A stretch of DNA of 61,553 nucleotides, the filler included, from Hausera hauseri (taxonomy: Eukaryota), in the NCBI GenBank assembly GCA_046269625.1. It is 9 parts of 9 records of this genome, joined end to end, with 100 filler letters (N's around TTAATTAATTAA, not from the genome) between each part and the next. Parts side by side here need not be neighbours in the genome. Positions count along the whole stretch, not along the records: positions 10,938 to 17,574 come from JBJURY010079769.1; 8 more parts are not named here. One strand, given 5' to 3'. Within the stretch, counting starts at the first letter, position 1; each line of letters opens with the position of its first letter. The notes beneath the pieces are model-generated. The model was not told where the DNA came from. It worked only from the letters and a program-made list of their open reading frames with translations, and ran no database searches. Of this stretch, positions 1 to 61,553 are shown piece by piece. Both the position numbers and the translations under genes were made by a program.

Positions 1-564
1 AAATGTTATTTGTAGAAGTGGTATTAGAAGATTTCCTTGCCAATTATTTGTAAATGCATTAAAGTTATTTGAGATGTTGGAAAATTGACGTTAATGCATT
101 GTAAATATTATGTTTATATCTACCTGCTACTATATAAGCAGAAGGCAAAAGAGAAGAGATCAGAAACAAGTTATCAACTTAGGTTCGCAATTATCAACTC
201 TCTGTTAAAGACTTATTGACTTTCTTGTGATCGACATTATTGATATCGTGTGTGGGTGAATAAAGGTTATTACTATCATTGTTGTGTTGTAAAATCTATA
301 GATTTTCATCGTCTCTAAAAGACGATTTGTACTCCACTAAGGTTAAATTATCACTTAAAATCACAGTTAAGACAAGATTTTCTTTAATTTGAGGCAAGCA
401 TCTAAACGCACGCAGTATTCGCAATTAGCTCAAATTCTTGTAAAATATTAAGGCACAAGCAGATTACTAGGAGAACGAGTAATCTTAACCTGCTGATTCA
501 GCGATTAAAACTCGGAATAATATTGTTTTATTGGGAGAAGGTAAGGACAACCCCAACTGTAACA
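1..564 (+). repeat. 5' LTR (family A, 5'-truncated) of the contig-1 Gypsy element
   Basis: Ends in ...CCCCAACTGTAACA just before a PBS; TATATAA at 131-137 and AATAAA at 259-264; homologous to the reverse complement of 28705-~29260. Confidence 0.85.
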
Positions 565-568
565 TACT

Positions 569-586
569 TGGCGACCCTAGAAGGAC
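569..586 (+). promoter_or_regulatory. Primer-binding site, probably tRNA-Arg type
   Basis: TGGCGACCCTAGAAGGAC 4 nt after the LTR end; near-identical copy (TGTCGACCCTAGCAGGAC) on the - strand at 28084-28101. Confidence 0.8.
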
Positions 587-941
587 AGTTTGTACCTCGC
601 TAGACTTTACTCTTGAGAAACCAATTAACGAAATACCGGCGAATAGCGCCATTTACATCAAGTAATTGATATAATGAGAATCGAGAATTAAAATTTGGGA
701 TTATAAGTTGATAGAGGGAATTAACTAAATTGAATTGACAGCAAACATTGATAGACTTAATTTGAATCAAAATTCATTACTAAACGGTCAAAAGGAATTT
801 AATAGAAGAGAAACATGAAATAGACTTTATACTGAAGATAAGATAATAGATAAGCACTATCTGTCGGATGCCGAATTAAACTCTGTTAGAGAATTTAAAG
901 TTCCTCCTAAAACTAAGATAGACAAAACGAATAAAATTAAA

Positions 942-2022
942 ATGGCAGCAGATAATCCTGCGATAGCTCAGAAACTTGATATATTCACGTTCGACTAGTT
1001 AAATTTACCCGCATACGACGGTGACCCAGACAGATTAAATGACTTTTTACGAACTTATAAATTTCACTCAGAAGGTGCCAGCCTTGCGCCCGAAGTTATC
1101 ATTAAACGAATGTCTTTATATTTGAAAAATCTGGCCGCAGATGTCTATAGTGAACTTACTAATAATGAGAAGAAATCATGGTCCTCTGTAGTAGGAGTCC
1201 TAAATCGTAAACTATTGCCGACAGTCACGCCACAATAGAAGCCTATGGCCTTCCAGAACAGAACACAATAAAAAGATGAATCGGCTACTCAATTCGCTTT
1301 TGCGTTAAAGAAACTTGCTAATAGTTATGTAAGCACAATAAGGATAGCTAACGCGTCATAAGCCAATACAAATGAAGAACGTGAAGCGGCAGAAAAGGCT
1401 AGTCCTCCAGATTTGGATGTCATGATGACAACGCAGTTAATAAACGGTATATGGTCTATGGATTTACTTAAACAACTAATTTTGGCCCGACCAGACAATT
1501 TCGAGGCGGCATTACAATTAGCTCAAAACTTGGAAATGGCATTAGATAGATATGCCAGACAGAATGAAAGTATGACCGAATAATGATCGTGACAACCGAG
1601 ACAGAAACCGCAACAATAGAAGATTTAATGAAAATAATAAGGACCGAAGCTATGAGAATAGAGTTCAAAACCTCTCCAATCGCAGCACGAGATATGACAA
1701 TAGGAACTTTAATGATAATCGGAATATATATAATCCTTATAACAAAACAGGTTATAATCCGGATAGAAACCAGAATAATGACCGAAGTAATAAAAACCGA
1801 TATATAGATAATCGGAGTTTTAAAAATAGAAATAACTGATTCGATAAACAAGCTCAAGGCAAAACAATTGGTAGACCCAAATCACCAGTAAATGAAGATG
1901 GAAGACAAAGGATTGGTCGAGACGGAAATCTAATTTGTTATTCATGTGGTAAGGAAGGTCACATAGCTAGATCATGCCCTAATCCACGAAGTGTATCATT
2001 TGCGGAGACTAATAATGCTAGC
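942..2022 (+). pseudogene. gag: Gag (capsid-like region, N/R/D-rich linker, CCHC zinc knuckle)
   Basis: AQKLDIFTFD*LNLPAYDGDPD... aligns with the open Gag at 27051-27820; CYSCGKEGHIARSC at 1936-1977; several nonsense codons and one indel near 1575. Confidence 0.85.
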
Positions 2023-5000
2023 ATGATAAAGGATAATTTGGAAGGAATTTACGGGAAACGAGGTGATATAAGCATGATTATCGAGATGCAAGACTTACGA
2101 AGATGTGTAAGAAATATGGACGAATCTAATAATCCACAAGTAATCAAGGCTAGGAAGGAATACAAAGAGAAGTTGCATCAAATGGAAGTTTATCATGGAT
2201 TAAGAAAACCAACAACAGAATACAAAAAGGCTATAGCGCCCAAGAATACTAATATGGCCAGAAAGAAAAACCTAAATCCAGTGGCAAAGCCAACTACGCC
2301 TCCAAGCTTAGATTTAGATGCAGATACTAAGGTTGCGCCTAAAGATAAGGACAAAGCAACAAATGAGGTTGAAAGCGCATTCATTGGCCCACTGATACTT
2401 AATATAACGAAAAATAGAGGTAAAAGCCCCTCTCTTAGGAGAAGGTCGAGAACTCGTTCACGATCACCTACCATAAAGGATATAGAAAAAGCGGAAGATT
2501 TCACTATCACTCTAAGAGATGAAACAGAGTTAGACACTCCGAAAATAACGAACATTCCGAACATTAATGAGATAAATGAAATATGTCCGTTACCATTTAC
2601 TGAGGAGTCAAAAGAGGAAGAGTCCATTAAATTTACAAAGATCAGAAAATCTTGGAAAAATGCAAATGATCTAACAGAAATAAGAGACACTTTGAACGAT
2701 CCCGGAAGACTAACTGAGAGCTTACAAAAACTGCAGCAAATGAGCAAGCAGTTGGACATCTCAGGAAAAGAACAACAATTCATAGAGAAGTTATATAAGA
2801 AGTTGAAAACCGACATCCAGAAAGGAGAAGAAGATATACGGTATAAACTGCACGAAACGTCGCAAGATTTGATAAGAACTTGGCAAAATAAATTAGAACT
2901 GTGGACAATGAATAATATTGATTTTACGAAAATATGGTGGAGTAAAACTGAACCGTTTCTCGATCAAATTAATCAAGCGCAAGGATTGTTAAACACACTA
3001 AAGGGTAACCCAAAATTAAGGCGCCTAAAACGTAATTTAAAAGGATTGATGCGTGAGATAGAAGAAGCAATAATTTCTTATCTCCATAACAAGGCAGTTT
3101 ATAAACTGACAAATACAGACCTAGAAATACTGAATATAGACCAAACAGACATTTTCTTTCTATTGGAAATGTGCAACTTAATAAAGCATAAACCTCAGAA
3201 ATATCCAGATTTAAAATTACGTATCGGAAAAGAAAATGAAATATGAGCCAAAATTAACGACTTAAAGATCGGGATAGTGAACGTTGAAAACATAAAACTA
3301 AAGAGAATAATATACGCTTGTCTACTCGAGTTAGATGAATATAAGGAAGAATTCAACTACACGAAACAAATCATAGAATTTGTACGAGGATCAGATCACG
3401 AACTAAAGGAGGCTTTTGAGACTTTGGGCGAAATTATATACGCCAAACCAGAAGTATCTGAACAATTAAAGAAGTGGATAAAATTGTTACTCTCTATAGG
3501 CAAAGTGATTAATGAACGACTAAGGGAGTTCGCAGTGGTTGAACCTATAATGAAACACCAATTAGAAGAAATGCTACTAGATGTCGGCACGATGGAAGAC
3601 GAAGCAAAATTGCGAATTAAACTCGAATCATTTCGAGAACTTCAGTTTATGAATAAGGAGCAGGATATGACAACACTAACAGAAATGTATACTATGATAG
3701 AAGAGAAAGACTTCTACAGGAAAAGAAACAAGTTAAGTGATCTTCAGCGAAGTTTAGTAAACATCCGTTGGGAAGGAATACATAACTTAATGCAAAAACC
3801 GTTAAAGGAGATCTCGGTACAAGAAATAGAAATATTAGAAGTATGTAATGACCACCGGATTGCTCTCGCGCAGACACTGCAATATATACAGAATCCAGTT
3901 GAATGGTCACCAGGCTTTGACCTACATTGCCATTCTAAACTAACGGAAATTAGAAATGACCCACAACTGACAAGCAATGAAGCCCAATTCATAAGTAGGC
4001 TGATGGATGCAATAAATCCAAACGCCGAAGTGTTAAACCAAACGTATAAATTAATCTCACTATTGACAGAAATGGCGGAAATTGACGAAGGAATAGTGAA
4101 AAGATTGACAAATCGGATACGTCTGATAAAAGAAACCCGGCTACGTTCTGAGAAAAGACGACGCGAATTGAACGAAATACTAAGAGAAACAAAATTTTAT
4201 AAGAATAAATATTCCCTCACGGAATCAGAATTGATTGATAAACTAGAATTTGTACAGAAATGGCAAAGAGATAGAATATCCGAAGTAACTAATTATCAAG
4301 AAAAAGCTTTGATACAACCAAAGGTAATGTGTCGATTAATAAAACTGATACAACAAGCTTGTGGAAACGGTGATGGATTTAGGGTATCCATCATGAAAAC
4401 TCTACAACCGCAATTAAGCGAATTACGAGAAAGAGTTCAAGTTGAACATGCGGCACTAATGAACTATAAGTTACCTGGCGTAGAAAACGAAGCCGACTGG
4501 GATGAATACCTCCAAGGTCTAACCGAACAAAGTCAAAGAATTCCAATACATATTTATGAGTCACCTACTGGTGCACAGAAGACAAAATTCGACGTGCAAA
4601 TGCTGCTTGATTCCGCATTAGCTGTAAAGGAATTAAGCAATGTATTGAAAATAAACATAAGTGAATAAAAGTTGAAGAAATTGATTCCAACCTTAACTAA
4701 GTTATCCAGTAAAAACACTGCATATAGTGCAGTAACTAAACTTCTAATAAAAGAATACGCTAAACTATTGAAAAATAAACCAGAAGCGTAAATTAAAGTA
4801 AAAGTATCATCGGAAATAATGGACGACGAGGAATTTCAATGTACCACCTATACTACCATTGGGGATATAAAACAATAAATAATGGATAAAGATAATAGAA
4901 AAGAAGTTAATTATCGACTACATTTCAGAGGCAGAATATTAGATGAGCCAGAATTTCTAATAGATGTATGGATTATACCCCTTGAAGAAAATCCAATAAT

Positions 5001-5460
5001 AGCAGTTATCAACAGTGAGCAGACTAAAGACAAAGCCATAAGAAAGGCACATACAGAACACTGTTTTGGGAAAATTATGGGAATTCAGGATGCCGCAATG
5101 TACTTTGAATACTTACAGGCGGATGATGACAAACTGCAATACGATAAAAATTTGGTCCCGCTGAGTGTAACCGTACCACCAGTAAAACCAAAACGGCCAG
5201 TCGGAAGACCAAGAAAAATAAAAGAAGTAGATTATAATGCAGATTTGATTAGGGAACTGAGACAACTATCAGTACCTACTCCGAGCTCAGATAACGAAGA
5301 ATTGATAGAACTAATGAAAGATTTAATTAGGATAGTAAACTATACCGGACTCCAAGGCGACATATTGTCCGAAAAAGAAAGATTGATATATAATATAGCA
5401 CGGACCATGAAAACTTCAGATTTAAATGATTTAAAAGCACCCTCCCTGACAAAACAGTGA
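2023..5460 (+). pseudogene. ~1,100-aa charged, helical/coiled-coil-like region of unknown function, in frame with the Gag zinc knuckle
   Basis: ORFs 2023-3246, 3277-4668 and 4882-5460 share one frame with the knuckle and are separated only by single stop codons; rich in E/K/L/I/Q. Confidence 0.7.
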
Positions 5461-7552
5461 TTGACAGAATTATGACAGATAATACAACGGAAGAATTAAG
5501 GAAAGTCCTGATATATTTGGCGGTAAGAACTAACCCTCATCGAGAAAACGAATTTGAAAAGACAATTGGATTGGCTAGAAAAGCTGCGAGAAGAATACCT
5601 AAAGAAGTAAAATGGACTAAATTGTTTGAAAAAGAGGAAAATGAAAAAGGGAATAAGTTAGAAGATATGATACGAAATATCTGTTTAAATATAAGCAATG
5701 AATCCAACTGGTTAGTCAATCTACTAACAATAATAATGCTAGTGCAACAGCTAGGAGCAGTCACTATCTACGACTGTGATAAATTTAAGATGGATCAAAG
5801 ATATTCTCTAATGGATCTGAAAGCGTGTGAAGATGCCAGACCACACAAGTTAGAAACAAGAGAAAAGAATTACTTCCTATATCAGCAACAAGAACTGATA
5901 TCGCTAGACGGAATAGAATGTATGTTACGACGGTCCCGCAGTATTTTTCATTGTGGATTAATACACAAACATTCTTCCATAATCAAACCAACAACTCCTC
6001 CAATTCATATGAATTTGGAACGACAGCATTGTAAACAGGCTAGAGAGACTGGAAGAGTACAGTGGGATAATATGGATTTAGAAATGCAAGTTGGCAAAAT
6101 TATCAGGGCATATAAAGTGGTAGCTGGAAAGTTAGGCATGCATACGGGACACTGTAATGGAGCGGAATATAATACCGGAAAAGGGATAGAACCAAATATA
6201 GTAGTAGTGGATTTCTGCGAATCAAAAATGAAATCACAAAAAGCAATGTTTCATAGTGTCACCAAATTATACACGGAAAACCAGAAATGCCATGTACAAG
6301 ATGGAACCTGTGCTTTTAGAAGCTCGGTTATAATATGGGAACCTCCCTCAGGAAGAAGCTGTAATTTTATTAAAATAAAAGAACTCAAGTTTAATGAGAC
6401 CACCGGAAAGAGATACGTGGATAAACTAGATACCAATTCAAGGACACGCGAGGATGTATTAGAACATCCGACGCCCACCATATTAATCTCCGATCAACAT
6501 GGACTAAAGTTTATTAAGAAGGAAATGATGTCACGTTGCGATGTGGTAATGTTTGCTACTAACTACGAAGCATTCTTCGTAGCAGAAACTGAAATAAATG
6601 CGAGAACTTATCCGTTAGAAACACAAGATATCAGGATTGAGGACTACCTGAAGAATAGAAACGATTATTTCTATTACAAAGGACAAACTGGGATAACTGA
6701 GTTGTGCCACAAAATGATAACAAATGGCTGTAAGTTGGATACAGAGATCATGAGGACAAAACTGGCCCTTATATATGCCAACCAAGAACTGGCTTCGCCA
6801 ATAATTCCTATGAGAGAAGGAATTTTTAGTTGAGTCACAGGTGAAGTATTACTAACTTACGAATGTGAAAAGAGAGATGTATTCATCAATGTAGAAAAAA
6901 AACGTTGCATCCAGGAACTTCCAGTTATTTATCAAAACGTTCCCAGATTAGCTACACCACTGACAAGAGTATTATTAGATAACGCAACCCAACCTACTGT
7001 TCTTAAAGATTGTAAAGCGAGTTTAAGAGAACCCATGTTTAGGCTGGGTCAGCTTAACAAATGGAGATATTACTGCTACCCCAAGTAAATTGACTTGAAC
7101 AAATCTTGCGAAAGGAATTACAGACGATAAATTTCAAGACACCTCATCGAAAGGCATATATAGGCCTAAAGAGATTGAAGAATTTAGACAATTTCTCGCT
7201 TTTCCGTGACAGCGAACGCACGAATTAAATCGAGCCATGGCCTCGGTTGTAGACGACACACGATATCAGGCTAAATGGGAATCCCTTCTTGGTGCTAATC
7301 ACTATCAGAGTGACGTCAGAAATATTGTATAAGATTTGGGGAAGATTTTTAATTTTTGGACAAGCTGCATCGGGATTCTTAGCCATCTACTTCTTAGTAT
7401 AATTAATTAAAGCCGTAATACAAACTGTTATAAACGAATATAAAATATTCACATTGACAGGTTTCTCCTGTAAGATTATAACTCCAATTATCACCCCTTT
7501 TGGAAAAATGCTTAAAGCGTACGAAGAAAATCGATGGAAAAATGATGTATAA
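5457..7552 (+). pseudogene. env: Envelope glycoprotein, chuvirus-like (class III fusogen type)
   Basis: Internal signal WLVNLLTIIMLVQQLGA followed by VTIYDC; ECMLRRSRSIFHCG, VAGKLG...HCNG, VTGEVLLTYEC...RCIQELPV...TPLTRVL; membrane region IWGRFLIFGQAASGFLAIYFLV*LIKAVIQTVIN. This Cys/motif pattern is that of chuvirus-type glycoproteins. Stops and frameshifts after 6833. Confidence 0.75.
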
Positions 7553-8146
7553 CGTCATGTTAGATATTACAATCGCAAAGGAAGGGGAAGACCCTCGATT
7601 CTTAATAAACGCAAAAATAAAAAGACAATAATGCGGAAATACGACTTAGATGATGACGAGCCTAAGGGAGGAGAAGGAAATGCCAGAATAAAGTTACACA
7701 GTAAATATGTACCAATACCCATCATGCTACCAACTGCGCCGATTTACGAGGACTGCGATCAAAAGTCAGTCATATCCTACAGATCTGATACCTATCGAAC
7801 ACCTATAGACTATGAAGACCCTTATGGAAAAACAAAACAATATGGAGTATTACGGAAAATGGACGTTATCAACAAAGGACTAGCAAAAAATGACCACGGA
7901 ATATTATACTCGAAAAGGATACCTTGTCACATAGAATCGAAATCAACGATCTGGGAAAACTCGAAGTTATGCTCAATCCCAGGTCCTTTACCTCAAGAAC
8001 CGCTCATCGACTACCGCGTCACGGAAATAACAACTAATGATTTGTACCCGAATGGAAAATTATGACAATTAAGGCAGGATATCATTTCATCGCCTGAAAT
8101 AACGATAAATGGACATAGAATCTCCACTATAAAACGGTCCAAGATA

Positions 8147-8520
8147 GTGTCAAATTGCTACGGAACAGTAGCAGAAGGAAGACCCTTCGCCAAAATACAC
8201 ATCGAAGATTGGGAAGTGTATGCGTTAATCGACACAGGATCAGAAAAATCGTTTATAAAATATGAATCGATCCTAACCACATTGCTAGACCAACTATGTC
8301 CATCCGCATCATCGGACCTAGGCAGCGTAGGTGCATCTGGACAGGTATCAAAGCTGAAATTTAAGTAGACTCCTACCGTTTATATGATGGGCCAAGCACT
8401 TCCACATGAATTTGCGGTAATTGACCAATTAATAGACGATGTAGTACTGGGTTGTGACGTATTAAAACTGATACCAGGTATGGCAATTGATGTGCTTAAT
8501 GGAAAATTAATTAAGCTCTA
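8147..8520 (+). pseudogene. Retropepsin-type aspartic protease
   Basis: VYALIDTGS (D at 8231) and downstream DVVLGCDVL; one TAG at 8366. Confidence 0.85.
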
Positions 8521-9039
8521 ACCAATAAAAGGGACAAAAGTAATAAAGAAAAGGAAATCAGGCGAAGTATGGATTCCAGTAGATGAGGACATTCTGCATA
8601 AAACTGAAATGATAATTTTTGCACAGATTCACCAAGACGAAGATCTACCGGTATATTTCGAACCGCAACAGAATATCGATCCAAATCTCATGCTTAGTAA
8701 TATTCTATGTAGAGTAGTGACGGGACGAAAACCAATCAGATTAGTGAACAGTGCACCAACTCCTATACGATTGCACGCTAACACTACTCTAGGTCACACT
8801 TGTAGAGTATCGGCGGTAACAATTAATAAAAACCACACAAGTGCGCTGAATTTCCGCCTCATGTTGAAACCAAATTCTCTCCAGAAGCGTATTGGAAGTT
8901 CTACGAATTATTATGTAAATACAGCTCAATAATTGCGCAAAACAAAGAAGACATAGGTAGAGCAAAGGCTGTAAGATTAAGTATTCCATTAAGGAAGAAA
9001 CCAGACTCAAATGACGAGATCGATCTAGAAGAACAAAAA

Positions 9040-10837
9040 ATGCCAAAGTGGTACCCGCCTCCTCATTCATTGAGACCGGAGATAACTAAAGAAGCAGAGC
9101 GAATGTTAAAGGCCGATATAATTCGACCAAGTTACCGATCATGGTTCTCGCCTATAATCATGGTTAAGAAAAAAGGAACTACAAAACATAGGTTTTGTAT
9201 AGATTATCGCGCATTGAACACGTTGATGATGAAAGACTCGTTTCCATTACCGTCAGTAAAAGAAGCTTTAGATAGACTATCAGGAGCAAAATGGTTTACC
9301 ACTCTCGACTTACAATCGGGATACTGGCAAGTGGAAATAGAAGAAGAAGATCGATATAAAACAGCGTTTAAAACGCATGATGGTGTATACGAATTTAATG
9401 TTATGCCTTTCGGCATCACTACCGGACCAGCTATCTTTACTAGAATGATGAATAAGATGCTCATGGGACTTGATCATGCTTTCGCGTACTTAGACGACGT
9501 GATGATAGCATCAAAAACAGAAGAAGAACATTTAAAGGACATTGAAGACACGCTTATGCGATTAGAACAAGCCGGATTAAAACTAAATCCGAAGAAATGT
9601 AAATGGGCACAGAATGCAGTCTCGTACCTCGGACATATAGTTGGAGAAGGAGGATCAAAACCGGATAAATCATTGTTAAATAAAATATCAGATTGTATAG
9701 AACCACAAAACCAAAAGAAGTTAAGGCATTGGTTAGGCCTATGTGGGTGTTATGGCACTTACGTACCAGATAACTCAAAAATTAATGCACCATTATATCG
9801 TTTACTCAAAAAGGGAAATAAGTGGAGATGGACAGAAGTGGAACAAAAAGCATTCGATGAAATGAAGAAGGTTCTGACAAGCAAACCAGTTTTAAGATAT
9901 CCGGACTTTAACTTACCATTTATTATTAAAACAGACGCAAATAAAGAAGGCATAGGATACGAATTAACTCAAAAACGCGAAGATGAAGAATTAGAACATC
10001 CAATAGCTTATGGCGGACGCTGATTAAAGAAAGCAGAAAAAAATTATTCGGTTACCGAACTGGAGACATTGGCAGTTCAGGAAGCACTACGACACTTTAA
10101 TGTCTATGTCTACGGACAAAGGATTATAATAGTGACGGATCACAAAGCAGTTACAACACTAAAAGGACGAGCTAATAACCCAGCATGCAGATTAAACCGT
10201 TGAATAGAGGAAATTTCACTATATAACATTGAATTTCAATACAAACCGGGTAACAAGCACGTCGACGCTGATGCACTCTCAAGGTTAAAAACAAAACGAG
10301 TGCGATCGCTACATTTAAAAGACCACAACTTGCACAGCTGATTGAACGACAAAGAACTCTAATATCGGAGAAGACAATTAGAATTACAGCTGAGCAGGCT
10401 AAAGATACGGTTATTTAGCAAATTATTGAGTTCGTACAAAACGACAAAATACCAAAAGGACGGCAATTGAAAAAGCATCTACAGAAATACAAACATAAAT
10501 ATCATGTATCGGATCAAAATAATATTTTGTATTAAGAAAGAAAAGGAAAAAGACTAATAGTTATTCAAAAGGGATTGCGTGTCGAAGTACTTACGGCCGA
10601 ACACGATTCATATTTAGCCGGACACATGTCTTGGAAGAAGACATTGGAAAGGACACTAAATAAATACTATTGGCCAAGCATCTATATTGATGTAAAGAAT
10701 TGGGTAGGCGCATGTGAAGTTTGTGCGACAAAACAAAAGAAGACAAAGGGCTACATAGCAGAATTAAAACCTATAAACGTACCAGACAGGCCCATGCAAG
10801 CCATGTCTATGGATATAGTAGGACCGTTGCCGAAAAC
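9040..10837 (+). pseudogene. pol: Pol: reverse transcriptase, RNase H and integrase N-terminus
   Basis: RFCIDYRALN, LDLQSGYWQV, MPFG, YLDD (9487), KTDA, NYSVTELE, VTDHK, ADALSR, H-x6-H...CEVC, SMDIVGPLP; internal TGA stops. Confidence 0.95.
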
Positions 10838-10937
10838 NNNNNNNNNNNNNNNNNNNNNNNNNNNNNNNNNNNNNNNNNNNNTTAATTAATTAANNNNNNN
10901 NNNNNNNNNNNNNNNNNNNNNNNNNNNNNNNNNNNNN
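10838..10937. other. Artificial contig linker (also at 17575-17674, 22870-22969, 26951-27050, 32271-32370, 39841-39940, 47464-47563, 52628-52727)
   Basis: Identical N44-TTAATTAATTAA-N44 spacers with stops in all six frames. Confidence 0.98.
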
Positions 10938-11602
10938 TTCTCTCCAGGTTTTTTGCCATTGGTGCCAGCGCTCCCAGCTCCATTGTAGTTAGCTTTGAAA
11001 GGCTGCTCGGCAGAGTCTGTACCTGGGCTCACTTCGGAGGCTTTACTGATTGGCTTCACCTCAGCATAAGGTCCACGTGGTTTACCAGGAGCTGGGATTC
11101 GACTCGGCTTACCCATGTTTGAAGCTACTGCCGGGAAGCCAAAGGATTTGGGCTTACACTGGAATAGAGACTGTTCTGACTTTGAAAGTGTCCGAGACAG
11201 AGGTGGTCTCCCGCCACCTGCTTGACCTGCCTTGGTCTGTCCGGCTTTGTTTGACCCTGTTCCAGGACGGCTTGCATCATCGTTCCATCGAGGGGATTGG
11301 TACAGGTGCAGCTTCTTCTCAGCGTCGGTGAGCACACACAAGTTGCCAAGTGACCGCTGCTTGCGGAGCCTGGAAGGATTGTGGACTGGAATGGGAATAG
11401 ATCCAGAGGTGGGCCGATACACCTTGAGCTCTGACCCAGAGGGACGAGAAGGCCCCTGGGACAGAGCGAAGGCCTTGACCTGTGGCTTCTTGGAGGCCAT
11501 GGCCTGGGTTGAAGTGTCCTGGCAAGAGACAGCAGTGGACCTCAGGTCCAGCTCTCTGGGCTTAGTTGTCATGCTAATGTTAGCCACATTAGCCTCCAGC
11601 AT
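10938..11602 (-). CDS. nav1: Teleost neuron navigator 1-like N-terminal coding exon (fish DNA; 3'-truncated)
   Basis: LRKQRSLGNLCVLTDAEKKLHLY, PLSRTLSKSEQSLFQ and GKPSRIP...GPYAEVKP match vertebrate NAV1; acceptor ttcctacag just upstream (exon starts 11607); much higher GC than the rest of the window. Confidence 0.85.
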
Positions 11603-11899
11603 CCCTCCTGTAGGAAGAAAAGCAACAGCATCAGTCATCCACCAGAAATGCACACACACCAGCTGATTAAAGGAACCAGAGAAAAGAAGGGGACAAAGAA
11701 ATGCGTAAAGACACAAAGGCTGACTGGTTGTCGCCCCCTTTTACCCCAGGGTCATGACTGAGTGAGCCAGACTCCCTGCAGTGTGAGACTGTGGGTTCAC
11801 TTCTTTGCTAAAAATGATGAGTGGTGTTAGTAGAGTGACAGTCATACTCACTGCTGATAATCCATGGATTTGCAGATCCCTGTCCAGCACCAAAATCCA

Positions 11900-12786
11900 G
11901 GGATACCAAAATTTAAAAAATTAACGCATTAACTCAAACAGACGTTATAAACATGACCGGTAGCAAGGTATCAAAAAGTATAATGTGCAGATTGTTCAAA
12001 AAGGCCGGAATAACCCGAAAAGTTCTGAAGAAAGGGCCGAGCATTGTTGCTTTCAGAATAAATTATATGGAGCGAGTAAGATTAATGAACTGGGTAAATT
12101 TGGCGGTCGGTTACTTGTATTCTTGGATGAAACAGGATTCAACCTCCACATATCGCAAAACTACGGTTATGCAACATGCGGACAGAGAGCAGTGACATCA
12201 CGGCCATCCAATCGTGGAAAAAATATATCAATGATGGCTCTGATCAGCATAAATGGCTTGGTGGAATACGAGCTGCTGGACAGTAGTTACAATTCTGGAT
12301 CATACGTTGAATTTTTGGAAACCGTACATAAAAAAGGAGGCTGTTTAAACAATCCGATTTTGATACTGGATAATATAAGGTAATTCGTTTAATAAGAAAT
12401 AATTTACTAACCAAATATAACAGGTTTCACACATGTTCTGATGCTGAAAATCGGCTATTCCAATGGGGCGTACAATGGGTATATCTCCCACGATATAGCC
12501 CCGAATTCAATCCGATCGAATATTTGTTTTCGGAAGTAAAACGGAAGGTGGCGTCTCAACGGCCAAAAGCAACAAACAGAAATGACCTAAAGGTGCTTTA
12601 TAAATATTTTATTTTATAGTCCAACCTTAAATTTAGGATCTACTGCGAAGAGTTATGAAAACGTATTTCAATCACTCGATGGCTGGGTACTACAGCCACT
12701 TCGAAAAGATGCTGATTAAATATAAGAAAATTTTCACAGTCACCGAAATTACGAATGCAGACTGCGACAATGTAAATATTGAATAA
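11900..12786 (+). mobile_element. Tc1/IS630-family DD34E transposase, 5'-truncated and frameshifted, with two 44-nt introns
   Basis: FLDETGF, LILDNIR|FH and LPRYSPEFNPIE; splicing GT-AG introns 12380-12423 and 12593-12636 restores the frame to TAA at 12786. Confidence 0.85.
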
Positions 12787-13149
12787 AAATTAGATTTCTA
12801 AGTTGCGTTCGTCTTCAATGTGTTAAAACTGGAATATTCTTTAAAATTCCACAGTAGTACTTGATAAATAGTTAAAAATTGAACGGAATGTGTGTTATGA
12901 ATCTAACTTTTTATATAGTAATTTTCATACAGTATAAAATTATACGTACTTAAGATTTTTATTCACGCAAAAATTCTTCATATAAAATAGTTCTTTAATT
13001 TAATATATTAGAATAATTCCTTTATAAAGTATTATCTAATTTGACTTTCTTATTTTAATTTAAATAGTCGTTATTGGATAATTCTACATTTATTAATTTG
13101 CACACGTTAATTTAAAATTTTCATAAGTGCGCATATTTCAAAATTATTT

Positions 13150-14175
13150 TTACAGAAATGAAGTATTAAAATTATGTAGTATAAATGAAAAATTTAAACA
13201 AAGTTTTAAAACTACATCGAAATTTACACACTAACACCAAGGTCACAGTATAAAATTTTGATTTCTTTGCACAAGTAGGCCTTCACTATCTATGGCAGGC
13301 GCAGTAAATGATAATTATTGATCTATATAGCCTATTTATGACTTAAATACACATACTGATACATACATGTTATTTACTAAAATTTACCATTTAATGATCA
13401 ATTAAAGTTACTTTTGGGTATACCTAAAATAACAAATATTGTCTTATAAGATTAAAACTCTTGAATTCTAAGGTTAGACTCAAAATGGTAATTAGTTCAA
13501 TGTTTCACGCAGAGATCTTCACAATAATTACCATTGACAACATACTTATTGTACAGCAAGTATTATAAATGTTTAAGAAGTACATCAATTAATTCATGTT
13601 ACAAATAATATTACAAGAAGTATAATAATTGGAACATTTGTACAAGCATTGAGGATCTATCGGTTTCACTTGATAGCATAGAGAATTGCACATTTGATAT
13701 TGGGAATTACACGAAGCCTGGCAAGCATTAGAAGTCACTTCTTGAATGATTACTGAATTCAGAAACAATACTGCTATCTAACAAAATATATAACCATTGA
13801 TTTTGCAAAATGATCAATACTAACGAAAATGAACAACATTGTTTGTAGGTAATAATTAAGCCACGTACGCCGTTGTGACTTATATAAAATGTTGCAGTTT
13901 AATTGTTATGTGAATGAGACTGATGCTAACAAAGTTTGAAGTTCATCCATTAATGTTACTAAAATATGATTTATCAATAAAATATACATACAACTAACAT
14001 GAAACTAATTTTGTCGTAAATTTTATTCCGATTGGCTTCATATGTTTGAGTTTCACTAATGTCTACACCAATTATTTTCACGGCATATTCATGAAAATTG
14101 AAGGTCATATGACCAGTTCCACAACCAACCTCCAAAATATGGAGGTCACTGAATGACATGTTAGTTTTACCAATC
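13150..14175 (-). pseudogene. Class I SAM-dependent methyltransferase gene with short introns, 5' part cut off by an LTR
   Basis: Motif I HILEVGCGTG and motif II IIGVDIS; short GT-AG introns downstream; downstream exons appear to contain stops; 3' boundary approximate. Confidence 0.6.
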
Positions 14176-14966
14176 TGTAAAAGAAATACCTCAATGAGGC
14201 CGATGGATTGCAGTTAGACCAGAATGACAATATTGATAAGTTTATAGGCGAAGATTTATTGGTCTTACGACCCTAAACTTATACTCTTTACTTAGGACTA
14301 AATAGAGTCTAGGGTTTCTCCTTCCCTCTAGACCTGAAATTAATTATTCTTATAAGCAACCTGTGGGGTTGCCTCCAAGTCTTATTTGACCTTAATGTGA
14401 GAACCGTTCAGGAGGAACACTGACGGTTTATCCCTTACTTAATTGATTTTATACCTCCGGCTAATTACAGGGCCGGATACCAAAAAGGGATAATATTTTA
14501 GGTTTATTAATTATACCTTATTACTAAACTTATTTAAAATTATCTATACGTAAGACAGAATTAATGATTATGAATAAAAATATATTGTGAGTTATTAAAT
14601 AGACGAAAACAACTAAAATATGACATACAAATAAAATCAAAGACAAAATGAACCAAAAAGCTTACACGTATTGTAAAGATGAAGCATTGACATAACGCGT
14701 TGAATACTCGATAGTTGTTAAGTGATAAATGATTGAACATACAAGTATTTATAGTAAAATATTGCTGACACCACTTTAGGAAAAATTTACATACCATTAA
14801 AATAATTCGTTGATAAACAAAAATCAATTTAAACATAATTCAATATAAATTAAGTCATATTTAATTTCCATATAAGTTATTCTTATAATTCGACGGAAAA
14901 TCAATTTGTATTGTCAACAGTTCGGGGAATTGTTTGTTATTTGTTCTGGAGTTCGATTACTGCACA
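14176..14966 (-). repeat. 3' LTR (family C, ~790 bp)
   Basis: TGT...ACA termini; preceded on the - strand by the polypurine tract AAGGAGGGAGAAGA (14967-14980); other end abuts methyltransferase coding sequence. Confidence 0.7.
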
Positions 14967-17574
14967 TCTTCTCCCTCCTTAGATGAAGCTGTCCACAGCT
15001 TCAAGGGGTAGGTTTCTAAGGTACCATTCGAATACTTGTAATTGGCGGAGTCTATCCGCAACCATTGATTCCCTTTTCGGATCTTCTTTTTAAGAGTGAC
15101 AGTTTCTCGTGTAGATCTCTTTTTCTTAGTAGATTTTGTTAAATCCACTAGTATCGGTTCATTAGAATCGGTGGTGGGGGATGATTGACTGGTAGTCGGT
15201 TGGTTAGAGGCAAACATTGTAGACGTATTATCAATGTCCATTGATTCACATTTGGAGTCTTCTGTGAGAGCTAACGTCAGGAACTGTTCGTTATCAAGTA
15301 CGATTTCGCTTGTGATTGATTCTGATTGGTTTGGTTGGATTTGAGTAGATAGTTTCTGAAGGTTTCCCTTTTCGATCTTATATTCGTTGATACTATTGTA
15401 AATTTTTGATATTGTCGCCGTCTTCTCTTTGGTCCGCAGAGGGTATACGATGTTGTTGTATTTCATTAAAATTTGTTTATAGGTCAATGTCTTATCTGGA
15501 TTTATTTCTGGGTGATGTAATAGATCTCTAATTCCTAATACTGAATTAGTATCAAAAAGGTCGAGATGCAAATTCGTATTATAGATATCAAGTCCGATTA
15601 TCATTTTTCCATTAAGCTTCTTTCTGATAAGGGATCTGATTTGGTAGGCATCTGTTTGTCCGGTTAAGTCTGGTTCTTTTAGTCCGGTAATTAGACTGTT
15701 ATAATTATCTACTCGTTCACGCGGAGCGACGAGCTTGTCCAATATAATGTTTCCCTCTGAATCTGCAATGGTGATTTCTATAAGGGTCATTTCTTTGTTA
15801 CGCAATGGAGTCAAGAGGAAGGCAGAATTGGTCGCCAATATGACCATCTGATTTTTCGATTTTATCGGCAATCTAGAGAAAGAGATCCCAGCTACAAGTA
15901 ACTCGCGGTTAGGTAAATTTGAGGGATAAATTGGCTTTTCGTATTCAATTTGTGGGAGGATTTCTCTCCTCGTAACTTCAATGTATATTATTGGGGACGG
16001 GCCGCCAAATGTTCTGAGGATGATCGTAACGTTTCTGTAAAATCTCTTATCCAGGCGGATTGTAGTGTAAGCTGTCACATCAAGAGTATCGGTGAAATCG
16101 TTTAACTGGGCTCGACTTTTTATCTGAAAGCTTCCCTTTGCAACTGATATATAAACTGATGTCGTTTGACTGGAAATGTCAATTAGATCAGACAGCTTTG
16201 TAGACGCGGCTGGTAATTTCATGATTAATCCTGATCTCTGATGGAGAAGATGACCTTTAAGGTTGTTCGGAATAAGATTTACCTTTCCATAATAGGCATA
16301 ATCTTTATTGTCTGTCTGGTTCAGGTTGTTAATGATATTGTAGTAGAATGACTTTGTTCGGTCCACAATTTCTGATCCTTCTTGAACTAAAAGGAAATAG
16401 GTGAATGTTAACCAAAAAGATTTGAGGAAAGGGATATAAATATAGATACTTTTATTAAGTTTATCACTCTGATACGCCGCGAGAAATTTAGTAACTCTAT
16501 TCTGTATCATTGTACAGTAATACACTGTTAAGTCTGTTGGTCGACAATCTTGTCGTTTATTTATTCGATTTTTATTGTTAAGAGGAGTTGATGGGCAATC
16601 TTGCCATTCGGGTTTGGCCGGTTCTTTGACCGATAATTTCTTTATTAACGGACGATTTTGCCGTATAGAAATTTGTGGAATTTCATCATTAGACGCACTT
16701 ACTTCTATTGTTTCATCTTCCCTTAATAATTTTAATTGGTTTAACATTTGTCTTATTCTATGCTGTCGTCGCCTCATTTTTGAACAATAAATTACTAAAG
16801 GTAAGAATATGGCTAGTAATATTAAGAAAACAAATAATACACTAATTATCCAAAGATTTTTATTCGTAGTTAATTCTGGTTTTTGTGTAGTTACTCTTCG
16901 TATAATTTTTGGGGTGGTTATTGTTTGCTTTAAAGTCTTTTCTGTACGAGAAACTGTTCGTAATTTTTCTCCTTCATCATCTAGTTCTATTATGATGACT
17001 TTATAGTTTGTATCGGCTTTTAGGAACATACATGCAGATGTCGGTTCTTCAGGAGTTAAAACTCCTTCACTAATCACTCTGTGGTTGAGATAGCACTCGA
17101 ATTTTATATTTGTGTTCTTTAGATCGGGCACTGTAATAACTAGTGAGTGACTTGTTGGTTGGATAATTATATCCAATTCTTTAATATCTTTCTCAGGTTT
17201 CGTCGTGGAACTGATTGCTATCTTATGCGGTATTGTTGATATACTTGATTGTAAAGTAATTATTCTTTTTGTTGTAGTGGGGATTATTTTTATCGATGAT
17301 TTCGCTATTATCTCTGGACCATCTGCTGTTCTTGACCATGTATGACCATCATTCGTGGTCCAATAGTATATAGTATACTGTTTATCAAAAATGATAGGGC
17401 AACATTTATATGGGTCTTGATAGTTTGGTTCACAATGTATACTATTATTTCCATCAAATATTATATACTTGAACTTTCTATACCTTGTAATTACAATATC
17501 TGGTTCCGCTGTTACACAAGGTCCGTTCTTCATGACCTTAGTATAAAATGAAATAAGAAAGTATGGTCGATGAA
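14957..17574 (-). CDS. Retroelement 3' accessory ORF (>858 aa, open to the contig edge): FN3-like domains, Thr-rich stalk, TM helix, degenerate REX4/ISG20-like DEDDh exonuclease fold
   Basis: LKADTNYKVII (FN3-like); LWIISVLFVFLILLAIFLPLVIYC (TM); VILATN...EITIADSEGNIILDKLVAPRERVDNYNSLITGL...MIIG...GIRD (REX4-like); stop codon lies inside the LTR. Confidence 0.7.
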
Positions 17575-17674
17575 NNNNNNNNNNNNNNNNNNNNNNNNNN
17601 NNNNNNNNNNNNNNNNNNTTAATTAATTAANNNNNNNNNNNNNNNNNNNNNNNNNNNNNNNNNNNNNNNNNNNN

Positions 17675-20290
17675 ATATGGGTGTGCAAAGAGGAAGTCTA
17701 AAAGGTTTAAACCGACATGTCGCTGAAAAGTCTGCGTAGCATTCCGGAGATTGAAAGGCATGTACAAGTACTCATAAAGATCGAAAGGTGTGGTAGCAGC
17801 AGTTTCTCGATGTCTTCCGGTGCGACAGGAATTTGGTTGTAAGCTTTGGCTAAATCAATTGTTGAATAAATTGAAGTTGTATTAAGTCGATGTAATATGT
17901 CTTTGATTAATGGTAGTGGATATGCATACATTATGGTTAAAGTATTAATCTGGCGGTAATTGCCGCATGGTCGGAAAGAGCCATCTTTTTTGGGACAACG
18001 TGGACAGGCGAAGACAATGGGGATTTAGACAATCTATCTACGGACAATCGATCTACGGACAATATTTGATTAATCAAGTTCAAAAAATTACGCCTCTACT
18101 GCCTGCCTTCAACGCGTTGACAATGGACGGACCTTTTGTCGAATTGGTCTTTGGTGTCGTATAATTATATTATGGTAAATGCCGTTTACAGGGATGTAAT
18201 ATCGATCTTTCTGAAGTATGCGAGGACAAGAAGTATTGATGAATTATTGTAAACTTATGGGTAGTTTCTGGAATATAGCAAGTGACGATAAACCGATGTT
18301 GCTAGCATTACTTTGTGAATGTTCGTTGATTGTTGGTAGGAAACAGAGTGGAATTTGATGTAGAATGGTCGTGTCCAAGACCTTGTTAGGATAAGTGGTG
18401 TTGTTTAGTGGTTTTACTGAAGATGCAAGATCGCGAGTGCCGACATTGAGCTGTGACTGACTATCGACATTGTCCTTTGAAAGCTTACGAGGTAAGACGT
18501 GATATTTAAGAAAATTAGGATGAGGTATTGACTGTTTTAAGATTGACTGTCTACTTACCGTTGGCTGTGCTGTCGTCGGGGTGCTATCTATTCCTATAAT
18601 ATATTTTTAGGTGTATTTAATTTTAAGCATCGTTGGTTACAGTCGACTAGCAAGTTATAGTGTAACAGGAAATCGGAACCAAGTGTAGCCGTCTGAACGT
18701 TAGCGACTGTAAACGTACAATGAAATGATGAGGAAAATTTGGGAGAGTGAAAGATGATTTGCGAGTTCCAGCAATATGAAGGGGTTGACCGCATGCGGTA
18801 TATAACGGTTTTGTTTTAAGTGAAGAATGCTGAACTGGAAAAGAAAGTGGTGGTAATGAGGTAGCTGCACCTGTGTCTATGAGAAAGTCTATGAATTGAA
18901 TATTAGGAGTAGCGATAGCAGTTTTTAGTGTAAAGACTGCAAAAGAAGTGTGTCGGGAAGAATAATTGGGTTAGTTGCCTTTTCCAGATTCTTCCCTAAA
19001 TACTGGCGGAAAAATCATTTTTTGGATTGGAGAGTTAGGGTATTGTTAGAGAAATTGAAACGTCTATCAGTCGTGTAGTTATGGTTAGTTTTATAGTTAC
19101 AGCCTGAAATAAAATTGCTAGCTTTAAATCCAAATTTTGCATGATAGATGCAAGTAATGTTATCTGAGTGGAGATGCGAGGAATAATATCTACACCCTAA
19201 ACAGCACTTATTTGCTTTGTTATTAAATTTGCTATGATAATAACATATAAATGACTGCGTTGGTGACGGTAATCGATTTCTTGAGATAAAACGCGTTCGA
19301 TGAGAGGAGGAAGCATTCCGTCGATGTGATGAAAGGTCATTCAGCTTATCATTGACGTTATCGATTGTACTTTGTAGTGCAGGATTTTCGGTACGTAATT
19401 GATTCAATTGGTGTTCGATAGATGTATGTCGTTGACTGTTGTCGGTCGCAATTGCGGCTGATATGATGGGTTGTGATTGTATTTGTAAAACTTCGTGTGC
19501 TTTATTGGCCAATTCATTTAGTTTATCGAAAGTTGTAGAATCCTCAACAACAGTAAGTAAAGCCCTCATATGAATGGGTAAAGCGTTAAGAAAATATCGG
19601 CAGAGTAGATCCGAATGGTGTTCTTGGTGATTCCCAGGGTACGTAAATAAACCAACGAGGTGCGTAAAAAATCACTAAGTTTTTTGTCCTTATTGCGTTT
19701 TCATTAAAAAATCTTTGTACTATCGAGTCAATTGGTGGTTCCGTTAGCTTTAATACAGCATTGAACAATTGTGTATAAGGGTCAGAATGTTGAAAGATGT
19801 CCAGTAAGTTATGGATTGAGGTCCTTATGGAATTTGGTAGAAGGTAGAGTAGATTATGGGCTTTTGTTAACGAGTCTGCAATGCCGTTGGATTGTAGCCA
19901 AAGTTGATGAAAGTGGAGCCCAGTCTTACTAGAATTTTCATTGTCTGTAAAGTATTCAGAGAAATGTGATGGTGTAATTGTAGGAGTTTTGTGAGAAAAC
20001 TAATATCGATTGGAGGAGTTAAATGGTTTGATTTTGGATAGTAGATAATGGATTTGGGTTTTGTAGTCACCTTATCTGTGATGTCACTGGTTGGTGAAGA
20101 AATCATACCGCCGCAAATTCTAGGGTGGATGTAAATACAGAGGTAGTATTGTGAGGACATGATGTGTAGGAGGTCAGTTAAAATGAAACCATTGTGAGTC
20201 AAATAGAAGTCATTGAAGGCGTTGGCTTTATGAATCAGGTCATATAATTGTAATGTGTCAATACGTTGTGATGTGCGGTATGTATTAATT
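17675..20290 (-). mobile_element. Degenerate CsRN1-like Gypsy element (gag-PR-RT N-terminus)
   Basis: Gag with CYYH...KC...C motifs, FLIDTGA protease, YPLPLIKDIL...IDLAKAYNQIPV RT; related to 40932-46430. Confidence 0.85.
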
Positions 20291-20295
20291 TTTTA

Positions 20296-22200
20296 TTAAC
20301 AAAAAGGTGGATGGGAAATGACGCTGGTAAACAACAAGCGGGGTATTGTGGTATCTCTACATATTTTATCGGGTGGATTCAGAGTGAGTGATAACTTTGT
20401 GCCTTTGAATGGAACAACGGTCGATTTCTTTTCAACAAAAGTATTCACCACTGTACAGTGACTCGAGTAATACATTCCAGGATTCCGTACATGGTTTGTA
20501 AATCGGTGGGAAATATACACCTATGAAATTAAATACTTCAATCTCATCAATTAATGACGGATGTTCACGAGGAAATACGGCACACTCATGAGACTCTTTA
20601 ATACTGTGTTTAAACTATATTATGGAACTGATTGGAATAGCATTCTAATAGTCAATATCAACAGCACATAATATTTGTGGTCGTGTTTCAGTAACATATA
20701 GGTGTGTCAATGCCTACAAATGGTATTTGTTTCCAGAATAGGTTTGAGGGAGTCTTGGGAAAAAACGTAAAAGAAATGCACAGGATTTTGGAGAATTACA
20801 CAAAGTTAATTTTCCGCCGCCTATGAATAAAAGCCCAATGAACATAAAATACGTCATATAGACACCGTAATGAAGCGTATCTTTAGCTCGAATTATTGAT
20901 CGAAGGCTTCAAGACATACATAACCGCGTTAAATTACCAGTGTCGGATGCAATCATGAACGCTGATAAATGTAGGGTGGATAAAGTCCAATCATAAAAGT
21001 ATTGTCCAATATTCTCCAATAATTCAAAATCGTTTTTGATGGATAATAATTTCTTAATGTGCGAAGGAATAGTAGTAAGACCATCCTGATTATCCGTGCC
21101 AGCATATCGCATGGCCATTACAAAACTTGACCCCACTAGCAACGGAAGATAACTCTCATTGGCCGTCAGAATATAATTTCTGTAAGATTTCCTGTAAGAT
21201 TTGACTAATTGTCGTTGACTGGATATATCGCACGTAAATACAGTGTAGCTGTCATGGAGGTCATAGCAATATTCAACAACGGATGATGTCGAGGACAATC
21301 GATCAAAGCATTTATGATTTTTTGGCAAAACTCGGATTTTGTGAATTGCATAAGCAACTAATATTTATTTTATTGGCAATGCGAATATTGCTGACATCTG
21401 GATCGAATATGCATTTAAAGTCTTGCTTATTTGCTTGTATTGTAAACTGTTTTGTAAATGAAATCGATTCCACTGTACACGAATATGTATAATAGCCAGA
21501 ATAAGTCCCTGTCGGTAAAATGATGATATCACCATAAGTAATTGTACTGAAAGGTCCTCTGATTTGTTTGCCATTACTTTTAATACGTGTTGCATTTTTG
21601 TAATCCCAAAATGAAGTAGAAATACTAACTTCCAAATATGTTAAATATAATGGTAATTTAGGTTCATATGTAAAATTAATATTTCTATCAAATGAATAGC
21701 ATTTGGAGATATTGAATATATCAAAGAGCGAATAATGTAGACAACCATGAAAGTCGCGAAGATGGTATTTAGCGATAAATGAAATTTTCTTGCCTCTATT
21801 TACAAAGTCAATTCCTTGCTTCAAAAATCGTGGTACGAATACGACGTCACAAATGTCGAATGAAAAGTAGCATTGATGATGCATGTTGGTATTTCTGTGC
21901 GATTTATAACTCCAGGCATCGGGGTGATGCAGACATTTGGCATTTTATATTTCATAAGTTCACAATCAGTTCGTTTAGTCTCATGTGATGTCAGGCATGC
22001 AAAACAAAAACAACGATTGTGAAATAAGTTTAAATTCCATAGCTGGATTTTGTCGACACTCGGTTTGCTGAATGATCGTGTTCCAGTAACAGTAAATTCA
22101 TTTATGAAATTCTGATTGCTTGGGTTTGAAACATTACATGTAATTAATTCTGTTAAGAATGCTGTTTCTGTTGATGGATAGATTGTAACATTTTGCACGG
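20296..22200 (-). pseudogene. Frameshifted Cys-rich extracellular/Ig-like membrane protein gene
   Basis: Overlapping ORFs in shifting frames; NVTIYP...ITCNV and SGYYTYSCTV resemble Ig strands; hydrophobic stretch near 20800-20870. Confidence 0.3.
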
Positions 22201-22287
22201 TTTCTGAATAAGAATGCGATTATTTGAAAATGCAAATTCAATCTATTATTTATGGATTTGTTTGTCTAATTAGTAAGGAAACATATT

Positions 22288-22367
22288 TTAATCCCTTCGC
22301 TGCCACTGGCGCCTACATGCGCTTATCAACATATTTTGTTATCAATATTCAGCAGCCAAAGGGTTAA
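22288..22367. mobile_element. Miniature piggyBac-like MITE relic
   Basis: TTAA at both ends with imperfect TIRs TCCCTTCGCTGC / GCAGCCAAAGGG. Confidence 0.45.
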
Positions 22368-22726
22368 TATAAATCAGTATAATAATATTATCATATCGAT
22401 TTCCATGAAATATAACAATGCAGTTGCATTTCACAAGAATTTTAATAAAATTTTCATTTGTTCTTTGAAATAATATTTAACTAAGGTTTGATTTCTAGTC
22501 CGTCGTTCATAAGTAGATAGAATGGTAGGGTCGAAGACAGGCCGACCCTTTCTAATTTTCTATTAAAAGCAATTGTTAGGAAATCAAAAATTCAATAAAA
22601 TCAATAATTTAATTAATAAGTTTAGTTACAGATCACTTATGAATCACTTGTGCATATCTAATCAATTGTGCTGTTATTATTCATTTTTATCAAGTTGGTC
22701 GAATGTAATGTAAGCTAAATTACTTG

Positions 22727-22869
22727 TGTTAGTAGTTGAAGGTGGGCCCTATCCGTCACCCAACTATAACAATAAGATTTTCTTTTTTATTCCTTTTAAT
22801 TTAAGCAGATAAGTCCTAACGTTCTCGTTAGGAGTTTGCACTTGATTTTAGAATGTGTGTACTGAATGC
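22727..22869 (-). repeat. U5 end of a family-B LTR (3' or solo LTR), truncated by the contig end
   Basis: Homologous to 28104-28245; no adjacent PBS. Confidence 0.8.
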
Positions 22870-22986
22870 NNNNNNNNNNNNNNNNNNNNNNNNNNNNNNN
22901 NNNNNNNNNNNNNTTAATTAATTAANNNNNNNNNNNNNNNNNNNNNNNNNNNNNNNNNNNNNNNNNNNNGTTTCGATGTAGGTAAT

Positions 22987-23657
22987 TAGCGTGTCTACAG
23001 TCAACGAAATGGGAAAATGTAGGATCGAAAAGTGACAGGAAATTATTTAGATTCACTCTTGTTACAACAAATGACGTTGACGGATGCACCGAAGTGGAAA
23101 GATCGCTGATCACCCATCAATCCTTACTCTATTGGAGAGAAATGAAGTTCGAGACTTATGGAATATATGATGATGAATGGAAACTTAATGATGAAGGTGA
23201 TATTAAAAATATTGTTGAATTTCTTTATATTTCTGTTTTCGGACACGCTGATATGGGTTGCTGTGTGGGGAAGATTGCCTACGGGATTGGATGGGGTGAA
23301 GTGGATGGGTTGGAAAATAAAATAAAGGGGGGTTGTTTTATTCGGAATATGAAGGGTGGCCATTGGATTGGGTTCTTTTCAAAAAAGGGAAGTTTAACAA
23401 GAAAAGGGAAATTAGTTGTAATCGGGGAAACCTTAAAGGCGATCCCCAAAGTAACACAATGGGCCTGGCAAATTAAGTTATATGTAAGATCAATCGTGAT
23501 AACAACGGAAGGAGAGCTATTCGACAGGGAGACACCCTATGGATCAGGTCTCAGGGTATTCGTAACTGGTTGGAAGGGGAATGTAAGTTTTGGTGTAAGA
23601 AGTGAACAGATAGGTATAATATTCCAATTCAAGGGTGTTTCATATAAAGATAAATGA
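22987..23657 (+). CDS. Gly/beta-rich ORF, possibly jacalin-like lectin fold
   Basis: ~220 open codons; GETL...W...VRSIVITTEGELF...TPYG...FGVRS..IGIIF weakly resembles beta-prism I lectins. Confidence 0.25.
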
Positions 23658-23684
23658 AATTTGTTTCATTATATCGATAAGGAA

Positions 23685-26600
23685 TCTCCACCCTCTACCA
23701 TTTATCAACGATATCCTTCACAGACTCCATGGTTCGACCATCTTTTCCTGCACTGATTTACACAAAGCATACCACCAAATCACGGTGGCCCCAGCAGACA
23801 TTCTGGAAACGGCTGTCATTACATCTTTCAGCCTTATCGAATACCTTTTTATGCCTTTTGGACTCCGTAGCGCTTCCCAGATCTTTCAAAAGCATATCGA
23901 TACAGTCGTATCAGGCTTAGACTTCGCCTATCCGTATATTGATGATATCCTAATTACATCATCTTCCTCCAAACTACACTGAACACTTACGCTTAATCTT
24001 CCAGCGCTTACACCAAAACAATTTGCAAATTAACTTCTTTAAATGCTCTTTTTTCAACATAAGGTCAACTTCCTACGATACGTTATTAGCTCCTCCGGAC
24101 ATTCACCCCAGCCAGACCGCATCACGCAGCTCAAAAACATAGCTACCAAGTACATCAACAGAGATGCGTTCTTTCCTCGGAACCTTGCACTTTTTTCATA
24201 AGTATGTTCCACACTGCTTCACTCTAACCACTCCATTCGCATCACTGATCTCTGGCAAGAAAAACAGCCTATTCAATGGACCGCCAAGCTAGTCAACGCT
24301 TTCGATCACCTCAAAGACAATTTAAAAACCGCAGAAATCCTGGCCTATCCAGACTCCTATATAGAACTCTTCTTAACCACGGACGCATCTACAACAGCTG
24401 CAGGTGCTATCCTCCATCAAGTCAAAAATGGATCCCATGAGCCATTAGAATTCTATCGAAAATTCACGGCACAAAAAACAAAAATATTCCACCTTTGACA
24501 GAGTTGCTTGCAATGGTCCTTGCAGTAAAACACTTTAAACATCTGCCAACTGCACGAACTTTTGCAATACAAATGGATCACAAGCCTTTGCTTCAAATTC
24601 TCACCATGAAGTCGCCTTCTCCACGTCAGGAGAAGCAGATATCGTATTTGTCAACATTTAATTTTGTAATTAAGCACCTAAACGGATTCGACAATTTAGT
24701 ATCTGACTTTTTGTCCCGATGGGTCTGCTCGATTGATTTTACTCCAATTTTTCCTCAATCCAAACTTCAACAAAACCAGCCTCCTCCTGACATTCTTAAG
24801 TCTTTTGAATCGTGAAAAACCATCGACGGTGGCCTTTGACACCAAACCTAATAATCCGAAAGTCATCCATTCTGAATCACCTCAAAAAGACGTATTCAAT
24901 GGCATTCATTCGTTGCATCATCCCGGTGCCAAAGCCACTTTTCGACTCTTACAACGCCAAGTAGTATGGCCGTCGATGCGCTCTAACATGCAGGCATTGG
25001 TTAGGCAGTGTGGCATGCCAAAAATACAAAGTTACTAAGCACCTAAAGCCAACACTATTTCATTTTCCCTGCACGTCTCGTTTCGAATTTGTTCACATTG
25101 ACCTTGTAAGCCCATTACCCTTAGACAACGGCCATCAGTTCATCCTCACAATGATGGACCGTTTCTCGCGATGGTCAGAGGCTGTCCCGCTTCGGAGCAC
25201 CAACACAGAAACAATCGCAGACGGTTTCATCCGCACTTGGATCAGCAGGTTTGAATCACCTAGCCATATCATTTCGGACCAAGGTCCACAGTTCGAATCC
25301 AACCTGTTTAAAGCTCTTGTCAATCGATTGGGAATTAACTACATTCACACGTCACCATATCATCCCCAATCGAATGGGCTTCTCGAACGCTTTCACCGAA
25401 CGATAAAAACGTCTCTCAAAATCCTTGCTGAGTCAAATCGCAGCTGGACCACTCTCCTTGCGTACGTTCTGCTTGGCTGGCAGAACACCATCTACTTCTG
25501 CAGGCTGTTCACCTGCAGAAGCGTTATTTGGCACTCCCATCAAGTCATTATTCGAGCCGACTGAGCTGGGTAACACTCCTACAGACGAAACTATACAGGC
25601 GGCACAGAGATACTTCGTTGAAATCAGCAAAGACTCATTTTTCAGATTGTTACACGCAAATAAACCATACATACCCGACGATTTATATACTGCCAAGTTT
25701 GTTTGGCTAAAAAATCAGACGCCGTGTGGTTTTCGACCTCAGTATATCGGCCCTTACAAAGTAATTCGCTTACACTCCACAACATCATCATTCTCAAAGA
25801 CGACAAAGTAACAGTTCAAATCAACAACACTAAGCCGGCCTTCTTCATCAATGATACGTCTCCCATCGAAGTCACGTCTCCACCAACATCTTTATACGAC
25901 GCGCAGCAATCCAACAATTCACCTTCCATCTCTACTCAATATCATAATCCACTTTCCCCTACTCTTTCTCCCAAAACTTCCACTTCAGTTTCTCACAATT
26001 CAGCCTCTCCCCGTCCGATTCTGCACCTTCAAGCTTCCCAACACCTCCATCTCCTGGTAACAACCTGCCTTCTTTTACAGTACTTTCTTCATCAAACACC
26101 ACTTCGACTTCACCAATCTCTTTATCTACACCTTTCATCATTCCGACCTCTTGCATACCACCCTCCAACTACTTTCCTTTGCCTTCTCCATCTTCTCGCT
26201 CTCGTTCGCCTTGTAACTTCACCGCTTTTTCTCTCCTTCCACACCTTCATCTTCGGCGCTCTATTCCTCCCTTTATCCTCACACATCGTCTTCTACCCTT
26301 TTCACTTCCACTTCGCGACTTCCGCTTTTGTTTACTTCTATCCCCATCTCTCTCTACCACTACCTCTCTTTCATCTTCCACTTCCAATCTCTCACAATTC
26401 AATTCAACATTTACTCCAACTTCTTTCTCTCTTCCTTTATCCACCACTACACCTATAATCATTCCTTCGTCTTCAACAATCTCTCTTCCTCTTTCACCTT
26501 CTCTTTATTCCGACTCGCCTTCGCACAACAACACTCAACAAAATCCGACAATTTTTCCCCAATTTCAACCTCTGCAAGCAAACACAGCATAAACACAAAA

Positions 26601-26950
26601 CACGCAGAGTCACATTCAGCAAGTATAGCAGGGAAAAATCACCAGAAGGCACCCAACGTCTTGTCCACACTAAGACCGACTGACACAGACACTTTCGTTT
26701 TGCGGTTTTTTCTTTCTGCCTCTTTTACCCTTCATAGTTTTCACTTTGCCACGGAGGGAGATGTTGTGCCCACAGCGGCCTGTGTTCTCTGGCCCATTTG
26801 GTTGGACACGGCCGGGCCTCCGTCACTGTCGCGTCAAATCCATAGTCGGGTCCGACTTCCATGCCTTAAGAATTTAATACCGCTTCAGGTGCGTACAATT
26901 GCGATGATCAAATGTGCTTAAAATCTGCTTAACAGTGCAGAGGGTTTAAG
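23685..26950 (+). mobile_element. Degenerate CsRN1-like Gypsy element: RT-RH-IN, Ser-rich 3' region, PPT and 3' LTR (from 26762)
   Basis: DLHKAYHQI, MPFGLRSA, YIDD, TDAS, HIDLV...SDQG...HPQSNGLLERFHRT; GGAGGGAGA then TGTTGTGCCC. Confidence 0.9.
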
Positions 26951-27050
26951 NNNNNNNNNNNNNNNNNNNNNNNNNNNNNNNNNNNNNNNNNNNNTTAATT
27001 AATTAANNNNNNNNNNNNNNNNNNNNNNNNNNNNNNNNNNNNNNNNNNNN

Positions 27051-27820
27051 TCTCTAGCATATCGGGCTAATTCTATTTCTAAGTCTTGAGCTAATTGCAA
27101 TGTCTTATCAAAATTCTCCGGACGTGCTAGAATCAATTGCTTTACTATGTCTTTAGACCAAATACCGTTTATTAATTGCATCATCATAACGTCTAAATCG
27201 GGAGGAGTTGCTTTCTTTGCGGCTTCACGTTCTGCTTCCTTTTTAGCCTTGGCTATGTTTGCTATCCTTAACGTTCTCACGTAGCTGTTTGCCAACTTCT
27301 TTAATGCAAAAGCGAATTGGGTTATCGTTTCACCCTTTTGTTGCACTCTATTCTGGAAAGCCATTTGTTTTTGTTGTGGAGTTACGGTCAATAAAAATTT
27401 TAGATTTAAGGCTCCTACTACTGAGGACCAAGTTTTCTTTTCATCATCTGTGAGTTCACTATAGGCATCAGCGTCCAGATTTTTTAAATAAAATGACAAA
27501 CGCTTAATCATCACATTAGCTAATAGTCCAGCACCTTCTGCATGCAATTGGTATGTCCTTAGGAATTTATTAAGTCCGTCCGGGTCTTCGTCGTATGCCG
27601 GCAGATTCAGCGAATCGAACGTAAATATGTCCAGCTTCTGAGCTACTGCTTGATTTTCGACCATATTCTCAAAGTTTATTAGATTTTTCTTAACTACCTT
27701 ACGAGTTCTAATTCTCTTGTCAGGGACTTTAAATTTAATAGGCTGTTCAACAGCGTTTAGATCAATAGGTTCAGTGCTAATTAAGTTTGATTCAGATAAA
27801 GTGCGTCTAATCAACGTCAT
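27051..27820 (-). CDS. gag: Gag of a family-B element related to the contig-1 element (open to the contig end)
   Basis: Colinear and closely similar to 942-1560; lies downstream of a PBS and LTR. Confidence 0.85.
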
Positions 27821-28083
27821 ACCTTCTGTATAAACTCTATTACGTGTCTCACGAAGAATAAAATTTTCTTTACCGTTTAGAATGAGATTTAAGTTATTCT
27901 CTGACTTATTTCTATCGATATTCGATCTTGATTTAACAATATGTCGTTATAATACTGAGGGTTTTCTTTAAAATCCCAAATTTTAATTTCACAATAATCT
28001 TCAATCAATTATTTGATGTGGTAGCGCTGATCGCTAATATGTCGTTACTTTTCTCTAAAAGTCAAGTCTAGCAAGTGCAAACT

Positions 28084-28101
28084 GTCCTGCTAGGGTCGAC
28101 A
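28084..28101 (-). promoter_or_regulatory. Primer-binding site
   Basis: TGTCGACCCTAGCAGGAC, 2 nt from the LTR end; matches 569-586. Confidence 0.75.
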
Positions 28102-28103
28102 AA

Positions 28104-28704
28104 TGTTAGTAGTTAAAGGTGGGCCCTATCCAACACCCAACTATAACAATATCAAATTCGAAGTTAATAATGGTTTTAAAAGCAGATAAGTTCTAACATT
28201 CTCGTTAGAATGGTTGCACTATTTTAACTTGAGTGTACTGCTTGCAGTGATTGCATAATTTACGAATTCTCAACCTAACTTTAAAGTTTAAATCGATTTT
28301 AAAACTTTGTGTGGTGCAAATCCCTCGTAACGAGCGACGGAAAACTATGAGAGTTTACAACGAAAATTTATTAAACAACAAATAAAAATACTAATAGCAA
28401 TATTGAAGATTCACAATGCAATTCAATGTCTTTCTATTAGTCTTGGACTCTTCTCAATGCAAATGTAGATTCTGTTTATTCAAACTGACTGATTAAAAGT
28501 TGGCTAACTTACTGATAAATGACTTATATAGTAGTCGACATCCGTTTATTTACATTTCTACGAATTCATTTTAATCAATTTTGTTCATTTTCAACAGGTT
28601 CCAGTTTTATTTACAATTATTTTCTCGTTTGTTCACAAATTGTTTATAAAATTCAATCAATTATAATTAATTCCAACTTCCGTTTTCAGTAAATACACTA
28701 TTTA
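28104..28704 (-). repeat. 5' LTR (family B), interrupted by a family-A element
   Basis: Ends ...AACTACTAACA before the PBS; CTACTATATAAG TATA motif at ~28521-28536 shared with family A. Confidence 0.75.
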
Positions 28705-29363
28705 TGTTACAGTTGGGGTGGCCCTTACCGTTGCCCACTATATCAATATTTTTCAGCAGGTTAGGATTACTCATTCTCGAGGAATCTACTTGTGCCTTAA
28801 TAATTTTAGATATTTTGAGCTGTACTGCTGGTACTTCGTGCGGTTTAGATGCTTGTCTTAGTTTGTAAATTCTCGACTTAACTGTGATTTTAAGTACAAT
28901 TTTACCCTTATGGTAGTCAAATCGTCCTTAAGGGACGATAAAAAACTATCGGAAATTTGACAACCAAACAATTAAAATAACCTTTATTCTTAAACACGTC
29001 ACGAACTCAACACAGTGAATCACAAAATATAACTTTAATATTCAATAGCAGTTTCACAGTTCTGGTTTGAATTGGTCGATTCTAAGTCGACGTTTATTAT
29101 TCTGACTTGTTCTGAAAAAAGCCTGCTTATATAGTAGCAGGGTTTTCGATATAATGTTTATCTACAATTAAATCCATTTTCTTTGGATTGTATAAGATTT
29201 CTGCGTAAATTAAATTCAATTTCCTGTATTTACATACTTGCTTCCAACATTTATTTCAAAATTGTCGAACTATTTATTTAACTTTACTTTAATGAAATAA
29301 CAATTCGCATTTCTCGTTCAAATTGTCTATTATAGTTGGCTGATTACTTTCTCGACTACTACT
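28705..29363 (-). repeat. 3' LTR (family A, ~660 bp)
   Basis: Reverse complement matches 1-564 (e.g. GGTAAGG.C.ACCCCAACTGTAACA, CTGCTACTATATAAGCAG); preceded by purine tract AGGGAGGA (29365-29372). Confidence 0.8.
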
Positions 29364-31437
29364 GTCCTCCCTGAGCGGCATCCTCGAAGTAGCCCATTGC
29401 GTCAGAAGAGGTGGCGCCCAACGTCCTAGGCCGTCTTAATCGATTCATTCTTTCTGTGAGGTCTGTTGGGAAATTTCGTTGGTCTTGACTGTTTATTGGG
29501 CTTGTCTCCAGGTTATAACTATGGTAAGGTTTGATCCTAACAATTCGTGTGTAGCTCCCGTCTGAATAATACTTCAACTCTGTTGCCTCTGCGCGACATA
29601 CTGGCATGTCGTTTTTCCGTTGTCGAGTGTCCATTTTTCCAGACAATCTCGGCAGTATTTGTGGCGACAATCGTGGTTATCTAATACCACATATCCTTGC
29701 CTTAAATTTGCGTCGCACACAGGGCATTCACTATCTTCTTTGTCCCAATCATCTCTGTCTAAATCGACTTGAATAGTTAGCTCGATAGGTTCAAATACAA
29801 GTCCATCTTCATCTTGGTATAAGTATCCATGTATCACCTTCTGTTTGGGGTTAACTGAACTCTTATGCGGGTCACAATTTACTTGTATCAAGGTCCAATC
29901 CGCAATAAGGTCCTTATCCAAGTCGGGAATCTTTCCTTCCGTTTTATATTTTTGATATTGTTTCTTTAGTAATATTCATATTTGCTTGTCTACGGGCACT
30001 ATTATCTTACCAGTTCTCTTTGAACGGAAAATCGATGTAAGATAAGTACCTGGAGCAAACTTGATGAAAAACATAGCTTCTTTTATTACCTTCTTACTAT
30101 AGTGCTCGGTAGTTACCAACATTTTAGGGAAATCTTGGGCTGTACTGCAATGTACGTCTTCTTTTTTCCTTTTTCTATTAGGGCAATGATTTCCGTTATT
30201 ATGGGACTCCTAATTCCCTTTTTTAATGGTTCTATACTTTGAGAGATACTCGGCCTGTTTTGTTGGCTCTGCGCTCCTTGCTTCATCTTCCTTTTTCTTC
30301 TTGAATAAGTAGTTGTAAATAGATGATGTCTTCATGGTCCGGGGTTTTTCTTCTAACTTCGTCTTTTTAATTATTGTTTCTGGCCTAGGTTCTTCATTTT
30401 GTTCTTTTTGGGACTTTGATGTTCCTGCTAGTGTCCTGTTTCCTCCTTTAATCATCGGTAACTCCATCTCATTTTTTTGTTTTCCTTCCATAGGTTCGCG
30501 GATTGTGATCATAAGGCGATGCTTGTCTGTAGATTGGATGGTTCTAATCGGAGAGTAGGGCTTGAAGGTTTTCCGATATTTGATATCTACATGTTCGGTT
30601 TCCAAGGAATTGCGTAGATTGTATATAGGGTTTTTAGGTATCCATTCATGTTTTCACTTTAACATCTTATAAGTCTCCTGCAAATATTGGGAACGCTGGC
30701 TGGCTGTTAAAAGTCTTGGAATTCTATTTGGGTTGTTGGTCATTGTTTCAACTGTTATCTTGAAGAAGGCTTCTGGTGCGGTTAGTCGGTTTCTTCCTTG
30801 TACGATTTTCTCCATTTGCTCTTGGACTACTGGATGGGTGGCTATTTCCCTAAGTCCGGCAATATTTGCATCGGATATTCCTAATAGCTCAATTTCCATT
30901 TTTACATTGTATCCTGTTATCATACAAACATAAAGACAATAGCTTAACTCTGAACGGACCTGTAGAATATCTTTTCCATTTATCAGTTGTTCTTTCCTTA
31001 GACCAGTCACTTCCGCATGTGATTCCTGAACATGTTTCCGAGGGTTTACAATTGTTGAGTATAATTCAGTCTCATCTCTTTCTCGAATAGATACTTCCAT
31101 CGGTATTCCATATCCATCGTCTCCTCTACCGTAGTTTGTGGCCAGGATCCTTATGTTGCGGCCGTCTTGGACTAACCTATACGATTGCAGATGTTCATCC
31201 TTTTCTGCCTCTGTTGGTCTCTGTTCGAACTGTAGAACCGACAAGCCTAAGTTGCAGCTCTCTTTGTAAGTCATCTCGAACATCAGTTTAACCGGTAAGG
31301 CTGCTACTATGAATTCTAATCCATAATCGATGGCTTCTAAGCCTCGGCCACTTATTTTAAATGTGGTAAATTGGTATTGGCGCCTTTCGTTACAGTCCCA
31401 TTGCTGTCCCTTTATTCTGTAGTAAACTTCGCCGTCG
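29359..31437 (-). pseudogene. Family-A 3' accessory ORF: degenerate REX4-like exonuclease fold, Lys/Glu-rich linker, C3HC4 RING finger
   Basis: ORFs 30654-31283, 30210-30605 and 29574-29921 share one frame separated by single stops; RILATN...EVSI...IVNPRKHV...VTGLRKEQL; CPVC...CRHKYCRDC...C(fs)PVCR; ends inside the LTR. Confidence 0.7.
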
Positions 31438-32270
31438 GGACTCCTAATTCCCTTTTTTAATGGTTCTATACATTGAGAGGTACTCGGCCTGTTTTTTGGC
31501 TCTGCGCTCCTTGCCTCTCATCTTCCTTTTTCTTCTTGAATAAGTAGTTGTAAATAGATTATGTCTTCTTGGACCCGGGTTTTTCTTCTAACTTCGTCTT
31601 TTTAATTATTGTTTCTGGCCTAGGTTCCTCTTTTTGTTTTTTTTGGGACTTTGATGTTCCTGCTAGTGTCCTGTTTCCTTCTTTAATCATCGGTAACTCC
31701 ATCTCATTTTTTGTTTTCCTTTCATAGGTTCGCGGATTGTGATCATAAGGCGATGCTTGCCTGTAGATAGGATGGTTCTAATCGGAGAGTAGGGCTTGAA
31801 GGTTTTCCGATATTTGATATCTACATGTTCGGTTTCCAAGGAATTGCGTAGATTGTATATAGGGTTTTTAGGTATCCATTCATGTTTTCACTTTAACATC
31901 TTATAAGTCTCCTGCAAATATTGGGAACGCTGGCTGGCTGTTAAAAGTCTTGGAATTCTATTTGGGTTGTTGGTCATTGTTTCAACTGTTATCTTGAAGA
32001 AGGCTTCTGGTGCGGTTAGTCGGTTTCTTCCTTGTACGATTTTCTCCATTTGCTCTTGGACTACTGGATGGGTGGCTATTTCCCTAAGTCCGGCAATATT
32101 TGCATCGGATATTCCTAATAGCTCAATTTCCATTTTTACATTGTATCCTGTTATCATACAAACATAAAGACAATAGCTTAACTCTGAACGGACCTGTAGA
32201 ATATCTTTTCCATTTATCAGTTGTTCTTTCCTTAGACCAGTCACTTCCGCATGTGATTCCTGAACATGTT
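30203..32270. repeat. ~1.23-kb tandem duplication (30203-31437 and 31438 to the contig end)
   Basis: Near-identical sequence at an offset of ~1234; junction at GGGACTCC. Confidence 0.9.
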
Positions 32271-32910
32271 NNNNNNNNNNNNNNNNNNNNNNNNNNNNNN
32301 NNNNNNNNNNNNNNTTAATTAATTAANNNNNNNNNNNNNNNNNNNNNNNNNNNNNNNNNNNNNNNNNNNNTAAAAGGTTCATCAGTTGGAGTCAGACTGA
32401 ATATAAGTTGAAGGAATGCAAATCATCAGTCACCTTAAAGTCTGAAACAAACCCCATCATCTGTTAGTACAATTAACATTTCATTTTCTACTGGTGGCCA
32501 TCTTTAATCACCCAACAATCACTTTCTGAGAGTTTCATTAAAAGCTGTTCCATGGTTCATGAAATATTTTACTAACAGACACAGGCAGATTTCATGGCAT
32601 TGGGTGAAAAATGTAGAAACTGTAGAAATCTATCAGCATGAAACATTGAAGAAGAATTCTGTGTGAAATAAAAGAGTGTTGCACCAAACCCCTTAAAAAT
32701 GAGCCTCATTCCCCACTTAACTGAGCCCCTTGGTTGAGGTGGAATTAAACAGTTCCCAAAGTGTTCTGAAGAGTTCGAATCTGTAACTTCCTGTGATCCA
32801 AACAGTTCTGCTCAGGAGCTCCTGGTTCTTTTCTTGATGCTAACGTGTTTCTATCGAGGTTAAACCGCGTCAGTTCCAAAGAACAACATCCTTCACCTCC
32901 TGTGGCTCCA

Positions 32911-33066
32911 TCAGAGCCGGGCTTTGGCCTGGAAGAAGCTCATGACGGCGCTCAAACACTCGTCTGACGTCCAGCGCTCCACCAGCCGCTCCACCTCTGC
33001 GTCGTTCGCTGCGTACAGACGCTCCTTGTCCACGGAGCGGACCAGCTGCTTGGACAGGGCCAGAGA
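32911..33066 (-). CDS. eci2: Teleost enoyl-CoA delta isomerase 2 last coding exon (fish DNA)
   Basis: After acceptor tcccaacag reads SLALSKQLVRSVDKERLYAANDAEVERLVERWTSDECLSAVMSFFQAKARL*, the ECI2 C-terminus with PTS1 -ARL. Confidence 0.85.
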   Translation of the reverse strand, partial: SLALSKQLVRSVDKERLYAANDAEVERLVERWTSDECLSAVMSFFQAKARL

Positions 33067-33799
33067 CTGTTGGGAGGACAGAGACCATGGAAACCCTAGG
33101 CTGGCTCCCAGCGGATATAATTAATTTGGATGGAATAACTGTGTATAAACAAATAGTGAAAAGCAAATAGATAAAATGAGGAGAAAAAATATCAATAGAC
33201 GTCGAAGAAAGCAAAAGAAGAATCAAAAATGTGGTTTTTTGAGATACCTTTGTACTTACTTGCGTGTAACCGTAATAAAGCGTCAAAAGCTCTCGAATAT
33301 ATGACCAGTGGACTTGAATATCTAAGGAATACAGCTGTTAACTGCTTTCCTTTAGATTATTTTCAACATCTGAATGTCCAGCAGCTTCTGAGTCGACTAA
33401 TTGGAAACATGAGACAAGTTTCTCTCAGCAACAAGCAGCAGCAGGGAGCCGCCGAGCCCTTTCAAATCACTTCTGTTTCTGCTCAGAGACTCAGATTAAA
33501 GAGCTAATTATGTTTGTGAGCAGGAGTCCGGCCACTCAAATACAAGGCAAACATACCCATACAGCGCAAACACTCACTAATAATCCCACATGTACACACT
33601 TAATACCACACACAGGAAACTGTGTTTGGCTGAGGCTTTCATTCTTTTTCTGATAAAGCAAACAGACCCTATCGTGACAGGAGCTCTGCTCAGTTCTGTG
33701 CTGATGCTCAGCGCAGACTCTGGTTAGTCACCGACCTCCTCCCAGACATGACATTTCCTCTGGTTTTTATTGGCTCACCGAGCTTGTTGATAAACTCCT

Positions 33800-34145
33800 G
33801 CACACTCTCTCTTCCTCTTTTTATTTTCATTCATGTGACCTTTCTTTTTCTGTAGATCTTTGTCTACTGTTGACATATACATATTCCTTCTACAACGCTG
33901 ATAAATAAGGAAATCTTTGTCCTCTTGAATTTTTATCGACATCAATGCATTTGTGTGTGCAATATCAACCAGTAAAGATATCTCTCTTTGGAACGCACCT
34001 CCTGTATTTTTTTGTGACTCTGAAGAACTATCTTTGTTCTTTTTCAGTAAACGCCATCGCCCGTAAAAGTTTTCTAGTTTTTTACCCCATGATCCTTTCG
34101 TATCATCGGAATGGCTGCCTTAGACCACAGTAACAACAGTTCGTA
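33800..34145 (-). mobile_element. DNA transposase N-terminal fragment (hATm-like)
   Basis: WSKAAIP...KK(fs)LENFYGRWRLLKKNK...LVDIAHTNAL...EDKDFLIYQR. Confidence 0.55.
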
Positions 34146-34320
34146 ACAACCGCCTCACGATCACGGATACGGGTGAAAAATGCAATCGAAAAACGCTTTG
34201 TTAAAAAGTCATCGTTGTAAATGCGTTTGTTTTTTTGTAGAAAAAGCGTGAATTTTATTTTGTACGACGATAATGACGCTTAAAACCGATCGAACAAATT
34301 ACCACGAGCATATTGGGACA

Positions 34321-34596
34321 CACCGCAACGAGCTGAGTCGGAAAAATTTTTGGACTGACCCAGTTCCGGACACCTGCATATTCGAACTTACCGCAACGAG
34401 TTGAGTCGGAAAAAATTTTGGACTGAACCAGTTCCAGACACCTGCATATTCGGACTCACCGCAACGAGTTGAGTTGGGAAAAAAATCGGACTGAGCCAGT
34501 TTCGGACACCTGCATACTCGGACTCACTGCAACGAGTTGAGTCTGAAAAAAATTTTGGACTGAGCCAGTTCCGGACACCTGCATATTCGAACTCAC
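34321..34596. repeat. Four tandem 68-69-bp repeats at the end of the Polinton-like gene block
   Basis: Units start at 34321, 34389, 34457 and 34525 (CACCGCAACGAGTTGAGTC...GACACCTGCATATTCGAACT); no spacers. Confidence 0.95.
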
Positions 34597-34759
34597 GACA
34601 ACGATGACGACGAACGCACAAACTACCACGAGCTCATAATTGAGTACTACTACTACTCACAAGGTGGTGAGAGTCTGCCTACAAACTAATGATTACCACC
34701 AAATGTGTAACAGAGATATTGAAATGTACAGAAGCATCAACGGCAATATAACAAATTGT

Positions 34760-35174
34760 ATATTTCAAAATTACAAAAACAGTCTGTCTGTCTGTCCATT
34801 CAAAAAAATCGGAATACCTTCACAATAATGTCTGTACTGTAAGCCACAAGAGGCAGTAATATCCACACAATAAGGTAAGTGGATGTTGATAATGAGGTCG
34901 ATTATATTCAACACGATTATATGATTGTCTTTCAATTTGAGAAACTAACGATAATAGGTAATAAAACCCGAGCGGATCGAATACCTTGACGACGGTCGGA
35001 TGTACGTACACCGCAATCCAATGTTTGCCTGGTAACGATAAGCTCCGCTACCATTTTGTCGTAAGTAACGCGGCACATGGTCCAGTGGAAACACATCGCG
35101 GAATTTCACACCCAAGAGCAGTTTCCATAGTTACTGAGTTCAGTTGAGCTAAACGTAAAACGTGATTTAATCAT
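34760..35174 (-). pseudogene. Adenain-like cysteine protease (PRO)
   Basis: PGKHWIAVYV, FDPLG, YQHPLTLLCGYYCL; boundaries approximate. Confidence 0.85.
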
Positions 35175-35235
35175 AATAGTAATAATGGTAATAAATTACT
35201 TCATGGTACAAAGAGGAAGAAGAAGAAGATTTTAT

Positions 35236-36469
35236 TTATACAATGATAGTTCCGTTTTTCGTTATTTCCACCTCGGCATCAAATAAACCGTAAATGTACA
35301 TCACGATAGATTGCTCCAATGCTTTAGCAAAATGAACCTTCAGTCGCAGGTTTCCGTGCTGAAGTAGTTGATTCTGTTCAACGTCATAATCCGGAGCCAG
35401 AGAAAAGGTAAATAATGGATAGGTGAACTTGAATAAATTCATCGATATGCCATTATTGATGCTTTTGTTTAGGAAACCCACGTTGCGCACAATAGATTGC
35501 ATATGTGTGCAAACATAATCGCCAGTCTCGAAATCCTGCTTGTATTTCTCAACGAAATCCGCATTCTGGCCAAAGTTTTATAATTAACATTGCTGTGGGT
35601 AAGCGTTTCCAAATCGGTAGTATAACTGTCCGTTTGCTGAGCAGTCGTTTGAAAAATAACAAGCACAAATTTGGGCAATTGCATGTCACCAAACAGTGCA
35701 TCTTTGTAAAACGTAGTTGTACCTTTGGGTATGGTGTAAAGCACAAGTTTTGTGCATTGTGTCCGGTATCAGGCATTTTTTATTTTCAAGCCCAATCGAT
35801 GTCCCATAAGCACAGATGGTTCTACATTTACACGATGTACGTATAATCATGCCTAGGTAATATTCAGTATGGGTTTAAGATTTGCCACGGTGATTTTCAA
35901 ACAAAAGACATTATCGCTACATTTGAGCCTAATCATGGATTTAACACCCGTCAGTAGTATTTCGGCTGATCGAATAAGTTAAAGTACAGCGGTCCACACA
36001 TTGTAAGCGCCTTTAATTCTGACACCCATGCCTGGCGGTTTGCTGCATTGGTGTTATATCCGATGGTTTTCCTCAAATAAGTCGTTTTCGTGTCTGCACT
36101 GTAATTCAGAGCCGTTTCAATGAGTGCTCTGATACTGTATAGACTGATGTTGCCTTCGATTTTGACGCTGTTTAGAGTCAGTGAAGCTTCCTAGAACAGT
36201 GTGAGGAAAAGGTAATTGGCCGGTATGACAGTGTCTGTTGCAGCGAGAACCTTTGATGTATCCTTTTTAACAATGACTCTTTCATAGAATAGCGTATCAT
36301 TCAAATCCACATATTCATTGCCCGATGCCAAAATGTTAAATTGAATATCAAAATTATCGTCCGTTGAAACCGAATCAACGGGGTAAATTTCTTCAAATGC
36401 CGCATTGTCAATAGCAACGTGTGGCGCAGCTTTGTCAAATATACACAATTCGGTTTTTGCAGATGCCAT
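35236..36469 (-). pseudogene. Major capsid protein (double jelly-roll, hexon-like)
   Basis: TELCIFD...EEIYPV...YVDLNDT; LPKFVLV; LFTFSLAPD...GNLRLKVHFAKAL; frameshifted. Confidence 0.85.
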
Positions 36470-36484
36470 TTGTCTATCAATCAA

Positions 36485-36844
36485 TCAATCAAAATTCGTA
36501 CGACGACAACGTTTGTTTATAGTTGATGAGCTCGATGATTCTTTACGACGTTTTCTCAAGGCACTACCATCGAATTGTTTTTTGACTGATTCAATGACTC
36601 CCGGTGCAGCGCTTTTTATTGCTGTTAAGGTGTATTCCTTCAGTGATGGTAAAATCGATTTACTTTCATATAGTATATCCTATGCTGTTTTTACTGCCAC
36701 GGCTCCAATACGCTTCAACACCGGAAATACTAAACGTGCCACTGCGTGCAACCATCCAGAGCCATATTGTTTACCAACGAAATATGGCAATTCACCGCCT
36801 TGCTGGAGTTTACTGTAAATAGAAACGATTTCAGAATCAATCAT
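36485..36844 (-). pseudogene. Small basic virion core/membrane-active protein
   Basis: QQGGELPYFVGKQYGSGWL...FPVLKRIG amphipathic segment and Arg-rich tail; one TAG; lies just upstream of the MCP. Confidence 0.65.
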
Positions 36845-36848
36845 GGTT

Positions 36849-37900
36849 TCAACGGAAATGAAAATTTAGACTGGTTATGGTACCGTACGGAAATTCAATA
36901 AAGTAGCCCGCGTCACATTTGATATTGATTTCAACATTGTTTATAAACGTAGTTGCCACAAGTAGACATATTGGATTATCGAGATTTGACAGCGACATTG
37001 TCGCCAGTAGTATACTTGCTGCTTTCCGGATAAATTGCATGGAGTAGCGGTACACGTATTCCACTTACCAAAATTGGTTCGGTGACGTTCACGTAAATGT
37101 ACATTTAACTTAGTTCCGTTTTCAGTTTGTGGTTAAGTATTGCAACATGTGCCATCTTCGTATTCGATGTCTCGGACCGATGCCTTTCAAAATCCAGTAC
37201 CGTGGCCAAACTTTTTCCAATGAAATGTCCACAATATCCTTAGCTTGTTCAAATTTAATGTACCCACTTGCATCTGACTCGAAAACTTTAAATATCGCCT
37301 TGTGCTTCTGATTGGAAAAGTGTTGACAGACATGTGCTACAGATGCGCAATAGACATTGTCTTCAGTCGATACGTATGATGTTGATACCCTTTTTGCTGT
37401 ATAGGTAAATTTCACAATTGTCTGGTAATATACGGAGCTTAATCTTGGACCAACTACATATTCATTTTTAATATCTTGACCTGTGTACTATGTATTTTTG
37501 AGTCCAAATTTCTGCGCCATATCAGAGTACTCGAAGATAACAGTAAATTCAAAATCTGTCATAAAATGTAAGTTTTGATCTAAAACAGAAACACCGATCT
37601 TGCCGTGTGAACCGTAATTTGCTTTGGTCTTGCAAGTGGCCGATTCTCCAACTGTCATTTTACTGTTAGTGTCAGAGGACAAGAATGTGTTTTGGTTTCA
37701 GTAACAGTCTTGGTGTACGTTATTTTTATACTACCTTTTAATGTCAACGGTACGTAGGGAAAATTAAACTCCGTCAGTGCAACCTCCCATTTTCCAGATA
37801 AATTCAAAGGATTGTTCCAATCTACAACCTATTTACTGGTTGAATTGTTCGGACGAGTCGTCGGACAACTGTTGCTCAGCAACGCCATGTAAATACTCAT
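36849..37900 (-). pseudogene. Minor capsid (penton-like) protein 1
   Basis: IYMALLSNSC...NNSTS...PLNLSGKWEVALTEF; C-terminus VEINIKCDAG...NFHFR. Confidence 0.75.
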
Positions 37901-37951
37901 ATTCACAATAATTTCAATGATCATTATACAGTATGTTTATTATTGACGACG

Positions 37952-38972
37952 TCAAAAATGTAACGTCAAATGTGTTGTTGACCCAAACAGAAATTTAAAG
38001 GGTTCCAAAAATTCATCAAGCATAAAAACGGTAATACTGTGCACAATATTGCGAGACAATAATAAGTACATGGGTCTGAGCATATTAACGCGAACGGTTT
38101 TATCCGATGTTTTGTACGTGTCAGAATCCAGTTCGATAAAAGTCAGTAGTTGTTTATGTTCTCTACCAACGAGTACGGATTCGGTTATATCCGTTAAAAT
38201 GTTGATTCTATGAAATGCTCCATAGAATTGCGGTTTGTATTTGGCAACAATAGATTGTCCAACAATGGTTTGATAGAATTGGCGTTTTAAAGAACCCAGA
38301 TTCTCAGCCAATATTTCATCAAAGGCAAAATATGTTACATTGTCATGTAGTATAATCAAAATATGACCATCCGCGTTTATTTCACATGTCTTTACAGCTA
38401 ATGTAGCCGTATTCTTGACGTATTCACACAATTCCAGTTCCGTTTCCATTAAAAAATCTTGTGTTATAATATATGACCTGATGGCTAATTCACACTTAGT
38501 CCACTTTACTATAATATCGGATTCCTCATTGGATGAAAGATCCAGTTTTTCACCAATTATAACATATCCACCTAGCCGTAGTTTGAGTGTATATCGACTG
38601 ATTGAAAACCCCATGCCTGAGCATTGTGTTGTGCATTTCGATGGGATTTCGATGCACTAGTTTCAAAAATAAACATAAACCGAGAAATGTTGTTGCGAAT
38701 AATGGCGAAGAATATATCAGTTATTGTGTCATACTGTCCGCAAGCGACTTGAAATAGGGTACGCTTTTTGTCAGGTAAAATAAATACAACTGTTCTGACG
38801 TACTCTGATTGGTGAAAATGTAAATATGAATTCGTCGTATGATTTCCCAGGCTCCCTGGCGTAAATCAACAGGTTGGTCCAAACGCATGGTAAACGGTTT
38901 AGCGGTATTGTCATTGTCGTCATATTGTGGTAATGATCTGTTACTATAAAATGCCAAGTAAATGCTGCTCAT
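37952..38972 (-). pseudogene. Minor capsid (penton-like) protein 2
   Basis: IYLAFYSNRS...FTMRLDQPVDLRQGAWE; ILTDITESVLVG...LL...PMYLLL...ITVFMLDE...HLTLHF. Confidence 0.75.
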
Positions 38973-39840
38973 TGAATCTGCGATGCAAAATCCAATTCGG
39001 TGCAGTATATCCCTGCCACTTGAAGAGATATCGTTTATTCGAATCTTTTCCACGTAAAAGTAAAATTTTCTGAATACGATATACATCAGGTTTCTCGGGC
39101 GGTATTTGCAGTTCCTGTTCGTAGAATTTACGGCGCATTTCCTCGTCGTTTTCATCCTCTAAAACGTACATTACAGGTGTTGATTGCCGAAATGCGGAAA
39201 ACCTCGTCGCTCCAGTTCTGATTGAAATTCTTAATGAGTGGCGTCGTACTCAGCTTTGAATTATGTACATAATCACGGATTTTTTATTTTGCGCGTTTAA
39301 TTGCCTTTCGTTGTGTTCCGTTTTCTTAAGGCCGCATGTTCAGACCATCTATCACGTCAACCGGGTGCATTCCGTTGATTCCACGGTATGTCGAATGATT
39401 GTATGCATGAATAATATCCGGCAGTACATCTACCAAGCGTTTTTTGCCTCGCTTCGTAAATAATTTGTTCAGGCGACCACGCAATGTTCGATTAAATCGT
39501 TCAACGAGCACAGCCTTGTTTTGGAAAAACACCGAGTAGCGGTTTACGCCGAACCGTTTCAAGACTGCTGCAACGACGGCTTTGTAAAATTCCTTACCTA
39601 AATCCGTTTGTAAATGCTTCGGCGGCTGTTGTTGCTGTGTTGCATCAGCCGTATCTGAACAGCGTCGGCAATCTCTTTACCGGATTTAGATTTCACGGCA
39701 ATTGCACGTGCAAAACGACTAAAGACATCAACACATGTCAGCACATACCGATACCCATCGTTCATGCTGGCGTACGGAATCATTTCCATCAGATCCATTT
39801 GCCATACGTTATTTACGCCTGCAGCACGGTATGCACGAGT
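38944..39840 (-). pseudogene. Polinton retroviral-like integrase with C-terminal chromodomain
   Basis: QMDL...YVLTCVDVFSRF, LQTDLGKEF, VERFNRTL, FYEQELQ, YRIQKIL...YLFKWQGY. Confidence 0.9.
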
Positions 39841-40329
39841 NNNNNNNNNNNNNNNNNNNNNNNNNNNNNNNNNNNNNNNNNNNNTTAATTAATTAANNNN
39901 NNNNNNNNNNNNNNNNNNNNNNNNNNNNNNNNNNNNNNNNACAAAATAAGCAAAATTTGAGAAGTACCCTGTAGTGTCGCGGCTGCGGTGTATTCACCAA
40001 AGGAACTAGACACCCCTCCAAGATGTGTTATTGTTAACATATCCGTAATTAATAAATCCCACGGAGACGACTGCAACGAAAAATTATGCTAAAATTTTGT
40101 CAAATTGTCATTGAACGTTTTTTTGCTTCTTTCCCTTTAAAACCTTTAAAATTATCTTTGATAGTTTCCTGGATTAAACTTTCTTTCTAAAATCGTTTTA
40201 CGTACTGGCAAATACGGCTGTGCGAAAAAATTCCAAAATATCGTAATAGTAGTTATAGGTAAAAGAAACTTCAATATTGCATAAAAAATTTCAAAATGGA
40301 GAAACGAAATCTAAAATGTTTTTATTTTT

Positions 40330-40931
40330 TTTTGAGGCCAAAAGAAAATTTGATGTTGAGGATAGATACTGGCGGGAATCATGAATATATTGGAAATAAG
40401 CATCAAAGAATCCAATATAGGCACCATATCATTTGTCGATCCAAATGGTCCTGACATTTTAGTATTAAAATCCGATTTTGGTGTGATTACCTCTGTGTAT
40501 GAAGTATTTGTTGATGTTTATGAATCACCAGAATTGGAATGTTCTCTTATAACTAAATTAGCCGTATTGTGATCCATTGACAGAATATTCGATGACCGAA
40601 GATTTACAATTAAGGAAATAAATTTTTTAGACGCTCCTTCAGCAAACCCTAAATTGTTGAGTCTTTCTTCATTTAAGGAAAAGAAATCTCCAATAGTAAT
40701 GTTGTGTAGATAGGAATGATATTTGTGAAGTCTGGCATGTTTTAACCAATCCAGAAAATTTCCCATATGTAATTGTGAATATTTCTGAACATCTATGGAT
40801 GTATTTGGTTGTTCATCATACGGATGATCCATGGTCTCAATGATTGCTTTAGCTTTGATATTAATTGAGGGGTTTTCCAGTATTGTGCTTCTAGATTGGC
40901 ACAACCAATTCTCTGTCCTGCGGTTTTTTGG
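40330..40931 (-). pseudogene. Smaug/SAMD4/Vts1-like RNA-binding SAM-domain gene fragment interrupted by an LTR
   Basis: DWLKHARLHKY...LNEERLNNLG...GASKKF matches the Smaug SAM signature; in-frame stop at 40518. Confidence 0.65.
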
Positions 40932-41159
40932 TGTTACATCGGTATTCTGAGTACGGAAGTGGCATTTACGTGCATTGACCTTCAACGAATCAGTTTTAGA
41001 GATGCCGTTAAGTTTTTTATGATCTTCTCGTCCCATCCGACGGATTAAATTCTTAGAGCGAAGAGTTGGACCCGACTATCGATCCGACGCGACGATAGTG
41101 GACGCCCGGCCTTGCCCAACAAAATGAGCCAAAGGGCACCGGCCGCCATGGGCACCACA
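40932..41159 (-). repeat. 3' LTR (228 bp) of a CsRN1-like Gypsy element
   Basis: TGTGGTG...TGTAACA termini; PPT GGGGGGAGGG at ~41163-41172; start resembles the LTR at 26762. Confidence 0.75.
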
Positions 41160-44100
41160 TCACCCTCCCCCCAGTGGCAAGGTTTAAACTATAAAAGAGT
41201 AAAATAGTCAGAATGGAAAAAAAATCGCCAAACGAAAAGTGTCTGTGACAGTTGATCTCATTGTGAATAAGACGTTGGGTGCCTTCTACTGATTTTTCCC
41301 TGCTATACATGCTAAATGTTACTCTGCATGTTTTGTTTGTATGCGATGTGTTTGCTTGCAGAGTTTGAAGTTGAGGAAAAAATTGTCGGATTTTGGTGTA
41401 AGTGTTGTGTCATGCAAAGACGAGTGAGAATGAAGAGAAGGAGAAGGTAAAGAAGGAAGAGAGATTGTTGGAGACGGATGGTTGGAGGTGTTTAAGAGAG
41501 TGTTAGAAGACAATGTACTGACAAAAGGTGTAGTGGCAGATGATGGAGGAGAGACAAAAATTAAAATAGAAATTGGAATTGTGTTAGGCGAAAGAGTAGA
41601 AGAAGAAAATGAAACAGGGGTAATAGTAGAGATAGGAAGAAAGATAGTAATAGAAGTAGAAGGTGTGGAAAATTATGAAGCAGAACTAGAAGCAGAAGGA
41701 GGATGTGGAACAAGTGTAGCACCAGATATAGGAACAGCAGGAAGTGTACAAGTGAGAAAAGATGTTGATGTGTCGATTGGTGAAGTGTCGTCGACGAAGA
41801 AGTCGGGCTTTAAGTTGGTAATATGCACTGTGAGTTCTTTACCATCTTTAGAAATAATAGCGTTGTGCGAATGTAGTTGTACCAGTTTATAGGACCCCGA
41901 ATACCGCGGTTGGAAACCGCACGCAGTTTGACTTTTTAGCCATAGAAATTTTGCTGAATACAAGTCTTCGGGTAAATATGTTTTGTCATTGTGAAGTAAC
42001 CTGCAAAACGAATCTTTGTTGACCGTAACAAAGTGATTCTGCGCCATCCGTATCGTTTCATCTTTAGGAGTGTTGTCTAGGGCAGTTAGTTTGAATAGTG
42101 ATCGTACAGGATCTCCGAATAAGGCTTCAGTAGGTAAGCATCCTGTAGAAGTGGACGGAGTGTTCCGCCAGCCGAGCAGAACAAACGGAAGAAGATTCGT
42201 CCGACTAGTGTTGAACTATGCAAGGATTCTTAGTGACATTTTCAATGTCCGGTAGAATCGTTCTAAAAGGCTATTCGATTGGGGGTGATAAGGCATAGTA
42301 TGAAAGTGATGTATCCCCAATCGGTTAACAAGGGATTTGAACAGGTTGGATTCAAACTATGGACCCTGGTCCGTGATGATGAAACGAGGTCATCCAAACC
42401 TGCTAATCCATGTACGGATGAAAACATCAGCTATGGTGTCGGTATTAGTGTTCGGCAGAAGAATGGCTTCTGGCCATCACAAGGAACGGTCCATTACGGT
42501 GAGAATGAATTGATAACCGTTGTCTGGAGGACGAGGGCCGACGATGTCAATATACACGGATTCGAAACGCTATGTGCAGGGAAAATGGAAGAGTGGTGGT
42601 TTTAAATGCTTAGTTGTTTTGTTTTTTGGCAAGCCACACAGTCCTTAACCCATGCCTGCACATCGGAGTGCATTGACGGCCAAATTACTTGCCTTTGCAA
42701 GGGTGGTTAGAGAATTATTACGGAATGACCTGGTTTGGAAGTGTCTAAAGCCACGCCGTCAACAATTGTGCAAGATTTAAAAGAGTTAAGCATGTCCTGA
42801 GGTGGTTGGTTCTGTTGAAGTTGTGCTTGAATAAAGATTGATAAAAAATTAATCGAACCAACCGACCTAGATAAAAAGTAGGCAACCAAATTATTAACAC
42901 CGTTAATGTGTTTAATTTCGAAGTTAAATGTCGATAAATATGATATCTGTCGTTCTTGGCATGTGGAAGGGTGTTTCATAGCCATGATGTTAAGTAGGGA
43001 CTTGTGATCGGTTTGTGTAGTAAAATGGCGAGCGACAAGTAGGTGGGAGAATGCTTTAGAGCGAGAACGATGGCCAATGACTCTCGATCGAACGTTGAAT
43101 ATCTAGTTTCAGGAGATTTTAGCTTATGAGAGAAAAATTCTAGCGGTTGATTTTCTCCTTTGTGGATTTGGTGGAGTACAGCACCTACTGCAGTGGTTGA
43201 AGCGCTTATAGTAAGGATGAGTTTCGCATCAGGCTTGGGGAAAGCGAGAATGTCGACGGTCTTAATTCCTTCGCGTAACCTATCAAACTTATCAACCAAT
43301 TTAGGTGTCCATTGGATTGGCTGATGTTTTTTGCCGCCGTTTAAGTGTGAAAATGGTGCTGTCAATTCATAGCCATATGATACATATTTATGTACAAAGT
43401 ATAGTGTACCAAGAAAGCTGTGCATTTCGGTGGTCGTACGTGGTAACTGGATATTCTTAAGTGCTTCAACTCGGTCTCGTTGGGGAGAGTGGCCGTCTGG
43501 TTAAATAACGTGGCCCAAAATGTTGATGCGATTTTTGAAGAAATGGCATTTGTCAAAATTGACTTCGGGATTGTGGTGGTTAAGGCGTTGGAATATTGCG
43601 CGTAGGTGTTCCTCGCGTTGTTTGGCTGAAGACGAAACGATCAGAATATCATCAATGTAAGGGTGCGCAAACGGAAAATCTGAGAGAATTGAGTCAATAT
43701 GTCGCTGAAAAGTCTGTGCGGCATTTCTCAAACCGAATGGCATAAACAAGTACTCGTAGACGCTAAAAGAAGTGGTGACGGCAGTCTTTTCTATGTCTTT
43801 GGGTGCGACTGGTATTTGGTGGTATGCTTTGGTTAAATCAATGGTCGAATAAATTTCGGTTGAATTAAGGCGATTCAAGATATCCTTGATGAGTGGCAGG
43901 GGGTACGCATCCACAATTGTTACTTTGTTCAACTGTCGGTAATCACCGCATGGTCTAAAAGTTCTGTCCTTTCTTTGTACAACATGGAAAGATAATGACC
44001 AAGGAGATTTGGAACGGCGTACAATGCCGGAGCGTTGTAGTTCAAGAAATTCGGCTTCTACGGCCTGCCTTCGACGAGGTGACAGTGGTCGTACCTTTTG

Positions 44101-46430
44101 GCGTATTGGTGGTTGATGCTGTGCAATTATGTGATGTACAGTGCTGTTTGCAGGAGTAAACGTACGATCTTTTTTGAGTACTCGTGGACATGATGTATTA
44201 ACGAAATGCTGCAAAGTTGTACGCAACTGTGAGAGATTCGGTGATAATGGTAAAGCGGCTTGAGTAGTAGTTGATGCAATTTGTGAATTGTTTGGTAATG
44301 TGTAGTCAAATTGTATTTGGTGTAAAATGGTCGAATTAAAAATGGTGTTGGATGAAGTGATTTCATCGAGTGAATTAACGTTGGTGACAGTACCACAATT
44401 AACGACATCGTATCTCAATTGGATATCAATATTATTATTTAAAAATTTACGGAATGAAATATTACGGAAATTCAAAGTAGTTTTTGGTTTTCTCAAAATT
44501 GATCTCTGCGTCTCGATCGACTGCGCGGTAGTCGAAATGCTATTTATATAATTAGTAATACTGCCAGTGATGCTGCTCCTCAGACATCGTTGACTGCAGT
44601 CAACAAATAAATTTTAATGCGATAGGAAATCGGACCCTAGAATTGCCGTCTGCACGTTAGCAACTGTCAACGTCTAGTGGAAAGGTGAAGAAATTTATGT
44701 TAAGATAAAAGATAGTTTAGCCATGCCAGAAATGTGCAGCGGTTGACCTGAAGCTGTGTATAAAGACTTAATTCTGAATGGTAAATTTTGTACAAGAAAA
44801 GTTTGTGGTAATAAGGAAATTGCTGCACCTGTATCAATGAGGAAATCAACGGATTGCGTTGAAGGAGCGGTGATTGCAGCCTTTAGAGTAAAGTCAGCAA
44901 AACAGGCGTATCGGCATTCAGAAAGTGTAGTAGTGCCCTTATCAGAGTTTGCTCTGACTTCTGGCGGCAAATTTAGTTTTTTTGAAAGGATGAACTAGGA
45001 CGATTATTTGAAAAAAAGGTAGCACGTTTGTCGTTCGTATCTGGTTTGAAAGTGCAGCCTGGAATGCGTTTACGAGCTTAATTTTTAAACCTTGCATGGT
45101 AGATGCAAACAACAATGTCTGAAAAAAAACTTTTATTATAAAATTTGCACCCTAGACAGCATTTTTTGGCTCTTATTGAATCTGCTGTGATAATAGCAGA
45201 TAGACGACCACACAGGCGATAGTGACCGGTTTCTAGGTACAAAATGGGCGCGATCGGCGACAAAATCCCTTCGGCGGGACAGGGAAAGTTCATTTAATTT
45301 GTTGTTAATATTGTTAATTGTTGCGTGTAGTGCTGTATTTTCGGCACGTAACTGATTTAGTTGTTGCTCTATTGATGTGTTGTTGTTTTGAATACCTGTA
45401 GCGGATACTGCCGCTGAAACGATTTGTGTGGAGTTTAAGTGTAGAACGTCTTGTGCTTTAGCGGCTAATTCGGCCAACTTTTCAAGAGCCGTGGAGTTCT
45501 CAACTACGGTAAGTAGAGCCCGCATTTAGATGGGTAACGCGTTGAAAAAGTTGTGGCGCAGTAGTTCTGGATTGTGTTCTTTAGTGACGCCGACAGTGTG
45601 TAGATGTTCCAAAGAAGTGCGTAAAAAGTCTCATGGTCGTTGTGTGCCTATAGCATTGTCGTGGAAGAAGCGTTGTATGATCGTGTCCATTGAGGGTTCT
45701 GTGATTTTAAAAACAGCGTTGAAGAGTTGTGAATATGGATCAGGAAGTTTGAAGATTTCAAGGATGTTGTGAATTCGTGTTTTCATACTGTTAGTGGGTA
45801 AGAAGAAAAGGTTGTGTGCTTTAGTTAAAGGATCGGTAACGTTATTGGCTTGTAGCCACAGTTGGTGGAATTGCAAACAAGTTTTGCTGGAGCCTTGGTT
45901 GTCAATAAAGAATTCAGTGCAGCGAGGGAAAGCAGCGGAAGACGTAGTAGGTAGAGTTATTAGCCGAAGTAGGAGTGGGTTTTGAAGCAGTGTAACAGAT
46001 TTTGGTTTCGTGGTGGTTTTATTCGTGGTGTCTATGGTTGGCGATGAATTCATGCCACCACGGATGCGGAAGTATATATGAAGATGGATATAAGTTGAAG
46101 AAGGTTGTAGGGTTCCAGCGATAGGTACTGTAGAGCCATTGTGCGTGATATAAAAGTCAGATGAGTGAAGAAAAGCGGAGATGGCGTTGTAGAAGTTTGT
46201 AGTGTTTGCGTATGTTGATGCAATTGTGTAAATATGTTTGTTGTTTAAAAAAAGAAAAAATAATAATGTGGAAGTATAGCCAGGGGCGTGTCATGGGGCG
46301 TCAGAGAACGGTGCCGTCCTATTCAATGGCATAGTGTTGGCGGCCGGTACTTCAGCCTCGACGTGGCGAATCCCAAACTTTGGGGTGATCGAGTTCCAGC
46401 AGAAATGGTAGGTTCAGGACGCGTATTATC
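40932..46430 (-). mobile_element. Near full-length degenerate CsRN1-like Gypsy element lacking a recognisable 5' LTR
   Basis: gag, FLIDTGA protease, RPCGDYRQLN/YIDD RT, RNase H, integrase, Ser-rich 3' region, PPT, LTR. Confidence 0.9.
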
Positions 46431-46510
46431 GGACATTTATATTTGATGACTATTAGAATCACACAGTTTCACAGTCAAGGTATAAGTATTTTCTTTGCCC
46501 ATTTATAAAA

Positions 46511-47463
46511 CTAAACATTCTCTCCCAATGGAATATGAAATGACAAGAATGTCGTTTCAACGACGAATAAAACTGACAACGTATGTCGGAATGCGTCTTT
46601 GATATGTCTGTCGATAAGTGTAAGTTCAGTTTGGCCGTATTTTTGCTCTAACAGTTGAGCACTGAGTATCAAGGGCTGTGATATCACTGTTAACTTGGAG
46701 TACATATTGACTGCTCGAAAGTCTTGCCTTTATAGAAGATGCTTGCTTATGAACGTATATTTTATAGGATATGTGAGTGTTAGGAATCGGGTATGCGTAT
46801 TGTGGCGATAAAGCAGCATTAGCCATGAGTAGAAGCCTAATATCTTGACTATGCACAATACTTTTGACTTTTTCGTCGCGCAATATTAAAGAAATTCTAG
46901 CAGACCCTGTTTTCGAGACGCTGACTAACTATGTATAACGTTGAAGTTCTTGCTGCTGCACATTTCCAATCAACATTGGTGTTGCATATTGTGACTCAGT
47001 CCGCGTTATAAATCTCAGAACACCTTGTGCATCGCTGTTAAAACCCGATGCATGTATGGACCATTCAAATGGCAAATCGTTCAACGTGGAGAACGTGTTA
47101 CCGAAGTCATCGGAAGGTCCGACAATAAGAGCTTTGGGAGTTTCATGCAAATATAACTCCTGTGTTCCGGTTTCAATAGGTAAGTGCTTAATGACGTCAA
47201 CAATGAGATTTCAATATACAATACGACAGGTAGCTGTTTTTTGGCATAAACTGTAGCTGTTTCACGATGATTTGATTGCCATAAAGAAGTAACGACATCA
47301 TCTTTAGAACATTTTACATGGGAAAATAACGGTGATATTGTTGCCATTTCGGTGGTGCTTGAAGACCATATATGACGAATGAAAGATGAACCTTGTATCG
47401 GATAATTCATTGATGTAAAAGTATTTCTGGGTAAAAGAATATTGGAATAACTTAATCTAAATT
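46511..47463 (-). pseudogene. nup210: Nuclear pore glycoprotein gp210 N-terminal fragment, frameshifted
   Basis: NILLP...MNY, WSSSTTEMATISPL, QELYLHETP...DDFGNTFSTLNDLPFEWSI, GQTELTLIDRHI resemble Nup210. Confidence 0.65.
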
Positions 47464-47983
47464 NNNNNNNNNNNNNNNNNNNNNNNNNNNNNNNNNNNNN
47501 NNNNNNNTTAATTAATTAANNNNNNNNNNNNNNNNNNNNNNNNNNNNNNNNNNNNNNNNNNNNTGGTCGATTTTTTCTCAAAGGAAATATGGCAAAAATT
47601 GTCAGTTCACATGACGTAGAGACAGCAGCAAATGCAGTTTTGCTACCGGAAGGAGCTGAAAGCTATCTAACATTGAAGTTGAAAGGGTACAAGAATTTTC
47701 ACGGCGTTACATCACCAATATGGAAAGTGGAAACTTTTACGCTGATTTGACTTACGTTGTTTTTGATTTTAGCTTATGATGATTAATAAATTTTATTGAT
47801 TTTGTTTTTCATATTGTTTCCCGTCACATTAAGTTAAATGCATAAATGTATATAGATAAATTAAATGGTAATAAAACAAAAGGCAAAACCAACAAATAAT
47901 ATACATTATTTATATGAAACACAGATCACAATGAATTGTCACAGTAAATTGATCTGTCTGCACCGAATTCATGCGTGCGTGTT

Positions 47984-50900
47984 TTATTCCAAACGCCAAT
48001 GTCCGGACACCCAACTCGTAATTCGCCCCACCTACTTTCGCTTATCATCATTGCATGATAAAGAGACTTTTGTATTGATCACCGTATACAGCTGGTGCTC
48101 AATTTATAGGATGATCGTTTGAGACACAACAGCCTTTGATTGTCCTCCTTCAGACACGGCGAAAATCACCATGGTTTATTTCCGTCTGGGCCAATTGAAC
48201 TCCTTTGGCGCCCATTTTCGATCCACCATCAGTTAAAAGACTATAACATTTTAACCGTAGAAACATCGATTCCCGATACTGAACCAGACTTTCACTTTCA
48301 TCCTTAAAGCAGCCGATTTTGTTTGTGATAGAATTGCTGTACAACGGATGATCTGGTGAATAGTTAGACGTATCCAGTAATCCATCTGACTGCATTTGCT
48401 GCAGTAGCTGTTTGCGATTGACGTTTTTCAGCCGCAGGAAAAAACTCTGTCACCGGCAATTATGTCAATATTGCAGCAGTCAAATATTTGCCAGTAATGT
48501 GCCAAGTCCCGATACTGCAGCTCATACATCCGCAATTTGCACAGGTCAAATACCACTTGTCCAATGTAACTTGGCCAGTCTAGAACGACTTCTTCCCTGT
48601 TTAACAGCACCGCAACCCATCAATCGGCAATGTACATTGACCGCCGAAACTGTGCCTTACTCGTGTACGTGGCCAACCGCTTTTCGCCATTGCATAGGCG
48701 TACATTGAGCCGCTTTTTGAGATTCTCTATTGTTTTTCTGTATAGGAAATTGTTTTTCAGCTTGTAGTAGTCCTTTTCGAACTTCGTACAAGCTGCGGCT
48801 CGTTTTTCCGAATTTACATATATGTACGCCTTGAATATGGGAGCCTGAGCAAATTGGATTCCACGATGTAGCCGTGTGACGCGTACACCGAGTTTCTTGT
48901 AAAATTGTAAAATACGTTAATGGACAACGTAATTCAGCTTCGGTTCATGCGTCATGAGCAGTTTCTTCACTTTTAAGCCTGGCGGACATTGGTTAAATGG
49001 TGCGACCGGTAAATCGTCCAAAACGTCATGCAGCTCATCTGGTACAACGAGATCGACCTCCATCAAGTATCCGACTGAGCCTGCCATGTCTGCTCGTGGC
49101 AGGTTGACCATTATGTCGTTCAGATCTTGTCTGTCGACTACATATTCAAATGAACCGTACGACAAGGGTTACGAAAACGTTCAGCAGTACAGTTTATTAA
49201 TATCAATATGCAGCAGTGATGTGATATCGGTAGCACTGACCTGATTCTTGTTTACAAACGCCATGCCGCCGCGAATACCAACATCAAACATTCGGTACAT
49301 TTCCGGGTCTTGCGGCAGCTCAATGTCTCGATCCAGTGACATTAGAGATGACGCCAAACTCATTCCGGGTATGAAATAAAAGTTGAGTGGCTCCAACCTA
49401 TCTTCCGCTAGGGCTTTGGTCCGAAATGCTTCGAATACGTAGACTAATAAGTACACGTCCAGTTTGAGACACTGGAGCATGTAATCCAACATGTTTCTAC
49501 AGCCCAGTTCTACCCAAGATTCTTGTGCTCTCCGATAATCATCTTCTGCGACACCTGTCCATCGCGGCGGTAATTCCTGTGTCCGGAGTCGCTCATATGA
49601 TGTTGTAAAGTCATATTGAAATATGCCTTTGCTGCGTGCAATATGTGCAGAGAACTGCGTCAGTGCTATCGGCACATCTGGCAAGGCATTCACCAGCTTT
49701 GCCAATGATTCATTGAGAAATTGCAATAAATCAAGGAAGTGTACCTGGAATCGGTTAACTCGTGCCGACAGCGATAGGTATTTCTCCATTGTCGTTGAGA
49801 TTATGGATAGTTCCCAGTTCGGAAAGCCGTTAATGGCTCATTTGAGAATGTGGTGACAGTCATAACCTCGGAAAATATGAAAGATCACCGCCAAGAATGG
49901 TCGCACTCGCCTTGCTAAATTGCATGCTGCTCCCAAGTATCGACTGATGAAATGGTCGTGATCAGGTACGAGCCGTTCCTCTGCATCAAACTGTATTATT
50001 TTGTGGCACAGATAGCATTCATCGGTGACAGCGTAAAGCAACGGTTGATATTTGTCTGCCAAAATCAATGGCTTAATGCATTTGTTGCGATACCACGGCG
50101 CGATTTCCGTTTCTACTATGGTTTCAAACTGCTGCACGAAATCACTTAAACAGTTCCAGCCATGGAAAACGTAATACTGAGATTGTTCGGCGGCTTTTAT
50201 TGGTACCAGCAAAATACCGACAGCAATTGGAACGTGATTTTGATCGTATACATTGTGCCGTGGTAGAATTTCTTCGATATCGGCATACACCACATGCCGG
50301 ACTGTCCGTTTTTGATCAGTCACTGAATCTTAACTACTTTTTGACTGGCATAACATACGTTGTAGTTCTTGACGAAGTTTGCCTGCACAGCGCTACATGC
50401 TGTTCCCATGTCTCATTTAACCGGAATCAATGCAGACACACGGGACAACATTTGCACCGTATACGCTTTTTGATGAACTGGTCATGTTCCATGTTCAACA
50501 ATCTGTCCAAATTGGTCACGGCCCTGTAATAAAATTTTTCTTCATTCTCGAACAGTAACAAATTTACTGGGTATCCAATTGGATTTCAACTACGGTAAAA
50601 TATGTCCACGTGAGGATTCTTGTAAATTTCCTCATCCACCAGTATGTCTACAATTGCGTTGAACCGGAACACGTTGATTGCCAGCGTCGGATTATGCCGT
50701 TCAAAAGCCAGAATGGTTTTGCGTTTCATCGGCATCCAACACTCGTCGTAGACCAATTCTGAGAAATTCTTACTTTACTGCTTTGGACAATTTGCACGAT
50801 ATCTGGATACTTGATCATATTTCAATATAGCCAGAATGCGGTAAATAAAGCAGTATTCGTCGTTAGTATTTTGTACATTCACTACCACCAGAGACAGCTT

Positions 50901-51425
50901 CAACGATGCAGGTTTCGGTATGAATAAACGTCCGGACAGGTAAATCATGTCACTCGTCTTGGTCAGAATAAAGCCGAGAGTGACAATCTTTACCATTCGC
51001 CAACAACTGCCCTTTTCGGTGTAGTTAGCAATATTTTTGTCAAGCTTTTCGCCTACATCGACAATAAAATCCTCAGAGTATGGTACGGCTCGATGTGACA
51101 GGTACCATTGTTTCCCGTCACCCTGCAGATTTTCAAATTATGCAAGTGCATAATATTGCACTCTGCAGTGGTGGAGGTGGTGTTGGAATTTGACCACCTC
51201 TGATACCAACCGGTTACGTGCATTATCGGGTACATCCTCCAATTGTGTTGATGTTTTCGTCGACATGTCTACCTTCACACCAACATACGACATGTTTAGG
51301 TCGTACTTGACAGTAATGGGCAGTGCACGTTCCTGTTTCTGCTGACTTCTGTTGTTTTAAAATTATTCGTCAAGGATTGCTGATGCTTTACGAATCCTGT
51401 TGCTACTGCATCTTGCTGCGTCCAT
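47984..51425 (-). pseudogene. Protein-primed family B DNA polymerase with endonuclease VII-like insert (Polinton/adintovirus), copy 1
   Basis: VNVQN...CF, VVYADIE, CYLC...DHDH...YLGAAC, GYDCHHI, GIRGG, LHIDINKLY, DTSNY...IGCFKDE; many frameshifts. Confidence 0.9.
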
Positions 51426-51988
51426 TAATATTTCTTTTTTGGACCTGAAACTAGTTCAAGTGGTCCTTGTGAATATTGTAGAATTGTTTCTAGCTGATTT
51501 CATCAAATATAGAACAACATGGACAACGTAGGCCCGTTTACCGTGCACGGTTGTGGCGCCATAGTACTGCTCCATTACACTGGCAACCATCAACGCCATA
51601 CACTCTACTACTACTACTACTGTATCGCAGGTATGTGGGACAGTGCACAACCATCATCTTCTTAGACCAAGTAAACGGTCCGAGATAATGCTTGTGCACC
51701 TCATAAAAATCGGGGTACGGACAGCGGGTTGGCACATCACACGTTGAACACATACGTGTCCGTGCCAATTTTGTAATATTTCGCCATCTCTTAATGGCAC
51801 TGATCCACCTCATGTATGAAACAGACGCAGTACATGGGATATTGTGAACATTTCTAAATTGAAACAAATTAAAATGTTAATTTTAAATTAAAAACATTTA
51901 ATACAATTATATAATAAATTGATATACACTAACTTAATTCTTTTACGCAGGTATAAACATATCAGCCATATTACATATTACAACTTAC

Positions 51989-52255
51989 ATGGAAGAGTAC
52001 AATGAGAGTAAAATTCAGAAATTGACGGATGAAATAATGACTGGACATGCGTTTGACGTTCAGTATCTATGTGAGCTGACAGAAACCAGGATGATGAGCA
52101 GACGAGAGTATATTGAATTAATAGTCCGATCTCTCGTCATAAAACGTATCGAGGATGAATGTAAACGAAAAGGGCAACGTATTAATTTCCTCATTGGAGT
52201 TGTATTTTTTGCTTCGCTTTGTATTGTAATGAAAAAGTTCGTTGACCGTATTTAA
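51989..52255 (+). CDS. Small hypothetical protein with hydrophobic C-terminus, probably a Polinton accessory gene
   Basis: 88-aa ORF divergent from pPolB; a second small ORF starts at 52377. Confidence 0.35.
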   Translation: MEEYNESKIQKLTDEIMTGHAFDVQYLCELTETRMMSRREYIELIVRSLVIKRIEDECKRKGQRINFLIGVVFFASLCIVMKKFVDRI

Positions 52256-53639
52256 TCACAAATATGTATTATTTTGCTATGTTTGTTTTTGTGAATCAAT
52301 ATAATTTATTTCACATGTCTTTGTTGTTACATTTCACTATAAATACATGCGTTTCTTTACGGTATAACATTAAGACATGTCCCATTTAACAGAACTCATT
52401 TGTTTATATTACTCGTTCGACGGTCTCCGGAGTTACCTTTACAATCTTGATCGACCTTTACATGATGCACGATACTGTTTTCCCGAAGAGATACTCCGGC
52501 GTGCTGAGGAGAATTGGAGGGCGTGAAAACCTTATCTACGACATATGAAGCAGGTTGTTGGTGACATGCATATGATATTCGGTCAGTTGTTTCGCACTTA
52601 TCGGAATTTAGCGGATTACTATGCGTTNNNNNNNNNNNNNNNNNNNNNNNNNNNNNNNNNNNNNNNNNNNNTTAATTAATTAANNNNNNNNNNNNNNNNN
52701 NNNNNNNNNNNNNNNNNNNNNNNNNNNCACGATTCTGCGCTTTTAATATTATACATAATATTTTGAAATGAAGTAGGTTTTATTGCGTGTAATTTCTTTT
52801 TCAAAATGGCCCAATAATTCTCAATTGGATTTAAATCCTGGAAACTACCGAGGCATGGCTCCAGGACGTTTAATATTAACAGACTTTAATGAATATTTGA
52901 CACGTTTATCTTTGATTGCCATGGGGATTGCCGTCAATTATTGTACTGTCAGGAGGGTAACAGTTTTATTGTTTCGCCTTTCCGCTCAGTACTCTGCCTT
53001 GCATAAAAGATGACTGCGAACTACTTGGTAAAATATTAGCAGCAAAATTAACAAGGAACATCAGTTTACTAATAGTCAGAATTTTACAGATTCTACAAAT
53101 ACAAAATTTTATGATAATTAATATTATGAAAATAATGTTTGCAATATGGTTACATCATTTCGTACTTCTTCAATTTGACTTCTTCAATTTTACCTACAAC
53201 ATCCAAATTGTCGTATTGCATCAATCTGACAGTGACCAGCAGCTATTTAATTATTTACTTACCGAATCTGCCACATCAATTTGACATCCTTTGTTTATCA
53301 AAAATTCAGCAATTTCTGTATGACCATTTTCACATGCCCAATGAATTGGCCGCCGTCCAATCTACATCAGTAAAAATTGTCATCATCAACAAATTGCTGT
53401 ACACAAAGCAAATTCACCAAATATGCACATTCATCTGCAAATATTTCACATTTTAAAACCCACAGTCAGACAAACATCCACAATTCACAAATAATCATCA
53501 GTGGATAAGCAGAATTGAATATTTGACAAAATCCAACAAACATTAGTAAATAAATGGACTGACACACAAACACACAGACAAATTACATTTGCAGTGAAAT
53601 TTGGTGAATTAACTTCATTAAACAACATAAATAATTTAC

Positions 53640-53733
53640 CTTATTTGCTTTATCAATCCATTCTTGTCTACAAAGACGACGTACTTCATCTGCATTGCCA
53701 TTTCTCACAGCATGCATGAAATTCCCAAATGTA
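53640..53733 (-). CDS. Possible short exon encoding an ankyrin-repeat-like segment
   Basis: ttatttag|...FMHAVRNGNADEVRRL...KANK|gtaaat. Confidence 0.35.
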
Positions 53734-53751
53734 CTAAATAAATAAAATTAT

Positions 53752-55907
53752 AAAACATAAACAAATGCTTGTAACCATCACAATAAAAATCAGATGTTAC
53801 CAAATGAATCAAATTGAAATAAATTTACCTCATGAAAATTCGTGATCTGTTTGTGTTTCAATACTTTTAGAAATTAGGAAGCTTTAACTAATTTGAATTA
53901 CTGCGTTTGCAAATTTAATTTATTTAAACAAATTTAATATCAAATGATGAAAGGCACTTAAATGACAGATTGATCAGTAAAATAACAAACTGCTGCTTAG
54001 TGAAATATTTAAAACTAGTATCAAGTCACCAATCATGTTTCAAATGATAAATACATCACTAAAATATCGGCACATTCTATTGATGAAAAATGTTTTTTGC
54101 AAATTGTTTAACAAAATATCGACGGAAATGACATTTATTATTCCAATACTTACTAAATATGTGTATCCCCATTATTCTACACATATAGTACCATAAAACA
54201 GTGAATCCGTGAAATTTTTATTGTCTCTAAATTCTTCAGATTCACATTCCAACACTGACGAGCCGACTTTCATTACTCATAAATTTGCTTGAATTAATTT
54301 AGCAACTCATTGATTCGAACTGTAAAACAAATAAATATCACCATCAAAATTTGATGAAAAATATTCCATTTATAAATCAATACATTTTGGTCCATCAAAA
54401 ATTTATTTTATCCTGCTGTAAAGTCATTTCTTATTTATATCGAATACAACACATACACAACTAGGTATCAGTGAAAATCGCACTACTCAAATGCAATTAT
54501 TCATAAAACCTATGACAGAAATATTTTATAACGTGATCTCGTAGAGAAAAAATCTCGACTTTTTTACACAAATCACTTCACAAGTCACATGACATTTCAA
54601 TCAAACTAACTATTTAATTGGATGCATTTCAACTCCCACAGAATATTTTTCCCGATTCTAAAATCAGAAAAGCATGAGAATTATGAAACATAAACAAATG
54701 TCTGTAACCATCACAATGAAAATCAGATGTTACCAAATGAATCAAATTAAAATAAATTTACCTCATGAAAATTCGTGATCTGTTTGTGTTTCAATACTTT
54801 TACAAATTAGGAAGCCTTAACTAATTTGAATTACTGCGTTTATAAATGTAATTCATTTAAACAAATTTAATAATATCAAATGATGAAAAACACTTAAATT
54901 ACAGATTAATCAGTAAAATAACAAACTGCTGCTTAGTGAAATATTTAAAACTAGTATCAAATCACCAATCATGTTTCAAATGATAAATACATCACTAAAA
55001 TATCAGCACATTCTATTGATGAAAAATGTTTTTTGCAAATTGTTTAACAAAATATCCAATGAAATGACATTTATCATTCCAATACTTACTAAATATGTGT
55101 ATTCCCATTATTCTATACATATTGTACCATAAAACAGTGAATCCGTGAAATTTTTATTGTCTCTAAATTCTTCAGATTTTCATACTCAAAATTTTCTAAT
55201 AGTAGATACGAAATCCTGATGCCATCGTTTATGTACATGGATATTTTCACAGTTGGAAGTTGGTAACTACAATGACAATTCTTCTGTTTCTGATTAATTA
55301 TATCTATCGATATTCGCATACTTTCCGTATATTCGAAAAATCAGAATTGGACTGAATTTATCTTAAACAGTGAAACAATTTGACCTTTGATAATTCAAAC
55401 AGGTATAAGCAACAAGTTAATCGTCAAATAACCCGTATAAAAATACTCAAATGAATCATATTCAATAACACATTCCAACACTGACCAGCTAATTTTCATT
55501 ACTCATAATTTTTCACGAATTAATTTAGCAACTCTGATTCGAAAACATTAAAACAAATAAATATCACCATCAAAATTTGATCCAAAATATGCAATTTATA
55601 AATCAATACATTTTGGTCCATCAAAAATTTATTTTATCCTGCTGTAAAGTCATTTCTCTATTTATATCGAATACAACACATACACAACTATTTATCAGTG
55701 AAAATTGCACTACTCAAATGCAATTTTTCATAAAACCTATGACAGAAATATTTTATAACGTGATCTGGTAGAGAAAAAATCTCGACTTTTTTACACAAAT
55801 CACTTCACAAGTCACATGACATTTCAATTGAACTAATTATTTAACTGGATGCATTTCAACTCCCACAGAATATTTCTTCAGATTCTAAAACCAAAAAAGC
55901 ATGAGAA
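53752..55907. repeat. Diverged tandem duplication (53752-54679 and 54686-55907, the second with ~290 extra bp)
   Basis: Long colinear matches; extra segment at ~55181-55467. Confidence 0.9.
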
Positions 55908-56189
55908 CAAACGAAAGACACTTGATTATTTTCCTCTGGTCTGTTTATCATTTGTTCGTGATAGTATCATTGACTAAGTACTTGTTTAACACGTGTAACG
56001 AAGTTTAAATATTCAACAAGAACAAGTGGCTGAGGATCTCAGCTGTACTTGCAGTAGGTTTTTGGTGATTTTTCCTGTCGTCATTTTCATGTTTTTTGTT
56101 CTAGTATTTGGAGAAAAGGTTTGGTTTGTTATATTTGCAGTTCTTATTTGGTTTTATATATACATCAATACAATTATCAGTGATGAATT

Positions 56190-58520
56190 CTTCATGTGAA
56201 TCGCATTCCGTTGCTAAACGAACGACCGGTAAAACAACGATCGCATCTAATTCCATATGTGTTATAAGAAGAAGTTATTTGTCAATTACAGCAAATGTTG
56301 GAAAATGATGTTATTAGAAAAAGGAATTCTTCATGGCTATCGCCAATTGTAGTAGCAGAAAAAAGGACGGTGGAGATAGAATTTGCATGGACTTTCAACA
56401 ATTAAACTCAGACAATAAGGAATTCATACCCGCTACCATTACAGGAAGATATATTTGATAAATTAAGAGGCTCTAAATATTTTACAACGATGGATATGCA
56501 GAGTGGGTACTGGCAAGTCCCACTAGCCGTGCAAAATAAATATAAAACGGCATTTTCCGACGGTAAAGGTCAATATGAGTTTAATATGTCTTTTCGACTA
56601 TGTAATACTCCATCTACGTTCCAAAAAGCATTAGAAGCGATGTTAATAGATAGTACGCACGCAATGGTTTACGTTGATGACACTGTGATATTTTCACGGG
56701 CATTCGACGAACACTTAGACGACATCAAAAAAATCCTTGATTTGTTTGAAGTATGGGGATTTAAACTGAAACTTAAGAAATGTGCATTTGCAATGTTGAA
56801 AGTTGTTTTTCTTGGTCACATTGTTTTAGCTGAAGGCAGAGAAATGAATCCAGAAAGAGTATCTGCTATTATGGCTTGGCCTATTAAAGAGTTTAACAAA
56901 ACTACGCACGTTCTTGGGTACATGTGGTTATTACAAAAACATGTTCCAAACTTTAATACAATAGCATCTCCATTGTTTGCATTAACGCATGAAAAAACTA
57001 AATTCTTATGGACAATAGAAACCCAAAAATCATTTGACTCTCTAAAAAAACTGTTGTCTTCAGCACCAATACTCAGATATCCGGATTTTTCCTTGCCGTT
57101 CATTGTATTTACTGACGCAAGTAACACCAAATTGGGAGCTGTTTTATCACAAGTGCCACCATATTCAAAATCGGAATACGCAATTGCCTACGCGAGCAGA
57201 ACCTTGTCGGAAACTGAACAAAAATACGCCGTAATAGAAAAGGCGATGTTAGCGATAGTCTTCGCAATGGATAAGTTCCGATATTACGTGTGGGGGCATG
57301 AAGTGAAAGTTTTACAGATCACGCGTCATTAGGTTTCTCAACAGTAAAAGACCCATATTCAAGTCTGAAACGATGGAAACTTAAACTGCAAGCGTACAAT
57401 TTAACTACTTTTTATCGGCCGAGAAGACCAATAGAAATGCAGAAACACTATCGCGCAAGCCAGCGACGGTTGAGGGGCTAGAACGTCTAGAGAGAAACGT
57501 CTAGTGAAAACATGACGCAAATGATGATTTCCCAGACAACTGTTATGCATATCCCGGGTGATGAAATTCAAATGTTGATTAACCAACAGGAACAAGATAT
57601 CGAATTACGCGTAATTCGAGAATTTGTACGGACGCGAGAGATTAATACCTCTAATAAGTAATTGGTCAAACATTTGATAAATTAAGGTGCGAAATACCTT
57701 ATTGCGTCCGAATTATTACGTTATTGGTACAATAATCAGCAACTAATAATACAACCAGAAACTCGGCGAGCTGATATTATGCAACAAGAACATGATGGAT
57801 TGTTAGCAGGACATCCGACCAGACAAAATAGAAAATACAAATGTGAACCCAAGTACACCCGATACCACCACCAGCGAGTCCTATGCAGTTTTCAGCGATA
57901 GACATAATCGGACCATTACCAAAAACGCAAAGTGGGAACCAATACACACTAGTATTTGTCGATTACCTGACCAGGTTTCCGGAGACGTTTCCAATGGCTG
58001 ATACATCCGCCTTCACCGTAGCCACTTTATTTGTCGAGGAAGTAGTGTTCAAATACGGTGCTCCCAGAAAAATATTAACTGACCAAGTAACAAAATTTGT
58101 AAACAAAATGTTTCAAGAAGTCTGTCGATTATTCTACATGGACAAACTGAAAACTGCAGCTTATCATCCTTGTTGTGACGGTATGGTTAAAAAACTAAAT
58201 GGCACGTTACTATCAATGCTAGGTACGGTAACAGATGATAGGCAAGATAACTGGGATTGTTCATCCCAGCTTGTATGTTCGCGTTACGAACAACGCCACA
58301 CACAGCTACCCAAAAACCTCTGTTTTTCCTTATGTATGGACGTGATCTACTACTGCCGAAAGATTTGGAGATAATCCTAGATGAAACCCTGGCAAAATAT
58401 GAACCAAGCTATGTAAACTATTTGGAAGAACGATTAACGAAAGCATGGACCTTAGCACAATCATTAAATATTGATTATCAGAAATCATATAAAGAAAATT
58501 ACGATAAAAAGGCACAGTAG
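56190..58520 (+). mobile_element. pol: Degenerate Ty3/Gypsy pol fragment (RT-RH-IN)
   Basis: DMQSGYWQV, YVDD, TDAS, IAYASR, IDIIGPLP...LTDQ...AYHP. Confidence 0.9.
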
Positions 58521-58626
58521 GAGGAATGGAGGAAACTGCGTTAAGCTTATTTTCCTATCTCGAGACCCCCCAGGATCGATAATCAATAATTTTATATGGT
58601 GAAATTTTGGAAATCAATAATATTGG

Positions 58627-58699
58627 TTGCCGCAGTCGTGGTTTCACTATTCCCACCCGAAAAATCAATTGCCGCAGTCGTGGTTTCACTATTCCCACC
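58627..58699. repeat. 31-bp direct repeat x2 downstream of pPolB
   Basis: TTGCCGCAGTCGTGGTTTCACTATTCCCACC at 58627-58657 and 58669-58699. Confidence 0.9.
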
Positions 58700-58814
58700 A
58701 CCAATTTGTTTAAATTTTGCATATAAATACCCTTGTGTCACTTGTAAAAAAATTGTCAAAACATAAGACAAAGAAGTATGTACAAATATTTATTAATATA
58801 ACATATACAAGCAA

Positions 58815-61553
58815 TCAAATATTTACAGAGTAATGTCCATAGGCGACACTTTTGTTTTTTGTTATCCAGTGTCGTTTGTCATCAAAAGGGTCCAAAGCTT
58901 TCTTTTTGGTACTGATCGTCATCAGTTGATGATTCTTGGTGCCAATGCGTTCTTGATCGACAATTGTTCCACATCCATTCTCATATGCTTCCAAGTAATT
59001 GTGAAAGTGTAAATCCGTTTGTTTCAAATTGATGCCCTTGCATTTCAACATTGGCTTGCTTTTGGTTTTAAGGGCATATGATTTCGGTCTTAGGAAAATG
59101 GCTTTTTCGTATTCAACACTATCCTTACTTTCATCCTTGAATTTACCAATTACCAAAGCGAAACGAGTAGAATAAAGAGGGTCTGTAGCGTCATAGTTAG
59201 AAGTGTCCAACTGCTGGTTTGCTATCATTGCCGGTAAGAGCTGAGTTCGCAAATCAACACCGCGACACTCAAGAAAGAAACTGTCAGTATCACCAGCAGC
59301 AATATTTAGTTCACAATTGAACTGATGTCCATATGACTCTAACTCTATGTAATTCAATTCATACATTCTCAACTTGGAAAGATCAAGTACATCCTGTACA
59401 ATATATGATGGTCTATCTAATGTTACAATGTCTTTATCAAGGAGAACAGCAACACGATCATCATCTATTATAATGCTCTCTTTAAATTGGGGCTTACTGG
59501 CATATGTCACAAGCTTCTTAGCATTATTACATAGTCTCAAGTTGGACCTTTTCAAGAGGTTTTCGACTGTTTTACCATACAAACTATTGTTCTTGAGCTT
59601 AAAGAAGTCTTTTTCCAAAAGATTTTTCGCTGCTGCCCTCTTTGCAGTGTTTAGATCAATGTAATCCTTAAACACATAGCCTTGGTCAAATTCAACAGCC
59701 CGATGAACCTTTTCAACTATAGCGCCTAACTCTATGTATAATTGTAAGATGCGATAATGAACAACATAGTTGGACTTCTTCTCATGTGTCAATAACAATT
59801 TCTTAACTTTTGAACTTGGTGGATATTGGTTAATTGTGGCTAGTGGCAACTGGTCTAACTTATCATGTTTGTCTGCTGGAATGCTCAAGTCAACTTCAAA
59901 GATTAAACCTCGTTTTTCCTTAACACAGCCAATGTAAGGCAATTGTTGGATCAGACTAGTCAAGACGTCCTCATCCTAAATCCAAGTGAGGTTCGCAAAT
60001 GGCAGAGGTTAAGATAAAGCCCAGCCATATAAGTTATTAACGTCTATATGCAAGAGACTGGTGCTTTCACCTTTAACAATCATATGATTATTTACAAAAG
60101 TCATGCCACTACGAATACCCGACTGAAAAAAGTGACACATCTCAGGATCCTGGATAGGCTCAATCTTACAAGGAGTGGTTTTCAGTGCTGTTGCCCAACT
60201 TAAACCTGGAATTGAGACAAAGTTAGCGGCTTCTAAACCATCTTGCAACTTAACCTCCTTTCTAAACCGTTCAAAGACATCACTTAACAAGTAGACGTCA
60301 AGCTTCATATACACCAACATATAATCTAACAGACAGTTGCAACTGTATTTTGACCAAACCAGTTGTGCTTCCTCATAATCACTATCGCTAACACCATCCC
60401 ATTTTGCTGGTAAGTCCTTAATTGACTGCAAGTCGGTGAAAGATTTGGCTGCAGTATATGGAAAAATCCCTTTTCCCTTAATTATGTCAGAAGGAAAAGC
60501 CGTTTCAGTCAATGGGTAGTTATCTAAGTTTGAAGCCAAAGTCTTAAGTGAAGCCGGCAAAAATTGCAATGAGTCTAGAAATCTAATTGAAACAGACTTT
60601 TTACCAGAGCATTGTATATTTTCCCCCATGGATAGAAATTTCTCTGTCGTTTGTGGAATTACACTCAAGTTCCACTATTGAATTTACTCAATGCATGTTT
60701 CAAGATATGATGGAGATCATAGCCACACAAATTATGGAAAATTACAGGTAAATTATATCTAATCTTACGATCCAAGTTACATTTGTTGCATGAAGGTCCT
60801 AAGAATTTACCTGAAATATGGCAGTGATCTCTAACAAATTGCGAACCGGTTTCATGCCAAAAGTAACATTCTGTAGCATTTTTGAAACAAGACCATTCAT
60901 CTGATGTTAATGGGATCATAGGCTTTTTGGCATTCCGGCAGAAAGGAAAACTAAGGTGTTTACTATGTTTTCTAAACAAGCTAGAAATTCGACAATACAA
61001 TTTTTACCAACAAATTGCTTATATTCAATAAGGATGAGGACAGTAAGAGAAGATCGGCTGCAGCAGGCAAATGAATATGTTTAAACTTGTTATCAGGGCA
61101 AAGAACAGATTTAAAGTCTGCATATACGACAAAAGGCAGACTTATGGATTTTGACCAGTCCTTAAACTCGCAAAACTTATTTTCAGGCATTTTGTATAAA
61201 GTCATGCACTTTGAAGAAGACATACACATTGGTAAATGTTTAGTGTAACCCGTGTCATACCTGAAGCCATGCAAACACTTCTCACACCAATTTTTACATT
61301 GAATTCTTATGTTTTTACTTCAAATGTTCAACAGCCGTTTTAGATTGGGTACAGCAACATAGTGAAAGTAACTCTCATTTTCCAAAATCAACAAGTTCAC
61401 TACAAAATCATTTGGATTTTTTGTACGATAAAATATCTATGAAAGGATTTTTCACTATGTCCTCATCAAAATCCACATCATCTTCATCATGGTACAAAAA
61501 GACATTAATTAAGAGCTGTGAATTCTGTTTCTCAAATTTTGGAATGTTACAGA
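58815..61553 (-). pseudogene. Protein-primed family B DNA polymerase with endonuclease VII-like insert, copy 2 (5'-truncated)
   Basis: VYADF, DHCHISGKFLGPSCNKCN, HIDVNNLYG, KLKNNSLYGK, GDTDS. Confidence 0.92.

Follow-up and report, generated by a model that had tools for sequence, protein, structure and literature searches.

Nematode elements with a continuous gag-env-pro-pol ORF are said to have been described by Sacco et al. 2022 (J Gen Virol, doi 10.1099/jgv.0.001739). The planarian Burro elements (PMC6431247, Genome Biol Evol 2019) were reported to carry an in-frame env flanked by gag and pol, along with ubiquitin-like, Bcl-2, and dUTPase-like parts. Ty3/gypsy 'errantiviruses' with the order GAG-ENV-POL and gB-type envelopes were described from Platyhelminthes, Bryozoa, and Nematoda (PMC13524379; Chary and Hayashi, eLife 2026): supplementary file 1 of that paper gave 9 flatworm and 10 bryozoan elements, with 6 in Schmidtea mediterranea; the gB-type ectodomains were placed between two membrane segments; and the nematode metavirus of Sacco et al. 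2022, with env ahead of pol, was cited there.

The window (the whole stretch of DNA analysed, 61,553 nucleotides) was composed of nine contigs with N spacers between them, and contig 1 (positions 1-10837) was a single decayed Ty3/gypsy element, truncated within integrase. It displayed the order 5' LTR–Gag–CCHC–insert of ~1,200 codons–signal–envelope–membrane anchor–linker–PR–RT–RNase H–IN (Table 1), and the gag-env-pol layout was confirmed; the features that an earlier note had listed (CCHC knuckle, signal, Cys-rich ectodomain, membrane segment, three stops ahead of the protease, and DTG) were borne out by the frame map, Pfam, and hydropathy. With a probability of about 0.8, this was a decayed copy of a multicopy Burro-like Ty3/gypsy element, having a class III env between gag and pol, in frame with pol family-wide, and likely making one Gag-insert-Env-PR-RT-RH-IN polyprotein. 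Two features placed it in Ty3/gypsy: a Pol arranged PR-RT-RNase H-IN, whose RT, RNase H, and H2C2 integrase were of gypsy type by Pfam, and an upstream Gag of capsid plus CCHC nucleocapsid. DUF5641 and Peptidase_A17, which are marks of BEL/Pao, had no Pfam match in contig 1 (integrase partial). The contig 1 RT fell among animal Ty3/gypsy RTs in a tree built without BEL/Pao or retrovirus outgroup; it was a long branch, grouping weakly with env-in-ORF RTs in FastTree (0.62), and its placement was unsettled in a quick IQ-TREE run. Troyka identity was rejected: the described ends are CG...CG (PMC12440569) versus TG...CA in the candidate LTR.

Table 1. Features of the contig 1 element and of a second family member in contig 5 (positions along the window)
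Feature	Position	Strand	Basis or remark
Candidate 5' LTR	4..564	+	Inverted ends TGTTA...TAACA; 561 bp; boundaries inferred from 5' copy only, contig without 3' end
Candidate primer-binding site, begins TGG	569..580	+	4 nt past LTR end
Gag capsid part, frame 3, 4 stops	942..1580	+	tblastn match from P0009 Gag, E 3.5e-7
Arg/Asn-rich Gag segment and single CCHC knuckle (1936-1983)	1576..1983	+	Pfam zf-CCHC, E 1.7e-6
Insert of ~860 codons with 1 stop, charged and probably coiled-coil	2020..4600	+	Covered by sister-copy contigs in 4/4 runs
Helical plus ubiquitin-like module, crosses 3 stops	4603..5022	+	HMM from 5 relatives, E 1.3e-11, top match in six-frame window
Slot of Bcl-2-like domain in 4 relatives; frame switch at 5430-5457	5430..5633	+	Weak HMM score, 5.3 bits
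Predicted internal signal (or anchor) of Env	5709..5768	+	Kyte-Doolittle 19-mer 1.92 (5712-5768)
Class III (gB-type) ectodomain, interrupted by stops and, near 7086 and 7300, by frame switches	5760..7330	+	PF24664, fold model
Membrane-proximal region, anchor (7376-7432), tail start	7310..7519	+	PF24664 positions 532-601, E 2e-12; hydropathy peak 2.20
Linker, inferred cytosolic side, in frame with Env and protease	7520..8173	+	Frame map
Retropepsin, DTG at 8231-8239	8174..8470	+	Pfam RVP E 0.0014, just under cut-off; aligns with P0001 and P0137 protease
PR-RT spacer with weak dUTPase likeness	8540..8824	+	Profile of 9 sequences, best PDB match dUTPase, E 0.22
Reverse transcriptase (9163-9642) and RNase H (9829-10221)	9163..10221	+	RVT_1 E 1.9e-39; RT_RNaseH_2 E 5.3e-33
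Integrase zinc finger and core start, cut at contig end	10566..10837	+	Integrase_H2C2 E 1.5e-17
5' end of a diverged second family member: stop-free Gag and partial LTR, truncated at contig end	27053..28989	-	blastn 68-73%, contig 5

The read-through path held 23 stops in 3,360 codons (0.7 per 100), compared with 3.5-11.7 per 100 codons in 14 off-frame controls, and was thus a decayed coding path rather than a product of chance. Six frame switches were present (near 1580, 5430-5457, 7086, 7300-7350, 8830-8930, and 10353); two of them fell within env, and another separated the insert from the env leader. This copy was unable to make the full polyprotein. At the 5' end, the LTR stretch 258-566 was common to the second copy in contig 5 (73% identity, 314 columns), whose Gag had 146 of 202 residues identical to that of contig 1; of the 163 base differences between them, 100 affected third codon positions. 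No tRNA genes were found in the window. The contig 1 capsid part had no Pfam match of its own, and the Gag of a sister copy gave a weak Retrotrans_gag match (E 0.015). The probable coiled-coil part of the insert gave no firm Pfam match (best CCDC39, E 0.022), and an Atlas search with 3247-4665 returned no match; the ubiquitin-like module, matching Pfam ubiquitin under the cut-off (E 0.014), was also found in the in-frame inserts of relatives. A membrane-protein ORF in contig 2 was not supported as the missing 3' end of this family, given E 0.23 to the post-integrase cassette of relatives and no shared LTR.

The envelope was matched by PF24664 (Pfam) at 5712-7052 (E 2.6e-36) and weakly at 7135-7251; 18 Cys were present in 5430-7085, and 9 nearly invariant cysteines were kept in the ectodomain. 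The fusogen comparison of the Env translation suggested in the earlier note yielded gB-type matches by profile (herpes gB, E 1e-4) and by fold: class III fusogens made up the top 12 matches of the structure model (pLDDT 92.8), the best being HSV-1 gB (Z 9.9, rmsd 7.2, 300 aligned; models of Env and of P0010 were compared by VIA). PF24664, the profile match, and the fold matches all supported the class III fusogen reading offered in that note, the type being that of Monjiviricetes/gB. Its term 'chuvirus-like' stood in part: Env did match the G protein of the chuvirus Wenzhou crab virus 2 (E 1.4e-8), but the label was loose, envelopes of other retroelements being far closer (E 1e-48) than insect and chuvirus G proteins (~E 1e-8). 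Atlas assigned Env to the PF24664 cluster at 0.91, a weak result with low recognition. A single-sequence PDB search with Env found no fusogen, word-seeded protein searches with Env gave no match, whereas the full HMMER search did, and Env scans of metagenome and viral contigs found no locus.

Frame 2 ran from the membrane segment to the DTG, broken by single stops at 7400, 7550, and 8063. In run X1, 99.4, 98.4, and 99.6% of the depth (60, 59, and 39 contigs) lacked these three stops, respectively, and in run X2 they were missing from all depth; the multi-copy check that the earlier note had proposed thus showed them absent from >98% of sister-copy depth. Stops 4876, 7207, and 8519 were likewise not common to sister copies, and from 7330 to 8110 there was no majority length change among these. 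Among 40 listed of 74 places of difference, those private to the contig 1 copy lay at codon positions 1-2 in 21 of 24, and those varying among sister copies at position 3 in 12 of 16, in the same frame, linker included. The Env-to-Pol in-frame fusion was family-wide, and the family was multicopy and very abundant; none of the sister-copy contigs spanned the whole element, and intact copies of the family were therefore not encountered. Env could instead be a passenger lying outside the polyprotein of the element, either a non-retroviral glycoprotein gene inserted in one copy or subfamily or the product of a chimeric assembly; Jingchuvirales glycoprotein EVEs often adjoin fragmentary Gypsy and BEL elements without capture, as described in PMC10084718, and the window assembly is fragmentary. 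This is most improbable and was largely refuted by three observations: (i) env was covered by sister copies as deeply as gag in 4/4 runs, the earlier note having named copies without env as evidence against its proposal, (ii) codon-position constraint extended through the Env-linker-PR frame, and (iii) the nearest envelopes were embedded in retroelement polyproteins of the same order.

The relatives came from the full HMMER search, which gave 136 env matches, 18 of which were examined with Pfam. Protease followed env in one ORF in 11 of these 18 proteins; CCHC preceded env in 6 of the best 30 env matches, and CCHC and protease were both present in 5; env and RT occurred together in 7 relatives' proteins. 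P0013 and P0205 were unbroken from Gag to integrase, with Env in the same frame, while P0003 ended after env and a Pol (P0183) came from a contig of equal length, which may reflect separate ORFs or a break. The earlier claim of one polyprotein therefore held for Env-Pol, in one frame family-wide, and for the single-frame Gag-Env-Pol of relatives; for the contig 1 family, continuity of reading from insert to Env across 5430-5457 is likely.

At this junction, the insert frame and the Env frame overlapped by ~28 nt in the -1 sense (5430-5457), and a slippery-type heptamer X XXY YYZ stood in frame at 5430. The overlap would also suit two ORFs, with Gag plus insert ending at stop 5458 and Env-Pol reached by a programmed -1 frameshift in 5430-5457, giving more Gag than Env-Pol; gag/pol frameshifting is common in Ty3/gypsy elements, and most sister-copy depth had no length difference at 5430-5457 among the rows listed. 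A programmed shift here is possible but unlikely: the element is A-rich and its 3,360-codon path contained 13 such heptamers, the predicted fold of the 70 nt downstream of 5430 was weak (-4 to -6 kcal/mol), and some sister copies differed in length beside the switch (17% of X1 depth, 10 contigs; 22% of X2 depth, 1 contig; among the rows listed). Length differences also adjoined three further switches, and for the two of these that lay in Pol or close to it no programmed shift would be expected. Moreover, in P0002, P0004, P0008, and P0016 a single frame joined the same ubiquitin-like module to env. The part ahead of env in relatives gave a Pfam Bcl-2 match in 4/5 rows, and the predicted model of this part in P0010 had the Bcl-2 family as its top 26 fold rows (best Z 8.6, rmsd 3.4, 105 aligned). 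In contig 1 the likeness was not significant (hhalign score 15.7, reached by 9/150 shuffles); reading the 5430 switch through as X raised the HMM score to 7.4 bits, which 22/500 shuffles reached, and a domain straddling the switch was thereby not demonstrated.

Under the one-polyprotein reading, Gag and the insert would be synthesised in the cytosol, the internal signal would direct Env into the ER lumen, and the anchor would halt transfer, leaving the linker and Pol back in the cytosol. By hydropathy, the anchor was the only strongly hydrophobic segment after the ectodomain in the contig 1 copy, and the single-ORF relatives showed the same anchor, which fits a cytosolic Pol; relatives also carried a signal-like stretch of Env at the same place. 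The N-terminus of Env might be freed by signal peptidase, and Pol might be cut from the Env tail by the element's own protease, for which a conserved aromatic-Pro motif just before the protease is a possible site. Gag, Env, and Pol would then arise in a 1:1:1 ratio at a single membrane, and enveloped particles might bud from it; this threading, the budding, and any infectivity are predictions from sequence features. The linker contained PTAP at 7730 and LYP (hydrophobic-YP) at 8042, both resembling ESCRT late domains, and no PPxY enrichment was found in linkers. The last step could also differ, with Env of the same polyprotein working inside the cell (membrane tethering, nuclear envelope or vesicle entry) rather than in cell-to-cell infection. 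Such a role, compatible with the preferred layout, is less likely than not: retroviruses do not make Gag, Env, and Pol at 1:1:1, and particle and infection data for such elements are confined to Drosophila in the account of PMC13524379; against it, the ectodomain retained its cysteines and a confident predicted class III fold, and late-domain-like motifs stood in the linker.

The earlier note had called the lineage unusual; in the sense of undescribed this did not hold, the same order being already present in PMC6431247 and PMC13524379. The Burro comparison rested on the published description rather than on Burro sequence. Burro/GYPSM1 and contig 1 shared a CCHC Gag, a ubiquitin/SUMO-like motif within a long insert, the placing of env after gag and before pol, and high copy number; env of Burro/GYPSM1 was reported to match mononegavirus fusion glycoproteins, and contig 1 env was alike. 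The dUTPase-like PR-RT spacer of Burro/GYPSM1 may have a counterpart, given weak but consistent matches (best E 0.22; 7 of 10 PDB matches of the profile were dUTPase or dCTP deaminase), and its BCL-2-like motif directly before env would correspond to a slot scoring 5.3 bits, which was not significant. Burro/GYPSM1 was described with two or three CCHC knuckles versus one in contig 1, and the element was therefore filed as Burro-like, not Burro. Burro/GYPSM1 is giant, with an internal region of up to 25 kb, while contig 1 stops at 10837 with a candidate LTR of 561 bp; MATH, BIR, and ankyrin had no match in the contig 1 part of the element (1-10837), BIR and ankyrin motifs being reported from Burro. 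A literature search for Burro-like elements in parasitic flatworms found no report apart from the planarian one (PMC6431247). A compact Burro-like lineage outside planarians, perhaps of a fish-parasitic flatworm, might have replaced most Burro cargo by the 860-residue insert, uncoupled Gag from Env-Pol by a -1 frameshift, carried PTAP/LYPx ESCRT signals on the Env-protease linker rather than on Gag, and budded as an infectious enveloped particle; this combination is very unlikely.

Compared by description, the PMC13524379 elements shared gene order, gB-type env, and Ty3/gypsy Pol with contig 1, and the intact-ORF filter used there would exclude this decayed copy; as described there, the three parts are not stated to share one reading frame, and a processing model is not given; the elements of Sacco et al. 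2022, likened by the description in PMC13524379, had nematode hosts. Anakin and other chuvirus-G elements (PMC7642597, PMC10084718) likewise had a PF24664 envelope but were BEL/Pao, whereas contig 1 Pol contained Ty3/gypsy-type RT_RNaseH and Integrase_H2C2. The gag-env-pol layout is thus already published, and contig 1 adds another family, not a new kind, together with copy-level data showing that a very abundant family keeps Env and Pol in a single frame under constraint, and two testable details beyond PMC6431247 and PMC13524379 as described: (i) the conserved aromatic-Pro motif before the protease as a putative cut site or late domain and (ii) the predicted Bcl-2 fold of relatives just before the Env signal, which could double as a Bcl-2-type tail anchor.

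The Burro-like copy occupied contig 1 (1–10837) of the window, whose nine contigs were separated by N spacers, and was truncated within integrase; its candidate LTR and primer-binding candidate are listed in the table. The coding path was translated with X at stops and then compared with Pfam, giving the order zf-CCHC (E 1.7e-6), PF24664, RVP, RVT_1, RT_RNaseH, and Integrase_H2C2, with Monjiviricetes_fusion PF24664 split into three collinear matches (E 2.6e-36, 0.031, and 2e-12). This path harbored 23 stops in 3,360 codons versus 3.5 to 11.7 per 100 in off-frames, together with six frame switches, and hydropathy peaks near 1.9 or above were found only at 5712–5768 and 7376–7432. The earlier note had described a Gypsy element carrying a chuvirus-like env between Gag and Pol, apparently as one polyprotein; its signal, membrane anchor, and three stops (7400, 7550, and 8063) were all found where it had placed them, and its observation was real and its reading right in the main. 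The gene order, the class III fold, and the Env–Pol frame were established here, as follows.

The stop-free Env piece 5709–6830 was searched with HMMER against 1.84 billion representatives and matched 136 proteins; the best matches (E 1e-48 to 1e-35) were mostly long retroelement polyproteins, and Wenzhou crab virus 2 glycoprotein was also included (E 1.4e-8). An 84-sequence Env profile matched herpesvirus gB in PDB (E 1e-4). The predicted structure of 5760–6830 had a mean pLDDT of 92.8, and its top 12 VIA matches comprised herpes gB, rhabdovirus G, thogotovirus Gp, and baculovirus GP64, the best one showing Z 9.9 and rmsd 7.2 over 300 aligned residues; these Z values were moderate, but the matches were concordant among themselves and with Pfam, pointing to a class III fold for the modeled Env.

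The arrangement was shared by some relatives, which were proteins from metagenomes or assemblies. A protease followed env within the same ORF in 11 of the 18 env matches submitted to Pfam, and CCHC preceded env in 6 of the top 30; neither CCHC before env nor a protease motif after it was found in any of the other 106. Env and RT were joined in one protein in seven retrieved relatives; P0013 (2,146 aa) and P0205 (2,499 aa) ran from Gag through integrase, and P0137 was an Env–Pol protein of 4,844 aa with ankyrin repeats. P0002, filed under a bacterial MAG, was probably host contamination. Tandem retropepsin domains within one polyprotein were observed in P0001, P0006, P0008, P0010, P0019, P0025, P0137, and P0176, with up to six Pfam retropepsin stretches in P0137.

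The sister copies came from four public runs of four studies (X1 to X4) and included many diverged copies; 32,809 contigs of X1 were placed on the element, and 30/30 bins were covered in all four runs, in which no contig covering the whole element was seen. Within 7290–8110, stops 7400, 7550, and 8063 were missing from 99.4, 98.4, and 99.6% of X1 depth, respectively, and were never seen in X2 depth. Runs X3 and X4 were concordant at 7400 and 7550 and had no coverage at 8063. No majority length change was found from 7330 onward in this interval. Among the best-supported 40 of 74 differing places, 21/24 private to the contig 1 copy fell at codon positions 1–2, while 12/16 variable among copies fell at position 3; thus, across the family, constraint acts on the frame of the anchor, linker, and protease. 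Loose contig ends accumulated at 7307, beside one env frame switch, and sister copies varied in length near four of the frame switches.

Upstream of env, the frame evidence was thinner than for Env–Pol. At the insert-to-Env switch, a slippery-type heptamer lay at 5430, and only 17% of X1 depth differed in length beside it among the rows listed, with 22 rows beyond these; a programmed −1 frameshift there is therefore possible, although this heptamer was one of 13 along the path and the structure behind it was weak. Under the polyprotein reading, Gag, insert, Env, and Pol would be made as one product that enters the ER via the internal signal, the anchor would stop transfer and leave Pol cytosolic, and signal peptidase would cleave while retropepsin would free Pol. 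A second cassette composed of a signal-like stretch, a beta-rich ectodomain, and a membrane anchor was observed after integrase in P0001, P0002, P0137, P0176, P0178, P0181, P0183, and P0184, and such a polyprotein would thus re-cross the membrane.

The Env-to-protease linkers contained a Tyr-Pro pair in 11/13 cases and PTAP or PSAP in 2/13 (the window's own included). The pattern hydrophobic-YP-x(1-3)-hydrophobic occurred in 7/13 versus 0.5 in shuffles (equalled in 0/2,000). These counts are taken only as a lead, since linker bounds were set by eye, patterns were picked post hoc, and the linkers were mutually related. By comparison with retroviruses, the YP motif could serve as a late domain of the ALIX type or as the site where the protease N-terminus is cut.

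Within the insert, 4603–5022, which spans three stops, was matched (E 1.3e-11) by a profile built from the helical plus ubiquitin-like module of five relatives. Four relatives harbored a Bcl-2-like domain directly ahead of the env signal (4/5 Pfam rows); this domain matched Bcl-xL in PDB (E 0.006), and the top 26 fold rows for a predicted structure of this part of P0010 held Bcl-2 proteins. At the corresponding window slot, the Bcl-2-like match was below significance in profile comparison, and no firm Pfam match was found for 2020–4600 (about 860 codons). The PR–RT spacer weakly resembled dUTPase. An AT-hook-like GRP(R/K) motif was observed behind the ubiquitin-like module at 5194–5217 (+), and similar motifs lay at the equivalent place in P0001, P0004, P0008, and P0137.

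Contig 5 carried, on its minus strand, the 5′ end of another, diverged family member; the Gag of this member had no stops and shared 146/202 residues with the contig 1 copy. In this member (28150–28990, −), two instances of the LTR-end motif were separated by about 500 nt, and a primer-site-like sequence lay behind the second only, consistent with a duplication or an insertion within its leader.

Features of the window in and beyond the contig 1 element
Feature	Position	Strand	Contig	Details
Candidate LTR	4–564	+	1	inverted ends TGTTA/TAACA
TGG-led site (primer-binding candidate)	569	+	1	sequence
GC-rich (~51%) stretch	10941–11740	−	2	266 codons; no Pfam match
DDE_3	11964–12380		2	Tc1-like DNA
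Large ORF	14960–17572	−	2	871 codons; one strong membrane segment; no Pfam match
Shorter ORF	30654–31514	−	5	
SAM-domain fragment	40521–41075	−	7	Pfam SAM_1, E 0.007
Polymerase-like fragments	49184–50329, 58818–60674	−	8, 9	weak DNA_pol_B_2, E 0.018

On contig 2, the GC-rich, vertebrate-like stretch, which we take to resemble a vertebrate neuron navigator 1 exon, adjoined AT-rich Tc1-like transposon DNA; it could stem from a fish host, from a chimera, or from capture. The C-terminal part of the large contig 2 ORF, which resembles a DEDD exonuclease by its motif, matched the contig 5 ORF (E 1e-7), and both ORFs possibly represent 3′ accessory regions in other large retroelements. The fragments on contigs 8 and 9 carry motifs that we assume to be those of a Polinton/adintovirus-type protein-primed DNA polymerase B, and the SAM-domain fragment is possibly a host gene piece beside a gypsy element.

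According to PMC6431247, ORF1 of planarian Burro/GYPSM1 (4,873 aa) is composed of Gag with CCHC knuckles, Smc, MATH, ubiquitin/SUMO-like, BCL-2, and env, the last matching mononegavirus fusion glycoproteins, followed by PR, dUTPase-like, RT, RH, and IN. PMC13524379 places gB-type GAG-ENV-POL elements in Nematoda, Bryozoa, and Platyhelminthes and not in one clade. The RT tree gave no firm position for the window RT, which was at most 48% identical to any relative protein retrieved. The element type has already been described, and the window holds a new Burro-like family of it.

Follow-up and report, generated by a model that had tools for sequence, protein, structure and literature searches.

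The placement of env before pol has been published for the gB-type GAG-ENV-POL Ty3/gypsy errantiviruses of Nematoda, Bryozoa and Platyhelminthes (Chary and Hayashi, PMC13524379), and in the giant planarian Gypsy elements Burro/GYPSM1 one giant polyprotein carries env in frame between gag and pol (Arkhipova and Yushenova, PMC6431247). The cargo of the latter includes RING, Smc, MATH, BIR, ankyrin, BCL2, SUMO and dUTPase domains. In bdelloid rotifers, ORF3 of the Juno and Vesta elements encodes a DnaQ-like exonuclease between pol and the 3' LTR, and such ORF3s are typically spliced (Rodriguez et al., PMC5408684); the same paper notes that dead DEDD proteins act in piRNA pathways, a parallel for RNA binding without cutting. 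In Phalaenopsis, Ty3/Gypsy elements carry an AlkB ORF whose product has m6A demethylase activity and is similar to plant enzymes (PMC9289625). The Drosophila surface protein Sas targets vesicles and binds to the Arc capsids derived from Gag (bioRxiv 10.1101/2022.09.06.506798). Outside Drosophila, little is known about how enveloped retrotransposons of invertebrates select their target cells or escape RNA surveillance by the host.

The stretch of DNA analysed here (the window, 61,553 nt) consists of nine contigs of a repeat-rich eukaryote with N linkers between them. Analysis of the contig at 10938-17574 revealed 871 uninterrupted codons on the minus strand (14957-17574), which are the longest frame in the window, as the initial annotation had stated with more than 858 codons; the runner-up has 473. 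Openness of this length is expected by chance at about 1e-27 at the ORF's composition. The frame is truncated at its 5' side by the contig end (17574), and since no signal peptide follows its first Met (residue 14) we placed its start upstream of that end. No env, pol or 5' LTR was found on this contig, in agreement with the earlier remark that pol lies outside it. Judging from the frame and from the layout of relatives described below, the ORF is probably the tail of an env-pol polyprotein at the 3' end of an env-before-pol element, and its sequence makes better sense as a joining of two accessory modules that the relatives keep apart.

The ORF ends in a Ser/Thr-rich and then basic C-terminal tail (14960-15358, minus strand), which runs through a polypurine tract of 14 purines (PPT; 14967-14980, minus). 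The tract adjoins a 791-nt TG..CA segment, the 3' LTR (14176-14966, minus), with an AATAAA poly(A) signal at 14260, and this succession identifies an LTR retrotransposon. The positions of the frame and of the purine tract confirmed the claim that the ORF reads through the PPT and stops 8-10 nt inside the LTR. By its own account, the initial annotation would have been contradicted by an unrepeated segment at 14176-14966 and an ORF that is a single-copy host gene. No second copy of the LTR was found within the window, but the public runs contain many divergent contigs that cover the LTR and the ORF, so a single-copy host gene is refuted and the element context stands. In run X1, 2339 contigs align to 10940-17570, only 391 of them at 99% identity or more, and the summed depth, which is not a copy number, is 374-9820 in the ORF bins versus 4-6 in the flank (13382-14047); run X2 showed the same pattern, weaker. 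Joints in the public-run contigs revealed other LTR copies that skip about 250 or 465 nt of the interior. Copies of the element differ by 5-15%. Among the best-supported 40 of 895 variants, 13 of the 23 differences within the ORF are synonymous (33% expected, p 0.018); the one indel in that set is of 3 nt, and one difference, at 16872, would be a stop codon if standing alone.

The first part of the ORF product (residues 1-395) is a membrane module, for which the predicted type I topology holds up. Residues 1-92 (17297-17572, minus) form a Cys-containing, beta-rich ectodomain piece whose FN3-like nature has no statistical support, and residues 128-212 (16937-17191, minus) form a repeat homologous to five repeats of two related loci, L001 and L004. 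A T/S-rich stretch at residues 93-130 and a Thr-rich membrane-proximal stalk at residues 200-237 (16862-16975, minus) correspond to the Thr-rich stalks reported initially, with 29-34% T+S. One strong transmembrane (TM) helix follows (residues 242-260, 16793-16849, minus, hydropathy 3.22), and then the basic stop-transfer motif KMRRRQHR (16757-16780, minus), both as first annotated; L001 has RRRRR in the equivalent position. The TM helix is the only confident portion of a single-sequence AF2 model of the whole ORF (pLDDT 35), and a Foldseek search with this low-confidence model returned nothing informative.

Two FN3-like segments had been proposed, and one of them was recovered. We built a profile from the five L001/L004 repeats, with the query left out and bounds chosen by eye, and its top match in the six frames of the window is at residues 145-196 of the ORF, on which the link between residues 1-395 and the relatives is based. 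None of 2000 shuffles of residues 120-215 scored as well against this profile, whereas 1017 of 2000 shuffles of residues 1-110 scored equally or better, which leaves the first segment without support. The best matches of the profile in the PDB were fibronectin type III domains, at a sub-threshold E of 0.024, and the Atlas FN3 clusters, which rely on language-model features and serve as a lead only, gave 0.87 for the ectodomain. Pfam fn3 had no match in the ORF, and no confident ectodomain model was obtained. The repeat at residues 128-212 is likely FN3-like, with fibronectin type III as its best label, below threshold. Direct searches with residues 1-400 found no homolog, including a word-indexed one among shorter proteins, and when residues 1-395 were compared directly with the polyproteins of the relatives, the match was not significant. 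Pfam fusogen models had no match in the ORF, while PF24664 detects the env of the contig at 1-10837.

A protein search of 1.84 billion representatives gave 46 matches, all within residues ~400-810, with residues 1-395 left uncovered; the best ones, stand-alone proteins of 350-590 aa, cover residues ~400-730. We aligned 26 of them with the query and a second ORF of the window (alignment A1, 28 rows), leaving out the other 20 (fragments, exonuclease-only and cellular REX4-like proteins), and AlphaFold (AF2) with the family alignment predicted two domains at pLDDT 88. The first (residues 396-537, 15962-16387, minus), overlooked in the initial annotation, is an AlkB-type double-stranded beta-helix in the predicted structure, and its best match is ALKBH6 (7vjv_A; VIA Z 12.5, rmsd 3.0, 140 aligned). 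The AlkB-type subfamily is not fixed, because prolyl hydroxylases are close behind (Z 11.5). The HxD/E...H iron triad is absent, and the one His conserved in the family (23 of 26 rows) is Ser476 here. Comparison of this domain with E. coli AlkB by hhalign was not significant, and the likeness to AlkB, which comes from the model, is structural only.

The second domain (residues 575-738, 15359-15850, minus) is predicted to adopt the ISG20/REX4-type DEDDh exonuclease fold, of DnaQ-like type (ISG20, 1wlj_A; VIA Z 18.0, rmsd 2.4, 159 aligned). The catalytic residues D, E, D, H and D are all replaced (A580, N582, T666, L712, K717), so that the pseudo-exonuclease with a REX4-like fold announced initially was borne out. 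All five residues are kept in 19 of the 28 aligned rows, and the other nine members are dead with intact frames. A quick tree of the family, in which long branches meet, requires three or more separate catalytic losses, and the query is itself a long branch. A hydrophobic segment ahead of the module occurs in three of the nine dead members and in none of the 19 intact ones (p 0.026, post hoc). No fused relative was found by a word-indexed search of longer proteins with the family alignment, which is a weak test, and the same kind of search among proteins of near length returned nothing. DNA scans with the ORF detected no relative in viral, metagenome or genome contigs, and viral contigs gave no match to three family subgroups or to the RT of the contig at 1-10837.

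A metagenome scan with one family subgroup identified four loci, two short ones with the gene alone and two long ones, L001 and L004, with gag outside both. The long loci are giant Ty3/Gypsy elements with a single frame of more than 3000 codons, which encodes, in this order, a PF24664 class III fusogen (E 9e-84 and 5e-94), protease, RT, RNase H, integrase, a hydrophobic signal, repeats, stalk, TM and stop. Their membrane module, in frame with the integrase, comprises a pair of beta-rich repeats and a stalk rich in Thr, and ends with a TM and a short tail. A separate, catalytically intact AlkB-like/exonuclease gene follows 960 and 335 nt downstream, respectively, and in L001 a PPT and TG start come after it. 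Both modules are therefore found downstream of integrase in two relatives that carry a fusogen. This layout speaks against the env position assigned initially to the ORF, which is probably not an env substitute: in L001 and L004 the fusogen precedes pol, whose polyprotein has the membrane module as its in-frame tail. We also observed an extra signal-repeat-stalk-TM module in L004 (4090-4750), located between duplicated aspartic proteases; protease stretches number three in L004 and two in L001. Small coiled-coil-like accessory ORFs are present beside the exonuclease gene (L001:9207-9875, L004:11571-12008), that of L001 with its ATG directly after an acceptor-like AG.

We give about an even chance to the following reading: the ORF is the 3' frame of a multicopy retroelement, with a surface module and two dead domains, likely as the tail of an env-before-pol Ty3/Gypsy polyprotein, in which the surface module is the attachment or targeting partner of the fusogen and the dead domains bind RNA. 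By analogy with the relatives, it is quite probable that this copy has its own env and pol upstream and that an internal signal sequence is the point at which the module separates from the polyprotein. The surface module would then be displayed as a type I membrane protein and would be the attachment or targeting partner of a separately encoded fusogen. At the inner membrane face, RNA would be bound but not cut by the two dead folds, AlkB-like and ISG20-like, which in this way would tether or shield the element transcript. A soluble or shortened form is probably made possible as well by an internal splice acceptor. Herpesvirus class III fusogens depend on partner proteins, and because of this and of the fusogen kept in the relatives, attachment or targeting is the first-choice role; a function as adhesin is our preferred inference for the surface module. 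Taken together, attachment and the tethering or shielding of element RNA without degradation, read from anatomy only, are possible but rather doubtful. It is unlikely that these elements represent a clade of enveloped Gypsy elements with a class III fusogen, an FN3-type attachment protein cut from the pol end and a repeatedly dead AlkB-like/ISG20-like RNA-handling protein, the last two being fused here in a way that would link the cell surface to element RNA at the budding site.

Alternatively, the fusion may be incidental or optional, with a short-tailed membrane protein and a spliced, soluble AlkB-like/pseudo-exonuclease whose frame is merely open across splice signals, a reading that we regard as rather doubtful. 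The second hydrophobic patch of the initial annotation is weak (hydropathy 1.49) and coincides with the strongest splice-acceptor-like tract, and the description of the ORF as intronless is doubtful for this reason; a second TM at residues 375-396 was rejected, since the hydropathy is weak and the pyrimidine tract explains the patch better. The tract consists of a branch-point motif, a pyrimidine tract and AG (16387-16431, minus, codon 396) and is the best of 74 acceptor-like sites in the ORF; only 36 of 2000 codon-shuffled ORFs hold one as good anywhere. Stand-alone relatives begin at this point, which is why the fusion may be optional. In L001 the best of 64 acceptor sites is 2 nt before the exonuclease ATG, and in L004 this ATG directly follows an AG. 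A motif scan found only one GT(A/G)AG donor-like site in the ORF (codon 291, 16697-16702, minus), 316 nt upstream of the acceptor, and removal of the span between them would shift the frame. In X1, two contigs of low depth lack 322-324 nt that almost coincide with this span, though their bounds are not exact splice sites, and one branch-point position differs, towards the usual motif, in all covering X1-X3 contigs. Use of these signals in splicing could give either a membrane protein with a short tail or a soluble module. However, some 130 codons between the TM and the acceptor contain no stop (chance probability 1e-4, and 0.03 for the final 50 of them), and after the acceptor there is no in-frame ATG until inside the AlkB-like domain. 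The six differences at codons 359-388 among the best-supported 40 of 895 variants are three synonymous and three conservative changes. An accidental fusion is further opposed by the synonymous share of the ORF differences in that set (13 of 23) and by the hydrophobic N-termini of the dead members (3 of 9, against 0 of 19 intact ones).

It is improbable that the ORF is a third, stand-alone reading frame with a product that takes the place of env as the sole surface protein and acts as a decoy or superinfection-exclusion factor. Both functions had been suggested initially, and no observation here favoured them. The ORF fills the slot before the 3' LTR, no env of this copy is seen on the contig and the type I topology is compatible with such a role, but the lack of a signal peptide after the first Met (residue 14) indicates that the frame begins upstream, and where relatives have both modules, a full fusogen is retained and the membrane module is in frame with integrase. 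Equally improbable, or slightly more so, is a decaying relic whose enzymes are dead and whose frame survives through the youth of the copy; the loss of all catalytic residues, the long branch of the query and the stop-like difference at 16872 are consistent with decay, yet the copies differ by 5-15% with the listed changes leaning synonymous, the fold is predicted at pLDDT 88, and intact frames are kept by all nine dead members among the 28 aligned, for which the quick tree requires three or more independent losses. It is very improbable, and largely refuted, that the ORF is a domesticated or single-copy host gene for a receptor beside a solo LTR, since the resemblance of the ectodomain to host FN3 membrane proteins in language-model features stands against many divergent copies, a stop codon inside the LTR and homologous modules within Gypsy elements.

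Compared with the described systems, the element backbone is already published, while the two modules are apparently undescribed and their fusion is possibly unique. L001, L004 and the contig at 1-10837 have the class III fusogen upstream of pol, as in the errantiviruses of PMC13524379; the main text of that paper has no occurrence of exonuclease, nuclease, AlkB, fibronectin, FN3 or accessory and describes no post-integrase membrane module. Burro/GYPSM1 shares RING cargo and the possibility of accessory ORFs as polyprotein subdomains, but the cargo listed in the text of PMC6431247 includes no FN3-TM, AlkB-like or DEDDh module. According to PMC5408684, the Juno/Vesta ORF3 is RNase D-like DEDDy, catalytically intact and without a TM, in elements without a true env; the ORF, in contrast, belongs to an ISG20/REX4-type DEDDh family, with its His, and not to the rotifer DEDDy ORF3s, and its exonuclease fold is dead, joined to an AlkB-like fold and linked to a membrane by the TM. 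An AlkB-fold accessory gene in a large Gypsy element is shared with Phalaenopsis (PMC9289625), whereas here the domain is without the HxD/E motif and fused to an exonuclease fold. In the sections surveyed, neither PMC6338049 nor PMC12440569 describes a membrane or AlkB-like/exonuclease module. In the published texts that our literature survey covered, neither the AlkB-like/ISG20-like pair nor an FN3-like membrane module after integrase is reported. Sas, which presumably carries FN3 domains, offers no more than an analogy: it is a surface protein with one membrane pass that directs vesicles loaded with capsids to cells; as described, it is a host gene without enzyme-like cytoplasmic domains and with no homology shown to the ORF. 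If the attachment reading is true, virus-like accessory genes, and possibly split fusion/attachment machinery, extend to Ty3/Gypsy elements. Besides env, these elements provide a candidate attachment protein and a two-domain putative RNA-acting protein with natural active and dead versions, and the membrane and two-domain modules are each small enough for separate assay.

Other contigs of the window carry related elements. On the contig at 1-10837 (plus strand) lies a gag-env-pol Gypsy element in decay; its env is a class III fusogen (PF24664), and the stretch from gag to env includes about 900 codons without an explanation. The ORF's LTR did not match the LTRs of the window's env-pol elements, and this contig was rejected for now as the ORF's own 5' part for lack of an LTR match. 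The gag of the contig at 27051-32270 (minus) is 68% identical to that of 1-10837, and a second dead family member, P0002 (30654-31517), lies there before its LTRs. The two contigs repeat the association of such elements with the family seen in L001 and L004, with LTRs unlike that of the ORF. P0002 is within a 1234-nt tandem duplication, which is followed by a broken RING ORF (29577-29975) and then by two LTR-like units, a PBS-like tract and gag; this contig looks like a junction of tandem or collapsed elements. Fragments of a protein-primed-type B DNA polymerase (PF03175), Polinton-like, were found at 49181-50329 and 58815-60674. An origin of the ORF as Polinton cargo was rejected, with these fragments on other contigs and the relatives being Gypsy elements.

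A low-copy methyltransferase exon (13977-14213, minus) is located directly at the LTR end, which indicates that the element lies in or beside a host gene. Further along the same contig are a high-copy repeat (~12716-13381) and a fragment of a DDE_3 (Tc1/IS630-type) transposase (11964-12616, plus). At 10938-11899 a coding piece of 53% GC, which we take to be vertebrate neuron-navigator-like, is joined to AT-rich DNA; the piece recurs in contigs from runs X2 and X4, whose sequence diverges from ours at 11899, and the boundary is either a chimeric join or a pick-up of host DNA. Additionally, a divergent SAM-domain frame, presumably Smaug-like, is present at 40518-41075 (minus).

Follow-up and report, generated by a model that had tools for sequence, protein, structure and literature searches.

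The planarian retroelement Burro (GYPSM1) carries a mononegaviral-type env between gag and protease, an extended additional region that separates gag from env, and ubiquitin- and apoptosis-related domains (PMC6431247). The account of Burro names no 3′ pseudo-nuclease–RING gene, and an 'AIR1 ... RING Zn-finger' motif is placed in the polyprotein (PMC6431247). The order GAG-ENV-POL, with an env of the HSV/gB type, is found in errantiviruses of Nematoda, Bryozoa and Platyhelminthes, and the main text describing them never mentions 'RING', 'exonuclease' or 'DEDD'; the nine flatworm rows of its supplement 1 are from free-living genera only (PMC13524379). The element of Sacco 2022, as cited in PMC13524379, also has env before pol, as does the element described here. 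In bdelloid rotifers, the LTR elements Juno and Vesta, which are without env, carry a DEDDy exonuclease with intact catalytic residues as an extra ORF3, a module shared with the unrelated Athena/Terminon elements (PMC5408684). A literature search that covered sources other than subscription journals and Repbase found no pseudo-DEDDh–RING ORF in an LTR element.

The DNA analysed here, the window, is a stretch of 61,553 nt from Hausera hauseri (GCA_046269625.1) that consists of nine contigs and N spacers. Contig 5 (27051–32270) bears a 3′ gene that ends at an LTR, and contig 1 (1–10837) bears an env-containing half; a first, sequence-only reading had joined the two. We consider it fairly likely that contig 5 holds the decayed 3′ end of a ∼15-kb Ty3/gypsy element of the contig-1 family, whose 3′ gene is predicted to have encoded an RNA-binding, dead-nuclease–RING E3 directed against a host protein. 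Both halves are many-copy in the host, with thousands of variant contigs each in the same runs. When runs X1, X2 and X3 were compared as Logan contigs, which are short pieces, the 3′ half on contig 5 was represented by 5,089 variant contigs in X1 and covered in 30, 28 and 14 of 30 bins in X1, X2 and X3 respectively; contig 1 was represented by 36,797 variant contigs in X1, and all 30 bins, env included, were covered in each run. Summed contig depths vary along both halves and do not permit a ranking of their parts.

Contig 1, read on the plus strand, begins with a 5′-truncated LTR (1–564), and a PBS-like site behind it (569–580). These are followed by gag, with a CCHC knuckle at 1936–1983 (PF00098, E 1.4e-6), and then by region X of ∼1150 codons, the two together spanning 741–5460. 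Between the knuckle and the protease lies a decayed env (5712–7519) of class III, the gB/mononegavirus G-type fusion glycoproteins; it matches PF24664 with 125 bits (E 3e-36), and with 48.5 bits (cut-off 27) when stops are read as X. Pol (8174–10837) has the Ty3/gypsy order of protease, RT (YLDD), RNase H and integrase zinc finger, the contig ending inside integrase (PF00077, E 0.003, below cut-off; PF00078, E 1e-39; PF17919/PF17917; PF17921, E 7e-18); among the matches listed, the named RT relatives are pol proteins of 17.6/412/Ty3-G type. The type and position of env, and the long region ahead of it, recall Burro (PMC6431247). Gene order and env class are shared with the GAG-ENV-POL errantiviruses, but the copies of those are intact, whereas the copies here are decayed and that on contig 1 is interrupted (PMC13524379). 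Burro has Ubi2/SUMO-like, MATH, BIR, BCL2 and ankyrin domains placed between its gag and its env (PMC6431247). Here, region X has only a weak, possibly ubiquitin-like stretch (4831–4953; PF00240, E 0.08; PDB polyubiquitin, E 0.03), and MATH, BIR, BCL2 and ankyrin gave no Pfam match in the window. Contig 1 is a Ty3/gypsy gag-X-env-pol element of already published layout.

The 10.8 kb seen on contig 1, with ∼1 kb of integrase, an ORF of ∼2.5 kb and an LTR of 0.66 kb, give ∼15 kb for the joined element, which is a minimum as its middle is unseen; the earlier figure of at least ∼14 kb agrees with our estimate of about 14–15 kb. The word 'giant' had also been used, and does not fit this size: it is applied from an internal region of 20 kb upwards, and Burro exceeds 30 kb, with an internal region of up to 25 kb (PMC6431247). 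Gene order and large size were both already known and are not new.

The LTR on contig 5, LTR-A, lies on the minus strand at 28705–29361 (to ∼29362; ∼657 nt), its 5′ edge being placed from the purine tract because the second LTR of this copy is absent. It was identified from its similarity to 1–564, as previously proposed. Self-comparison of the whole stretch aligned 28703–28989 with 258–566 (72.6% over 314 nt, E 4e-43), and BLASTN between LTRs only gave 72.3% over 311 nt and, at the TATA box, a separate match of 19/19 nt, with no alignment for the remainder of U3. Both LTRs finish with the same 14 nt, CCCCAACTGTAACA; their global alignment score is 177, against a maximum of 14 among 100 shuffles, and LTR-A is the sole close match to LTR 1–564 among the window LTRs compared. 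With 72% identity and an unalignable U3 we take the two to be different subfamilies. The polypurine tract (29362–29372, minus strand, 10/11 purines) and the PBS-like site at 569–580 complete the features of a Ty3/gypsy LTR element, on two different copies.

Directly adjoining LTR-A on the same strand is a second, more diverged LTR, LTR-B (28104–28704), which we read as the 5′ LTR of a neighbouring element; behind it, at 27051–28101, are a PBS-like site (28090–28101), a leader and gag. In BLASTN between LTRs only, LTR-B had 77.5% identity over 129 nt to 22726–22864, and no match to LTR-A or 1–564. The neighbouring gag is 60% identical in amino acids to that of contig 1 over 292 columns. X1 contigs join an LTR-A-type end directly to the neighbouring PBS (28098 to 28703), as arranged on contig 1; these joints have sides of 20–26 nt and may derive from contig-1-type LTRs.

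The 3′ gene was reconstructed with the help of P0001, an intact natural homolog of 870 aa in a single ORF and the only full-length homolog known. P0001 aligns to one window frame from 31448 to 29604 (36%, E 7e-121) and continues in a second from 29616 to 29362 (E 3e-7), as expected for one ORF whose reading frame shifts within the final Cys pair of the RING. The sequence-only reading had placed that frameshift in the RING, and had posited one ancestral frame with stops at 30654, 30210 and 29976; these are confirmed at 30656–30654, 30212–30210 and 29978–29976, in a single minus-strand frame. The domains proposed to share this ORF, a REX4-like fold, a linker and a C3HC4 RING, recur in P0001, whose order is N-domain, DEDDh fold, linker, a domain of ∼130 aa and C3HC4 RING, with the same end point. 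In the window, all on the minus strand, these are an N-terminal domain, of which the 3′ part is present (31155–31436; 38/91 residues identical to P0001 150–243), common also to P0002, P0004 and the contig-2 ORF described below; the pseudo-exonuclease of the DEDDh (REX4/ISG20) group (30657–31154; 67/169 identical, and profile matches); a stretch following the nuclease together with a linker rich in Lys and Glu, interrupted by two premature stops (30123–30656; 25%, 14/55 and 27/109); a conserved middle domain of ∼130 aa with one premature stop (29727–30122; 59/118 identical to P0001 609–743), for which the best Pfam match had an E of only 0.13; the RING (29596–29726; 32/44 identical to P0001 744–787; PF13639/PF00097), with the frameshift in its last cysteine pair; and a C-terminal tail (29359–29595; 33/91 identical to P0001 784–868) that crosses the purine tract and terminates at the LTR edge. 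That stop, at 29361–29359, directly follows the purine tract and occupies the first LTR bases, so the ORF does end inside the LTR. The P0001 C-terminus, G-G-E-M, would likewise imply a purine-rich run and then TG in its DNA, like a PPT/LTR junction.

The contig-5 copy is dead, having three stops, one frameshift and a tandem duplication. The partial upstream copy of the 1234-bp duplicated unit (31437–32270, minus strand), comprising the second half of the pseudo-nuclease and the linker, runs off the contig end; it is 97.8% identical to 30203–31036 over 836 columns, with the first 500 nt identical. An assembly artefact is ruled out, as the junction (31436 to 30203) is present in contigs of X1 and X2. 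The post-nuclease stop is in both copies, and the duplication is younger than the first stop of the contig-5 copy. About 95 initial residues of the N-domain are missing from contig 5 because the tandem junction cuts in. The duplication, the N-domain and middle domain, and the LTR-B element with its PBS and gag were all absent from the sequence-only reading.

Taken alone, the window protein gave no Pfam match for the REX4-like fold, and against PDB it reached only E 0.016. A five-sequence profile, which takes in P0004, matched ISG20L2 (E 1.3e-12), SDN1 (E 6.2e-10) and ISG20 (E 5.1e-6), and by this sequence profile the fold is DnaQ-like, of the DEDDh (REX4/ISG20) group. The catalytic D-E-D-D and H are kept in P0004, with motifs DIEC/GHD/HSALED, and are missing from the window protein, P0001 and the contig-2 paralog; in the window, ExoI reads A-T-N and ExoII G-Y-N, and ExoIII is without H and D. 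P0002 lacks the acidic residues of ExoI and ExoII and ends inside ExoII. The designation as a pseudo-nuclease thus holds for the window, P0001, P0002 and the contig-2 paralog by comparison with P0004. The closest matches are DEDDh enzymes and the catalytic residues are gone. The likeness to Juno and Vesta is that of a DEDD-fold extra ORF3 in an LTR element; their ORF3 is DEDDy and catalytically intact, whereas here the fold is DEDDh, of the ISG20/REX4 group, dead, and accompanied by an N-domain and a fused RING (PMC5408684).

The window RING, split over two frames, scores 27.9 bits for PF13639 (cut-off 27.3) and 26 bits for PF00097 (cut-off 21). Its counterpart in P0001 (747–791) has all eight zinc ligands of a RING-HC (C3HC4) finger; Cys2 is preceded there by Val, and ligand 8 is followed by Arg. 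PML is another RING protein. In RING fingers, a hydrophobic residue before Cys2 makes the E2 contact and Arg/Lys after ligand 8 is the linchpin (PMC13061254), and from these residues we predict, with good confidence, that the RING was once an active E3 ligase. The PXL of PML-1 provides an analogy only, as a catalytically dead DEDDh fold used in nucleic-acid binding; PML-1 differs in being a host restriction factor with an N-terminal RING and a fold of TREX/Exu type (PMC13659232). Residue identity between the window protein and P0001 falls from 73% (RING) through 50% (middle domain) and 40–42% (N-domain and nuclease) to 25% (linker), a gradient that reads as constraint by domain persisting after catalysis was lost.

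In-frame fusion of the 3′ gene to integrase is disfavoured by P0001 and P0002, which are stand-alone ORFs without an integrase domain and whose homology begins at a common Met. The 3′ gene looks like a separate ORF in these sequences, and we lean towards its expression as an ORF3, probably via a spliced subgenomic RNA. Word-indexed homolog searches returned nothing for the nuclease part of the window and, for P0001, only P0001 itself; the ESM Atlas gave no usable match to P0001 or N-domain queries, and both AlphaFold models were unusable (pLDDT 33.8 and 29.1). Profile searches of PDB and Pfam, which are weak tests of this point, yielded no oxygenase-like barrel for the N-domain.

A relative of this module is also found on contig 2. 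There, an N-domain and dead DEDDh paralog without a RING (14957–16387, minus strand; profile matches) forms the 3′ end of an element whose LTR family, at 14957–17574, is unrelated to LTR-A in BLASTN between LTRs only. The paralogy is seen in hhalign (97.4%, E 1e-11) and hmmsearch (E 3.5e-20), and the ORF ends over a purine tract that is followed by TG. Across 2613 nt there is one splice-acceptor-like motif, at 16387, directly before the homology of the ORF starts. The N-terminal part of the ORF reached 8 bits unfiltered, and no match filtered, against the post-integrase tails of P0015, P0019 and P0020. The presence of the dead module in an unrelated LTR family suggests that such modules move between families, as in the rotifer elements (PMC5408684).

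Of the joined LTR-gag-X-env-pol-[exo*-RING]-LTR map, the LTR family match stands, and no sequence turned up that unites env with the 3′ gene. This holds for Logan contigs of host runs, for locus scans for relatives, which returned none in metagenome (2), viral (3) or genome (1) contigs, and for the best 120 of 2204 RT relatives (696–2000 aa; best identities 39–49% among the matches listed), none of which matched env or the 3′ gene by tblastn or profile search, or lay on a contig as long as that of P0001. We nevertheless infer that the env half and the dead-nuclease–RING gene probably belong to one element family. The map would be chimeric if the 3′ gene came from a sister subfamily that has the same LTR type and no env, or if env copies had another 3′ gene. 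The missing bridge would fit such an origin, as would the divergence of the two LTRs with their unalignable U3, the variation in gene content implied by a dead module without RING in a second LTR family, and a gag lineage that has at least two LTR types, LTR-B standing ahead of the 60%-identical gag. We regard this origin as unlikely, however, since LTR-A is the closest of the window LTRs compared to that of the env copy, and contig 1 including env is covered end to end in X1, X2 and X3. The P0001-encoding contig, of 16,242 bp, would also have enough room for the predicted element.

If the halves are joined, the function of the protein has to be considered. A counter-defence role is plausible by analogy. 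We tentatively propose, at slightly less than an even chance, that the dead nuclease serves to bind RNA or to dock: the ORF3 protein, made from a spliced subgenomic RNA, would attach to element RNA through its dead DEDDh fold and bring the RING E3 within reach of an RNA-surveillance factor of the host bound to that RNA, and this factor would then be ubiquitinated and cleared. The protein might instead serve the element's own RNA, in export, packaging or end protection, with the RING regulating element products. Pseudo-DEDD folds (PML PXL, Exu) do bind RNA (PMC13659232), auxiliary replication roles have been proposed for DEDD ORF3 (Rodriguez et al., PMC5408684), and the contig-2 module persists without a RING. 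Set against this, conservation is highest in the RING and middle domain, which would be expected if these make fixed contacts with host machinery that is itself conserved, and the extra domains of Burro are thought by the authors of PMC6431247 to meddle with host ubiquitin and apoptosis systems; service to the element's own RNA is accordingly somewhat doubtful. Still less probable, in our view, is a full analogue of a complex retrovirus, in which a spliced 3′ gene would supply an RNA-guided E3 destroying host silencing factors in the manner of Vif or ICP0 of vertebrate viruses, drawn from a pool of modules, with or without RING, that arose from an active form (P0004) and are swapped between LTR families. 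The stops, frameshift and duplication of the contig-5 copy would also suit a captured host fragment, a decaying passenger of no use to the element. This we consider very improbable. The 870-aa homolog is intact, 41% identical and conserved domain by domain, and the ORFs of contig 5, P0001 and the contig-2 paralog all end at the same position over a purine tract. A search of 1.84 billion representatives, in a library poor in eukaryote genes, gave four matches in total and no host protein with these domains in this arrangement.

Vertebrate retroviruses have well-known accessory proteins for counter-defence; in the LTR elements of invertebrates such proteins are barely characterized. The conserved dead-nuclease–RING protein, of which an intact version occurs in nature, is a candidate for one that can be tested directly, and it extends the rotifer pattern of DEDD ORFs traded between retroelement families to a catalytically dead form. 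Its substrate could point to a factor that defends against transposons in animals where such defence is poorly known.

The 3′ gene of contig 5 (27051–32270) occupies a single minus-strand frame with stops at 30656, 30212 and 29978, in which the RING scores above the Pfam cut-off. A search of 1.84 billion representatives returned four homologs, one of which, P0001, is a single ORF of 870 aa on a 16,242-bp contig. It aligns over 31448–29604 to the frame with stops and over 29616–29362 to a second frame, and the two ORFs share their end point, over the purine tract. Because P0001 aligns across both frames, we conclude that the two derive from a single ancestral ORF, frameshifted in the last RING cysteine pair; a single frame with a frameshift in the RING was what the sequence-only reading had proposed. 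The residues identical to P0001 number 38/91 in the N-domain, 67/169 in the nuclease segment, 14/55 and 27/109 in the linker, 59/118 in the middle domain and 32/44 in the RING, a segment-wise pattern that argues for selection having acted on the domains. In the P0001 RING, eight ligands are present, Val precedes Cys2 and an Arg follows the final ligand; the eight ligands, the residue before Cys2 and this Arg are features given for active RINGs in the available text of PMC13061254. The literature searched, whose coverage stops short of subscription journals and Repbase, yielded no account of an LTR element with an ORF that joins a dead DEDDh fold to a RING.

For the nuclease fold, the window protein alone gave no Pfam match and reached only E 0.016 against PDB; a profile with homologs added matches ISG20L2 (E 1.3e-12), SDN1, ISG20, PolC and DnaQ. 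The catalytic residues are absent from the window protein, P0001 and a paralog on contig 2, and likewise from P0002 as far as its sequence reaches. Judged from these sequences, catalytic loss is therefore a family state rather than decay of the window copy, and the earlier description of a pseudo-nuclease is upheld. P0004 (684 aa, on a 29,990-bp contig) has the N-domain in common with the family and keeps D-x-E, GHD and HSALED; this catalytically intact homolog is likely the active form. The remaining homolog, P0003 (804 aa), carries four tandem DEDDh units, some degenerate.

Absent from the earlier list of features was a 1234-bp tandem duplication, in which 30203–31036 is repeated as 31437–32270. 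The first stop is common to both copies of the unit, and the junction is present in contigs of sequencing runs X1 and X2. The duplication has removed ∼95 N-domain residues from the visible copy, and the integrase link is therefore unreadable on contig 5. Since the ORFs of P0001 and P0002 stand alone, with no integrase at their start, and their homology begins at a shared Met, a separate ORF3 appears more likely than a fusion to integrase.

Contig 1 (1–10837) reads LTR, PBS, gag with a CCHC knuckle, region X (∼1150 codons, no assigned function), env, protease, RT, RNase H and integrase zinc finger, where the contig ends. This copy is decayed; its env is class III (PF24664, E 3e-36 with X placed at stops). 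A weak ubiquitin-like stretch lies in region X at 4831–4953 on the plus strand (E 0.08 Pfam, 0.03 PDB), and a GRPR motif, which we take to be AT-hook-like, at ∼5190–5220, shortly upstream of env. Together they echo Burro, which has a Ubi2/SUMO-like domain. In Burro, an element of planarians, gag and pol flank a mononegavirus-like env (PMC6431247), and nematodes, bryozoans and flatworms harbour GAG-ENV-POL elements whose env is of the gB type, according to the available text of PMC13524379; the gag-env-pol order of contig 1 is thus already published.

The 3′ LTR of contig 5, LTR-A (28705–29361, minus strand), had been assigned to the family of the contig-1 LTR at 1–564, and this holds. Identity is 72.6% over 314 nt between 28703–28989 and 258–566; in an LTR-only comparison of five LTR stretches it is 72.3% over 311 nt, with a further 19/19 nt matching at the TATA box; no other LTR of the five matches either of the two. 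The final 14 nt are common to both. Since this end and the TATA context match while the rest of U3 (28990–29340 versus 1–257) is unalignable, the two are one family but different subfamilies. Read-contig depth over these U3 stretches was low in all runs and not rankable.

The env half and the 3′ gene probably belong to one element. In favour are the LTR match and the fact that, in the same three runs, many variant contigs cover each of the two halves; the share of words is only 0.42 in X1 and small in X2 and X3. Against it, no sequence spanning env and the 3′ gene was found, six locus scans being empty, and among the listed matches of an RT search of proteins up to 2000 aa, none was a polyprotein that carried env or lay on the contig of P0001. 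P0013, P0015, P0019 and P0020 are among the closest unnamed RT relatives listed (41–45% identity); in their pol proteins, integrase is followed by a long tail that contains hydrophobic segments, in place of a known env. Once joined, the element would reach about 15 kb, the sum of 10.8 kb of visible sequence, ∼1 kb of integrase, ∼2.5 kb of ORF and 0.66 kb of LTR. This is a large size, but half that of Burro and below the 20-kb bar for ‘giant’ (PMC6431247), so that the earlier epithet is overstated.

LTR-A is immediately followed by another LTR, LTR-B (28704–28104), and this in turn by a PBS and a gag 60% identical to that of contig 1; these parts belong to an adjacent element, arranged head to tail or nested. 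X1 contigs link an LTR-A-type end directly to the PBS behind LTR-B, skipping LTR-B, and mostly restate the contig 1 arrangement because the short sides of these junctions are only 20–26 nt. The LTR-B type is seen again where contig 3 ends (22726–22864), there without a PBS, and its recurrence and abutment suggest insertion beside or into related LTRs.

Most of the nine contigs, which N spacers link in the window, are AT-rich without CpG depletion, and Ty3/gypsy and polinton-like pieces make up most of them. Two begin CpG-depleted and vertebrate-like (10938–∼11900 and 32371–∼33870; o/e 0.17–0.49 in 4/5 bins) and then turn CpG-rich, reflecting either chimeric contigs or host DNA adjoining parasite-type DNA. 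A compact second gypsy family (17675–22650, 22970–26950 and 40900–46300) has the order RT-RH-IN, then a Ser/Thr/Pro-rich tail, with no env match in its three copies; a SAM-domain-like frame (40521–41075, E 0.007) follows it. Polinton-like decayed DNA polymerase B copies (PF03175) and integrase-like frames lie at 47900–50600, 58760–61440 and 35200–39800.

The paralog on contig 2 (14957–17574, minus strand) has the same N-domain and dead nuclease module and no RING. Its 871-codon open frame comprises a beta-rich part, a hydrophobic (TM-like) stretch and then the module, and ends over a purine tract, then TG, before an LTR-like stretch. This stretch is unrelated to LTR-A, and the module thus moves between LTR families; the available text of PMC5408684 reports such movement for rotifer DEDDy ORF3s, here paralleled by a dead DEDDh module in two LTR families. 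The sole acceptor-like motif in 2613 nt of contig 2, at 16387, immediately precedes the start of homology and hints at spliced expression; this pattern has 0 matches in the 10,273 nt examined on contig 1 and 0 in the 2907 nt on contig 5.

In the most likely reading, the 3′ gene encodes an accessory protein that is expressed separately; its dead nuclease is predicted to bind either RNA or a partner nuclease, and its RING would ubiquitinate whatever comes within reach. The PML-1 pseudo-DEDDh domain binds RNA according to the available text of PMC13659232, which shows, by analogy only, that a dead nuclease as RNA binder would be a workable design. In the main rival reading, the product would serve a housekeeping function on the RNA of the element itself. 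For an accessory protein, the preferred RING target would be a putative host RNA-surveillance factor, a choice we make tentatively and with slightly less than even confidence.
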